This document shows, piece after piece, positions 1 to 64,000 of a DNA stretch of 64,000 nucleotides. Where the stretch lies: positions 248,001 to 312,000 of the forward strand of contig BCIN01000006.1 of assembly GCA_039545335.1 (NCBI GenBank), given 5' to 3'. How positions within the stretch are numbered: the stretch's first letter is position 1; each line of letters starts with the position of its first letter. The notes under the pieces were generated by a model. It had not been told where the DNA came from and made no database searches. It worked only from the letters and a program-made list of their open reading frames with translations. Source of the stretch: Kondoa subrosea (taxonomy: Eukaryota). The position numbers and the translations under genes are program-made.

Positions 1-236
1 GTAGCCAAAGCGGGTGCAGAGGCTTCTAAGCCACTCCTAAGTTTAGCAATAGCTTCAAATGCCTGACTAATCTTCTCCCTTGCTGCTTTGTTGTGCTCCT
101 CAGCTGCATTCGAATCTGAAGTTCCAGCATGACCCAATAAAACAGAATGTTGGATTGGAGGTAGTGCAGCTCTAGCAGTATCTACTGAAGATAGGGCCGA
201 ATCCAACAGCGCTATTTGAGCCTTGAGCTGATCCAT
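1..236 (-). CDS. 5' part of a hypothetical helical protein (runs off window start)
   Basis: Minus-strand ATG at 236 opens MDQLKAQIALLDSALSSVDTARAALPPIQHSVLLGHAG...REKISQAFEAIAKLRSGLEASAPALA with no stop to position 1; amphipathic helical pattern. Confidence 0.65.
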   Translation of the reverse strand, partial: MDQLKAQIALLDSALSSVDTARAALPPIQHSVLLGHAGTSDSNAAEEHNKAAREKISQAFEAIAKLRSGLEASAPALA

Positions 237-285
237 TTGTCTTGTGATTTGTGGAAGTTGGCGAAGAACCGTCTGCACAGAGATA

Positions 286-1204
286 ATGGCTAGACCTAGA
301 CCTATATTGGTGCGACCTAGAAGATCTCTCTGGACTTGGGCACTCTTTGCACCAGTCTTGCTCGCTTTGCTTTACGCTACATTTTCATTAGCAGACAGCA
401 TAAAAGTGAATAACCTTTCCCCGCGTCGCGTTTCTATGTGCAGCGACTGATGAAACGCAATGTGTAGGAACGATGGTATATCTTTGATCACAAGCAAGTA
501 CACGAATTAGCGCAAAGAGCTATTGACAACAATCCAAACAATACTCGAGCTGTGATCAATGAGATCGTCTCTTCCCTTGTCGAAACTCATGGTCCAGCTA
601 TTAATACCAGAGAAGAATGGTTCTTCAATAATGCTGGAGGTGCAATGGGTGCAATGTATGTAATTCATGGTGAGTCTTTCTCTTCTTCGCCTTGTATATG
701 AATGAGCTTTAAATGTTGGTACAAGCGAGCATAACGGAATACCTGATCATCTTTGGTACTCCATTGGGAACAGAAGGTCATTCAGGAAGACATTGGGCTG
801 ATGATTATTTCACAATCTTGGAAGGAGAGCAATGGGCTTTCGAAGCAGGCGAATTAGGAATGAGAGTATGTCTTCGAGTCCCTTTGATGAGTTTGAGCTG
901 AGATCTGATGGAATGACTTGAATTAGAGGTATCCAAAAGGTTCAGTAAATCATATGCCAAGAGGTGTCGTGAGGCAGTACAAAATGCATGAAGGCTGCTG
1001 GGCATTGGAACTAGCTCAAGGTCAGCTTCTCCATGACGTGCGAGAATATATACTTACTGTGAAGGTATAGGCTGGATTCCACAAATGATGCCTTTCGGTT
1101 TGCTGGACGGCTTGACTTCCACAGCGGATTTCCAAACATTATACGACACCATACGGATATCAGCTAGGGAAACTATTGCTAATCTGTTGAGGGGAAAGAT
1201 ATAA
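286..1204 (+). CDS. ERG2: C-8 sterol isomerase (sigma-1 receptor family), multi-exon
   Basis: Spliced product has an N-terminal TM segment and [51 protein letters not shown]; ends LLRGKI*. Confidence 0.95.
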
Positions 1205-1271
1205 ACTTGACGAAATGAAGAAATTAATATTGGTAGCCCTTACTCAACTCCAGGAAGCCTTTGTCTTCTCT

Positions 1272-3069
1272 TCATTTGAGCGAAATGTTGCGAGTGATAT
1301 GATTCCAAAGAGATTCAATAGCTTCTCTATCGATACCATATTTCCAGACGAGAATAATTTCGACTCCATTTTGGACCTTGATGCAATCAATTGAGCAACG
1401 CAAGAGGCGAGTTTTCGAAGGTGGTTCTACCAAGCCTTGAGTTTGACGCCTTCTAGCAGCTCTGGTCCATGTTATCCGATCGGCTTCGAGCAAGAAAGCG
1501 TTCTCTTGCACGGTAGTGATAGTCAGATGGCAGTCGCGTAAAGCTTTTTGAAGTAGTTCAGAGATCTTGTTTGAAGTAAGAGAGGTATTTAGAGAAGAAC
1601 GAAAAGTATTAGGTTTGGGCATAAATTTGCTCAATGACCCGAGCTCGCTTTGAGTGTAACTCTGTCCGAGATTGTCAGCGTAGATATGTATGAGCGAATA
1701 ATGATCTTACATCCAATAAGCGGTTCGAACGTCGAGACCACGCAACAACCCAGCGCTTTGTTTGTGCTTGCTGAAGTTCCGCAACAGCATAGTTGTCGAT
1801 CTGGATGCAAGGTCAGTCTGAAAATCAATTATATCGCAATACAGACCTTGTGACTCTTTAGACAGGTGACAATAGTAGCCAAGCTGGAGTATTTGCCTAA
1901 TAAAGTCGTAAACCAGCTACACGAGGTCAAATTGCTTCACAAGAGAGTGGAAAGACCTACCGAATGTTCTCGATATACAACGACTCGTTAATCATACGAG
2001 TCACGAAGCCAGTTTCTCCTCCATTGGTGATCATTTCCACTTCTGCACCGGTACAAACCTGATAGACTGTCAAAGGAGGGACAAAGCATCTACGAGGTTG
2101 ACCAACAGATGAAGGACGAGCATCTTTAAAGCTTGCGCTGGATTCGATATCTTCCTTCGAGCTGTAAAAGGGAGGGTTACACATTGTGAAGTCGAACCTA
2201 AGTATACGCATCAATATGAGGCAGAACGAGCTGCGACTTTCAAGCTCACTCAGGAGCAGAACTAAGTAGCTCTGAAGTGTATATTGGTCCATCAGTAGTC
2301 GAGAGGAGCAGCTTGATCTGGTGCTCTAGACTGTTCCGCCGGATGTTCTCTGCTGCATAGATCAAAGAGTCCGGATCTATGTCTATTGACTTCACTGATA
2401 AGGTGAATGCCTGTCGACGGGAAATAGGACTTACCAGTTGCTGACATGCTCAAATTCGGCATCAAAGTAGTAGCTAAGAGCGGATAGATCGCAGAAGCGC
2501 CAGTTCCGCTGTGGGCCATCAGCAGGCATGTTGACAATTGAACATATCAGCCTACATATCGATGCCATGCTTTGGTTCTGCAGTAGAATCGCAGACATTG
2601 CTAAGCAGATCTTGAATCCACAAGATATAGTCGAGCCTATCTCTTGATTGAGCATGTTGTGTTCTCCGATTCAGCGTGCTTACCGATTTGCCAGCTAAAA
2701 CTATTGCCTTAACGAAAATAAGCACAAACATAAAACAACATACAGTTGGACATAAACGATTTTCAGGCAGATGGACATCCAGCGAGAAGTCCTTTCGAAG
2801 AAGGGTCCTTGTCAATGCCCTGAGAAGACGAAAGACAGGAGACGTGAGAAAGGAACAAGGAGTCTGCTCGAGCTGCTTCACCTGAGCGCTTTCTCATTAT
2901 GGAAATCAATGTATGGCTTTCCAGAAGAGGTACGAAAGACACTACTTAAGTACTTAGAAGAAAAAATGCAGAACACAGCGATGCAGACAGACAATGGCAG
3001 GAAATCAGGATCATAAGCAGCTAAGGCATCAAAGTCTGGCGCATTAACGTAGTGATTACGCGAATGCAT
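1272..3069 (-). CDS. METTL16: METTL16/RlmF-family RNA m6A methyltransferase (U6 snRNA methyltransferase-like)
   Basis: MHSRN..PDF..LA, LPENRLCPT, RLDYILWIQDLL, GTGASAIYPLL (SAM binding), FDFTMCNPPFY (catalytic NPPF) and EMITNGGE across several exons. Confidence 0.9.
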
Positions 3070-3522
3070 CGAAGTGTACGCTATGAAGGTAGAGTGCGCT
3101 AAAGTGTGGCTGTCCAGAGCAACATCCTTTCAATTTCTGAGCACTCGGATTGTCATAGAACTGTCATGATATGGAGGACGCGTTCTCTGGCTGCTCTACC
3201 AATGATGGCTAGCTTCATGAGCTACGCAGATCATCCAGACTGCACTGTCTTTCTCTCGTTGTGGTCTTACATAATGTCAAATCTGGCTCTGAATCTCGCC
3301 TGATATTGCTTCTTCTACTCTCTTTGGCCTGGTTATATGGAGCAGTACTGTTGCTCTGTCATTCACGCCTACGTTTACTTTCAGCGAAAGAGGTTTCCCT
3401 TGCTAACTGGCCTGGCGGTCGAATCACGAACTTGTGCCTATGTTATGTGCCTCATTAGTGCTCAGATATGAAGCAGTCGTTTGTTTCTCTTCTCTTGGTC
3501 TTCTCGTACTACATTTTCCGAT

Positions 3523-5738
3523 ATGGTACACACGTCTTCTCGAAAGATGAATCTTCGAGTTGTCAGAACTGCCAGATCTAAGCATTTTATTCGGTCTGCT
3601 TTACTCAAATGTATTGCTCTGGCTCAATATCATCTGGCGGTCGTCGCTGGTATCTTCCTGCTCTGCATCTCTCTGGTCATCGGCTCTTCTTTCGTCGATT
3701 TTTCACATTCCGCTGCATTAGTCAACATTCCTTCCCTCGTCATTGCGCCTGTCATCGAATCTACTGTATTAGTCTCTGCTATCGATATCTGCCCTCGCCC
3801 AGCTCAAGTCCTGCTTCGACTGCCTCCAACGAATTGGTGGGATTATGAGATATGTGATCGTCAGGAAACAGGTGTTTTGCATCAAGTATGTTTTGCATTC
3901 CTGGTTTCTTGATGACATGACTAACATTCTTTATCCAGGTTGAACAGGTCGAGAACAAGAAAGCCTCAGCTGAATTACAATTAGCCAACAAACAATCAGC
4001 TGCAGCTCTATCTGACTCAGTACATCTTCGCAAAGTAGTCTCTCAGCTTTCCTCTTCCCTCGCTTTCGTTCGCTCTGATCACGATCACCTTATTGCGCAA
4101 GCGAAGTCTAGCGAACTCTTTGCAAATGCAACTCGCTCTGACTTGGAAGCATCTCTTCTTGTGCGATCTCGTCTACAGGACAAGATCACAGGACAAGATG
4201 AAGTGATCGCTTCTCTGGTCAAAGATCTAGCTTCTCGCACTCTACCGGAACAGAAGCGTCACGCAATCACTAAAGAAGCTCTTCGCGCTTCCCGATCTGA
4301 CCTTAAATCACTTCAAACTCAGCACGCAAAGACTCAAACTGATCTGCTGCAAGCTAAGCGAACTGTTGCCAGATTCGAAAGCGAAGAGCAAGCTTGGAAA
4401 GAAACCAAATTCGATCTTTCTATTACCAAGATGTCTCTCAAGCAAGTTGAAACGAAGAACACGGATCTAGAACAAACGTTAGCTGCGGCATTGAACAGAA
4501 TTTTCGAGTTCACTACCTCTCAAGCTGTTTCGAAGGAAGCAATGGCTACCCTACAAAGAGAAGTCAAATCGCATCAAACTTTGATTGACAGCTACAAGAA
4601 ATCACTTTCACAAGCTTATCGAAAAATAAATAGCTTAGAAGGCGGGAATGCGATCTGGGATTCATTGATGTTCATGTTTGGATGCGCTGGCTTCTTGTGT
4701 TTGGTAATGGTTTGGAGAATGGGCAAGTCTGATTGCTGGTTCCGAGGCAGTCAGTTGCTTCCTTCCTCGTTTGTCGAATCTGTGCTAAATCTATTGATTG
4801 CAGTCATCCTCTGGTGGTTCGCATCTGTTGATGCCGATGCAAGTAAAGGAAGAACTTTGCAACAGCCAAAGGCAAAGAAGACCGCTCGCTTTACTCCAAA
4901 TGCACCTTCTCCAGCTTATCTTCGCACTCCTGGAATCGCTACCCATGAAGTTGAACTGAACCTCATTCTCGAAACTCTTTCTACTGTTTCCCCTGCTGTC
5001 GAAACCATTGTCACCAGAATCAACAACTCGGAGAAGGTCGACACTTCCATTATCTCGCAACAGCTCACTTCAGCTCAGCAACAAGTCAATCTCTTCGAAA
5101 CCGCTTCGTCGCCTATTCTCCACAAGCTGAAACGAACTTTCTCCAGCTATATCTCTTCCCTCTCTTCGCGCATTCAAGATGCTCAGATAAGCTGCACTTA
5201 CAAATCCACTGTCAAGACTGAGAAGCTCAACTTGAAATGCAGCATTGAGAAGAAGAATTCAGCTCTTCGCGATCTTCAAACTCAATTGGCAGTTTCCCGA
5301 GTTGAATCCGATGCACTGAAAGAAGAAATCGCTACCTCATCTACTTACTCAGCCGTTTCGAAAGACTTGGCTCAAGTTCATAAACTTCATCTCAATCTTA
5401 TCCAAAGTTACGAAAACAGATTGCAAGCCTTCACTACTCGGATCATTGATGCTGCTTTGAACGATGGCAAGCTACCAACATTGACAGAACTAGAAGTGGT
5501 AGAAGATTGGTTATATGATCAAGAAGATGCTTTGAACGCTTTGGAATTGAACGATGAAGTATCAAAAGCAGCTCGAGAACTGGCTATCGAGAACTTCAAA
5601 TTGATAGAGGATCGAATACTTGGATTGAAAGAGAGCAAGGAATTGGTTCTAGCCGCGATCGCAAAAGAGGTTGAGAGGAAAGCAGTTGTGGCAGCAGAAG
5701 CTGAATTGAAGAGGCAAAAGAAGAGAAACAAGTGTTGA
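3523..5738 (+). CDS. Orphan ~720-aa membrane-anchored coiled-coil protein
   Basis: ATG 3523; intron 3886-3938 (gtatgt..ctaac..ccag) joins in frame to the 531-aa ORF 4143-5738; hydrophobic segments near the N-terminus and mid-protein, long heptad-rich stretches. Confidence 0.75.
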
Positions 5739-6299
5739 GATTAATGTAAGTTGTCTTATATGGGCTCTCTTATTCTTGCTGACTTTCGTTTTCTAGAACA
5801 GGCTGGCCCTTAAATCTGTCGATAGCTTGTCAAATTTGGTCTCGTTCTCGGCTGCGCAATACCCTTACAATATTCAATATTCAAAACGCCACTTATTCGA
5901 CACATAGAAGACTCGGTACACGGACACTCAGAAAAATGAATACCTCGATAATGCAGAAGTTGGTACCTATACATTTCAACGATCAAAATCTTTTCATGGT
6001 AACTTTCTCGCTTGCTCATTGTTTTCTGATTCTTTCCAGATCTCCTTCCTTTTGGTCTCCTGTGGTCAGGTTGCTTTCGATGTTCGATGCTGTATGCTTC
6101 AGCTGTCTCGTTTTGGCGAGCTCTAGGGACGGCAGGGTCAGTTCACTTCATCTCTCTCTCAAATCTAAGCTCATTCTTCTTCTTTCTCGCTCTAGTCATT
6201 AAAAAGACCCCCTGCTTCACAGTTCCTACGTCTAGCGAAAGCTGGCGAAAAACCAAAACGGGCAGACGATTCTCCTTTACACCCTCGAAGGTTTAGAAC

Positions 6300-6850
6300 G
6301 TCGTTGGCGATGGTCTCAGAAAAGTGAGCATCGCGTAGAGCATTAGGCAAGGGCCCCAGGGGTGAGTTTACCTTTGGACACTACGGGAGATCTGAGCTGA
6401 TTTTACGAGTTCGAAATTTAGGTTGGCATATCCGCTGAACCCCTACAAATTCACTCGTCCAACTTGATTCAGCTGAAGCATTATATCATTGTGGGTTTTT
6501 ATACATGGAGCGTCTTTCGATTCTGACAAGTATCGATAGGAACATTGAAGCAACTTGATCATGGAAGGCTAGGAAGACGATCGGGAAGGATCAGAAGACA
6601 CTAAGCTAGTGAAGAGATTGCTGTGCAGGATGGAGAGCAATAAGATTGTGAAGAGCCCAAGGAAGCGGCATCGAGGTAGAGATCGTTCCGACGAAAGTCG
6701 TACCGTTTGGAGATGTATGCAGGCCAATTACTATATTTGCAATAGCAATCTTGTACAGTGGACTTGCTCTCAATGCTCTGGTACTTCTACACGCTACTCC
6801 GCTTCGGCAGTCCATGCAGATCCCTCTTATGATGTCTCTCAATAGAAACA
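6300..6850 (+). pseudogene. Spliced relic or non-coding transcript with in-frame stops
   Basis: Canonical-looking introns 6362-6421, 6491-6539 and ~6715-6758; the spliced frame reads VGISAEPLQIHSSNLIQLKHYIIEH*SNLIMEG*EDD...KLVKRLLCRMESNKIV. Confidence 0.35.
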
Positions 6851-7188
6851 GCCTAATACACGCTAGTCTTGCTTTGTCGTTCGATTGTGTTGTGGCCTAG
6901 CGCGCTCCTCACTCTTGGACAGTGGAGCTTCTCTACTGCGCACTACAAGCTTAACGATTTGACAAGGGTCTCCTGTCGCGGGGCATCACTGATTCAATCT
7001 TCGAACATTTCATTACTTGGCTAGAAACCACCAGCAAACAAGGCTAAAGCTGAACAGATACCCTGCGCTCAATGGCGCCATAGAGAGCTGCTCCCCGATA
7101 CCTTTGCAAAAGCAGTTCAAACGGAATAGCGGCCACTTCATTGATTCTTCGCAGCTTCACCGCCAGCGGGTAGTGCTACAGTAGTGCC

Positions 7189-10100
7189 ATGACAGAAGTT
7201 CTGCAAGACTACAATGGCGGCGCTGGCTACAACGCGCATCATCAGATGCAGCCAAAACATCAAACCAGTCCTTCGTTGGCTTCGCGCTATTCTTTTATAA
7301 CAGCCCAAGAACAGCACTCAGCAGGTCTCTCGACTGGTACAGAGGCAGATGGGACAGATCAAAGCAGGCGTGAGATGGATCTGGACGATGCATCGCCTCG
7401 CAAAAACAGCTTGCTCACCGCTACCTTGGATTCACCTCAACGCCTGCAAACCGTCAACGAAGCTTCTTCTTCTGCTTCATCATCTTTAGGCGAGACAAAT
7501 TCAGCCTTGCAGCCCCTTCAGCCTTTGACAACGCGCTTTTCGAATAATGCGCTCAAAGCCAAACCTTCAAGAGCTAGTCTTCTTACTGCTACTGACTTTG
7601 ATTCAGAGTCTCCTTTACCAAGAGGAGCACCAAGCTATCCACCAGTCAGCCCTATTCCTATATCCCCATCAAGCGGGAGACAATCGCCTGCACAGATTTA
7701 CGCCAATTCTCAAGGATCACGACATCAACTACAGAACAGAGCCTCTCAGATGTCACTCAACCCTAGCTCTTCTGGTTATCCTCTACCTTCGTTTGATGCA
7801 ACCATGAATTTTGGGTCAAATTCACCTTATCCGCCGCTTCGCACACGTTCCTCTTATGCGGCACTGGAAGTCACCAATAATCTACCTATGCATCCATCAG
7901 CATTAGATACAACACCTTCTCTTTCTGCACCCTTTCCACCAGATGAACCTCAAACTCATCTACCTCGATCTATTTCTCAAACTTCTTTCTCATCCAAACA
8001 GCAACCGCCTCGTCGTTCTTCTTCTCGCCTTAACCTTGAACCAAATCTAACTCCAATAGTGACCAATTCTTTCTTCCCTTCACCAGAAGAAGCATCCACT
8101 TCTCGCTTGATGCCTTTAATGCCAGCGCAACAAGAAATATGTGTGGAATGTATGATGAGGGATAGAGATATGGTTGATGTTGATGTGACTGGTTCTGGAG
8201 TCTGGGAAAGAAGCAGTGATGCGGATTACTATGAACGCATGCAGCAAGAAGAAATGGAAGCTGAAGCTGATGAAAGAGCTGCTTTGAAGAGTAGACATAG
8301 TCATGTTAGCATCAATGGAGGTGGAACGGATGAAGGTGGCGGTAGTTTGAATGGCAGTGGAAGTGCTCATGGAAGTTTGGAGAGGAGAGAAAGGTTAGGC
8401 AGGAAACTCAAGAGATTGGGTAAAGGTCATCCTTTGACTGCTGCTTCATTGAAGTTGTGGACGAGCATGGTCAGTCGAGGTCTTTCAACCTTTGGTGAAA
8501 CAAGATCTGAAATTTCACGACCTGACAGAACATACCTGCTTCGAATCATCGTTGGCGGACTTTGCAGCAATTCATCGCAGAACAAGCTCAAATACTCGAT
8601 ATACAAAGCAATGCAAGGTTAATAGCTCAGCAAGAGCAAATGATGTCAATAGATCAATCGCCTAATTCACAAGCAAGACCGATTCCCGTGAAATCTGCTT
8701 CGTCCGATTTCGCTTCGCAACGCCAACGCGCTCATTCAACTACTGGGTCGCCGACTCGCACAAGAGACAAAGGTGATCATACAAAGAGGACAGCCGAACA
8801 GCAGTCGCGAAAGCAAAGAGCAGCACCTTTAGATATGGATTCAGCTTATCGCAGTACTCTCCTCACTCCTTCTCTTTCTGTAAACCAAATGTTGTCCGAT
8901 GGCCAATCACGACCCGATTTAGACTCCTTCAGACGCTTCTCAAGTCCAATGCCTAAGTTTGCTCCATCTTCACCTCAACAGCCGAATGGCTCTAGAAACG
9001 AATTCTCGCATAGTTCGACAGATCTACGAGGTTCTGCTTCTTCAATGTTTCCTCGCAGCGCCTCTCCGGGTCGTTCTTCAATAGCTTCACGCGAAAGACC
9101 AAAGTCTTTCTGGAGTTTAGGTCGTCGGAAAGGTAGAAACAGCAATACTGGATCCATGGTCTCGTATGCTCCATCTGGATCAATGCAAGATATGCACCTA
9201 GGCCTATTTCAAGAAAGAGAGCTGCCACCATTACCATTGGGAGCGATGGCTGCAAGCGAAATGGCAGCAGATCCTGATATACCTGACGTGAGATCTACTC
9301 TGCAGCCTGAAGACGCGCAGAAGAAGAAAAAGAAGAAGGGCTTCAAGAACTTCTTTTCCAAGCTGGTGTCTCCCAAATCAGAACATGCGGACCCAATGAG
9401 TTCTGTACCTTCTCCTACTTTCGAAGAGCCTCGCTACTATGGTCCACGGGAAGAAGATTATTACTCTGAACCTCTTCAACCGCCTGTGAGTTCCCGCTGT
9501 TTGATTTCGATTCATCACTGATTTGTGCCTCTTAGGTACCTTTCTATCTGTCCTCGCAAGCACTACGGCATGATCGATCAGCTTCTAGCTCTTCCCAGAG
9601 CTCTTCACCTCATTCGCCTCAACAGAATCGGATGTCTTTCCTTGCTTCAGCTTCGCCAGAAATGACTCGGATCAAGTCACGGGATACAGGCAACTTTCTC
9701 GACTCGCCTACACTCATCTCTCAACCGGACTTTTATGGACCCCCCAATAAGATGCCGCTCGATTTTGTTCCAGACACAAGGCAAAGTCAATCATATCCAC
9801 CTGTTCGCGAATTGCGCCGGGAGAAATCGCTACCTGCACTTCCACCAGATGCATCAGACGGGTGGAATCAAGACAACAGACGCGCTTCCACACTTCAGTC
9901 AAGCGATGAGCGCGAAGATTATGAAACGACAATTGGTGGCGGACCGAAAAGCGCTGCTGCTCGTAAGAAGACTCGGACCAAAGTTTTCAGTCTTGCATCT
10001 TTTAGAAAGTCATCGACCGTGTCAGACCATGCTGGTAATGGATCTGTCAACAGCGAGAAATTCTCGCAATATCGGTGTGTTGGCCTTTATTCGGGCAAGC

Positions 10101-10196
10101 CATCTCAAGCTGAAATTGTGCAGTAGATATCCCAGCTTGTCGAGTATAGAGTATCAGGCTAGTAGACATTCCGACAAGGACTCTGTGCGATTTTGA
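7189..10196 (+). CDS. Large Ser/Pro-rich hypothetical protein with a short ordered motif (EICVECMMRDRDM)
   Basis: ORFs 7189-8622, 8562-9521 and 9632-10126 are joined by short introns (~8470-8528, ~9487-9535, 10075-10123/10126); the last exon reads YPSLSSIEY...VRF*. Confidence 0.8.
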
Positions 10197-10418
10197 ACAT
10201 TTAATATTGTCTTTCGTAATTGGTTCGCCTTGTTGTATTGTAATTATTGAGCTCTACTGAGAGTCACAACCTTGAATTCCTAACGACAAGATACAATTGT
10301 TTCAAAGAAGATCTGATAATATACAATGGAAGCGAAAGAATGCATAGAAACCCTTTTACATTGAATGTCCGCTCATAGCGATTCTTTTTTTCTTTTCTGG
10401 AAGTATCATTCTTGCTGC

Positions 10419-13371
10419 TTACATTGCCTGTGGTTGGCTTTCACCCTCGAGCACACCAGAAGCACTTGAGGGTCTTCTTTCTAAGGCAGTATAAGCTGAA
10501 CCGAAACCAAACGAATTGCTTGTTCTTCTTTCGGACATGAAAGGATCTTCACCTCCATATTGAGCATTGAAAGCAAACATTGGGTTGGTAGGAGAAGTAG
10601 GTAAAGAAGAAGCAGAGAAACTAGTAGGCACCCAACTTCGATGTCGTTGATGATGGCCTTGCTGCTGTTGACCTGATCCTTCGCCTTGCATACTCATCAA
10701 CGTCTTGACACCCAAATCGCTGTGAGATCGATGATGACCGTGCGCCGAGTGCAGGAGATGGGCAGGTCGCTGCGGCGGAGCAAACGGTTGACCCTCGGCG
10801 CCAAACTCAGCACCGAGGCCAAACAAACCAGATGGAGCTTGTATAGGATCAACAAAACCGTTTGCTTGTTGCTGATCAGTATCTTCATGCAAGTATTCAG
10901 CTGGATTCTGATTGAGCATAGTAGAGAAGTCGAAATTGGGAGGTTCAGGAGGGGAAGGATAGCTGTACTGATCTGTTGTAGTAGGACCAGAATCCATAGG
11001 AGTGGGTTCGGATTCCATTTGACTAGCTTTCGTCACAGATATGGAAAGGGAAGATGCTTTGTTGGGAGCTTTGCCTTTGCCTTTCTTTGGTGCTGTCTTT
11101 TTTGGTGGTGGATCTTCGGCTGGTACAATTACTGCTCTCGAGGCGTCGGCAGCGTTTGTGAAAGTAGCGGAGTACTGTGAGCCGGATGAGTCAAGTCGCG
11201 TAAGCAATATAACATGGTGCTACTAACCTTTGCCATGATCTTCTTGACTGAATTAGCCACAATTTTCCAGGGGAAGACTTTGACATCCTTCTCAATGTTT
11301 CGAGGTTTAGGATTAGGGAAACCCATAATGAGCTTGAAGAACGGTTCAGCATCCGCTTTGGATTTCGATACTGTAATCGGTTTGAAGCCTTCCAAATTTC
11401 TTCTGATCCGATTCTTTTCTTCAACCGAGAACCTCACACCAACCATGGCTTCCAGTAGATAAATTGTATCAACAGAGGTGATAAAGCATTCATTCTTGTC
11501 ATCTCTGAAAATGCAAGAAACGACAATATCGGTAGCTTTGTAATCTTGTTGTCTGACTGGAGCAAAAGAACATTTGACGACATTGTTTTCTTGAATTCGA
11601 ATAAATTGGACCAATCTTCTTCTGGCAGTCCATTCTTCTTGAGTCCAACCACGAGCCATGTCATCTAAATCGCCTTCGAGTTGAAGTATAACTTTAGCTG
11701 CAGTAAGTCCTTTAGGTCTTCGAGCAGCAGGCGGTAGTTGAGAAGTTCGAATCAAAACCGGTTGACCTGCTTGTTCCGCAGCAGAAGGTAAAGGAGGATG
11801 TCTGAGAACGGAAGAGGTGTGAGTTCCGGCAGAAGGGTTGATAGCCATTTCCTCTTCATCTCCTCCTTCAATCGTTCCATTATTGGCGTTGTTATTGCTG
11901 CTAACATCTCTTTCGCCTTGTGGTTCGAAAACAGAGGGGACTGTTTCTCCTTGTTCTCCCAAGTGTGGAAGTGTATTAGTTTCCATATTGTCCACTAAAG
12001 CTTGATCATTTCCTTCGAGTGTCGGATCCCATTGTCCAGTTGATGGTCCAGGACTCATCATAGTAGAATCGCTCACTGTGAATCAGAATATTACCCTTAG
12101 CAAATGATACTGCTTAGGCGATTACAGCGACTCACTACCGGGAGTTGGGAACATTCCACTATCGCTTCTTCCACCGACAGACATGCTCAAATGAGGTGAA
12201 TTAGAAGCGGTCGAAGCGGTTCCGTTGAATCGAGGTGAATGAGTCAGCGCAGGTGAAAACTGTTGCTGATTACTGAAATGAGGTGAAGTATGCATTGAGG
12301 GTGAGAATTGCGTGAAATCAAAGGCTATAGGGTAGATCAAATCAATACAGAAAGCGATTGAATTGAAAAGAGATGAACTAACCTGCTCGACCTGGAGCTG
12401 GACGATCGCCATTGAGGGGTTCGCCCGATCGTTTGCGAGACATGTCTGGGGAAGGATAACCATAAGGAATTGCTGCAAACAAAAGTCAATATCAAAGACA
12501 TCTACAAGTCAATCTACGAAGAGATACTCACGTTCTACGTAATCGAAAGCACCAGCTTCAGCAGAAGCCAAGACCGTTTCATTTGCATCCACAGCTTGAA
12601 CCATCATTGCTACTCTTCCAGTTTGAAACGGACCAGGTAATCTTGGTGGGTTAGCCAACAGTTCCACTCGCTCAATAGAGGAAGATCGGTTTTCGAAAGC
12701 TACTCTTGTAGTGGCGTCAATGCTTCCAAACACTACCCGGAAAGATCTGATGGGCATAGTTGGATTAGGTTGAACGTTGATGACTACTTTGATTTGTGAA
12801 TTGGCTGCACCGAAAGTAGGAGTGACCAAAACTACTCGAACGTTTGGTAAAGAGTTGCCATTGGCTGAAGAAGAGTTATTGTTGAAAAAGGTTTGCCTGG
12901 TGGGCGAAGGAGGTTGGGACCCTTGTTGCATCTGATTGAAATCAGTGTTTGGTACTGCAGCAGGGTTGGGAGATTGATGAATAGCAGGAGAATGAGACAT
13001 GCTGAGATCGTTGCGGGCTTTGGTGCCTTCCATATTGACTGCATCGAAAGTATAATGTTGCTCTGTCGGCTGCTGCTGACGATCGTCTTGATGATCCATC
13101 ATTGAAACTGATTGCGACGGTGCAAATTGGGCCATTTGCCTCGGTACAGGAAAAGTGTTGGTTGCAGGATGTTGCGGAGATCTTCTGACTGAATTATCTA
13201 TATATCTATGATTAGACGTCGTTGGTTGTTGACAAGGCTTGCTAGAGCAGTAGTAGCTAACCAAAGTATGAATTATGTTCTGAGAAAGAACAATAGTATA
13301 TCAGTTTAATCTGCTTGAGGTTTGCTTGATTTGTACCGCTTACCAGGATGAAAGGCTTCTCCAAAAGACAT
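10419..13371 (-). CDS. medA: Medusa (MedA/ACON-3/REN1)-family transcriptional regulator with N-terminal IPT/TIG-like domain
   Basis: Core WTQEEWTARRRLVQF...ITSVDTIYLLE...FSVEEKNRIRRNLEGFKPITVSK...FFKLIMGFPNPKPRNIEKDVKVFPW; start MSFGEAFHP at 13371, followed by an 18-nt exon (13262-13279). Confidence 0.88.
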
Positions 13372-14544
13372 GTAATGCTAGTTGATGGTAGACTTGAGAG
13401 CAATTTCACGTTCGCTGGCCTTGAGCAACGTAAAAGGGGCGACTTTAATTGAGTCGCGCGATTCCTGAAAAGTGAATAACCGAAATCTATAATCGAATGA
13501 AATTGTCCAGAGCTGAACCAATTGGTTGAAGGTGTGGCTGCGGTGTGCTTGAGAAGCGTGTTGCAGTTGCTAGCTTATGAAAGCAAGAGAACTAAAGACA
13601 AGGTACTTTTGTAATTCTTTGAGACAAGAGCCGAGCGATGATAAGCTAAGACAGTGCCTTGCGTAGTCCAGAAGATCAGGAGCCTATTGAAGCTTGTGCT
13701 AAAGTGTTGAGATTGATTTGGACTTGATCAACGCTAGACAAGGACTGCGGAAGAGCGGCAGGGGTTGCTTAGATCTTGCTTCTGATGATACGCTTCGACT
13801 GAATGACGCTTGAACGACGACACCAAGCCTTGCCAGATTGAGGTCAAGTCCCAAAATCAGACTTGCCTAATGCGGGCACTTTTTGGGGTGAATGAGGTAC
13901 AGCTATCCGACCCGGCCTTTGCTGCTAGGGGGATGGCCCACGGTCTGACCTGCTGCTCCTGAGTGAAGTAGGTCAATGCTCGTGAGAGCAAAGTTGGTTG
14001 AGCGAAAGAAAACGGGACCGCTGTTAATTCTCGTGTCGCATCTTTGCTTCACCGGTTTTCGACCGACGCTCTTCTGCGCCAAAGAATGCATGCTGGGGTC
14101 GTGGTCAGCCTTTAGCAGAAATTTCCCTTCATGCGTGGACAACTGCTCTTGTTTCTGAAATCTGTCTTTAAACCCTATCGCGTTAAAGGGTCTCTCTGCA
14201 ACTGGACTTGCATGTCTTTCATTCTGTCATCAGATGCCTGTACTGTACACCGTCATGGAATGTTACACGTTTCTTTACATAAGCGTGCGCGAGATATAAT
14301 CAATAGAAGGTCATCATCGGCTTCTGGGCGCGAAAAAGTATTGCGAAGCCTTCTTCTCTGTCTTCTGTATTTCTTTCCTGTTCTCTGTCTGCCTCTGTCA
14401 CTGTCTGTGACTTCATTCTCCGTGGATTCATTCACAGCCCGTCGTGTAATTTTCCTTGACAAAAAGTCACGCGCCAATCTTTGACGTACAAAATTCAGCT
14501 TGTCAACCTTCTCTTCCTCTCTCTTCCTTTTGGACACACAAAGA

Positions 14545-16732
14545 ATGAGCGGGCACTCAACAGAAGGTCAGTCTCAAAGTAAGACTGGTAACCTGTCCTT
14601 GCGGAGTCTGATTGTCGCGTTACAGATCAATCTCGGTCCGATAGGTCAGTAGCTGCCTAATAAGTCCGCTGTTCGCTGTTTTACTGATTGCTTGATCTCT
14701 CTAGGCTACATGAATATCCTTCACCTCGAGCTCAGCGCAATTTCTTTCTCCCTCCGGTGCCAATTCATCAGCCTTATAGCCATGGCTCTTTCCCTCCTCC
14801 AGCTACTCTCATGGATCGACACATGCTAAGTCGACCTCAGCAACCTTACAACAGCTATCCACTTTCCAATCAATCTCACAAAATGGGGCATCCGTCGCAG
14901 CAGCAAGCTTATTACCCTGCACCAGGCTTTACATTCTATGGTCAACGCAGTCCAGCTTTTCCTACTTATGAAGACATGAGGTCTGGTCTACCTTCACCTG
15001 CATTTACTGCTAGCCCGCAACCCTCACCACACTCGACTTATTATCCATCCCAACCATCTTCCGCTACTTCTGTTAATTCTTTACACGACAGTATGAGATC
15101 GCCCTATCCTATTCAAACAAGGGAAGAACAACATCCAATGGCATTCATGAATGCTACACCTCAATTTGATCCTCAGCCTATTCCTTCACAACAAAATAGA
15201 TCGGAATCAAGACCTGGCTCTCGTCATTCTTCTCATCACAGTAGGAGATCTTCTGTTGCTGCTGCTGCTTCACCGCAGCAAGAGTTGATCCAATCTCCTG
15301 CTCCAGCCTCGATTCCAGAACAAGCTGTACAAGAAGAAGTAGCAGAAAAAGCTGCTTCGGTCCCAGCTGAAGATCCTGGCCGTTCAACTAGTACCGTAGC
15401 TGAAGAAGTAGCAAATCAAGAACCTGTAACTGAATCGGCTTTGGTTCCAGAACCACTCTTACCAGCCTCAACGCAAGGTGACACTTCTTCGCAAGTAGGA
15501 CAAGGAGAAGGCTCTTCTTCCAATACTCGAGCACCATCGGTAGCTGCAACTACTACTTCAACAAATGATCTTGAATTACCTTTGTTTGATCAAAATCAAA
15601 CAACTCCATTCATTTCCAAGTTATTACATCTGTTGACTCATGATCGATACAATGATTACATTCGTTGGACTTCAGTTGGTGATGCTTTCATTCTGTCTCA
15701 CAGTACGTTTCATTATTCCTCTTTTTCCTTGATCAAAGGTTCAGGAGATGCCATTCGTACAGCCAATCAGTACTTTGCAAATGACATCCTTCCTCAGTTC
15801 TTCAGGCATTCAAATACTTCTTCCTTTATCCGTCAATTGAACTTGTACGGTTTCACTCGTCTCCCAATGTACGTTTTTCCCTTCTCGCTCTCGCTCTCAA
15901 CTTCTGATCAATTCTCCGATACAGTATGGAACTCTTGGAAACTCTGGATGATGGAACCAACTCGCTAGCGGGCTCAGCAGCTCCCTCTTCCTGTTTCTCT
16001 GGCTTCTCTCATCCTCAATTCAAAAGGGATGACGAAGAATTAGCTAGATTGATCAAACCTAGGCCCGGGAAAGCTAGAAACAGGTCAGTCAAAAGAACGA
16101 ACGATGGTTCTGGTGCTAGTACGAAAAAGAAAGGAGGAGGAGGAAAGAAAGTTGGTACTAGTGGAGGGGTTAAGAAGGGCGGGAAAAAAGGAAAGAAAGC
16201 GCAAAGAGATGAAGAAGATGATTATTCTGAAGAGGTGAGTCTGTTGTCACTCCTTTTTGCTTGACAAATTGCTAAGAGAAGATTGGTGACCTCACAGAAC
16301 GGTCAACATCGTCCTTTACCTCTTCCGCCTATGATTCCGCACCCAGGAATGATGCATCTTCACACACAACAAGTCCCATCACCTTCTCAAGCTTACTTCG
16401 AGCATCCGCAACCTCAGTACGAAATCACTGGTTTACCAAGAATGATTCCACAAATGGCTACTTCTCCTGGTCTGCCTCTGCCTCCACCAGAACACATGCA
16501 TCAACATCATCAAATGCAAATGCGACATTTAGTCCAACCTTATCATCAAGATTATCAACATCATCCTAGTGAAATCCAGCAAAGGATGCAAAGTCAAGAA
16601 GATCAGCACATGCGTCAGCCGGAAAGTATGCAACACCAAGGTCCATCAACTCGTTCTCGCCGACAACAAGAACAAACTTCACCTAATGAAGGATTCAGTC
16701 CAGTTCAGCAAGAACAACAGCAACAGCAGTAA
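14545..16732 (+). CDS. HSF-type DNA-binding domain transcription factor (HSF/Sfl1/Skn7-like DBD, no receiver domain seen)
   Basis: TPFISKLLHLL...IRWTSVGDAFIL...FANDILPQFFRHSNTSSFIRQLNLYGF...FSHPQFKRD; Pro/Gln-rich flanks; ATG 14545 with two short 5' exons. Confidence 0.88.
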
Positions 16733-17367
16733 GAAGAGAAGTGTCAAACGCTTTCTGCCTTACGTTCATCACTTACTCATCTCGACCGTTTCACCGCGTT
16801 GGGGTTCCCTGCTTCTCTACGGATTCTCTACAATACACACTCACTTAATCATGCCCCCAGTCAATTCTTGCATCAGGAAAAGCCTCAAAGCCAAAAATCA
16901 ACCCAGTATAAAGACAAACAAGTTTCAAAAGGTGTGTATCGTTTCGGTTCAGTACACGGGAATTTCAGTTCTAGTGGAAAAAGGCAAAGTTCAAAAAGAG
17001 CTTAGTTAAATTCCGTTTGCCGTTTTTATCTTTGTATATTAGAAACGACGAGATTTGACGACGAAAAATCATTGTACACATAAATCAGAGTTCAGTTCTC
17101 CTGTCAACCTTCTGAGAAGGGAGTACAATGACCAAAGAAAACAAGAACAGATGAGAGACAGAATCGAAACGGAAATCTTAAATCAGCAAGCCTCATAGCC
17201 AAATTGGCATGACTACAGCCGTGTTGGAGAAAACCACAAGCCAAAAGAAAAGAAGTACAACTACCACAGGCATGACAAAGACTTGCACAACCATCCGATT
17301 CTCTTTCGTTTCCTAAAGAAGTTAACGCTAATACTACTTTTTCTGCCGCCCAGTTTCTTTTCCTTTT

Positions 17368-18005
17368 TCAATGATGAGCGACTTCAGCAGCAGGAGGAGC
17401 TCTTAAAGCTTCCAAGAAATCATCTGCTGTTTCTCTGTGAGTTTCCGTTTCTTCTACTGTGGTAGTAGTAGTAGATGGTGCAGCCGAGACTTCAGCAGGA
17501 GACTGTACGATCCACCGTCCCATTCTATCATTTTTATTCTGATGAGTAAGATGGAAAGACGTACGGCTGAATCGTAAGCATCTAATTCTTTAGCCAGATC
17601 GACGGAAGAGAGTGAATCTGGTTTAGTTGGTGCAGAAGGAGAATGGAATTCTTTGACTTGTCCAACATGAGCATCTTTAGCCTGTTCATCCATCATTACA
17701 CATTCAGATGACTGTATATCGATAAATGTCGGGATAAACTGACTTGAGGTGATGGTTTGAAAGATTTAAGCTCTTTCAAATAAAGCTCTTGTACGAAATC
17801 TGTCATCCCGATAATCAAGCTTAGCATCACTAGAATGCTGGAGCGAGACCCGAGGCTGACCTTTGCGAGCGATTGAGTTTGATGAGAAAGCTCGAATAGA
17901 AGCCGTTCTAGCGACCTGTTGCCTCTAATTCTCAGCCTGTATTGACTACACCCGCAGTAGACACATAAAACGAACAGGCCTAGCACATTTGAAAAGAAGA
18001 GACAT
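17368..18005 (-). CDS. ATP14: Mitochondrial F1Fo ATP synthase subunit h
   Basis: Presequence-like N-terminus (RQQVARTASIRAFSS), then KDFVQELYLKELKSFKP..AKDAHVGQVKEFHSPSAP; ends EVAHH*. Confidence 0.85.
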
Positions 18006-18091
18006 GATTGTATGAAAGCAAGCCTTTGAGGGTTCGAAATATATCGGGCGTCTTACTCTCTCTCTTGTCTGGAAGCCACCAACAAGCCATA

Positions 18092-18580
18092 ATGCTCGCT
18101 TTAGTCAGAAACGTCGTACCTGGAGCTGCTAGACGCTTCATCAGCGTTAGCGCTGTACTCAGGTGAGTTTCTATTCCATCTCTCGTGCGTTGTCGCTCAT
18201 ATGCTTTATACAGAGCTGATGTTAGTACAACCATGCCAGCAATGTGTACTAGTATGTCTTATAGTCATCTATGCAGGCTCCAAGTGGATCAAACCAGAAC
18301 TCATTCGATAACCGGGAAAAGGCGTACGTTTGTTTCACTATGTCAATTTGCTGCGTGCAGCTACCTGATCGAGTATCGTACAGTCAAGAGAATCAATATA
18401 TCAGGCAGAGGGAGCAAGAACAGCTCAAGAAACTGAATGTGCGTCACATACACGGCTATTAGCTTTCTGGAAGCTGAATAGTTCGTGTTGATCGTACAGG
18501 ACTTGAAGAACAAGCAGGCTAAGGAATTGGCCGAGACCGAAGCTCAGATCAAGGAAGCAGAGTCAAAGAACAAGGCATAA
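18092..18580 (+). CDS. INH1: Mitochondrial ATPase inhibitor IF1 (INH1/STF1 family)
   Basis: MLALVRNVVPGAARRFISVS presequence; spliced SFDNREKAQENQYIRQREQEQLKKL matches the IF1 F..REKA.E..Y.R..E.EQL motif, followed by a short coiled coil. Confidence 0.85.
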
Positions 18581-19132
18581 ACATCTGAAGGTGGGTGCTG
18601 GCATGGTCATTCAGCTTGTGCTGATTTGCCAATCTCGGTATTCACAGTCGATTACAGAGGACCCAATGAATGTGGATGTATCGAATGCGAAAGATCTTTC
18701 CCTTCTACTTCTCGCTCGCTCGCTTCTCCCTGTCTCTTTGTGACCTTATCTTCTTCCTTTTCGTCCGTAGTGATTAACTTTCTATCGTCATCAGTACAGA
18801 TGCTTGGTTATAAATCGATCCTCTTCGGTTCAGACGTACGTTTGACCAGCTCATGTGTTTTTATCAATTTTGCTCTTCCGTTCATTTCGCTTCTCATCTT
18901 GCGTCGGCCATCTCTCTGCTGGTTATAGAATACTCACTCCACGCTAGTCAGCTATCCGCGAAGTCCGTGAATCGCCAAGCGCAAATTCCCACTTATCCCT
19001 TTGTGCCAACTTTTGCGAAGTGTTCACATTCTAATTTAGCTTTCAACTCTCTCTTTCTTGCCAAGTTTCCATCGTGCTCTTCTTACATTACCAGCACTTC
19101 ATTTGTCGACTCTGAAAGGTTGTTAAGTCAAG

Positions 19133-22069
19133 ATGATGCACGACGGGAGATTCATTCACGTTCGTTTCGCTTCCTCTACTCTGAAGCTTTCCTGATCCTC
19201 AGTACGGCTAGGTGGATCCATGGCAGCACGCCAACCTCTGGAGTCTGTCCTTTTCTTTCAAGTAAATGATCTCACTGACCCCTTTTTCCACAGCTCAATT
19301 ATCAGGCTGTCCGTTTCCCCTTTGTCCTTCCAAAATTTCACTGATCTTGTCCATGTATGATATAGCTATATTATGGGACATCTACCCTTCTGTTCTCCTC
19401 TATACCGCAATAGCCACATGTGTCACATGCGTCAATATGTTGACAGTTTGGGATCTAGCTATCCCATCTACTATGCTCAGTGCGTTTCTTCACCTTTGCT
19501 ATGAATACTGATGACTGATATTTGTGGCTGATTAGCTGTGTTGGGTACCGTTATTGGTTTTGTGGTTTCTTACCGAACTCATTCAGCTTAGTAAGCTTTT
19601 GCCCTGTTACTTTCCAAGAGAAAGAAAGTTGATGAGTGTTTGAATTAGCGATCGTTTCTTGGAAGGAGCTGTACTTTGGGGCAATGTGATTACTAGTTCT
19701 AGAAAGATGGCAAGGATCATTTGGTTTCATGGTAAATATCTTCCCTCTACAAGTCTAGTTAGAGGATAGCTAAGATGCAATATTATAGTACCTAACTTAT
19801 TGGAACCACTTAAAGAGGGTGAAGCGATGGCTAGCGATGCTGATCAAGCACAAGTGTTAATTGAGAAGAAGACAATGCTGAGTATGTCTTACTTCGCTCA
19901 ATTGGGGGTAACAGAAGTTGATGATGAAATAACAGATCTGATTGAAGCTCATGTGGTTGCTCTTAAGCATTATTTACGTGGAGAAGGTGGAACTTTATAC
20001 GAAGATGTAAGTCTTTCTGACCGCTACAACAGTGAAGCTGATACGAGGATAGCTCTACCCTATTACTTGTCATCTACCTCGTTATGCTATGCCTACTTCA
20101 GTACCTATAGCTCGACCAGATCTAACAGGTCAACATTCTCATCATCAATCAGTGAATACCGGTCATAATGCTATGCATATCTTCGCTGAGAAACCAAATA
20201 CTGCTGAACCGCTTTCTACAAATCACGCTGGTCATGGAGGGAGACATAATTCCCATGCACATCATTCTGGCAATTTGGCTGTTCCAGGTTCTGGCCAGCC
20301 TGAACTGCACAGAACTAGTAAGTATTCCATGTGACGTGTAAGACTGTAATTTTATATCTCGACGTTCAGATACTGCACCTCCTGGGATCGAGCAAAACGG
20401 ACCTCAACCTCAACCACATCGACAATCGCATCATGCATCAGGTTCAGCTGCAGCTAATCACTCTACTGCTGGCTCAGATGGTCATCTTCATCCACACGCT
20501 GCTCCGAGAAGATCTATGTCTTGGTCTGGCGATACTTTGGCTGGCGAAGCTAATCCTTATAGACCTATACACGTTCGAGGTGATAATCTTCGCCATAGAC
20601 CGTGAGATACGTACCTGTTACTCTTCAATGTCGTCTAACATATAATGAAATAGCGGTTGTGAGAGCCCTCCACCTACTCAGTAAACTCGCTCTGTTGAAT
20701 CCGTAGATTGCAGCTGATTCATTTGTATAGTGGTCCACGTTCTCCACCTCAAGCACTCTTGCCATCCCGTCTTCCACCACCTTGGAACTTCATCGACGAT
20801 ATTGCGCCTTTCTTGCGACCTTTCCAGACTTTGTACAGAAAGGTCAGGAACAACTTGGCAGATGAAGATGTGAAACGTCGAAGAGTAAGAAAGAAGCATC
20901 GTACTATGCATGAAGGCGAGCTTCAAATGCATGCAAGAGTGAACCCATGGCTGATATTTCGGGCAGATAATTTGCCTTTGCAAATTCAGCTCTACTTTAG
21001 TGCCTACCTTGCGTAAGCTTTTTTTGAATTCTCTGTTGATACTTATGCTGATCATTTGATATCAGTATGCTGCAAGTGAGTGATCAGTATCGTTCCCAGG
21101 GCTCAGCTAACACGGATGGACCAAAGAGACGCAAGATCTTGGATGTGCCTACTACCACTTCGCTGATCCATGCTATCGACGAGTGTCAGCATACTTTGAC
21201 CAGCTTGGAAAAGATTGTGACTACTGTAAGTGTAACCGCTTGCTATCAGTGAGCGCTCCCAATGCGTCTACCAGCCTATTCCATTCAGTTATCTGGTCCA
21301 TTTGAAGCATGTAAGCTGACTGACTTAAGCTGAAAGTATTGACTCTGGCTGACTCGTCTACTAGTCCACTTGGCTTTATCTCGCTTTACTTCCTTTCCAA
21401 CTTGAGCGCTATCTAGGATGGGGTAAGTGTTTTCGCTTTGAGCCGGATTAATCGAGCTGACCGTTTGGTCTATAGTCACTATTCCTGCTGTCTGTGTTGC
21501 CAGCTTCATGTTCTTGGGTTTCCTCGGTGTTGCAAGCCAGATCGAAGGGCCTTTCGGATACGAGTGAGTGCTTTATAGTCTAGTAAGGTGATGATCTAAG
21601 AAAAACCCAGCGCAAACGATCTGGATTTGGACAGCTTTGTTCACGATATCGGTAGGTTGAGCTATGATATCGAACCTTGATTAGACCAAGTGTAGTTTAA
21701 CAGTGGCTCGCGAATTACAAGAGATCGCTGCTCATCCGCCTGCTGGAGTCGACGACTTCATTTTCATTAGTACGCTAGCCATTTACATATCTGAAAACAG
21801 CCAAAAGTTGTCATACAGACGCGAACGAACCTTTCTTCCCTGCTGATCATCGTTCGGCCAAACAATTTGTCAAGGATGGAGTTTCTTCTACCGAGATTCG
21901 ACAAGGTATGCTCATCTAATTTCCATACGATACAATAGCTAATTTGGGATGACTCTCAGTTCTGCTCAAAGGTCATGATCGTGACGTTGGTTGGCGCTCT
22001 TACAAGGCTACTGCGAGAAGAGCAGCCAAAGCTGGATCTGAGAATGAAAAGTACAGCAATGCCGTTTAA
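19133..22069 (+). CDS. Bestrophin-like (UPF0187/YneE) anion channel, very intron-rich
   Basis: VLGTVIGFVVSYRTHSAYDRFLEG..LWG, LEKIVTTPIPFSYLVHL and SQIEGPFGYDANDLDLD motifs spread over more than 15 short exons. Confidence 0.85.
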
Positions 22070-22911
22070 AGTCTATCTTTCCTTGTCATGTCAATACTTC
22101 TCAAGCGTTATAATCATCAGCATCTTCTTGTGTAGCTCATCTTTTACAAGAGTCCTCGCATAGTGCATAGTGCATGTTTCACGTTAGCAATGTGTGCTTG
22201 TTGCTATGACGCCCACCGAGTTTACGCGACTAAAGCAAAAGCAATTTTATGCAGTGGAGTCCATGCCGTTTTATGAACGAAGCATGGCAGAGCATTCAAA
22301 AAAGTAACGCGGAAGAGGTGTAATAGAGGCTGACAAAGCCACTGGCATTGGGCTTTCTGCGTGAAAAATGTCTCGCAGGCTGTTTCTTACATCAGCCAGC
22401 TATAGGACGATATTAGGACTCATGAACCAGCAAAATCAGATGACAAGCAAGATGGAAAGATACAGAAGCAGTAAAGGAACACAAGTGCCAAAGTTGCGAC
22501 ATGCGACTTCACAAACAACAATCTCTGCAATAAGCATGCAACAGTACTGTATCTGAGTGCCTGCTAGTACATTCCCCTTCATCATCAAAGCTGTCAGGAC
22601 CAAGATAACCTCTGTAAATGCGGGCTCTGAGCTCAGGGAAAATCTGTGGCGTTTGGGCATTTGACGATGCCGGCCAGCATGAGTGTACGAGCTTTGAGGC
22701 GTCCTTCTGTCGTTCGGTCACCACCTCGCTTGTTCTTCCTCCCTTCCTCTTCGGCCTGTTGCGATCAGAACTTGGGCATTCGTCATACGCTTCTGCTCTT
22801 GTGCTTGTTTATTGCATTCGAGTGTTGACCACTTGAAACCCCTGGCACTTCTGTTAGTCATCTTCCCATTGATACAACCATTCCTTTCCTAACGCGTGTT
22901 TCTAGTCAATC

Positions 22912-24781
22912 ATGAGCTACACTTCAATGTCCCCATCTGCTTCAGATCCTTTCCTCGACACGAAGCCTTTGGCGAAAGCTCTGCCACCTACTTTGGCTCA
23001 TCTGATGAATGAAGCAGCTCCAGCAGGCAAAGAAGCTCAAGTTCAGCCCAAGCTCACCCGAACTCAGAACTTGTTCACGGCCAAACGTCTTTCGGTTATC
23101 CCTGCTTCTTCTGCTCCAATCTCGATGCAGAACTATCGAATGAGCGCGCCTTCGACTCCGCCACCTGGCTCTTGGACACCTAGTTCACCTACTCTGAGCG
23201 CGAATGGTTTGCCAACCCCTGGAGGAAGTACCATTTACCAAAGTAACGATATCACTATTCGTCGACCTCAGATTCCTTCTTCTCCCTTGTGCCGACCAAA
23301 TCGACCATCGAACCTTTCTTTGCAGAAGACCCCTCTGAGCAATAGCACGTTGTCTACCAGCACTAATTCCGTGGAAGAGAACACTGGCTTTCCCTTTCCT
23401 ATTCTCACGCCTCCTCTCACTCCATCGCACGAGTCTTCATCTCCCACAGACGCTCGATCACCGTGTGAAGTTCGAACTCCTGGCGATGTCGAAGATGGTC
23501 CTTCAGCTATCTTGATTCGATCCGATTCTCCAGATCAATATGATGAAGACGAACCAGAGCAACAAGAAGCTAAGGATGATCATCACGATACAGAGTCGAC
23601 TGTGTCTGCTCGCTATCTCTCTCAGTACGCCTTACATCCTCACTTCAATTCTCAGTATGTCATGAGTGATGAACTTGGTTCTGGTGGATTTGGATTTGTG
23701 GTGAAAGCTACAAGGGTGAAGGATGGGCAAATGGTGGCGGTCAAGTTCATCTTTAAAGACCGAGTTCCCTCGCATGGCTGGATCCGCAAGAGGTTTCCTG
23801 ATGGTCGTGGTGGTCTCATCACGGAAGTGATTCCAACTGAAGTCTACACTCTGCAACGTATCCGTCATCCTGGCGTCGTTGCTTTCATTGATTTGTTCGA
23901 AGATGCCACTTTCTTCTATCTGGCAAGTCCTCTACATTCTTCATCTTTTGGTGTGCGCTAATCTTGAGATAGGTCATGGAACATCATGGATCGACCTGGT
24001 CTTCTAGTAATCCAAAAGAGCAAGTTCAAAAGACTTCCCCAATGTCTCTACCAGCGTTGCAGAAGGCAGCAATCCGAGATTTGCCTCCATCTCCAGTATC
24101 GCCTACTACTTTTGGTCAACAACATGCCACAAGAACTTTATCGGCTCCTACCCCGCCTCCTTTCTTGCGAAGATCATCTTGCGATTTGTTCGAATGCATC
24201 GAACAACATTCCAAGCTTTCTGAAGATCAAGCTCGATACGTGTTTGCGCAGATCGTCACTGTGGTTTATTATCTTCACGTCAATGGTATCTGCCATCGTG
24301 ATATCAAGGACGAGAATATTGTTATTGATGATAAGCTAAAGGTGAATTGCCATGCATTTGTCGTTGCCAGTGTCTTTGGCTAAAGTGTGCTCAGGTCAAA
24401 TTGATCGATTTTGGGTCTGCTGTTTTGTTCAATCCTCGCCAGCAATTGCCAACTTATGATAAATTTTACGGCACCATCATCTTTGCGAGTCCTGAAATTC
24501 TTTCTGGTTGCGCTTACCTGGCACCACCGGCTGAAGTTTGGTCGCTTGGTATTCTCTTCTCTGTTCTTCTTTGTGGCGAAAGCATCTTCCGCGACAGCTA
24601 TCACGTCCTTGAAGGCAAGATCCATCAAGGCATGTTTGATCGACTTTCCCGACCCTGTCAAGAGATCTTGGGACTCTGCTTGCATCCCGATCCACTACGA
24701 AGAGCTACTGTCGCCGATTTGCGCAAACACCCTTGGCTAAGAAATACCATTGCCGATCTTGAACGTGGCATCACTCGATGA
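22912..24781 (+). CDS. Ser/Thr protein kinase, CAMK group, PASK/PIM-like
   Basis: LGSGGFGFV, VAVKFIFK, CDLFECIE, HRDIKDENIV, DFGSA, FYGT..FASPEIL; Ser/Pro-rich N-terminus; GC-AG intron 23923-23972. Confidence 0.92.
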
Positions 24782-25255
24782 ATACACCTCACTCACTCAT
24801 CTGATCGTTTTTCTCTATACATATCGTATTGCAACTTGTCGCTACTTTCATCATCGCATCTGTTTCATCTGCTATCAATGTCATGGATAACTTCAAAAAC
24901 ACTCATGCTCGACGCATTTTCATCATACCCGAAGCTCTGTCTACCTAAAATCAAACCTGGCTCATTCCATCTGTCAAGAGAGGAAAAGACGCCAGCGGGA
25001 ATCTTCTTTTCATATGTTTTGTCACGCTCACGAGGGAAATCACTTACTTTTACATTATTCTGTTATTCAAATTTGTCGTCCTATTGTTCGCTACTATTAT
25101 GCATGCATAGTCTTATCTAGCATTGATTTAAACCCATTAGTAATTTTGAAATTATCCTATTTGTTGATGCATGGGAAACAATTCATTCGACCGGAATGAT
25201 TACATTTGACTTCTCTCCCTGACACTCATCAATTACATACATGTTGAAACTTGAC

Positions 25256-26709
25256 TCAATCATCGAAGACTTCCTCCGGTGGTTGCTGAGCTTCAAGATA
25301 ATCGGTAGCCTGAGCAACGCTTTCGCCTAATAGATCCAGTCCGCTTGATGCCTGTCGCAACAGCAGAGTTCAGTAATGGTCACATTACTGAGTTCTGCTG
25401 TTCTCTGACCTGATTGATCTTGCCCAGTTTCGCTAATAAATCTTTGGAATAATTTCTAAGCCACTCATCCTCTTCCGCCTATCAACCATCATTCTCGCGT
25501 AATGAGCTAAACACCTCTCCGTATCGTCAATAACAGGAAACGCACATTGTATAAATCCGGATCAACCTCTTCTTCTCCTTGACCTTCTTCATCTTCTTCA
25601 GTTCGATCTTGTTGTTTCTGAGCAGCAGTGACTAATAAATCTCTCAACCAGGGTTCTTCACCATTCTCTAGTACTGCAGTGGAATCATCGAGAGGTTTTG
25701 CAGTGCCCATCTCAGGGTAAAGAAGTTTGACCTGTTGAAATACAAGTCAAGTCAGAAACACAGCCGATGTAATGGAGAAAGAAGAAGGCTGACTAGTGGA
25801 TGTAGCTGTACAGAGGGAAATGAGGAAAGTTTCAGAGGTTTATCATGGACTCCTAGAGCTAAGAGATTGACTTTAGCTGCTTGTTCTTCTCTTTCAATAG
25901 CTTCCACCTCTGCCGCAGCATGTTTATCAGATAACGATAAAAATCCGCAAGTGAAGAAGAAAGACTTACCATGCCGATTCTTCCTGAAGTTCTTGAAAAT
26001 AGCAGTTTCTTGGGCAGCTAGTCTGTAAAATTTGGCTTCAATGCAATGCTAAATGCACAGTATCGAGCCAGAACTCACGCTTTCTCTTCTTCCACTTGAG
26101 CTTTCAAAGCTTTCAGCTCACGCTGCTCTTCTTTGCCTTTGCCTTTTGACACTTGGTCGGGTTTCATCAAAGTAGCTGATTCCGGTATAGGTGTGTTTTT
26201 CAGTTTCGTTAACAGACTGTATGTAAATACAGGTCAACGGAAGTAGGAATAAAACGATGTAGGAGCATACGATTTGACTAGAGTTGAGAGAGCGGCTTTG
26301 GCAGCTTCGCGTTCATCTTCGTCTTCTATCGCGTTCAGATGGTCCCTACGCGAAGAAGTATGAGTGCTATATGTACGTATCAAAGATAGAGAGACAGAGA
26401 GTGCACATACGAAGCTAGATCTTTGAGCAAGTCTTTGACTGCTTTCCTCAATGCATCGTTTCCAGCAGTCGGTGCATCATTGACTTTGAGTTTCTTCTTA
26501 GCTGGCCCAGCAGCTTTAGTCTTGCCAACACCTTTCTTAGTAGACACCACAGCAGACTCATCCTCTTCTTCTGCTTCTACTGTTGATTTTCGTTTCTTGC
26601 TTGTTGTCGCTGCACCTTTCGACTTTGTTTCCGTTCCTTTGGCCTACTTTCTCTGACTCGGCACTCTTCTATCGGGTACCAAGCTTGTGAGGCTTACCTT
26701 GGGTGGCAT
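25256..26709 (-). CDS. Hypothetical protein (Lys-rich N-terminus, helical/acidic C-terminus)
   Basis: MPPK| start at 26709; about 8-9 exons join into one open frame (..ALRKAVKDLLKDLAS..EEPWLRDLL..EEDEWLRNYSKDLLAKL..EEVFDD*). Confidence 0.7.
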
Positions 26710-26930
26710 TGCTCGCTATCGCTTATCGTCTGCGATCAACACAAGATAAATAGAATTCAAGTGATTCCTCACTGCATCCTTGTCGTTTAAGTCTCTGCTT
26801 CCGTCTGCTCTCTCTCTCTATACATCTCTGCTCTTCTTCCAAATTTTCGCTTCATCTAGGTGAGCCATACTCTTTCAAAGTTCCGCATTTGCTCCGACGA
26901 CTTACAGTAACACTTGCGCGGTGACCCAGA

Positions 26931-28439
26931 ATGGCAGCTACTTATACACCACTCGACCTTTCAAAATCGCGCTACGACTTGACTACTTTTACTGGTCGAC
27001 TTCAACATTTTGCAGAAATTACTTCTCCTTTAACTTTACTCAAATCCAATACTCAATTATTGGAAGCTCAGAAACTATTGGAAGGTTATTCTAGAGGAGA
27101 GAGAAAAGATTTGTATAATCCTGCTGGAGAACAAGTAGTATATAGAGCCAAGCAGTGTGAGTTCAGTATGTCCTCAGGAGAAAGGTTGATTCCTGAGCAT
27201 GGCGGACATAACATCAGTGGTGGATTCTAGTCTGCATCCGGATACCAAGAAACCTGTACCGCTACCGTTCAGGATGGCAGCTTTTACTCCTACCAATTTG
27301 AGTAAGTTTAGTCATCTGCGAGTGACCACCGGTATTCTGATGGACACGAATAGTCATTGTTGGTGGTATGCTTATGCCTAATCCATCAGTAAGGTCTCTT
27401 GACATATTACAAGAGGAAGACTGATCCTCCTCCGGCGGTAGATACGGCAAACGATCTTCTGGGTTAGCTAAAATTGTTTCCGACTCCATGCGAAAGAAGT
27501 CGCTGATAATACTTTAAGCAAGCAGCTAATCAAACTCTGAATGGTGAGTTGAGCCATCTCTCTTTTTGTAGCATTAATTGAGGGCAGGAATAGTTTGCGT
27601 AAATTACTCCAACGCAACGTAAGTCGACCTCAGTTGTTGCCATTTTCTTTGGCTTACAATCTTGGATCCAACTTACAGAGCAGACGCGACTATGACACCA
27701 CCTGAAATCGGTTTAGCCTACGTCAGCGCAACAACCACTTCAGTAGGTCTAGCAGTCGGACTCAATTCCATCGTACCTCGACTTCGATCCCTCTCACCAG
27801 GAGCAAGAGGTTTATTAACCAAATTCGTGCCTTTTGTAGCTGTTGCTAGTGCGGGTATCGTCAACATTGGATTAATGAGATGGAAAGAGATTAAAGAAGG
27901 GGTTGATATCTTCCCTCCTCCTCCTCCTTCCAATACTACAAGGGAAGAAATGCCCAAGGGCATAGAAGAAGAAGAAGAAAACAAGAGTTTGGGGAAAAGT
28001 TCGAAAGCTGGTTTGACTGCTGTTGGGCAGACTGCAGCATCAAGGATCTTAACCAATATGTGCGATGCTTTCTACTCCTTGCAAGTATGCCTTGCTTATG
28101 AGTAAAGTTGGTGCACAGACCTACTCTTATCTTACCGCCTGTTATCATGACTATGCTAGCTAAACGAAATCTCTTCAGCGGACCAAATGGGAAAAGAATT
28201 GAAACCGCTACTCACCTAGGGTTGATTGGAACAGCTCTTCTAGTCTTCTTGCCTGTGAGATCTCCTTACTCTAGAGATCAGGATCTGTAATACTGATTGA
28301 GATGTTTTAGCCTGCGATTGCTACTTTCCCTCAACGTGGAACAATCAGAACAGCAAATCTCGAACCACAGTTTAGAGAACTCAAAGATCCTAGAACTGGC
28401 AAGAAATTAGAAAAAGTAGAATTCAACAAGGGTTTGTGA
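26931..28439 (+). CDS. FSF1: Sideroflexin (mitochondrial tricarboxylate/serine carrier family)
   Basis: SRYDLTTFTGRLQHFAEITSP, SSLHPDT..PVPLPFRMAAF, PFVAVASAG..NIGLMRWKE, AIATFPQ and terminal FNKGL*. Confidence 0.93.
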
Positions 28440-28660
28440 GCAGAAATTCCAGAAGGCACTGCCAGGAGACTTGGAAATTAGTATCATGCACAGCGAGAAC
28501 ATCAGTAAATCCCCTTAGAAGTAGTATATCTCGTGCAAGGGGCTTAGACAGTATAGAGCAGCGCTAGAAACCGTCTTAATAGAGAGATAGCGGAGGTGTA
28601 AGGTCATTAAAGGATATGAAGGAAGCGAAAGCGAAAGCAATCTATTATATTGCACTTCGA

Positions 28661-30697
28661 TCATCTCGTCGCCGCGTAATCGTCTATCCTCAGCAATAAT
28701 CCCACAGTCTCTGTTGCCAATTCGATTGCGGATGTTGAGACTGTCAGAAGCGTAGTTGGTTTCTAGCAGCTGAAACAGCAGCAGACAACTGGACTGACCT
28801 AACAACGGCTGCAGAACACTCTCTTCGAGAATATTGCTGATCAGACCTTTCCTCACATTAATACCTGCACTCCTTTCTCCCTTTGCATGCCTGTTTCTGA
28901 GTTCAGTAACGATAGCTATCGGGTTGAGTCCAGCGTTTTCTGCCAGAGTAGTAGGGATGACTTCTAGCGCTTCTGCATAAGCTTGGAAACAGTATGCTTC
29001 CATTCCTTTGAGCGTTTGGGCGTGGGCTGCTAAAAGTCTTGAGACGTGAATTTCAGGTGCACCCCCTCCAGCGATCAAAGCTCTGTGAGTTTGATCCGAA
29101 GCGGGCATCAGCGAAATGCTGAAGCTATCCTGTCCCTCTCACCGTTTCTTGACCAAACACCTAACAACGCAAAGCGCATCGTGCAAACTCCTTTCACTCT
29201 CTTCCAGGACCATAGCGTTTGCACCAGTGCACAACACGCTAACAGTTTTCCCACTCGGTGATTTGATTCCACCAATCCTAACTACTTTTGCTCCCGATTT
29301 CTCAACTTCATCAACTAAATCCGCTTGACCCAATTTCTCTTCAGTGAAAGCTTCAATATCAGCAATAGGTTTGCATCCTGTTGATTTGCAAATGAATTCA
29401 ATTTCATCCCGTTCAATATCTTTGACGACCATAATTTTCAGTTTGGCTAAGAAATGAAGAGATAAATCGTTGACTGCATCACGAAGAATAGATTTTTGTA
29501 TCAAGAGGACATTGCAACCGGTCTTCTTGATGGTTTTGCATAGGTTAAGGAGGTATTGACGTTCTTCTTTGAGGATCTTGTCCATTTGGCGATAATCCGT
29601 CACTACAACTGAATTATCCATCTGTGGGACCCCTACTTTCTAAGCAAACATTATGCACAGGAAGCAATGGGAAAACGCACATCTGGTTTTGGTGCACTCA
29701 GCTGAAACTGAATGACTGCAATCTTGGCCTTTTCCACTCTACTTGGACCACCAGCGCTTGTAAGAGCATTTTGTTGCAAAGCCAATCCTTCAATCAATTC
29801 AGTATCGTCAATCGTTCCACCAACTTTCTTGACGATTCGAATATCCCTCAAATCCACATTATCCGTCGTTTTCTCATCCACAATCAATCTTTTAACTGAA
29901 TCAACTGCTATTGGTGCTAAAACTGATGAATATTGTGAAACGATTTTTGAGTTTAAAGAAGTTGAAGCTGCTCTTAGTAAAGAATCTCGGTCGGATAGGT
30001 TGACAGGAGTGGAAATGCCTTCGAGATATTCGACTGCTTTTTGTGAGGCTCGAGAAAAAGATTCAGAAATGATTGTTGGATGAATGCCTTTCCGTAACAA
30101 GTTAGATTGACCGTCTTGTGTGATATGAAGGACAGAAAGGCTTACCTTTGGCTAAAAGCTTTTCTGCTGCGCTGAGTAAAGAACCTGCAATGACTACCAC
30201 TGAAGTCGTTCCATCACCAGCGGCTACATCTTGTGCTTGCGAGAGATCCACGAGCTGTCAATCCAACACAGCTCATATAGTCAAATTAAGTGACTAAACT
30301 GCATTGCGTAGAAACTGACCATTCGAGCACTTGGATGCATAGCTCCAATGTTTTTGAGAATAGTAGCACCATCGTTAGTGACCAGCACTTCTCCAGTTGC
30401 AGTAGTCAACATCTTATCCTGCGCAGAACACGCGTAATAGCAAATTTCAGACAATCACTTTATATGCTGCTGGCAGCAAGCACACACCATTCCCTTTGGA
30501 CCTAGCGAGGACCGTACTACATCTGCTACAGCTGTTCGATACAAGTCTGGCTCAGCTACATACATAGCAAAGCAATCCGAGCACGAACCTTTGGCAGCAG
30601 TCAAATTGGATAATCGCACTTCACCACCTTTCTCTGAGCTCTTAAACTGAGTCTTTGCAGGTGCACCAGGTCGACTGGCTACTGCTGTTGAAGTCAT
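28661..30697 (-). CDS. CCT4: Chaperonin CCT/TRiC subunit delta
   Basis: [70 protein letters not shown]. Confidence 0.95.
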
Positions 30698-30916
30698 GGT
30701 ATATTATTCCTTGCTTCTAGTCGTGGTATAATGTCGAACCATGCAAACTCAGTTTTGACTTGTCCAACTTCAACTCGAGCCATTACGAAACATCACATTA
30801 AACATGGAGTACGTGTATAATAAGGTAGAAAATGCATGCATATCGACAAGAAAACAAATTACTTATACTCTTCAGATCCGCTATACACATCTCTTTTCCT
30901 GCCAGTGCATGGTCTT

Positions 30917-32039
30917 TCAGCAAACAACGCAACATCCACTTCCTTTATCATCTCCTCCTCCAAAAGCACCAGAACTTCTTCTTCTCTTCTCTCCATTTAT
31001 AAAAGGATCTCCTCCCCCATTCTTGTTATTGGTAGGACCAACTTTCCCACTTGGTAAAGTTCGAACGAGCATAGCTGCTCTAGTTGCAGCTTCAAAGATT
31101 TCATCCACTCCTGAATTCAATAGAGCAGAGCATTCGAAATAAGCTCTAGCATTGATAGAAGAACACATTTGTTGCGCCTGATTCCATCACAATCAGGTTT
31201 CTTTGTAGGAAAAAATGCTGAAGAACATACTTGAGCTGTACTGACAAATTTCGTAGCTTTGTCTTCTCCTTCATAAGCATCCCTTAAATCCCTCTTGCAA
31301 CCAACAAGTAAAACAGGTACTGCCGTTCCGTTGATATTCCTTACTTCTTCTGCCCATTTCGTTTCCACGTTATCTAGTGAATCTGGTGTATCGATAGAAA
31401 AGGCAATCACTACTACATGTGATTGAGCGTAAGATAGAGGTCGAAGTCGCTGTATGTTTCGTCTACCCATTAGACACAGAAATTATCTAACGAAGAGCTC
31501 AACTTGCCTCGTATTCTTCTTGTCCTCTGTAGAGTCATCAACTCAAGCTATGTGTTAAGCCGAGAGAGAGACAAACGCTGTATCCCATAATGCCAATTGT
31601 ACAGCTTTCCCATCCAAACTGATTTCAGCAACGTAGCTGTTCAAGCGCCAACAACAATTCAACCAACACACTCTGTCTTGAAAGAAGGTGTGCTCACTTC
31701 TCAAATATAGTAGGGACATATTTCCTTTATACAAATTTCGCATTAGTCAGCTTGATTATATTTCGAAACTCAAACTCAATCGAGCCAAAGAGATTGAGAG
31801 TGAACTGACTTTGGGAATTCTCCATTGGCAAAGACGCAGAGTAAAGAAGTCTTGCCGCATGCTCCATCACCTGAAAACACAATTCCAACCGAATGAGATT
31901 TTGACAGGCTATGTTTGAACTTGAGAGTCGGGCTTACCCACTATGACGAGCTTTCTTCTGAGCTGTACAGGATAAGATGATTAGAACAGGAGATAGAATG
32001 ATGGAGATAGCAGGAACTGACAGGTGCAATGGATGACAT
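30917..32039 (-). CDS. RHO2: Rho-family GTPase, Rho2-like
   Basis: LRRKLVIVG|DGACGKTSLL, DGKAVQLALWDTA|GQEEYE|RLRPLSYAQSHV..FSIDTPDSLDNV, and C-terminal CCVVC prenylation/palmitoylation box. Confidence 0.88.
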
Positions 32040-32775
32040 TGCTTACGCAAGGTTACTTTGAGGAAACAAGATAGAGATTTATTGGCAAGCAAGCTGTATA
32101 AACCAGAGAGAGAAGAGAGAAGCCGTGTATTGGTGGTATGATTCTACAGCCTTGCGTGTAGCTTGATTAGATCAGTGACTTGCATCGCCGACTAGAAGAA
32201 CAAGAATTCTTGTGACAAGCAAGACAGCGGCCGAATTAGGTACAGGAAGGAACTCGCCGAGTCTCTCTTTCTACCAAGGGGTTAAAACTGCGCATGCTAC
32301 AATAGCATTTCGCGCGCGCAAACGAGTCTAAACTATACAATGTGCGTTCCCTGATCGAAATCGGTTTCCATACCGTTTTCGCTCGCATGTCAATCAAAAG
32401 CCATGATGAGAAGAGGCAGACTTGCTTGTGCTGACCAGCAGCATTTTAATAGAGTAAGTTGAGCGGTAGAGAGGAGCATAGATGTATTTGGTGAAGTTGA
32501 GGATGGATTTTGGTAATGATCGACGAGATGAAATTGTCATGTAGAGGTTACTGTACTGACTTTGGGTATTCTAATGAGAATCAAAAGTGGGAAGAATCGG
32601 GTGAATTGAAAGTATTGTAGTAAATGGTAGAAGTCGGCGAAAGGGAAGAAAAGGGCATTGTAGGATGGAAAGCTGCATAGGTCGAAGAAGTACTAGAGAT
32701 CAGCGATCAAGTCAGTAGGAAGATCTCGCATAACAGAGTTCGACTTTTGACGCACCTTTGGGCCATAAGCAAGCA

Positions 32776-33835
32776 TCAAGCGTGCCTCGCACAAGAACCC
32801 GAGCAGCATGGACCACATCGAAAATTCTCGCAAGCCAAAGCACGCGCACTACCGCAGCCAACGCAACCTCGAGAATCCAAAGTGGTGCCACGTGCAAGTG
32901 CTTTCCTGGTCAATTCTTCCAATGAGATCGGTACAGGCCAAACTTCCAAAGTTTGCTCAATGATAGATTGCGAAGCTATTCTTTGCTGATCAGCTCTTGC
33001 AATAGCCTGCACTCTCGCCTGCTCGGCCTGTTCCGCTGCTCGACGTTGATGCTCGAGAAAAATTTCAGCAGCCTTTTCATCCGCTTTCTCTTTTGCAGTA
33101 ACAGCACGAGAAGTAGCAGCCAAGAAATCAGTCATATCCTTCGCTTTTCCTCTAATCAAAACCTCCCGCCAAGTCAAACCATCTTTACTTCTTTGTCCAC
33201 CAGGAATCGAATCAAGTTTATCGAAAGCCATATCCAAATGAGCATGCCTTTTCTTAGCCTCGAACGCATTTCTAACTGTTTCTTCCATCTCTTGCATCAC
33301 GATATGAAAACGAACGAATTCCACGACGGCATTTGGATCAATAGGTAAAGGTTGAACGATAAAAGAATGATGTTTGGTAGCCAGCAGAGTGTCACTTTCA
33401 GATTTGGCGTCATCAAGAGCAACTTGTAGATCTGATTGATTACCAGTGAATTCGCTAGCCATTGCAGCTTCTTTCAGATTGACTTGATTAGCCCATGCTT
33501 GTGCTTTAGCTAATGCAGCTTGGCAATTTGTAGGGACCCGATCCAACGTTGATGTTGTAGCACTGCTCAAAGAATAAGCACAGCCGCAGACAACGCTTTC
33601 GACGCTAACTTGAATGAGTAAATACTCCTGTCTATCCATTCGACTGCAACAAAGCATCAGTCCATCACGCAAACACGTAGCAAGCAGTTACTCACGAATT
33701 CAGCTCCGAAAGCTGGGACTTGATGCCTACAAGCTCGACCCGGATATTTGCAAGACCATCTTTCAGTAGGTCGCTTAGACTTGGTTCTTCCACGGGCACT
33801 GGACGGCGTCCTTCCTCACTGGATCGAACAGACAT
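32776..33835 (-). CDS. Orphan helical protein with C-terminal Cys-rich zinc finger (CX2CX7CX4CX2CCX3CX2H)
   Basis: 298-aa ORF 32776-33672 plus upstream exon MSVRSSEEGRR...ELNS with a gtgagt donor; ends CVGCGSARALACENFRCGPCCSGSCARHA*. The 5' end is uncertain. Confidence 0.7.
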
Positions 33836-34882
33836 AGTTTCCTCAATACGGTAGACTGAGACAGCTCCAGGCAGAAATGAATGCAAGTATCTGCAATAAG
33901 GCCTGGGTCTCGAAGTACTCTGGGCAGGTGTTGACGGTTTGCGGACAAGACTGCACAATACTTTGTCTCAGGCAGCGAGGTGTGGATCTTGATGTGTACT
34001 CTCGATACGATTCAGCAACATCAGGTCTGCTAATCAGGTCTACCTCTTCGCGATCTTTGCCTCGAAACTTGCTCAGCGACTCAGTCAAATGAAGTCTAAC
34101 TTGCTTAGAGCGCAATCTCGCATGGCAGACTTGCAAGTACAACAGCCATCCTTGACGGATACGTACCTTGGGTCTTCTGCCTTCCTGCTGTACCAAGCTT
34201 TCTGCGATTCCATGCCTTGCGGATTCCATGCCTTTTTCGGTCCAAGATGTTACAACTTGACTCGCTGCTTCTCCGATTGCTGCTTTGGTATTAGCGACCT
34301 CCCTGCAGTCGCAGATATTCCTGGTGGATCACTCACTGCATTCGCTCCTTCTAGCATCTTGAAAATACTAGGCTTGGTTCCGCGAACTTGCGATATGAAC
34401 ACCGATTTTGTCGCGTAATTTACACCTATACTACGTGTGTCACGTCTGCAATACGAATGTGCGAAAGTCTGATGGAGAGCTAATAGATATACACATCACG
34501 CGCACGCACTCGGTCCAAATCATCAATCAGGCGGGAACGAAGACTTTCCTGATCCAGTAAGTCCAGAACCTTAGCTTTGTTTTCTGATCAACAAAGGCGT
34601 AGGTGAAAACTCGCTACACATCTCCTTCCTCTTCTTCTTCTCGCAACCATGCTGTACTCTCTTTCTTTAAACAACGTGAGCGTTCTCCAGCCGCTGAAGA
34701 AGACTATCAGACGCGTAGCTCGCTCTTTGGACTACTCTATATCTGCGACTCGGAACGGTTGGAGACTTAAGCATTGGTCTCTGAACGTATTGATCGTTAG
34801 AACATCTCGACAAACAGATCAGAAGTCTGCAAGCTGTACCAACCAGTAAGGAGTGCGAAAACAGCAGACTTTGGTCCGATTA

Positions 34883-35104
34883 GCTGTAATGGCGAAAGGA
34901 CAAGACTTGCTGGGGTAGTCAGAGGCTAGGCGGCTTTCAGACTTCTGTCTGATTTCGTGCTGAAACCGGACCCATCGACTCGCGAGGCTGGCGTGCAGTT
35001 TGAGTTAACAGTGCTAGATTTGGTCACCGTTGTTGGCTGGTTTGATCACAGGGGAAGAAACATTGAGCGGTTATTGGTCATGACAGTCTTTTTCGGTCGC
35101 TTTT
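34883..35104 (+). ncRNA. Candidate signal recognition particle (SRP/7SL-like) RNA with atypical S domain
   Basis: Starts GCTGTAATGGC (fungal SRP Alu motif); long-range pairing AAGACT 34902-07/AGTCTT 35085-90, GGTAGTC 34914-20/GGTTATT 35069-75, AAACCGG 34963-69/CTGGTTT 35037-43; ends CGGTCGC followed by T tracts. Confidence 0.6.
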
Positions 35105-35120
35105 CTACTCTTTTTTTCTT
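35101..35120 (+). terminator. T-tract, possible RNA polymerase III terminator of the SRP-like RNA
   Basis: TTTTCTACTCTTTTTTTCTT immediately after the 3' strand of the predicted helix; it could also serve as an intron pyrimidine tract. Confidence 0.4.
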
Positions 35121-35613
35121 TATTCTCTCAACCAAAGAAGCTAACGCTTGTTGTATGCAGGTCAATTGCCGCAAACTGCCAGCGTATTCGTTGTGTTGAA
35201 GTGCTTTGCCGTATTTGTGGTTAGAGCGACATGACCATGTGACAATGAATTGTAACTTTGACTTGTGATTCGGCAGTTCCTAGTCTACATCGTTCATCCT
35301 CTCGTTTTAGCATATCCTCGTTGTCTACTCTTATAATCTTAGCTAGGGTTTCCCTTACTGCGAAGATCGATCCGGGTCATACAAACCGTCTAAACGTCTG
35401 CTGCGAATGCGACGAGACAGTTACTATTCTCCGCATTAGAATTGATGACTAGTGCTCGTCATAATCGACTTACTTGTCGTGCGGCTCGGCAGCAGAACAT
35501 CGTCTTTCGTCTTTAGCCAGATGTTTCAAAATTTGATTTACGAGACTATGTACAAGGACGTATGAGCTTGTAATCAGGTCAGAGGCTGCCAGAGATCAAC
35601 TCACCTCTCCGAA

Positions 35614-36567
35614 TTAATCGATCTGAGTAGCTGTCGCCGCACTCGGTCTTCTTGCTCTGCTAAGGATTGCTCGGCATTCCCTCGCTATCTCACCAACACC
35701 TTTGACTCCAGCTTCTTCCCATGCTCGAAGGATTGGCTGGAAGTAAGAATAAGCAAGACGCTATCTAATTCAAACCAAGGACTGACTTCTCTACTCCCCC
35801 AAAGCGAATGTGCTTCGTTTCGATCTTTGTCTACTAGCAGTCTAAGTTGCATAGGAAGATCGAGCAAACGGGGAAGATGGACGAGTGGATCAAAGATATC
35901 GCTGTCCGACTTTGGTACTTCAGAGATAGTGGAGCGAGAAAAAGAAGCAGTGACTTGAGATATGAATTCGAAGGAAGAGCGAAGAGCGTCAAGAGAAGCA
36001 TCGAGTGATTCCGATCGCTCTTGCATCTATTCACTATCAGCTGAAGCTATATTTAATGGAAAGAGAGCGACTCACTCGCTGTATTGTATCGCTTGCTGCA
36101 ATCAACTCGTGATGATGATTATAGACTAATGCTTGACGTTCAGACTCAAGATCCTTGATCTCTTCACGCGTGTCTTGCTCTTTCTTCAGCAGATCGGCGA
36201 CGGAAGCAGTATTGTAGAGATGATCGAATAGCTCTTTCGGGTCAGGTAGAGTAGCGGTATCTGATATGAGCGGAAGAGCAGACATCAGTCAGTCGCGTTC
36301 AGCCAGAGTATGTGCGGCGACGTACCACCTTGAGCTTCCTGTTTCGAAGTTGAAGTGTCGTTCAAGCCATAGTAGTCACGCAAGTTGGTTCTCGCCCTTC
36401 TTTTCGCCTAGGCATACGATTCAATTGATAACGAGATATCGAGCAGCAGGACTTACAGCAGCTCGTTCCAAGACTTGAGCTGAAGCTGTCCTGTTCAAGC
36501 GAGGTGCTAAGGTCGACCTAGAACTAGCGCTTGAAGCTGCTGAAGACCGCCTGTCCAGCGGGGTCAT
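35614..36567 (-). CDS. VPS51: GARP/EARP complex subunit Vps51
   Basis: RARTNLRDYYGL, LLKKEQDTREEIKDLESERQALVYNHHHELIAASDTI, LRAWEEAGVKGV. Confidence 0.87.
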
Positions 36568-36933
36568 TTCCATTCCTTGCAGCGATCAGGCTTCCAAGTG
36601 ATAGAGCTCAGATATCGATGTTGTTTGCTTCCACTGACTTCACTTGAACACCTTGCTGCTCCCTCTAACTCTTGCCAAGGCTCGCTCTCGCTGCAGTCTC
36701 TTCCACTCTTTACACCTATCCTGTCTCTCTGCTTACTCCTTCTCTACCTATTCGGACGGGTATCTCCTCGTTTGGGTTCAAGTCATCGCGATCTGCGGAA
36801 TAAGCAATCTCGATAATTCCTTCGGTACTCTACACGGTGTATTCTGTGGTTATCGCAAGCAAATGTAAGCATGCACGCGGTGACGAAACAATGCTAATAG
36901 TCTAGATGTCATGATATCAATGCTGAAGATTAC

Positions 36934-39533
36934 TCAAACCATTTCGACATCTCCCTCCTCTTCTTCTTTACTAGGCAGCTCTCGCAAGATCGATCCCCAT
37001 TTAGGGAAGACTCGCTTGTACAAATTGAGGCAAACGGTATCCATCTGATCCATAGGTCCATCGAAACCAGCTTTGAAGTAACCATGCGTCCCAAGAGATT
37101 CTTTAATATGACCCGTTCGACCTTTCTTGGTCTTTAGCTGAATAGGCTTAAAGTAGTCAATATCTTCCGAATTGAAGAACATGTAGCGAATAGTAGCTGT
37201 TCGTTTGTGCAGCTTGAAAGGATGACCAGTCAGGATAATCCGCTTGGCAAGCACTCGAGTTGGGTCTGAAGACATCATTGTGCCGCTACCAATGAGTTCA
37301 TGCGAATCGGGCTTGATAAGAAGAGCAGGTACATTGGTACCAAATGTGATGGGAAGATAGCAGGTTGCAACGATAGAGGAAGTAGCTGCTGCTGGTCTGA
37401 AGTAGCGAAGGAACTTGTGTACGTTGTTGGCGCCCTTGCCATGATTACTTTGCGCATGTGAGGAGAAGAGAGGATTGATTGCGAATCGTCTTGGTCCAAG
37501 CAGGAGAATGGCATCATCCTGATATGTGTATTGAGCATTGGCTGCAGATCTGGAGGCGGGAGACTTACCTTTGATCTGATCTCTTCTTCAAACTCTGTAT
37601 TCCTTTGCAAGCTAAAATGCATGACAGTGTATTTGTGTTCGTGCTTATGCAGAGCGTAAACCACAACAGAGTGGGTTTGACTTGATAATTGAGCTGCTGC
37701 TGCTTTCGGAACATCTTTGATGTATATTGTCACTCGTGTACCAGGCTGTAAGCAAGAAAAGAAGTATCTATCAGGTTTCAATCTGAAATGTACTCAATAC
37801 TGCTTACCTCAACACCATCTTCTTGCGCCCTTTTGGTCACTCTCCGAGACATACCCTTCCAATTCTCAAACATGAAGCATCTAGCATAATCTCTTGGCAG
37901 TTGCTCATACGGATCCCAAGGACTCGTTCTAAAACTCTTCAAGCCTCTAAATCTTGCAAATCTTTCTCTAGCAGGCATGTCTTGAGGGGTATCAACTTCA
38001 TCAGGGAAATCCGCATCATCCCTTGACTCAAGTGCTCTTTTCGCTTGGTAGGCAGTATATTCAGCTTGTTCTGCTTCCGGATCTAATTCATGATGCGGTG
38101 CTGTTGATTCAGTATCGACTGCAAAAGAAACAGCTCGAGTAGATTCTTTCATTTCATCGTCTTCCTCTATTTGCTGAATTGGTTCTTCTTCCTCTTCTTC
38201 TTCTGCCACATCTTCTTCTTCTCCGTCATCTTCATCCATAATCCATGCTGCTTGATAATTTGATGTACCTTGAGGTACTTTCTTGAGCCTTTTAGGTGTT
38301 GTTCCAGGTAAAGCGGAAGGAATGACCAAATGATCCGATGAATTGTAACCCGGAGCGGAAGCGATGTCATCTTCAGTAGGCCAAGTTTGTTCAGCTAGCA
38401 AAGCGTCTTCATCGTCCGGTACATTGGTTGATTGTAAATCGTCTATATCATCTTCTGTTGGTTCAGCTATAAGATTAGAAGTAGGTTCAGTTTCCATTTC
38501 GTTCGCTTTTGGTCTTTTGGAAGTAGAAGCAACAGGGGCAGCTTCAATCCGGGAGATTTGGAAATCTCCAAGCCCTTGTAGATGTACCAATCGATCAGCA
38601 GAAAGACAAGCGCCTCGAACGTAGCCAGTAATTTTGAGTGTAGCTTTCTCTTCCTCTGGAGGCGATTCTCCCCACTCTATTTGCTCAGCCAAGATTCTTG
38701 CTCGTTCTTCCCTCCATCCTACACCTCTCGGCACACTTTCACTCATGCTTCTTGTCAAATTCGATAATTCGCTTGAAACGTCCAAAGAGTAAATTCGAGT
38801 GATTTGAGGGAAGAAATGCTGAGAGAAAGATAAGAGTGATTTTCGAATAGCTGTATGAATTGAATGTGATTCGTTTGAAGGTAAAGAAGTGACCAAAGCT
38901 CGAACTCCAGATTCAGGTATACCTAAAGCTGTAATGCATCGAAGCATATTTTCTCCCCATGCATTGACTTCTGTTGTTGAAGAGAGACAGAGTATGACAT
39001 AGTCTGCAGACATGATTGCGTCGACGTTGGCTAAAAGATCGCCATGGAGTGGTGTAAGGTATTGAAAGCTGGTTGATTTGGATCCCTTTGTGCTGCAAGA
39101 GTACGATCAGCGAAGAAGCAGACAATGAGGAAGGATGTACTAACCTTGATTGGTATATAGAACCTAGGCGTTGAGCTGTTTCTTCATCTTCTTCAGATAT
39201 CAAAGAAGCTAAGACTTGCTGAGAATCCACATCATCACACAAGCACAGTAGAGCGACGACCCTAGGCGCTCTTTTCTCTCCAGCATGACCAGATAAGACT
39301 TTGGCAGAAGCCACTAATGCAGCTCGTTTCTGCAATTGGACTTGTTTCGCTGTGTTTCTTCGGGCAGCTTTAGTCTGCTGTGACGTCTTTAGATGTGTTC
39401 TTTCTTCCTTGACGGGCCGTTGAGTCCTCCCCTTTGCTGCATCCTTTAGAGATTTCTTGCTGCTGTGTCCACCACTTTTTTTGAAAGTCTTGTTTGTCTG
39501 CTTAATTGTAGGTCTGTGATGGTGGGACTCCAT
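36934..39533 (-). CDS. TSR1: 40S ribosome biogenesis factor Tsr1
   Basis: HHHRPTIKQTNKTFK, VPQGTSNYQAAWI, FPDEVDTP..PARERFARFRGLKSFRTSPWDP, KRIILTGHPFK..GHIKESLGTHGYFKA. Confidence 0.96.
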
Positions 39534-40198
39534 TTTCAGAGTTCAGCAGACAGCCTGAAAGATATTCCTAGCGTGGGTATCGACTTGGTACAGGACGAGC
39601 CAGCACTGATGCAGATTTGTGAAAATCCATTTTCTTGACTTGGAGCAAGCACTTGATTTTCTGCTTACTGTACATACGTGTCTGTCTACGATCTTGACTT
39701 CAATCTCGTCTCTAGACTGCCCTCTGCATCGCTCATCTTCAAGGCCCAAGTCATCTTTCTCAAATTGCGATTCTGCTCTGTTTTTGAGGCGCCAACCAAT
39801 AGGAGACACGCCCAGGGCTTGGGCAGCTTGGGCTCTCATATTAGGCCTTGTTCAGCCATTATCTAGGCCTATGCCATTTGCGGACCGGGATCTACACCAA
39901 CGGGATTTTTTGCGACCTGATCAATCGCGATCTTGTTCTTTTGTTTCCAATCTGTATATTATTGAGTTCTCTATTATTGCTGCTTCGTATCTTCTGCCTA
40001 TAGCCTTAGAATCGTTCATTTGGGCCAGTCACTCCTTTAATCTCCTTTCCAACTTGGAAGCAGCAATCACCTAATCAGGCTTGCTCAGCGCCATTTTTAT
40101 AATACCCTTCGGCCTGTGCTCTATCATCTCACACTCCGATTAGAGTGTTCTCCGAGGCACTCACGACATATTCAAAAGCTCTATTTGAGATCAAAAGG

Positions 40199-41839
40199 AT
40201 GGATATGCATGATGGGAATGTCGTAGCTATAACTGGTGGTGACACTATCCGAATCCATTGGAGTTCACCTACAGCTCAAGCAGTCAATGTACTCGTACGT
40301 TTGTTCTCTGCCTCTGCCTCAGATGAAGTAATTTTGATGTTTTGATTCAACAGATCTTCATGCTTACTCTGTGTGTCAATGCGGGAGTTGTGGCTATATG
40401 GGGGCCAACTATGGTAGCAATTTGCAAGTATGTTGTATCCAGGTGGTCTTGTGCCTCATGTTGCTAAATGTTATACACTTATTGACAGAACACCAACAAT
40501 GACGGGCAAATGGTTCTGTAAAGTCGCTTTGGTTCTCACTTACCTCACTTCTTTCATCTTTGTCTTCTCGAATGGTTTCATGCAATTTGGCGTGGTGGGT
40601 GTTTCTCTGTTATGTCCATATTAGAATCATCTGACGCATATAAAGGGATTGGCGACAGAGCGAATGTGCGCGGGAGCGGTAGGTCTCTTTCTTTATATTA
40701 CTTTTCAAGAGATTGAGGGATCACTTATTCAGATCATTCTCTGTGTTTCGGCATATGCATCAACTAAGCTCTTCATGTATGCTTTCCTACTTGAAAGAGT
40801 CTATGTAAGTTTCTGTCTTCCTTTTAATGTGCCATTCAATCATATTGACTTGAGGTGATACAGATCGTCTCCTGCCAAACGAAACATATCAAGTCTAAGG
40901 CTTGGCTTGGCGGTGCAGCAGTCTACCTTGCAGGTGTACCTATTCTTATTCTGTTCTGCATCAATCGCGAATCGCGACTTCAACCTAATGGAGAATGTCA
41001 TATCGGTCTATCCATGAAGAGCATGTCCTTAGTAGCTTGGGACATCTTGATTACTAGTGAGTCTCCGAATCAGACAAATTTGAGGGAGCCTGATGTTTGT
41101 TGATGGCACAGGCTATCTCGGTTCTGCATTCATGTGGCCTCTGTTCCATACTATGAAATCTTCGCGCTTAAGAAGACTAGCCTACAAATCACTCATCGCC
41201 TCTATCGTCGGATTATTTTCAAGCGTTACCAACATCACAGTCTTGATTCTCAAAAGAGGAGAATTAGGATGGTTGTGTTTATCGCTTTGCACTTTGGACG
41301 TCTTGATCAATACTCTTTGCCTGGCTATCCTCACTAATCCATCAGAAGAAAACAGTAATGGACAAACTACAGGCAAACAAACTCGTTCGAAACAAATGAC
41401 GTCTCAGGCATCCTTTGGAGCGGGTGGAAACAGTCAGATCGTTTCGTATGTTCTTATGCTTCGATGCACTTTTGAATTTATCTCATGCTTATATTCCCGA
41501 TATGTAGGGGAATCAAGATTGAAACTTCAACCTTTCAAACTTCCGATACCAGGGAAGAAAATGAGGAGATCAAGGTAAATTATCTACACTCGTCAGAAAT
41601 ACTTGCTATGGTGTTTAATGCAGTTCTGCATGTAGAGTGACAGACATCTGGATATTCGGCTAGTGAATAAGAGACCAGCTCTCTACCCGACAAGTAGCGA
41701 TGGATTCATGTCTTATCTACCTGGAGCGCCCGTTACGCCTCTTTCTACACCTGGCGTCGAAGACTCGGAAGATAAAGAGTTGAATGAAATGAGAGTGCCT
41801 GCTGTCAGCTTCAATGTGAAGGGGGATGACAGAGTCTGA
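40199..41839 (+). CDS. Seven-transmembrane GPCR-like protein (fungal family)
   Basis: About 7 hydrophobic helices across exons; C..AIILCVSAYASTKLFMYAFLLERV, G.C.IGL loop, LRRLAYKSLIAS, ELGWLCLSLCTLDVLIN. Confidence 0.75.
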
Positions 41840-42103
41840 GTTTGGCGAAATTGGGAGTGGGGACTGAAAGGGATGTCTGTATAATCATAGAGTGGCATTG
41901 CATGGCGTTCAGTCGATAATATTGGACTTCCGCGCATCTTGACGAGCAACTTCGACTTGACCTTAATTCTTTCCCGCTAGGCAAGGGTGCAGAGACGCTC
42001 ATCATAGAGGCACTTGCTTTTCTCCTACTGTTTTCAAGCAAGGCTAACCTGAGATCTTCTTTCTCTCCCCTTCTCTACCTTTTCATTTGAATCTCAACAC
42101 ACA

Positions 42104-44676
<2,573 letters not shown>

Positions 44677-44841
44677 TATAGGAGTAGAGATCAACGAGCA
44701 GTGTAGACAATGTAGATTGATGGGGCCCACGAGGTGCCGGCCTGCCGTTTTGACTCCGCTCTCCAGCTATTTCTTGCTTTTTCGTTTTTGCAGCCACCAA
44801 GAACTTGTACACCTACATATTATACAATCGCGAGCACAATA

Positions 44842-46874
44842 ATGGTACAACTCAATGGACACGCAGACGTAGCGCAGACTAACGGGCATGTGAACGGAAC
44901 AAATGGAGTGCACAAGCGCAAAGACGAAAAGACCAAGGCAGCTATGGCTCTAGAAGATGAATACGGGGCTCATAAGTGGGTCCAGCGATATCCAAGCGAT
45001 CTCATTGGCTGATGCAATGTGGGAAATGTAGCTATCACCCTTTGCCCGTATGCTTTGAGCGAGGTCTAGGAGCTCATGTTTGGGGTGCGTCAGATCAATC
45101 TTTTAGCCTTTTGGAACTCATGTCTGTATCAGACATCGATGGGAACGAATACATCGACTGTCTTTCTGCTTATAGCGCGGTCAATCAAGGACATTGCCAT
45201 CCTCGTATTGTAGCTGCTTGTCAGTCTCTTTGATCTGCTGCAGATCGTCTGCTGATCAAGCTTGACAGTGACTGAACAAGCACAGAAGCTTACACTCTCT
45301 TCTAGAGCTTTCCATAGCGATAAGTTCGGTATCTATGCAGAGAAGATTACAAAGCTTCTTGGTTTCGAAGCCGTTCTGCCTATGAACGTACGTATAGTCA
45401 CCCTTGTACACGGTTGACTGAGCTGACAAAGTACTTTGACAGACCGGCGCGTAAGCTGGGATCTTTGAACAGAGGTTTCTTGTTTACTCATACCTGCTAT
45501 AGCGAAGCCGTAGAAACAGCGATGAAGATTTCTAGACGATGGGGATACATGAAGAAGGGTATACCAGAAGGGAAAGCCATCATCCTAGCTTGCACGGAAA
45601 ACTTCCACGGTCGAACGATTTCAGTTATCTCTATGAGTTCTGACGAAGGCTGTCGAACCGGCTTTGGACCTTTCATGAAGCAAGTTGGACCTTATTGTCC
45701 CGTTGGCAAAGATAGCGATGGAAAAGCTTATGCCATTCGATTCGGAGAGATTGGTGATTTGGAGAAGGCTCTGGAAGCACATGGGAAAGAAGTTGCTGCT
45801 TTCATCGTCGAGCCAATCCAAGGCGAAGCTGGGTGAGTAGCTATCTCATGATTCTACTGCGTGACAACTAACTTGCATACAGTATTATCATCCCACCTAA
45901 AGATTACCTTTCACAGGTAGCTGCCTTGTGCAAGAAGCACAATGTGAGCTAAAAAACATGGATATCTCTAGTACTTTTGCTGATAGATTACTAGGTTCTC
46001 TTCATCTGTGACGAAGTTCAAACTGGTTTCGGACGAGTATGTTATCTTTTTGCTGTCTTTACACATCTTCTCACTGTAACTTTGAAGACTGGAAAGATGA
46101 TGTGCCACGAGCACTTTGGAGTCAAACCAGATATGATCACTTTAGGCAAAGCTCTTTCAGGCGGAATTTACCCAGTTTCAGCCGTTCTTACTTCGAGGGA
46201 GATTATGGACTGCATCACTCCAGGTTCCCATGTTCGTCACGTCCTCTTCCTCCTTTTCAGACCAATTGCTGATTTCGTGATTCGCAGGGTTCAACTTATG
46301 GTGGAAATCCCTTAGGCTGCGCTTGTGCCATTGCTGCTCTGGATGTTCTGGTGGACGAGAAACTCAGCGAAAGAGCTGCTCATCTTGGTGAAATCATGCG
46401 CGAAGGATTGAGACAAGTTCAGAAACGTTCGCACGGCGTTATTGAAGAGGTCCGAGGTTATGGTTTATTGAACGCGGTTGTGATCGGGAAGAACAGCAGA
46501 GGTCGAGGGGCCTGGGAATTATGCCTCTTATTTAAGGAGAAAGGTCTTCTTTCTCTCTTTCTTTTTCTTTTCTTTTTCTAACTCTTCATAAAGGTCTTCT
46601 CGCGAAACCTAGTAAGTCTGCTACACGTACTTAGATTGGAGGTTCATATTTTGGCTAAACAGCGCACGAGAACACCATTCGTTTGGCTCCTCCCTTAGTC
46701 ATCTCTGAAGAGGATATTCGCAAGTCGGTGAAGATCATCGACGAATGCCTGCACGAACTTGATACTGTGAGTGTATTTTTGGCATCATGGTCTTCTTGGC
46801 TGAGGTATTGACAGCGCGACCGCATTGAGGATATCTCTGTCTCACACGGCGGATCGAGCAAGAAAGCTCTGTAG
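44842..46874 (+). CDS. CAR2: Ornithine aminotransferase
   Basis: [64 protein letters not shown] (PLP lysine). Confidence 0.95.
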
Positions 46875-46979
46875 ATTGCTTGTTCAGGTTACAGCTGTTG
46901 TACATAATCTGGGTCGCATCTTGTTAGGTCATTGTGCAATGAAAGTCTAGCACTGTTATTTCTATTCTCTATTGCTTTA

Positions 46980-49266
46980 TCAATGATCGTGACCATGGCC
47001 ATCATCTCCTCTTTGCTCTTGTTTAGGGCAAATGATTGAGCTGTAAATGGAGAAACCGTCTGAGCGAACAAATATCGCGTCAGAGGAAATCCACTCACTC
47101 ATCTATTCGCAGCAGAGAAGTAGCAGCTTCCAAAGCACTCTTGAAACTCCTGATCTTGCTCATGCTAGGTTCCAGTACACCAGCTTTGACGTTATCCTTG
47201 ACGACACCTTCGAGCAGATCTAGACCGTAGAACCGTAGTTCCCTCTTTGGATCGTTCGCCGGCGCTGTTTGTGCTGCATTGTGATATGCTCTGAGCCGAG
47301 CGACGAGATCTGTTGAGTCTTTTGCTGCATTTACTGCTAGGGTCTTGGGAATCACCAGCAGAGCATTGGCGAATTCAGCTATAGCTAATTGTTCTCTTGA
47401 GCCCTGTAGAGTTCAAGAGGCGCGAATCAGCTCAAACTGATATCCCAGCTCTCTCTACCTACTAAAGTCGTCGCGAAGTTTTCCAAATAGATTGAAAGAG
47501 CTGTTTCGACCGCTCCTCCTCCAGGTACTACTGATCCACTCTCTAATGTCCGCTTGATGACGCATAGCGCATCATGCATAGACCTTTCCATCTCATCGAG
47601 CATATAATCTGTACGTAATCGGTAGCATAAGCTGGAACCCAGCTTAAAGTGCCCATCAACGCACCATTTGCACCACGCAGAATCAAAGAAGAACTGCTGA
47701 CTACTTTTGTTCCCTTGACAAGAATCAATTCATCATCTCCAACTCTATCCTGAACGACTTCTTCCGCTTGACCAAGTAAAGAAGCTTCAAAAGTTTCTTC
47801 CCCTTCCAGATTAGCTAAACTTGAAACCAAAGTAGCTCCAGTTGCTCTAGCAATACGTTTCAGATCTTCTTTTTTGCACCGTCGAACGGCAATAGCTCCA
47901 GCTTCGACAAATTCTTTCAGACAGAGATCATCGATACCTTTTGTTGTGAGGATGACGTTGGCTCCTGTTGCTAAAATTTTCCGAATTCGTTCAAGAGTGA
48001 TTTCAGATTCTCTGTTGAATTATCGACGGCCTCTATCAGCAAATATGCTGATGAGTCAGTCAGTTCACAAACCGTCTACGGATAGCCTCCAATTGTTCTG
48101 GATCATCAATCGTGATTTGAATACCCAAGTTCATCCTTGTTTTCTGAAGGTTAATATCCAGGCAAGCGATTTTAGCGTTCTTGATCTGTTTCTTCATCGC
48201 TGTTCCCAACAGAACTACTTGATCAGACTCATTCTGACTTCATAGCTCTGTGTGCGAACCTTGTGAAGCAACAGTACAGTTCAAAGCGTAACCTTTGACG
48301 AAAACACTTTCCGTTGCACTCTTTCCATGTGCTTTCAGTACATTGACAGCTTTCACTGGGTACTTGATTTCTCCTCTCGGATTAATCGTCTTGACTGCTA
48401 GCATTGCATCTACTGCCATATTCCCAAAGAAATCGTCGTCTCTGTTCGTTCCGTAACCCGCTCAGCACTTAGCAATGCATTTTGCAAAGCGAAGCGAGAA
48501 GACGAACGACCCGATAATCTTAGAAGACATTGAGGTCTTGGCCACGTTGACTAATGAATCTTTTCCCAGAGTATCAACTTTGATAGCCAATTGATCATTA
48601 AGGTATTTGACGGCTTCTTTGCAAGCCAATCTATAACCCGTTATAACTGTAGTAGGATGAATCTTGTTTTTGACTAAATCGTTTGCTCTTCTTAATAGTT
48701 CAGCAGCGAGAATTACTACTGAAGTAGTCCCATCTCCTACTTCTTTATCTTGCTGTTGAGCTAATTCGACTAGAATTCGACCGGCTGGATGTTCTACTTC
48801 TAGTAAAGAGAGAATAGTAGCTCCATCATTTGAAATAGTCACGTCCTGTAAGCATTCAACTGTTCTTCCCAGCACTTATGTGCAGTGAGAACAGCAACTT
48901 ACGCCGACTTCATCCACCATCATCTGCGTACATTAGTAAGCATACGAAGCACGAGAAAGACATGTTGATAGACTCACTTTGTCCAGACCAACTATTCAAA
49001 GCGAGAAGTTGCAAGTCAGTCATGCGCGCTTCAGAGTGCAAGCGAGCAAAAGGACTAACCTGGTCCTAATGATGACTTGACTACATTTGCTATTGCCTGA
49101 GCAGCAGTGACATTGCTATCTCTGACTTCTTGTCCCTGTGCGTAAGGGAAAATCGAAACATTTGAGATTCCCTCAGACCAGACTATAGAGCTAATAGCCT
49201 CACGCTCGTCCTCTCTCCTGTTCCTAGCAATAAGCTGGATCTAGGATCTTTAGCAAACAAAGCCAT
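46980..49266 (-). CDS. TCP1: Chaperonin CCT/TRiC subunit alpha
   Basis: [83 protein letters not shown]. Confidence 0.96.
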
Positions 49267-49411
49267 GGTATCTTGTTGAAAGTTGAAAAACGCGAAATTG
49301 CATGAACACGCAGCTCTGTCCTAAGCAGCCACGTCCAAGTCACTCTGCTATAAGCCAGCCTCCTACACGCTTTGCTGATCCCCGGACACTACTGCCTACC
49401 TTGAATCTACA

Positions 49412-50378
49412 ATGGACCTCTCTCCGCCTAATCAAGCATCTGAAGCTAGATCAAACACATCTCGAGCTCCTTCTCATTCAAGCGCAGTCAGACCAAAAGG
49501 AATCCTAAAGACTGCTTCACATGATGGCAGGCAAGAACCTCCGTCAGTCTTGACTCGTTCAAATGTTCAGATCCCCGCTTACATGACTTATGACATATGA
49601 CATAGCACGGGATTGACTTGGGACGAACAGAATTTGTTGGTCAATGAGGAGAATAAGGATTCGAAGGTCCGTCAACAGCTCACGGACTAGCAAGCTTGTT
49701 TGCTTACCATAAATTGTTGCGGACAGATGAAGATCACTGAACCTAAGACACCTTATGTTCGTTATGATGCTGAAACGGATACCGTAATGGATCTAGACAG
49801 TTCGTTCTTCCCCTTCCTTCTTCTTATCTTCGTATAACAAGTGCGAGTACAGAAATTCCAGGATTCGAATTAGGTGCAGCTGAACCCGTTCCAGTTTCAC
49901 CAGCCAATTCCCAACCTTCTTCTCGTCACAATTCTTTCAATTCTTCTCGTTCTGGTTCTTCTTCTAGAAGATCTAGTGATAGTGGTGAAAAAAAAGTTGA
50001 TATCGTTTTAGATGAAAACGCTTTACATGGTGGTTTACCTCAAGAAGATGAAGAGGATGAATCTTTGTGGGATGAAGAAACTAGAGCGAAACATCGGGAA
50101 TTCAAGAGTAAAAGAGGTCAACATTATGGGAATGAAGCAGAGGTAAAATACTTTTTGAAACGCGATAAATACGTAATTTGCTAACAGGATGTGATGTACT
50201 AGGCCTTGAAGAAAGCAAAAGTTCTGCTAGGTGAGAGTGACCCGTCGTAGATTCAGGCAGTGCAGCTGACAGATGTCGAAATGTCGCAGATGAAGAAGCC
50301 ATTGATGACGAAGATTCAGACGAAGCACCAGTTCCGCAAGTACCGCAACGAGAGCAAATGACTAATGGTCATACTTGA
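49412..50378 (+). CDS. GLC8: Protein phosphatase 1 inhibitor-2 (Glc8/IPP-2)
   Basis: PKGILK (SILK-type), LTWDEQNL (RVxF-like), MKITEPKTPY, FKSKRGQHY.NEA. Confidence 0.9.
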
Positions 50379-50771
50379 ACGCTGAGTGTGGAAGTATCGC
50401 TTTGATGCGATTGTAATTCGATATGACATGGCATAAAGTCTCTCGCAATGTATAGTACTTCCCTTAAGTTATATTAATTCACCCTCGTCTCTTGGTCGCA
50501 ATCTTTCTTATGCCCTAACTCTCTTCATGTTGTTCCGGCTCAGCTCGATTTCTGCCTGCGCCCTGCGGCCTGCCGAGACAGTGTCTTGTTGTTAGCTCGT
50601 ACTGTTCTTTCTCCTATTCTGGAGATGCGCTGGGTTGCTCGAAGACCGCGAATTGCAATAAAGCCAGAATCCCAATAGAGATCAACGATTCGTGCGAGGA
50701 TACAATCCAATCTATCTTTTGATCTATATCTATTTCTCTACTGAGCGCTATCTAAAAAAAATTACCCAACG

Positions 50772-51892
50772 CTAATGTTTGCCATTGACTTTCGTTTGCT
50801 GTACTTCCGCATCGCCAGCCTCTTCAGTCCGATCTTTTTGATCCAAATGTTTCAGGTCCGCATATTGATGTACTACACATTGCCAGCCCATTTCTAGAGA
50901 TCCTTGCACATGTACTTCCGTGATTGAGCAATTACCTACTCTAGGTTGATACGCATAAGATGGGGAAGTAGTTACGCCTGGTCTGCATAGAAGAGCTGGT
51001 ATGATGGCTTTGATTGGACCTCCCTATTTTGATGTAAGAAAAACGGAGAGATACGGTATAGGAACAGAAGACAAACATGGCTAACGAGCAAAACCCGAAC
51101 TGGTTCAGCAGTATCTTTCCACTCCTCTTGTTTTTGTGAGACAACTGGATCCAGAGGAAGCAGAGAATGCGATTGATGTTGATCTACGGGGAAGAGCGAG
51201 TCCCAGAAATCGAGTAATCTTCCTTCGAATACTGCTGCTGGTTCCATATCCGGTACATCTCCGCGACTTCTATCCCAATTTCGACCTTGCATTGAGCCCT
51301 GTGAGAGAACAGATAAAATCAATATGCGGACGGAACGCAATGACTGGTTGGATCTCACAAGATATTTCTCCCGTATCCTCCAATCACTGTACACTGCTTT
51401 AGATCAAGATCAAACTGGATGAGAGAGAAGTAACCTTTTTGGTTGGACAGGTTTAGCTTGATGAGCCAAAATACAATCCATAGTCTGTTCGTCGCTATAC
51501 CTTTAGTACCCGACGGTACTTTGGTAACAGCTAGACAAACTTTTCGACACCTTATCAAATCGCTAGTGAAAGCATAGTCGAATTTAATCCCTTGATCACG
51601 AAAATATTGACCAGTCTGTTTGGCTTGTTCTTCTCCTTCTGCATTGATTGGCTATATTCCATCATCAGCTTCATTCGACGAATGATATAGTGAACAAACA
51701 GTATCTATCCAACCTTGTACGATGTGTGCAGCGTTATCGTCCGTCAATCCGCTGGCAACTCGAGTCAGACAACTTCTCCCAGAGTCAAAAATTGAAGAAG
51801 CGCTCACTGTCGCTAGCAGAAGAAGATGTAAGACACAGATGTTCGTACATGTCTAGGAGATAGCTCACTACTAGCGTTACGATATAGCTCAT
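50772..51892 (-). CDS. Histidine phosphatase / phosphoglycerate mutase-family protein
   Basis: MSYIVTLV|RH|GLTDDN..IVQGWIDTP.NAEG..QA, FTSDLIRC, RVLLVSH, GNCSITEV; the RHG motif is assembled via a 5-nt exon. Confidence 0.87.
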
Positions 51893-52447
51893 GATCTACA
51901 AAGCTAGCAATGCTGGTGCAGATGCGGAAATCAAGGATTAGACGGCGAAGTGATAGAGTCGACGAAGACCGGCGATGGAAGTCAGTATGCGACAAACTTG
52001 AAAGGACCTAAAGGTAGTTGCGTAAAGGAAGAAGTTCCCAGAATTGGCTTGCTATACGCTTGTACTTGCTGTGCAGTACGTCGAGATGATGACTTCTGTA
52101 CTCTCTATCCGTATGGGCGATACCTCGACACGTCGACGACAAAGTAAGGCGGATGAAATTGGGCGAAGGGAAGAGTGGCTGCAAGAGAAGCACGACTGAA
52201 GTGATAACAGGGGAGACACAGAGCAGGCTTTCAGTAGTAAGCTGAGTGAGCAATGGTTGAGGACAAAGGAGTAGCTCTCGTTGTTGTCGAGACGATCTTT
52301 CTTACATGCAAGCGGCCACTCAGGCTTGACACCACAGCAAGGCAACGTGTCTATTACCAGCATCTTGCCCTATATACCTGCTGCTGGTATTGCCAAACGA
52401 TTCCCCTCGCTTTGCCCGACTCCTGCTTCTATTGATAGAGAATCAAT

Positions 52448-55103
52448 ATGGCTCGTCCTCTGTCGCCTCTGAGCAGCAAGAGCCCTCTGGCTGACTCTGT
52501 AACCTCATTCGAGACTGCTACAAACGAACCAGAAACTGCAGCTTTACCTGAATTGCACGCTGCAGCTCAAAAGGGAGATACGCAAGCAATACAAGATCTT
52601 CTCAAATCAGGTTCAGCGGATGCAAATGATCGAGATGCTCAAGGGATCACTGCTTTACATTGGGCAGCAATCAATAATCGATTAATGGCGTGCAAAGATC
52701 TCTTACAACATGGTGCGGAAGTAGACGCTATAGGTGGTGAATTGCAAGCTACACCAATGCAATGGGCAGCAAGAAATGGTCATCTTTACATTGTTCACTT
52801 ACTCATTTCACACGGTGCCGATCCTGCTTTGACCGACGCTCAAGGTTTCGATACTTTACATTTAGCGATTCATTCTTCTTCTCCTATGCTTATTACCTAC
52901 CTTCTTTCACAACAATTACCAGTAGCAACAGATGCGGTAGATCGAGCTGGAAGAACTTGCTTGCAATGGGCTGCTTATCAAGGGGATGGGATTTCGGTCG
53001 ATTTGATGCTCAAATATGGCGCAGATCCAAACAAGAAAGATCCTGGTGGTCTTACAGCTTTGCATGTAAGTATCTATTTTGCGGAGAATTCAAGCTGCGC
53101 GCTGATGTTTGGGATAGTGGGCAGTAGTGAAAGGCAATGTGAATTGTATAGCAAAGATCATGGAAGCTGGAGCAGATCCATCGCAGAAGAATGCTGAATC
53201 ACAAACACCTTTTGAACTAGCTAGGCAACTCAATTCAGTTTCTGCTTGGCAGAGAGCCATGGCTTCAATCGGAAGAGAACCAGATGGAAGAGTCAAACAT
53301 CGTCCGTTGAATGACAAGAATACCCAATGGGCTATCATGACTTTACCTACTGTGATGCTCTATGCTGGATTCAAGACTTTTGCCATCTTACCTTGGTATA
53401 CTGCTATACCTGTCGTCTGTTAGTCTATACGTTTCCTTGTGTTCGAAGAGATGCTAAACTCTTTTTATAGGCGCTGAATGGTTTGGCTTACATCATGTGG
53501 TCGTCAAAGTTCTACTGGATAGTAAAGGATCAGATGATAAAATCAGCAAGAGTCCATATCTAGCTGGAGTATTGGCAGCTAGTATCATATGGGCTGGATG
53601 GACATGGTTGACCACTCTAGTATCAGGTAAATATCCCTCTTCATCATTAGGTAATCAAGTTCTGATATCCAATCAAGGCACTTCGGGCTATGCTACTACA
53701 AACTTGGTTTTCGCTATCTCTTATCTCGTTTGCGCCTATAATTTCGTCAGAGCAATGACTTTGGATCCTGGTCATGTACCAAAATTGCAGAGCGAGACGC
53801 AAACGAAAGAGGTGCGTTGTGATACTATTGTGATGGTATTCCATCTCAGCAGTTTCGTCGGGTACAGGTGGTCGAGGAATTGGTCATTGCTGGCTCCTTC
53901 ACTGGAGCCGATTTCTGTCTACCTTGCATGGTGAGCAGCTCTACGTGAGAAATTGTACTTCAGCTGATGCCCAGTAGGCTAGGAAACCTTTGCGCTCGAA
54001 ACATTGCCGCATCTGCAACCGATGTATTGCCAGACATGATCAGTGAGTTCTCGGCTGTCCAGAATTGATCATATGCTGATTAAGATTCTATAGTCATTGC
54101 GTAGGCAGCTTGACTCGGAAAGACTAATGGAAACTGACTAGAACATGACAGCCCTGGATCTGGAATTGCGTTGGCGTCAACAACCACCGCCAATTCATTC
54201 TCTTTGTTGTCATGCTTATCATTGGCATTGTTTCATTTGATCGACTTGCATATGCTTGTAATTTCTCTATTCTGTTTTTGTCATAACGTGCTAATCAAAA
54301 CCAGATTTCTACCAACATACACCTTCACCTTCACCTTCAGATACCCCAGCATCAATAGAAGACGATTCCATGTGCCTATTTCCTCGTGTGATATGTCAAG
54401 CAGCTCAATTCGATACCTTCACCTTCGTCGTTGCCCTCTGGTCCACCTTACAACTAAGCTGGACTCTAATCGTCTTGGCTGGACAAGCTTTCCAAATCAC
54501 ACGACAACTTACAACGTACGAACTGTCAAATCTAGGCAGACATGGGTATATGCAAGGCAAGAGTGGTCAAAGTTTATCACCTCAAACAAATCATCCTGCC
54601 GTACAAAGATTATCTGCTATGGCTCAAGAACAAGGTCTACCTCCTCCTGGTACAAGACAATGCAATAATCATGCTCCTGGTCATAAACATTCTTCTTTCC
54701 TGACAAAGATCTTACCTGCCGGACTTCTATCTGTTCTCGGATTGGACTTGTATACCAAGGGCAAAGCAGTAGATGGTATCACTGTAAGTCGATTGTTACA
54801 ACCATATATCTGCGCTAATGGTCTGTTGCAGGTTGCGAGCAGTAACGAAGGGAAGAAGAAGAACCCTTTCGATATGGGTATTTGGGCCAATTGCTCTGAT
54901 TTCTGGACCAGAGGAAGAACATTAGGTGTAGATTATACCACTGTGAATATCTTCTCCTCCTCCGTACATTCGCGCTTGCTAAAGTTTTGATTCAGTTGTA
55001 TGCGATACCTGAAGAAGGCTTCTCACAGAATTCCGTCAAAAGGCGGCGGAATGAGAAGAGAGGAAGCACAGCATATGAGATGCTACATTCTGAAGATGTA
55101 TGA
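52448..55103 (+). CDS. AKR1: Ankyrin-repeat DHHC palmitoyltransferase Akr1
   Basis: Several ankyrin repeats ([22 protein letters not shown]), TM helices, [45 protein letters not shown]. Confidence 0.95.
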
Positions 55104-55302
55104 TGTGATGCAGTAGGACATTCATGATTGTAATATATTTGGGTCATGCGCGGCATTTCATTGTTTCATTGGAACGTTGAAGTGAATCAATATCTGCTCG
55201 AGCAGCCTACTCGGCGAGCCGACATACCTGGAAAAGTGATATCCTGCCTCTGTTCCGTTTGTCTCAAGAATCTCCTCAAGTCGCTCGCAACTTCCGGCGT
55301 AA

Positions 55303-58018
55303 ATGACCTGCTCCATCTGTCTAGTGCATTCAGATTCTGCATCTATTTCTTGCAACAGCTGCAGACGCAGCGTACATCTGGATTGCTTCGCGCTGCCTTC
55401 AACTTTAGAGACTTGGACATGTCCTGAATGCTCGCATGGTGTAGCGAATGAGCTAGTTCGTAGTGTCTTCTTCTCGCATCAGTAGTATGCTCATGTTTGT
55501 GTTAGCATTGTGAAGTGTGTACAGTGAGGGAGAAGCAGCACTTGCGTCTGCCTTCGAGGGAGAGTGGACCAAAGAGCAGCATCAAATGGGCTCATATGCT
55601 ATGTGAGAATATGCAGCTTTTGGACCGTATGCTTTGACCAAGACGAAAGACACAGGCGTCCTGTACTCGTCTGCTCTAGGGATTAATCATAGTACCGGAC
55701 GATCATTTATAGGACTGGAAAGTGAGCTATACTAAACATTGACGTGCTCTCATGCTGAATCATTGCATGTAGAAGTGAATCCTTCGCTGAGAAAATTACG
55801 ATGTTCAGTCTGCAATACGTGTAAGGGCATCTGTAAGCGAATCCGCTGCTACTCTTCCTCAAGCTCACACATTCTGAAAGGTACACAATGTACTTATGCG
55901 AACTGCCGCAAGCCCTTCCATCCGTTGTGCTGCTACACTCATGGCGGAGGATTTGATCAAACGGGTCAGAAAATCAAGAACGGGCAAGTTGTTCTTTCTA
56001 CCAAATGCCCAAAGCACAATTCTCGTTCAGTGAGTATGCAAGCATCTGTTACATGCGATTAAATTGATCCTTTTACACAGGTGAAGATCGTTCAAATCGA
56101 AAAAGACCCTGCTGTTCAAATACCGCCTGGCTGGCGCGGCTGGGTCGATGATACTAGACAAGACTCACCGATCTTACCAGAAGACTATGGAAAAGATTTA
56201 GATCACACGCACTTCAAAGATCTAGAAATAGCAAATTGGGTCAACTTGAATCCAGATAAAGCAAGACCATCAAGCGTATCCTGTAAGAAATGTTTCGAAG
56301 AACTCCTTATCGATGCAGACTGTCTCGATCTCGATGTCAGCAAGGGCTCAAAGCTTCTATGGAAGCTCATCAAAGATTCCGATCATCATTGGTCCAGCTG
56401 TGAGGCAACTCGTCTTAATCCATACTCTAATGTAGAACAATGGATACATGATTACAAATCTGTGTTTCGCAAGCCGCCTCAGAATGACTATCTTTCCAGA
56501 CTTAAAACATTAGAAGAGGATCTGATACGCTGTGAAGAGAGAAGAGACCATCTGATTGTGTTGGAACGGAGTGCATTGGAAGAACATGGCGAAGCTTCTG
56601 AAGAAGTCAAGCGGCTGTCACGAGAACTCAATACTGCCTTAACGAATGTCAACAGAGCACGCAAACGAATACCTATGCATCGCAGGCCTATCGAGAGGCC
56701 AGTACAAATGGTTCAATCGAAGAAGAAACGCAAGAGCAGTTCAGCTCAAAAAACTCAAGTTACTGTTCCAAATGCTGACGAGAGCGATATCACGCCGCAT
56801 CCGTCTCCTGCACAGCTCTCTTACTTTTCTCCGCCTCTATATCGCTGGACCACTCAGTCCACTGAACGTAGCCCGCCTCCTCTTTCTCCGGCAAACGCAG
56901 CAATGAAAGAAACTGTTCGACCCCAATCTCCCGTGCCTTCGCTATTCCAGAACAGTGCTACTCAAAATCAGAGTTTTGAACTTCCAACTCCAGCGCCGCA
57001 TTCGTCGAGCTCCAGCAGAACAAATGCTTCTGCTTCCTCTGATGCTCGACGACCATCAGCGGCCAACCTTTCCGACAAGCATTCTTCCGCTGAAGTGACA
57101 CCTTTCGGGCAAGGGCAAAGAGAGAAAAGAAAGAGAGAGGAATCCCTTGACCAGCAGAAGAAGCAGAAGAAAGCGAAGCTTGAGACAGCAAAAGAGCAAA
57201 AGAAAGATCTCAACCCGGCCTTCTTCCGCGCAAGTGATGGCGCTGCGCCTGAGATCAATCCTTCAGCTGCAAGATCTCCAGACAATACTTTTGCTCGATC
57301 ACCTTCTTTGAAGCATCATTCCTCCATTACGACACCGCCTGCGCGGCTTTCTTCCTCTTCTCCTTCCTCTGCATTTACTAGGCAATCTGAAAGTCCTAAT
57401 CGCTGTCGACAACGTTCTGAGTCGCTGGAATTCATCTCTTACAACCCGAAATCATCGCAAGCAACAGCGAAACCTTGCGAACCATTCATACATCCATCGA
57501 GCGCAAGCCAAGCATCAGAGCCCTTAGAAGATCCTGTTCCGGCTATATTAGAACCACTGCCTCAACAGAAGACTGTCGAACTTCTGCTGACCGCAACTGA
57601 AAACAAAATCTCAATAGCAACAGCCAGAGCTTTTGCTCTTCACCTCTATGCACTTGGTCTCCAAGACCCAGTAGACTTTAGCTACTTCACTTCTAAGTCG
57701 TGGAAATCCTTCATCGAGAATTTTCCGTTCCCTAAACCAGCTGGCAAACCGCTCGAGCATATACGTGCGAATCGAGCTATTGGAACATATGTCGACACAC
57801 TGTCTGTGAGCAAAATCGAAGGACTTTCCACTCAGCAAGAACAGCTTTCTAATGTTCTGAACGACTTATCGCCTGGTTTGGGTTGGTCAAAAGAAGTGTT
57901 GCAATGTCTGTGGGTTTCATTCATGTTTTACGTACCTGTGTAGATGCTGACGAGTATGATAAGATCTGATATGGGCTTCTCCTCAGCAAATGATCTGCGC
58001 GAGTCTAAAGATAAATAG
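55303..58018 (+). CDS. PHD + extended-PHD (PZP-like) chromatin reader-like protein; possible extension to 58111
   Basis: CSIC..CNSC...VHLDC..WTCPEC (PHD); CEVC..WAHMLC; CSVC..GI..QC...CRKPFHPLC...CPKH (ePHD); long exon 56081-57909; last exon hits TAG at 58016. Confidence 0.8.
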
Positions 58019-58519
58019 CAAGATTTGGTTTCAAGTGAATTCTGGACTGAAGCTACACTTCCTCAGTACCTCAAATTCCTTTTGGATCATACTATACGGC
58101 AGGTATTGTAACAGCAAATTTGTCGGCTTACAACAAATCGCAGTCCCTTGTTTTCCTTGTTAATCATCTATTCTTGGGTTCTTCTGTGTCTTTTGGTTGT
58201 ACCTAGCGCTCTCTGTAATAATTGGTAATGTACTCAACCAGAGTTATAAGTCGCTCGAATCGTGATGGTTCACTTTGATCTCCTTTCCTCACAACTTTGA
58301 TTAATTGCGCCTAAGTAGCTGAACTGAACGGTAACATGAAATAGCATCGGAGTATCATTTGACATACTCGATTGGAAGATGAAGAGACGCAGCATGCTGT
58401 AATAAATCAAAGAGCTAACAGCAGCCAGTGAAAGAGCGCAGATGAAGCAACAATAAAACTCGGCGTTGCAAACAAACATATACACACATACTTCCCTCCT
58501 ACTGTCTCGCGTAAAGCGA

Positions 58520-59723
<1,204 letters not shown>

Positions 59724-60014
59724 GGGTGAATCGATGAAATGTGATTGGTTCTTGAAGAGCAACAACTCGCTCAAAAATCCGCATTGCTCTTCTCGCGTCT
59801 GCCACCTAGAGTGCTACAATAGCAGCAGCATAGCTGGCAGATTGGTATCCTGCAACTTGCTCCGTGATCTATCTTGTATTGTTCTAGTTCTTTGGCGAGG
59901 AATGACTGGTTGCCGAATCTTCGTATCTTCTTATCCCTAATCTGATCTGATCTGCATACCTTGCGTGTTCGTCTCGTCTCTGCCTCTTTGCGGACAACGC
60001 TCTTCTTCAGAGGG

Positions 60015-61575
60015 ATGAACTTGTCTTTTCTCCGTCGCCTGATTGGGCAAGGTCAAGCGTCTTCAGTATCACCAGCTCCTTCAGGTGGTCAACTTACAGC
60101 AGTCACGGACGCAACTCAACATTGCACAAAAGTAGGGCTCATCCTCAATGAGCAGTGGAAGGTCGAGAGATTGCTGGGTACCGGTCTATGTTCGCGAGTC
60201 TGGTTAGTGCGCGATATAAGGCAGGCTTCTCTCTCATTCCTACTTGAAATTGGACTAATCATTAGCTTACATAAAGAGTCAACCATCCTGTCTTCAAAGC
60301 TGCAAAGATCCTTACATTGCAAGCTACGAAAGCAAACAAGGCCGGCATCATGCAAGAGTTGGCAGTCTACAAGCATTTGCAGACACACGCTTCATCCGAA
60401 GCTGAGGGCGTGCATCTGATGGAAACCTCTTTCGAGCTTCTGGGTGATGAGGATGCCATCTGTGCATCATCTTGCCTTTGTGCAGCTCCGATGTTGCTGC
60501 CTTTTGCGATAGGTACTTCTCTATTTCATGCAATTGCTGGGGACTGATGCTTGAAGTCTCACACAGCGCTCCGCGGGAAGCCTTACCGATTTCCATTGTT
60601 CGATTGCTGGTATCTCAAATCCTGGACAGTCTGGGCACGCTTCACAGTCATCATATCATACACACAGGTAAGACGAATGTCTGCAAGCTCTGGCATTTGC
60701 TGAGATTGTGGATATAAGATCTCAAAGCCAGCAATGTTCTCTTCGATAATTACAGAACTCCAGAGGAAATTGTGAAGCTTCTCGAAAAGGAAACCTGCAA
60801 TGGCCCGGAAGAGCATGAAACAAGCCTTTTGAATCTGCCTCAACCTTTACCGCATGACTTTCGTTGGAATGACGCTCGAATTATTGTCGAGCTTTATCAT
60901 GTGACGCTGATGGATTACTCCCATGGTGAGTATCCTCGTTACTGACTAAATAGCTGAGTGCTTACTCTTTTGTTTTTTTTCCAGCACGCCTCGAGAATGA
61001 TCAACCCGCTCAACCCATCGTATCGCCAATAGGTTTAAGGGCACCTGAAGCAGTCATTGGTGCTCCAATAGACCTTAAGATCGACATCTGGTCGCTAGGC
61101 TGTCTAACCTTTGAATTACTTACTGGCCGACATCTCTTTGGTCAATTGTTCGACTTTCCAAATGTCGCGCCAGAAGCTGCCCTATTAGCACGCATACATC
61201 AAATGGGCCTAGCTCTTCCTCCGTCTTTAATACAGTCTGGCAAGCTGTCGGACCAATTTTACACAGAGCAAGGTAATGCCGCTCTTGCAAAAAGTGCGAC
61301 GAGTTTTCAGCTAATGGCATGGGATAGGCGTTCTCAAGCTTACTATGTCTCCTCCAACCACTCTTGAAGTTGCTCTCGGGTCTTATGGAATTTTGCATCC
61401 TGACGATATTCAGCCCGCTGCCAATTTCCTTAAGCTCTGCCTACAGCCTGATCCCAGTCTACGCGCATCTGTCAATGTGTTGAATCAGGATTCTTGGATG
61501 GACGGCGCTTTCATGTGCGAGGGATGGAGGGATCCACCCGAAATCGAAACTATCGTACAGATCCATCGCAGTTGA
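60015..61575 (+). pseudogene. SRPK-like (CMGC) protein kinase with an apparent 1-nt frameshift
   Basis: LGTGLCSRVWLVRD, AAKIL, HLCIIL, IIHTDLKASNVL, DYSHA, LRAPEAVIG..IDIWSLGCLTFELLTG; frame break at 60449-60451. Confidence 0.7.
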
Positions 61576-61869
61576 GTTTTTTGTGTTGTATGTACCAGAT
61601 CATTTTATTGTTGTACTATACGCGTCGTGATGTGTACATTCACTGTCTCCCTCATAACAACTCATTGCACTATTTTACTTATCCGACTGTGACACGCTGC
61701 GGCTTGATTACGTTCTGATCTAGTTGCTTCCAATCACCATCTCAGCGCTATACCCGAGTTTGATTGATCCCATTTCTAGGATATATAACGGGCCTGCACC
61801 AGTCTAGTCTAGCTAGCGATCTCCACTTAAGAGATAGCCACTATCGAGCGAAACGTTTCTTGTGCATTC

Positions 61870-64000
61870 ATGCCAGCTCAAAATCGAGGTCGTGGTGGAT
61901 CTAGAGGACGTGGAAATGCTTCTCCTCGCGGTAGAGGTGCTTCAAGAGGCAAAGGCAGAGGGAACGCACTACCCAACAGATATGACGATTTCGAAAGTGT
62001 GTTCTGCACATGCTGGTCCGAACGAAGGCAGAGGTTGATATGTCATTGACAACAAACAGATATCAGTCCTTCTTTTCATCGTGGACTTGGTTTCGCTCCT
62101 CCTAAAGATAAATCTGCTTCTACTACCAAATCGAACGGGTTCAATAGCCCTTATGAAAGACCTTTGCTTAAACCTGTTCTCTTCGTTCGTGGTAGTGCCC
62201 AACCTTTGTTGACTGTTGATCCTCCACCGCAAGAGCGAATACAAGTATCTGAAGAGAAGGATGTGCAACATATCATTCTGCCACTTGCTCCTGCTCAAGA
62301 AGAGCAAGAGATGGAAGCGGTGCCGGCACAGCCTACGGTAGACACTGCAATCATTGATGATACTCAAACGGAAGCAAAATCTTTTCCGCTCGATCCGGTC
62401 GGAGAGCCTTCTCCTGTCATTGAAGCTGTCTCTGCCTCGCATACGCAACCCGAATTCGAAAGTGAAGGTACAGAAGTCAAGGAACCAGCACCTCTCTTCT
62501 TCGTCGATTCAGAACCTTCTTCAACAGAACCGATCTTTACAACAAATACTTATCCCATTCTCGGATTGCAACCAGATTCTGATTCAGAAGAAGATGAAAT
62601 TCTTTACATTCCTCCTTCTCGTCGTACACCAGCTGAATCACTTCCACCTCTTGAGTCCAATTCCCCACCACCATCCCTTCTTCCCATCTTACCTGATCAA
62701 ATAAGTTTACCTCAAATTACTAATACTTCTGAATTACCTTCAATCATTCCTATTGAAGCTTTCGTACCACTTAAAGGAAAGAAAAAGAAACAAGCTAAAA
62801 GAGAAGCTCGATCTAGGAGGAAAAGGGATCGTCGTTCTAATCTTTACAGAATGACTGATTTACCTTCTGATGCTGAAGAATTATCAGTTTCCTCCAATGA
62901 AGAAATAGAAGAGGATGTGATTATTGGAAAAAAGAAAGGAGGTGGAGGAGGGAAATGGAAGAAGAAAGAAGATGCTGCTGTTGCTGATTATATTGCTAAT
63001 GCTATGCAAGATTTGGAAGAAGGCGGAGAAGAAGGAATGACTTCTTTTGAAGCTTCTATCATGTTCAGATCCGGAAGAGGACAAGGTCAAATGACTTTGG
63101 GCGATTTGGAAGATGAAAGAGCTTTGAGAGAGTATGAAGTTGAGAGAGAGATGATGGGTAATGGTGGATGGGAAACAGAAGAAGAAGAAGAAGAAGAAGA
63201 AGAAGAAGGAGATGAGTTGGAGATCGCTTTGGAAGAAATGGATATCCTTGGTGAAAGCAGCGGAAGCGAGGATAGCTTGGACGAAGAGGTACTTCAAAAT
63301 GAAGAGCAAGATAGTAGTGAAGAAGATAGCTCAGACGACGAGATGTTTACTGGCAAAAACCAATGGGCTATGGAACTTGATGATGAGATTGATGTGGGTC
63401 CTCGCTACCTAGTCAGAGTATGGCGTCGTACTGATAATCTATAACAGCGCATTCTGGGAGAAGATCCTGATCTTCTCACTTCCAACGGAAACCGCAAGAA
63501 GAGGAAACAACTATTCAAAGCTGTCACGAATGGAGACTTCTCGATGTTTGATGACGATGATCCAATTTTTGCTCCAGGTCGGTCATTGAGCTGTTTTATT
63601 TTGATGCACATGCTCAATCCTTCCTCATCGGTAGCTTCTTCAAGGAAAGGCAAAGGCAAGAAGAGGGCAACCATGTTTGATTCGGACGATGAATTTATGG
63701 AAGAACTGCAACAACAATGGGAACAAGATCGTCAGCGAAAGTCTTTGCGCAAGAAAGACCGTTTAGCAGCTCGCTTAGCACAAAACCCAACGAAAGCTAA
63801 CAAGAAGAAAGCCAAACGAGCTGGCGTGGAAGTTCGACCTACCTCTTCTGTCAATTTGCGCATCATCCATTCTGATATTGTTGCTTTCCTCCAACGACCT
63901 GATATTCCTTCACTTTCACTGCCACCGATGTCGAAACGGGATCGAGTTGCAGTTCATCTCTTAGCAGAAGCTTATTCCCTAGCTAGCAACAGCAAAGGAT
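61870..64000 (+). CDS. SQS1: SQS1-like R3H (G-patch expected downstream) protein, 3'-partial
   Basis: RG-rich N-terminus, LLKPVLFV, PLFFVD, acidic middle, LQQQWEQDRQRK, R3H start LPPMSKRDRVAVHLLAEAYSLASNSKG at the window end. Confidence 0.8.
63178..63207 (+). repeat. (GAA)10 coding microsatellite (poly-Glu)
   Basis: Uninterrupted GAA run inside the SQS1-like acidic region. Confidence 0.9.

Follow-up and report, generated by a model that had tools for sequence, protein, structure and literature searches.

The closest described systems to the element presented here are the SRP RNAs of basidiomycete fungi. Dumesic et al. (2015, PMC4605306) collected 152 of these RNAs. According to the parts of that paper considered here, the Rfam fungal SRP model fails on basidiomycetes, and the Alu domains of basidiomycete SRP RNAs do not contain helices 3 and 4. 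In Mixia and Rhodotorula the 5' strand of the asymmetric loop is described as shortened, and in Pucciniomycotina the 3' strand of the symmetric loop often carries one additional base. For C. neoformans the same parts of the paper give an SRP RNA of 280 nt with a poly-U end, reported as a Pol III termination signature, which lies outside annotated coding regions and for which they state that introns are not in evidence (PMC4605306). As for S. cerevisiae, primers printed in two papers (PMC4418401, PMC5919780) correspond to an SRP RNA in which nucleotides 3-13 read GCUGUAAUGGC.

A literature search found no report of an intron-hosted or intron-processed SRP RNA. Intron-hosted snoRNAs, the second kind of system considered for comparison, can reside in non-coding host genes.

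We analyzed a window of 64,000 nt from Kondoa subrosea (contig BCIN01000006.1, positions 248,001-312,000, forward strand); all coordinates given below are positions within this window. The sequence is eukaryotic and rich in introns. A scan of the whole window for tRNAs found none, and neither did Rfam give a match at gathering thresholds over the whole window. Three minus-strand genes lie near the locus:

32776..33833, minus strand: upstream neighbour gene, defined by ORF logic, with its start ATG near 33833
35395..36585, minus strand: downstream neighbour, a Vps51-like gene (Pfam PF08700, E=9e-15)
37778-39106, minus strand: 442-aa exon of a Tsr1 homologue, defined by a database protein match

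In the protein search with the Tsr1 exon 8000 candidates were scored, of which 720 reached E<=1e-20, and the best 120 of these 720 were considered. Among the matches listed, Mixia osmundae was the top match at 51% identity, followed by Microbotryomycetes at 44-50%. Since this exon is nearest to Mixia and Microbotryomycetes, the organism is, judged by this protein, a basidiomycete of the Pucciniomycotina kind without a close sequenced relative in the database searched.

The upstream neighbour gene contains, by ORF logic, an intron at 33644-33695, and its search against Pfam returned no family. For the Vps51-like gene a stop is predicted near 35395-35474 from ORF logic alone, and intron candidates are located at 36027-36075, 35546-35604 (score 25.8) and about 35424-35473. 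The neighbours being a minus-strand gene of no Pfam family and a Vps51-like gene, the candidate RNA element therefore occupies a spacer of ~1.5 kb. The 3' end of the Vps51-like gene points toward the element.

The sequence-only reading of this spacer had proposed a structured, SRP-like RNA which is nested in a 315-nt intron of a spliced and probably non-coding host. The element and its parts are as follows:

34881..35093, plus strand: candidate SRP (7SL-type) RNA of about 213 nt, matched to Rfam Fungi_SRP RF01502
34881..34895, plus strand: 5' hairpin carrying GCUGUAAUGGC, with the UGUNR/UGUAAU motif in its loop, from the RF01502 alignment
34896..34901, plus strand: 5' strand of the terminal helix, AAGGAC, 6 bp, from the Rfam alignment and reading of the sequence
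35043..35080, plus strand: tentative helix-8-like hairpin, found by eye
35089..35117, plus strand: Pol III-terminator-like cluster of T5 (35089-35093), T4 (35101-35104) and T7 (35111-35117), from a listing of runs

We put the SRP identity of the enclosed element at about even odds. The SRP-like character was upheld as far as the 5' hairpin and the U-run are concerned. It was not upheld by the score, which reached 15.1 bits where gathering requires 65, or by the folding, which gave no signal.

The alignment was obtained in a scan of positions 34850-35110 (261 nt), where RF01502 was the sole Rfam family matching the element (E=0.1, model positions 1-293). The score falls 50 bits short of the gathering threshold and thus lies below the curated cut-off. 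A weak score on this basidiomycete may be explained in this way, as the Rfam model is described in PMC4605306 as underperforming on basidiomycetes. The SRP match was lost in a 1101-nt Rfam scan, and a scan of the whole window at E<=5 gave eight matches, none of them SRP. Taking into account the 64 kb of the window and the few SRP families, we estimate the expectation of this match at near 0.05. No second copy of the element was found in the window by self-blastn.

Confident alignment to RF01502 was restricted to the 5' hairpin and, at the other end, to the U-tail and the few terminal-helix bases that precede it, while the central region of the element, corresponding to helices 5, 6 and 8, remained unaligned. 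The 5' hairpin (34881-34895) aligned to the first 15 positions of the model with high posterior ('*'). Its 11-mer GCUGUAAUGGC occurs once on the plus strand of the window and not at all on the minus strand. The adjoining AAGGAC (34896-34901) pairs with GUCUUU (35086-35091). The element has a 3' end of the Pol III type, with T5 directly after the terminal helix and T4 and T7 within 29 nt. No internal run of at least four T was present in 34881-35088, and runs of T5 or longer occur on the plus strand of the window at 0.75 per kb. By eye, no TATA-like element was seen in the 60 nt upstream of the element.

The features expected between both ends were less clear. A helix 6 with a GNAR loop was not found in the element, the only clean short hairpin (34937-34952) having a UUCU loop. 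The helix-8-like hairpin consists of a 6-bp stem (UGAUCA/UGGUCA), with CAGG facing AGCG and a 5-nt bulge in the 3' strand. Defined as a motif class (AGG, 8-16 nt, AGCR, stem of at least 6 bp), such hairpins number 8 on the plus and 7 on the minus 64-kb strand, or 0.12 per kb per strand, and 1-8 per 64 kb are found in shuffles. Scanned alone against Rfam, the helix-8-like region matched no family.

The claim of a structured RNA was not borne out by the folding. The element has an MFE z of +0.80, and 157 of 200 shuffles folded at least as well. Five choices of the element boundaries gave z from +1.04 to +1.38, and 120-nt windows starting inside the element gave +0.58 to +1.69; the 120-nt window 34840-34959, which starts in the 5' flank, had a z of -0.97. 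Pairs of the terminal helix had a probability of only about 0.2, and those of the helix-8-like hairpin of at most 0.0004 in RNAfold. The most stable pairing of the 5' with the 3' strand, at -19.4 kcal/mol, was equalled in 5.5% of 1000 shuffles and in 26% of 3763 genomic windows. By this measure the extended 5'/3' duplex, the putative rod of the element, does not stand out from chance.

Constraining the fold to the 5' hairpin and the terminal helix gave a canonical-looking rod with two distal hairpins, in which the 6-bp terminal helix can possibly be extended by 22 bp. In this rod, which lies 4.9 kcal/mol above the MFE, the AGG/AGCG motif is either left unpaired or absorbed into helix 5, and a further 8 kcal/mol is needed to impose the helix-8-like hairpin. 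Furthermore, a helix 8 at 35043-35080 leaves only 13 nt to form the 3' strand of helix 5, at odds with the canonical SRP topology. Also considered and rejected were an RNA extended through the T-runs and a precursor stem between the intron flanks, with pairing no better than in shuffles.

The proposed host was evaluated with an intron model derived from the window itself. The training set comprised 28 short introns, each chosen such that splicing it out connects two open frames that are both at least 60 codons long. They were picked by hand from 63 candidate clusters, and long or ambiguous ones were left out. Their median length is 54 nt (range 41-92), and the exon gaps of Tsr1, mapped with the Mixia protein, are as short. 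The donors are mostly GTRAGT. A branch motif is present in 27 of the 28, CTGAT being the commonest (13/27), and the branch A is separated from the AG by 6-31 nt. Introns were scored as the sum of the position-weight totals of donor, branch and acceptor, and the training introns had totals of 11.9-27.5 (mean 21.3). With this model the intervals of the proposed host are described as follows:

34557..34596, plus strand: putative 40-nt intron, GTAAGT...CTGATC...AAG, PWM total 19.75
34676..34710, plus strand: proposed 35-nt intron with GTGAGC donor and CAG end, a poor fit, PWM total 12.67
34758..34800, plus strand: proposed 43-nt intron with GTTGGA donor and TAG end, not credible, total 2.26
34846..35160, plus strand: putative 315-nt intron around the element, PWM total 20.17
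34649..35230, plus strand: short reading frame of the hypothetical host after splicing, 60 aa once the four intervals are taken out

All splice motifs that had been named for this host were found where they had been located when the window sequence was inspected. The host with four introns was confirmed only in part, as the intervals 34557-34596 and 34846-35160 score like local introns and the intervals 34676-34710 and 34758-34800 fail. For the first of these introns, an alternative acceptor at 34602 raises the total to 20.2. The 315-nt interval begins with the donor GTAAGG at 34846, has its branch GCTAAC at 35140-35145 and ends with the acceptor CAG at 35158-35160 (TGCAG). These splice signals fit the organism's own introns, with 6.48 for the donor, 6.06 for the branch and 7.63 for the acceptor, and the total of 20.17 compares with the training mean of 21.3. 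The length was rightly described as about six times the usual one, 315 nt being 5.8 times the local median of 54 nt in the 28 ORF-supported introns. Regarding the failing intervals, the first is at 35 nt shorter than the training minimum of 41 nt, and the second has a donor score of -4.66 and a total of 2.26 against a training minimum of 11.9.

The host ORF of ~60 aa was reproduced as well, since removal of all four intervals gives 60 aa from ATG 34649. Under other combinations of introns it comprises 28-86 aa. The unspliced 80-aa host frame matched no family in Pfam. A coding host was sought among 59 candidate introns scoring at least 13 and was rejected: with any of these, the best plus-strand ORF reached 135 aa and needed weak sites.

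To what extent such signals arise by chance was estimated from the window and from shuffles. Over both strands of the window 91 pseudo-introns of 225-400 nt score at least 20.17. An element of 213 nt is nested in an equally good bracket at 6.4% of window positions on the plus strand and 2.9% on the minus strand, and in 1.6-3.7% in 10 shuffles. That the long bracket as such goes beyond chance was therefore not confirmed, with equally good ones at 3-6% of window positions and 1.6-3.7% in shuffles. Short sites scoring at least 19.7 are found at 0.16 per kb per strand in shuffles and at 0.51 in the real window, and the chance of such a site in the 350 nt upstream is roughly 6%. Assuming independence, and with sites chosen post hoc, the joint chance of the long bracket and the first short intron is roughly 0.2-0.3%. 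This joint chance is suggestive of a host and far from proof.

Relatives of the locus were sought in metagenome contigs. For a neighbouring 303-aa protein 160 pattern matches were obtained, none of which was confirmed by tblastn. A DNA pattern composed of the 5' 11-mer, a gap of 140-170 nt and a 9-mer of the helix-8-like site was found in 86 stretches. Screening all 86 by script yielded no sequence resembling the element; the highest global score was 20. Twenty of the 86 were passed through Rfam at gathering thresholds without an SRP match. A single stretch had both a T5 run and AGCR (L077) and was discarded as unrelated. Another one (L007) is similar at the two anchors and was likewise discarded, as it gave no SRP match and aligned poorly; its fold, which began inside the 11-mer, had a z of +1.58. 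At gathering thresholds one further stretch (L037) was recognized by Rfam as an unrelated TwoAYGGAY RNA.

Our preferred reading, held tentatively and at somewhat less than even confidence, is a candidate stand-alone SRP RNA gene of the Pol III type in the intergenic spacer, with coincidental splice-like signals. According to this proposal, 34881-35093 on the plus strand would encode an SRP RNA of the reduced-Alu type, as in dikaryan fungi. RNA polymerase III would initiate a few bases ahead of GCUGUAAUGGC and stop at the T5 that follows the terminal helix directly, or failing that at T4 or T7, and the transcript would join the SRP proteins. The splice-like signals would play no role in making the RNA and would stem, at most, from an unrelated low-level transcript. 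Transcription, polymerase, RNA ends and SRP function of the element are all what we infer from its sequence, which itself shows the motifs with their scores and chance rates. The RF01502 match argues for such a gene, as it covers the model in full, 5' hairpin and 3' U-tail included. Also in its favour are the 11-mer with which yeast SRP RNA starts, the helix-8-like hairpin on the same strand, the T-runs behind the terminal helix and, as regards the splice-like signals, the two failing intervals and the lack of a coding host. However, the T-runs could equally be the 3' region of the opposite-strand Vps51-like gene, and the long bracket and the first short intron score like true introns, which speaks against mere coincidence of these signals. 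That no functional small RNA exists here, and that chance in intergenic DNA produced both the SRP-like features and the splice-like signals, is a serious if doubtful alternative. The 11-mer, the T-rich 3' tract of the neighbouring gene and a loose AGG/AGCR hairpin would then account for the likeness to SRP RNA, an explanation we consider possible to the same limited degree. It agrees with an Rfam score 50 bits under the threshold and a match that is absent from larger scans, with folding z values of +0.8 to +1.4, with a terminal duplex that 26% of random genomic windows equal, with the helix-8-like region having no Rfam match and with the lack of a related sequence among the 86 metagenome stretches. 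It fits less well with the 11-mer lying exactly at the RNA 5' end of the model and having a closing stem, and with the T5 ~210 nt downstream and the AGG/AGCR hairpin in between; these features are weak singly, but their order is right. Moreover, the lineage is one in which, as described in PMC4605306, the Rfam model fails.

The remaining explanations accept a small RNA and differ in how it is made or what it is. A Pol III SRP RNA gene could lie within the 315-nt interval as an intron of a non-coding Pol II transcript, one which begins near 34500 and in which splicing joins 34845 to 35161 on the plus strand. This appears unlikely to us; so does the arrangement that it implies, in which two transcription units overlap and the small RNA is made independently. 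The totals of the long bracket (20.17) and the first short intron (19.75) are near the mean of the 28 true introns, each of the two arises by chance in a few percent, and the distance of 16 nt between branch point and acceptor is within the local 6-31 nt. Against nesting, the intron would have 5.8 times the local median length when no training intron (n=28) exceeds 92 nt, two of the four introns of the host do not conform to the local model, the choice of sites was made post hoc, and the end of the host would have to be no more than about 100-250 nt away from the converging Vps51-like gene. The same splice signals would serve a release of the RNA from the spliced intron in the manner of snoRNAs, by debranching and exonuclease trimming and without Pol III. 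From the 3' end of the element it is about 56 nt to the branch point and 72 nt to the acceptor, a spacing that resembles that of intronic snoRNAs. Still, a T5 at the exact end of the terminal helix together with back-ups is needed for Pol III termination and not for trimming, the intron flanks have no extended pairing, and the literature search found no intron-processed SRP RNA, so that release by splicing is the least supported option and extremely improbable. A C/D or H/ACA snoRNA was rejected by eye (neither UGAUGA nor an ANANNA hinge was seen, and the 3' hairpin has only 38 nt), and the Rfam matches to the element included no snoRNA family. Another real small RNA, e.g. a 7SL-derived or lineage-specific Pol III transcript which keeps only the Alu-type 5' hairpin, would be compatible with the good alignment of only the 5' hairpin and the U-tail and with S-domain features that are missing or doubtful. 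We regard it as quite unlikely, as no non-SRP Rfam family matches, no second copy is present in the window and the search for relatives gave none. Provided that the RNA is real, its autonomous synthesis by Pol III, with or without an overlying Pol II transcript, is the economical reading, because the T-run cluster ends the terminal helix exactly, no C/D or H/ACA boxes are seen by eye and the intron flanks show no extra pairing. The proposal taken as a whole, i.e. an unusually small SRP RNA (~213 nt) of a deep-branching Pucciniomycotina fungus, with helix 8 near its 3' end, lying in sense in an outsized intron of a non-coding host and with an output coupled to or derived from Pol II splicing, is very improbable.

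At present the stand-alone SRP RNA gene candidate is of value as an annotation lead. If it is an SRP RNA, it would be a very compact and oddly arranged example in a fungus whose nearest sequenced relatives share only about 50% Tsr1 identity, and it would broaden the spectrum of noncanonical SRP RNAs known from basidiomycetes. Should the nesting hold too, the locus would show something rarely seen in a compact fungal genome, a Pol II host to which an essential Pol III RNA gene is tied.

Among known systems, intron-hosted snoRNAs resemble the locus in that the small RNA lies between donor and branch point of a transcript without a long ORF, the putative host. They differ from it since the element has no C/D or H/ACA boxes by eye and carries a T-run terminator of its own. 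Compared with the fungal SRP RNAs of RF01502, the element is much shorter, has no thermodynamic signal and leaves the central helices unaligned; its terminal helix with the 3' end and its 3' U-run are alike. With S. cerevisiae scR1, as far as the printed sequence extends, and with RF01502 it shares a 5' hairpin whose GCUGUAAUGGC lies two bases in from the start. Unlike in basidiomycete SRP RNAs, helix 8 would be positioned 13 nt from the 3' end, and the length of 213 nt contrasts with the 280 nt given for C. neoformans (PMC4605306). In the features that are covered by the parts of Dumesic et al. (PMC4605306) considered here, the element otherwise resembles the basidiomycete SRP RNAs: the taxon fits, being Pucciniomycotina-like by Tsr1, the Alu domain has no helices 3 and 4, and the element ends in poly-U and lies outside coding genes. 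As in the Pucciniomycotina RNAs of that paper, compared by their description, the asymmetric loop of the candidate hairpin has a 5' strand shorter than the 3' strand, and its symmetric loop has an extra base in the 3' strand.

The spacer in which the candidate SRP RNA element (34881-35093, plus strand) is located is flanked by two minus-strand genes. Upstream of the element it is partly filled by two overlapping open frames on opposite strands (33843-34418), and its downstream neighbour is a Vps51-like gene (PF08700) with the 3' end towards the element. The annotated features were:

30917-31940, minus strand: Rho-type GTPase gene, several short introns
33843-34328, minus strand: open frame, 161 aa
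33993-34418, plus strand: open frame, 141 aa
35395-36585, minus strand: Vps51-like gene, apparently at least four short introns
about 35424-35473, minus strand: putative intron, Vps51-like gene
35546-35604, minus strand: putative intron, Vps51-like gene
36027-36075, minus strand: putative intron, Vps51-like gene
about 36408-36456, minus strand: putative intron, Vps51-like gene
36934-39542, minus strand: Tsr1 gene (ribosome biogenesis), short introns, matched by tblastn in four segments

The 161-aa frame, the only one of the two frames submitted to a Pfam scan, had no Pfam match. On the side facing the element, the Vps51-like coding region seems to extend ~300 nt beyond the limit given by a simple listing of ORFs; a junction near 35738-35786 was ambiguous by frame logic. 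The Tsr1 and Rho-type GTPase genes are ordinary housekeeping genes and served for taxonomy and intron statistics.

Within the putative second exon of the proposed host, a short TCT/CTT-rich tract was present at 34616-34642 (plus strand). It resembles low-complexity tracts elsewhere in the window, e.g. near 42930, 63180-63217 and 36947, and such tracts explained all notable self-blastn matches.

The metagenome stretch L037, which matched a two-anchor DNA pattern drawn from the element, carried a full TwoAYGGAY RNA (RF01731, 107.6 bits) at 2582-2745 on the minus strand. The match is due to chance and this RNA is without relation to the finding on the element.

At the 5' end of the element (34882-34935, plus strand), RNAfold predicted a helix of 10 bp, at a probability of ~0.9, between GCUGUAAUGGC and GGCUAGGCGGCU (34925-34935). 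This predicted pairing, which may be functional or have arisen by chance, could form in place of the SRP-type 5' hairpin (34881-34895) with which the element starts in the Rfam Fungi_SRP alignment.

Follow-up and report, generated by a model that had tools for sequence, protein, structure and literature searches.

Within the window, the stretch of 64,000 nucleotides analysed here, a locus of ~211 nt is probably the gene for the organism's SRP RNA. The S domain of this RNA would be unusually reduced, and the gene would be of the noncanonical kind that has been published for basidiomycetes (Dumesic et al. 2015, Nucleic Acids Res 43:9017, PMC4605306). The locus would encode the SRP (7SL-type) RNA of a Pucciniomycotina fungus, transcribed by RNA polymerase III from ~34882/34883 to a run of five T's at 35089-35093, which would give an RNA of ~211 nt. 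In this RNA, a 5' hairpin with UGUAAU and the helix adjoining it would make up an Alu domain of the Dikarya type, with helices 3 and 4 missing, and be followed by a long imperfect helix 5 with one small, helix-10-like side hairpin and a very small S domain at its end.

The exact fungal SRP 5' motif GCUGUAAUGGC (DNA GCTGTAATGGC) is present at 34883-34893 as the sole exact copy in the window, where an exact 11-mer is expected 0.03 times (128,000 / 4^11, equal base frequencies assumed). These 11 nucleotides are identical to consensus positions 3-13 of the Rfam Fungi_SRP model and, as far as published primers give it, to the start of S. cerevisiae scR1, which reads AGGCTGTAATGGC. When up to one mismatch to the 11-mer was allowed, three sites were found in the window versus 0.81 expected, and three sites were reached in 4 of 100 shuffles. 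Directly after the motif, with no gap, follows the 5' strand of an 8-bp terminal helix, and the T5 run closes this helix at 211 nt. The features at the two ends of the candidate are the following.

34883-34893, plus strand: helix 2, the 5' Alu-domain hairpin GCU-GUAAU-GGC with the UGUNR motif (UGUAA), in the minimum-energy fold of 34883-35093
34894-34901, plus strand: 5' strand of terminal helix 5, GAAAGGAC, which pairs with 35086-35093 (GUCUUUUU) in 8 consecutive pairs
35065-35093, plus strand: 3' strand of helix 5, in both its proximal and its terminal part, from the end of the Rfam alignment and the minimum-energy folds
35089-35093, plus strand: T5 run, read from the sequence
35101-35104 and 35111-35117, plus strand: further T runs (T4 and T7), read from the sequence

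An earlier note on this DNA, made from its letters alone, had listed the 5' motif, the side hairpin, GAGG, TGCA, an ACA triplet and T runs, and each of these elements was observed directly at the position it had given. The extent of ~222 nt that it had proposed needs a correction at the 3' end, which is better set at the first T run, 35093 (~211 nt), because only then do the 5' hairpin and the adjoining 8-bp helix enter the minimum-energy fold; the Rfam alignment stops there, too. The fold ending at 35093 is the textbook Dikarya Alu fold, a GCU/GGC hairpin and then 8 bp. Pol III transcription probably terminates at the T5 run, where the RNA would have its 3' end, and the T4 and T7 runs are possible back-up terminators, a function that their sequence suggests. 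Both the ends of the RNA and its transcription are what we infer here. Within the candidate, GGTTTGATCAC at 35040-35050 (plus strand) agrees at 7 of 9 specified positions with the tRNA-type Pol III B-box consensus GGTTCGANNCC, and TGGCGAAAGG at 34890-34899 (plus strand) resembles an A box. No TATA-like element was visible around position -30. SRP RNAs typically have poly-U at the 3' end (Dumesic et al. 2015, PMC4605306).

Could these signals have come together by chance, as an intergenic 11-mer, accidentally complementary to a T-rich stretch nearby, from which no stable RNA is made? By arithmetic with equal base frequencies, a genome of ~19 Mb should contain ~9 exact 11-mers, and the locus was singled out from many windows by the same motif, both of which speak for a chance resemblance. 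The rarity of the terminal arm was measured directly in the window. An 8-bp arm right after an 11-nt site, with a T4 end 150-350 nt downstream, was present at 157 of the 128,000 positions in the window, and the same arm with a T5 end at 19 of 42,400 sampled window positions; overall, the strict criteria gave a frequency of 0.045-0.13%. Under progressively looser criteria the frequency was 0.9%, 3.2% and 4.8%, and a comparable arm at 3-5% of positions again speaks for a chance resemblance. The two motif copies with one mismatch fail the strict criteria for the arm and pass the looser ones only. Taken jointly, the 11-mer and the strict arm are expected ~0.004-0.01 times per genome. This figure becomes lower still with the GAGG/UGCA loop motif, since a helix-8-type motif (two outer pairs, N-AGG, an inner pair, N-GCA) occurred 13 times in 128 kb, the candidate counted, which corresponds to a chance of ~1% per 100-nt stretch, and the side hairpin at its expected place lowers the odds further. 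The criteria for rarity were set after the sequence had been seen, so the true odds are weaker than these numbers. Even allowing for that, chance is not the best explanation, and we regard it as unlikely.

Rfam covariance models had no match in the whole window at gathering thresholds. At E up to 10, a search with 1,001 bases gave two matches, both irrelevant lncRNA fragments, and Fungi_SRP was absent. A search with 256 bases, for which the filters are laxer, gave Fungi_SRP (RF01502) with 15.1 bits and E 0.1, below the gathering score of 65, as the sole match from the SRP clan. The alignment, obtained directly from the model and weak, extends from end to end (model positions 1-293, window 34881-35093). 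Only the 5' hairpin, the adjoining terminal helix and the final U's are aligned with high posterior probability; for the blocks of helix 6 (45 model positions) and helix 8 (47 model positions), there is essentially no alignment. When the S domain alone (98 bases) was searched against Rfam, no match was obtained, to an SRP model or otherwise. By scaling, ~2 matches of 15 bits are expected per 19-Mb genome, and a score so far under the gathering score favors the chance explanation. The Fungi_SRP score is not an independent proof because it comes mostly from the motif that first drew attention to the locus. The exact 5' motif, the rare terminal helix with its T run, the end-to-end Fungi_SRP alignment, weak as it is, and GAGG/UGCA support the designation "SRP-like RNA" that the locus had been given from its sequence. 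That it had also been called strongly reduced fits with ~211 nt versus 280 nt in Cryptococcus neoformans and 293 model positions, and with an S domain unmatched by SRP models.

The predicted fold of the candidate is no more stable than that of shuffled sequence. For the 222-nt extent, the minimum free energy was -63.9 kcal/mol and the shuffles averaged -68.1 (z = +0.89), with 169 of the 200 at least as stable; for the 211-nt extent, z was +1.21 and 179 of 200 shuffles were at least as stable. The E. coli 4.5S RNA, included as a positive control, had a z of -3.15 (2 of 200 shuffles at least as stable). A free energy no better than that of shuffles is in line with a chance resemblance. By their pair probabilities, the side hairpin (0.97) and AAACCGG/CUGGUUU (0.92) stand out as robust, with 0.35-0.72 for the remainder of the fold; pairing between the 5' and 3' halves over long range is also predicted. 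Helix 5 is made up of the following elements.

34918-34936, plus strand: 5' strand of proximal helix 5 (GUCA, GGCUAG, GC, GCUU), predicted to pair with 35065-35084 in the minimum-energy fold
34937-34952, plus strand: side hairpin UCAGAC-UUCU-GUCUGA in the 5' strand of helix 5
34957-34979, plus strand: 5' strand of distal helix 5 (GUG.U.AAACCGG, CCA.CGAC), which pairs with 35029-35049
35050-35064, plus strand: unpaired purine-rich stretch AGGGGAAGAAACAUU, 15 nt, opposite the side hairpin in the minimum-energy folds

Proximal helix 5 has mean pair probabilities of 0.47-0.53 and many G-U pairs in the predicted fold. The side hairpin is located where the fungal model carries a small 18-nt branch (helix 10-like). 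In distal helix 5, the 3' strand GGCUGGUUUGAUCA / GGCUGGUUUGAUCAC is aligned to GGCggaCgGGAUuaCAC of the model with low posterior probability. Distal helix 5 lacks the asymmetric 3-nt loop known as the 5e motif, and GUG.U.AAACCGG / CUGGUUU.A.CAC has two 1x1 mismatches instead; the 5e loop is known to vary among fungi (Dumesic et al. 2015, PMC4605306). The loop UUCU of the side hairpin (34943-34946) is complementary to AGAA (35056-35059) in the opposite purine stretch, and the two could form a 4-bp pseudoknot or could be complementary by chance.

The earlier note had drawn a 5' hairpin, a rod, a side hairpin and two distal hairpins. The first three were recovered, with the side hairpin at a pair probability of 0.97, but the two distal hairpins did not emerge as the best fold: the two-hairpin apex is suboptimal, with -13.5 kcal/mol versus -14.8 kcal/mol for a single unbranched rod (34972-35036). 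The two hairpins are as follows.

34978-35005, plus strand: distal hairpin A, with GAGG (34984-34987) opposite UGCA (34994-34997), for which a helix-8-type symmetric loop is possible
35009-35029, plus strand: distal hairpin B (GUG-CUA-GAUU-UGG-U-CAC), in suboptimal folds only

In its SRP54-type fold, hairpin A rises from the base stem ACUC/GAGU through a UU bulge, confined to the 3' strand, and then a G-U and a C-G pair to the symmetric loop GAGG/UGCA with the pairs A-C, G-G and G-U, above which there are a single C-G pair and a UGGC loop. This fold has -3.0 to +0.1 kcal/mol and is thus 4-7 kcal/mol worse than a plain stem-loop (stem GGCUG/CAGUU, loop GCGUG) with -7.1 kcal/mol, as calculated with a nearest-neighbour energy model that credits no non-canonical pairs. 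Compared with the bacterial consensus CAGG-gCc-GGAA-gGc-AGCA, six of eight loop letters agree (AGG and GCA match), and a stub replaces the 3-bp stem and the GNRA loop of the consensus. Hairpin B has no internal loop of the AGG/GCA type and no helix-8 features in its sequence. By position, hairpin A is in the place of helix 6 and hairpin B in that of helix 8; by motif, hairpin A is the candidate for helix 8. Which of the two plays which role, and what proteins they bind, we infer from these elements: hairpin A would present the M domain of Srp54 with the non-canonical A-C and G-G pairs of the symmetric loop in helix 8, and its asymmetric loop, with the shorter strand on the 5' side, would be of the "truncation" type reported for Mixia osmundae and Rhodotorula glutinis by Dumesic et al.

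Other assignments of the branches were considered. Hairpin B was discarded as helix 8 because no register gives an A-C/G-G loop plus a paired apical stem. An arrangement with the side hairpin as helix 6 and everything distal to it as a long helix 8 is unlikely, since GGCUGGUUUGAUCA aligns, if weakly, to the distal helix 5 of the model; moreover, a hairpin of 6 bp is too short for a helix 6 that reaches the apex.

It had been stated before that neither distal hairpin has a GNRA loop, and this was borne out on reading the sequence, which has no hairpin loop of the form GNRA or GNAR. Of the GNRA/GNAR tetramers in 34883-35093, inspected by eye, none closes a stem of more than 2 bp, and the candidate apical loops are UGGC or GCGUG for hairpin A and GAUU for hairpin B. 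The RNA would be devoid of the GNRA/GNAR apical loops that normally clamp helices 6 and 8 together.

The ACA triplet at 35083-35085, 3 nt ahead of the T5 run, had led to the suggestion that the locus might encode another small RNA, e.g., an H/ACA snoRNA. However, no ANANNA hinge was seen by eye in 35050-35070, only ~20 nt are left for a 3' hairpin, and apart from the lncRNA fragments mentioned above, neither a snoRNA nor any other family of Rfam was matched at E up to 10. In the absence of an H box and with too little space for the 3' hairpin, the H/ACA snoRNA was rejected, and a small RNA of this or another kind is very improbable.

A further explanation has to be weighed against an SRP RNA gene. 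The locus may be an SRP-derived paralogue or a decaying duplicate that kept the Alu-type ends, lost a working S domain and has a new role or none, with a more canonical SRP RNA gene elsewhere. An S domain matched by no SRP model, the missing GNRA/GNAR loops, a length ~70 nt below that of the C. neoformans RNA and a fold without excess stability would all fit such a paralogue. Fungi usually have one SRP RNA gene. When the region 34600-35400 was compared with two DNA runs of ~18.8 million letters each (one sample, possibly the source of the window), each run had one contig with at least 80% likeness, and this contig had no differences from the window. Therefore, there is no close paralogue and no repeat family; a diverged second gene may exist. 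That no second copy at >=80% likeness was found in ~18.8 Mb of contigs, from which a diverged copy could escape, argues against the paralogue, as do the intact terminal helix and terminators; furthermore, standard models are known to miss SRP RNAs of basidiomycetes. We consider a paralogue or duplicate to be an improbable reading of the locus and keep to an SRP RNA gene as the probable one.

Relatives of the candidate were sought as well. A metagenome scan for the 5' motif followed, after a gap of 75-105, by GAGGCNNNNGTGCAG gave four loci, all of them chance matches in GC-rich coding-like or repeat sequence without SRP features. Thus, the scans for relatives found no homologue to show covariation, which is a point in favor of a chance resemblance. 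The first 19 nt of the candidate had no match in prokaryote genome contigs, a long shot for fungal contamination. Among the papers covered by a literature search, none other than Dumesic et al. 2015 dealt with Pucciniomycotina SRP RNA.

The candidate is intergenic, with a Vps51-like gene on one side and a minus-strand gene below ~34400 on the other. Four ORFs overlap the candidate, and none of the four matched a Pfam family. The genes and coding pieces recognised in the window are the following.

11132-12082, minus strand: coding piece with DUF7082 (E 1.6e-68)
14688-15965, plus strand: coding piece with a recognisable HSF-type DNA-binding domain
22906-23958, plus strand: coding piece with a recognisable protein kinase N-lobe
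below ~34400, minus strand: a further gene, from exon translations
~35614-36407, minus strand: Vps51-like gene (Vps51/Exo84/COG1 N-terminal domain, small; PF08700, E 9e-15)
36934-39106, minus strand: multi-exon Tsr1 gene (40S ribosome biogenesis) with Tsr1_G-like, AARP2CN and RIBIOP_C domains
52439-53194, plus strand: recognisable coding piece of an ankyrin-repeat protein

The Vps51-like gene converges on the candidate RNA gene, with ~500 nt between its 3' end and the T runs. The Tsr1 domains are distributed across at least three reading-frame pieces. Two long ORFs, 3921-5738 and 56063-57943, are low-complexity or coiled-coil-like, and Pfam had no match for the long ORFs 7174-8619, 8526-9518, 32779-33687 and 62050-63441. 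Upstream of the candidate, at 34616-34641, there is a CT/GA-rich stretch of ~21-24 nt that is found at two further places on the source contig and looks like a simple low-complexity repeat.

The Tsr1 gene was used to place the host. The best database match of a Tsr1 fragment was Mixia osmundae, with 51% identity and E 2.1e-130, followed by Phenoliferia and other Microbotryomycetes and then by Agaricomycetes. This order of matches gives a direct taxonomic placement: the host therefore belongs to the Pucciniomycotina, and a close sequenced relative is absent from that database. Since even the best relative of its Tsr1 is only 51% identical, the host is a deep-branching Pucciniomycotina lineage. 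The Protein Atlas was uninformative on taxonomy and gave the generic Tsr1 family only.

The SRP RNA's helix 8 and its tetraloop rank with the best-conserved RNA elements in life. The one large group known to depart from the rules for them is the basidiomycetes (Dumesic et al. 2015, PMC4605306). If the locus encodes a working SRP RNA, the known variation would be extended to the loss of both apical loops together with a very short S domain, and nature would have provided a test of how far Srp19 and Srp54 depend on the helix 6-helix 8 scaffold. A more far-reaching version, which we put forward tentatively and with considerable doubt, is that the only SRP of this lineage uses an RNA of ~211 nt that has lost both apical tetraloops, GNAR of helix 6 and GNRA of helix 8, and presents the Srp54-binding symmetric loop on a stub capped by 1-2 bp, with a second hairpin 3' of it. 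If this were true, the SRP19-stabilised adenosine clamp between helix 6 and helix 8, said to be conserved throughout the eukaryotes and archaea, would be lost; the S domain would be the most reduced one known in a free-living eukaryote; and matching changes would be predicted in Srp19/Sec65 and in the M domain of Srp54. The locus would also be a practical example of how current Rfam models miss SRP RNA genes in Pucciniomycotina, so that annotations of genomes there will be without an essential gene. Should it turn out to be a chance match or a dead copy, the locus would have no significance beyond itself.

How does the candidate compare with known SRP RNAs? The SRP of C. neoformans has been purified and contains a 280-nt RNA with a purine 5' end, a poly-U 3' end and a small helix 10, which standard searches had missed. 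In addition, 152 basidiomycete SRP RNAs without helices 3, 4 and 9 were predicted; their helix 8 extends from canonical forms through to forms with one or two inserted hairpins, and the A-C pair is kept in 152 of 152. The published SRP RNAs of Pucciniomycotina escape standard models, have an altered helix 8 and take noncanonical forms, and a "truncation" type of the helix-8 5' strand was reported for Mixia osmundae and Rhodotorula glutinis (Dumesic et al. 2015, PMC4605306). For basidiomycetes, SRP RNAs of a noncanonical kind were thus already on record, among them truncated helix-8 loops in Pucciniomycotina, which tempers the novelty that the earlier note had seen in the locus.

The candidate resembles the noncanonical basidiomycete SRP RNAs in an Alu domain without helices 3 and 4, in UGUNR, in a small helix-10-like branch, in a helix-8 A-C pair and adjacent G that may be retained, in being missed by standard models and in the subphylum of the host. 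It differs from the C. neoformans RNA in its length (~211 nt versus 280 nt, i.e., ~70 nt shorter). Unlike the noncanonical basidiomycete RNAs that the paper describes, it has a helix-8-like apical stem of only 1-2 bp with a UGGC loop and no recognisable GNAR loop of helix 6, and its helix-8-like hairpin comes first; the published Pucciniomycotina RNAs may share these traits. With the ascomycete-type Fungi_SRP model RF01502 (e.g., S. cerevisiae scR1), the candidate shares the GCUGUAAUGGC hairpin, the adjoining terminal helix 5, the 3' U run and the position of the 18-nt branch, whereas its 15.1 bits are far from the gathering score of 65 and it is ~80 positions shorter than the model with 293. 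The bacterial 4.5S RNA (RF00169), a minimal helix-8 SRP RNA, carries a GGAA tetraloop on a 3-bp stem above the symmetric loop, where the candidate has 1-2 bp and UGGC; it is also very stable (z -3.15), and the S domain of the candidate gives no match to RF00169. What the candidate has in common with the bacterial 4.5S RNA are the letters of the symmetric loop, AGG and GCA.
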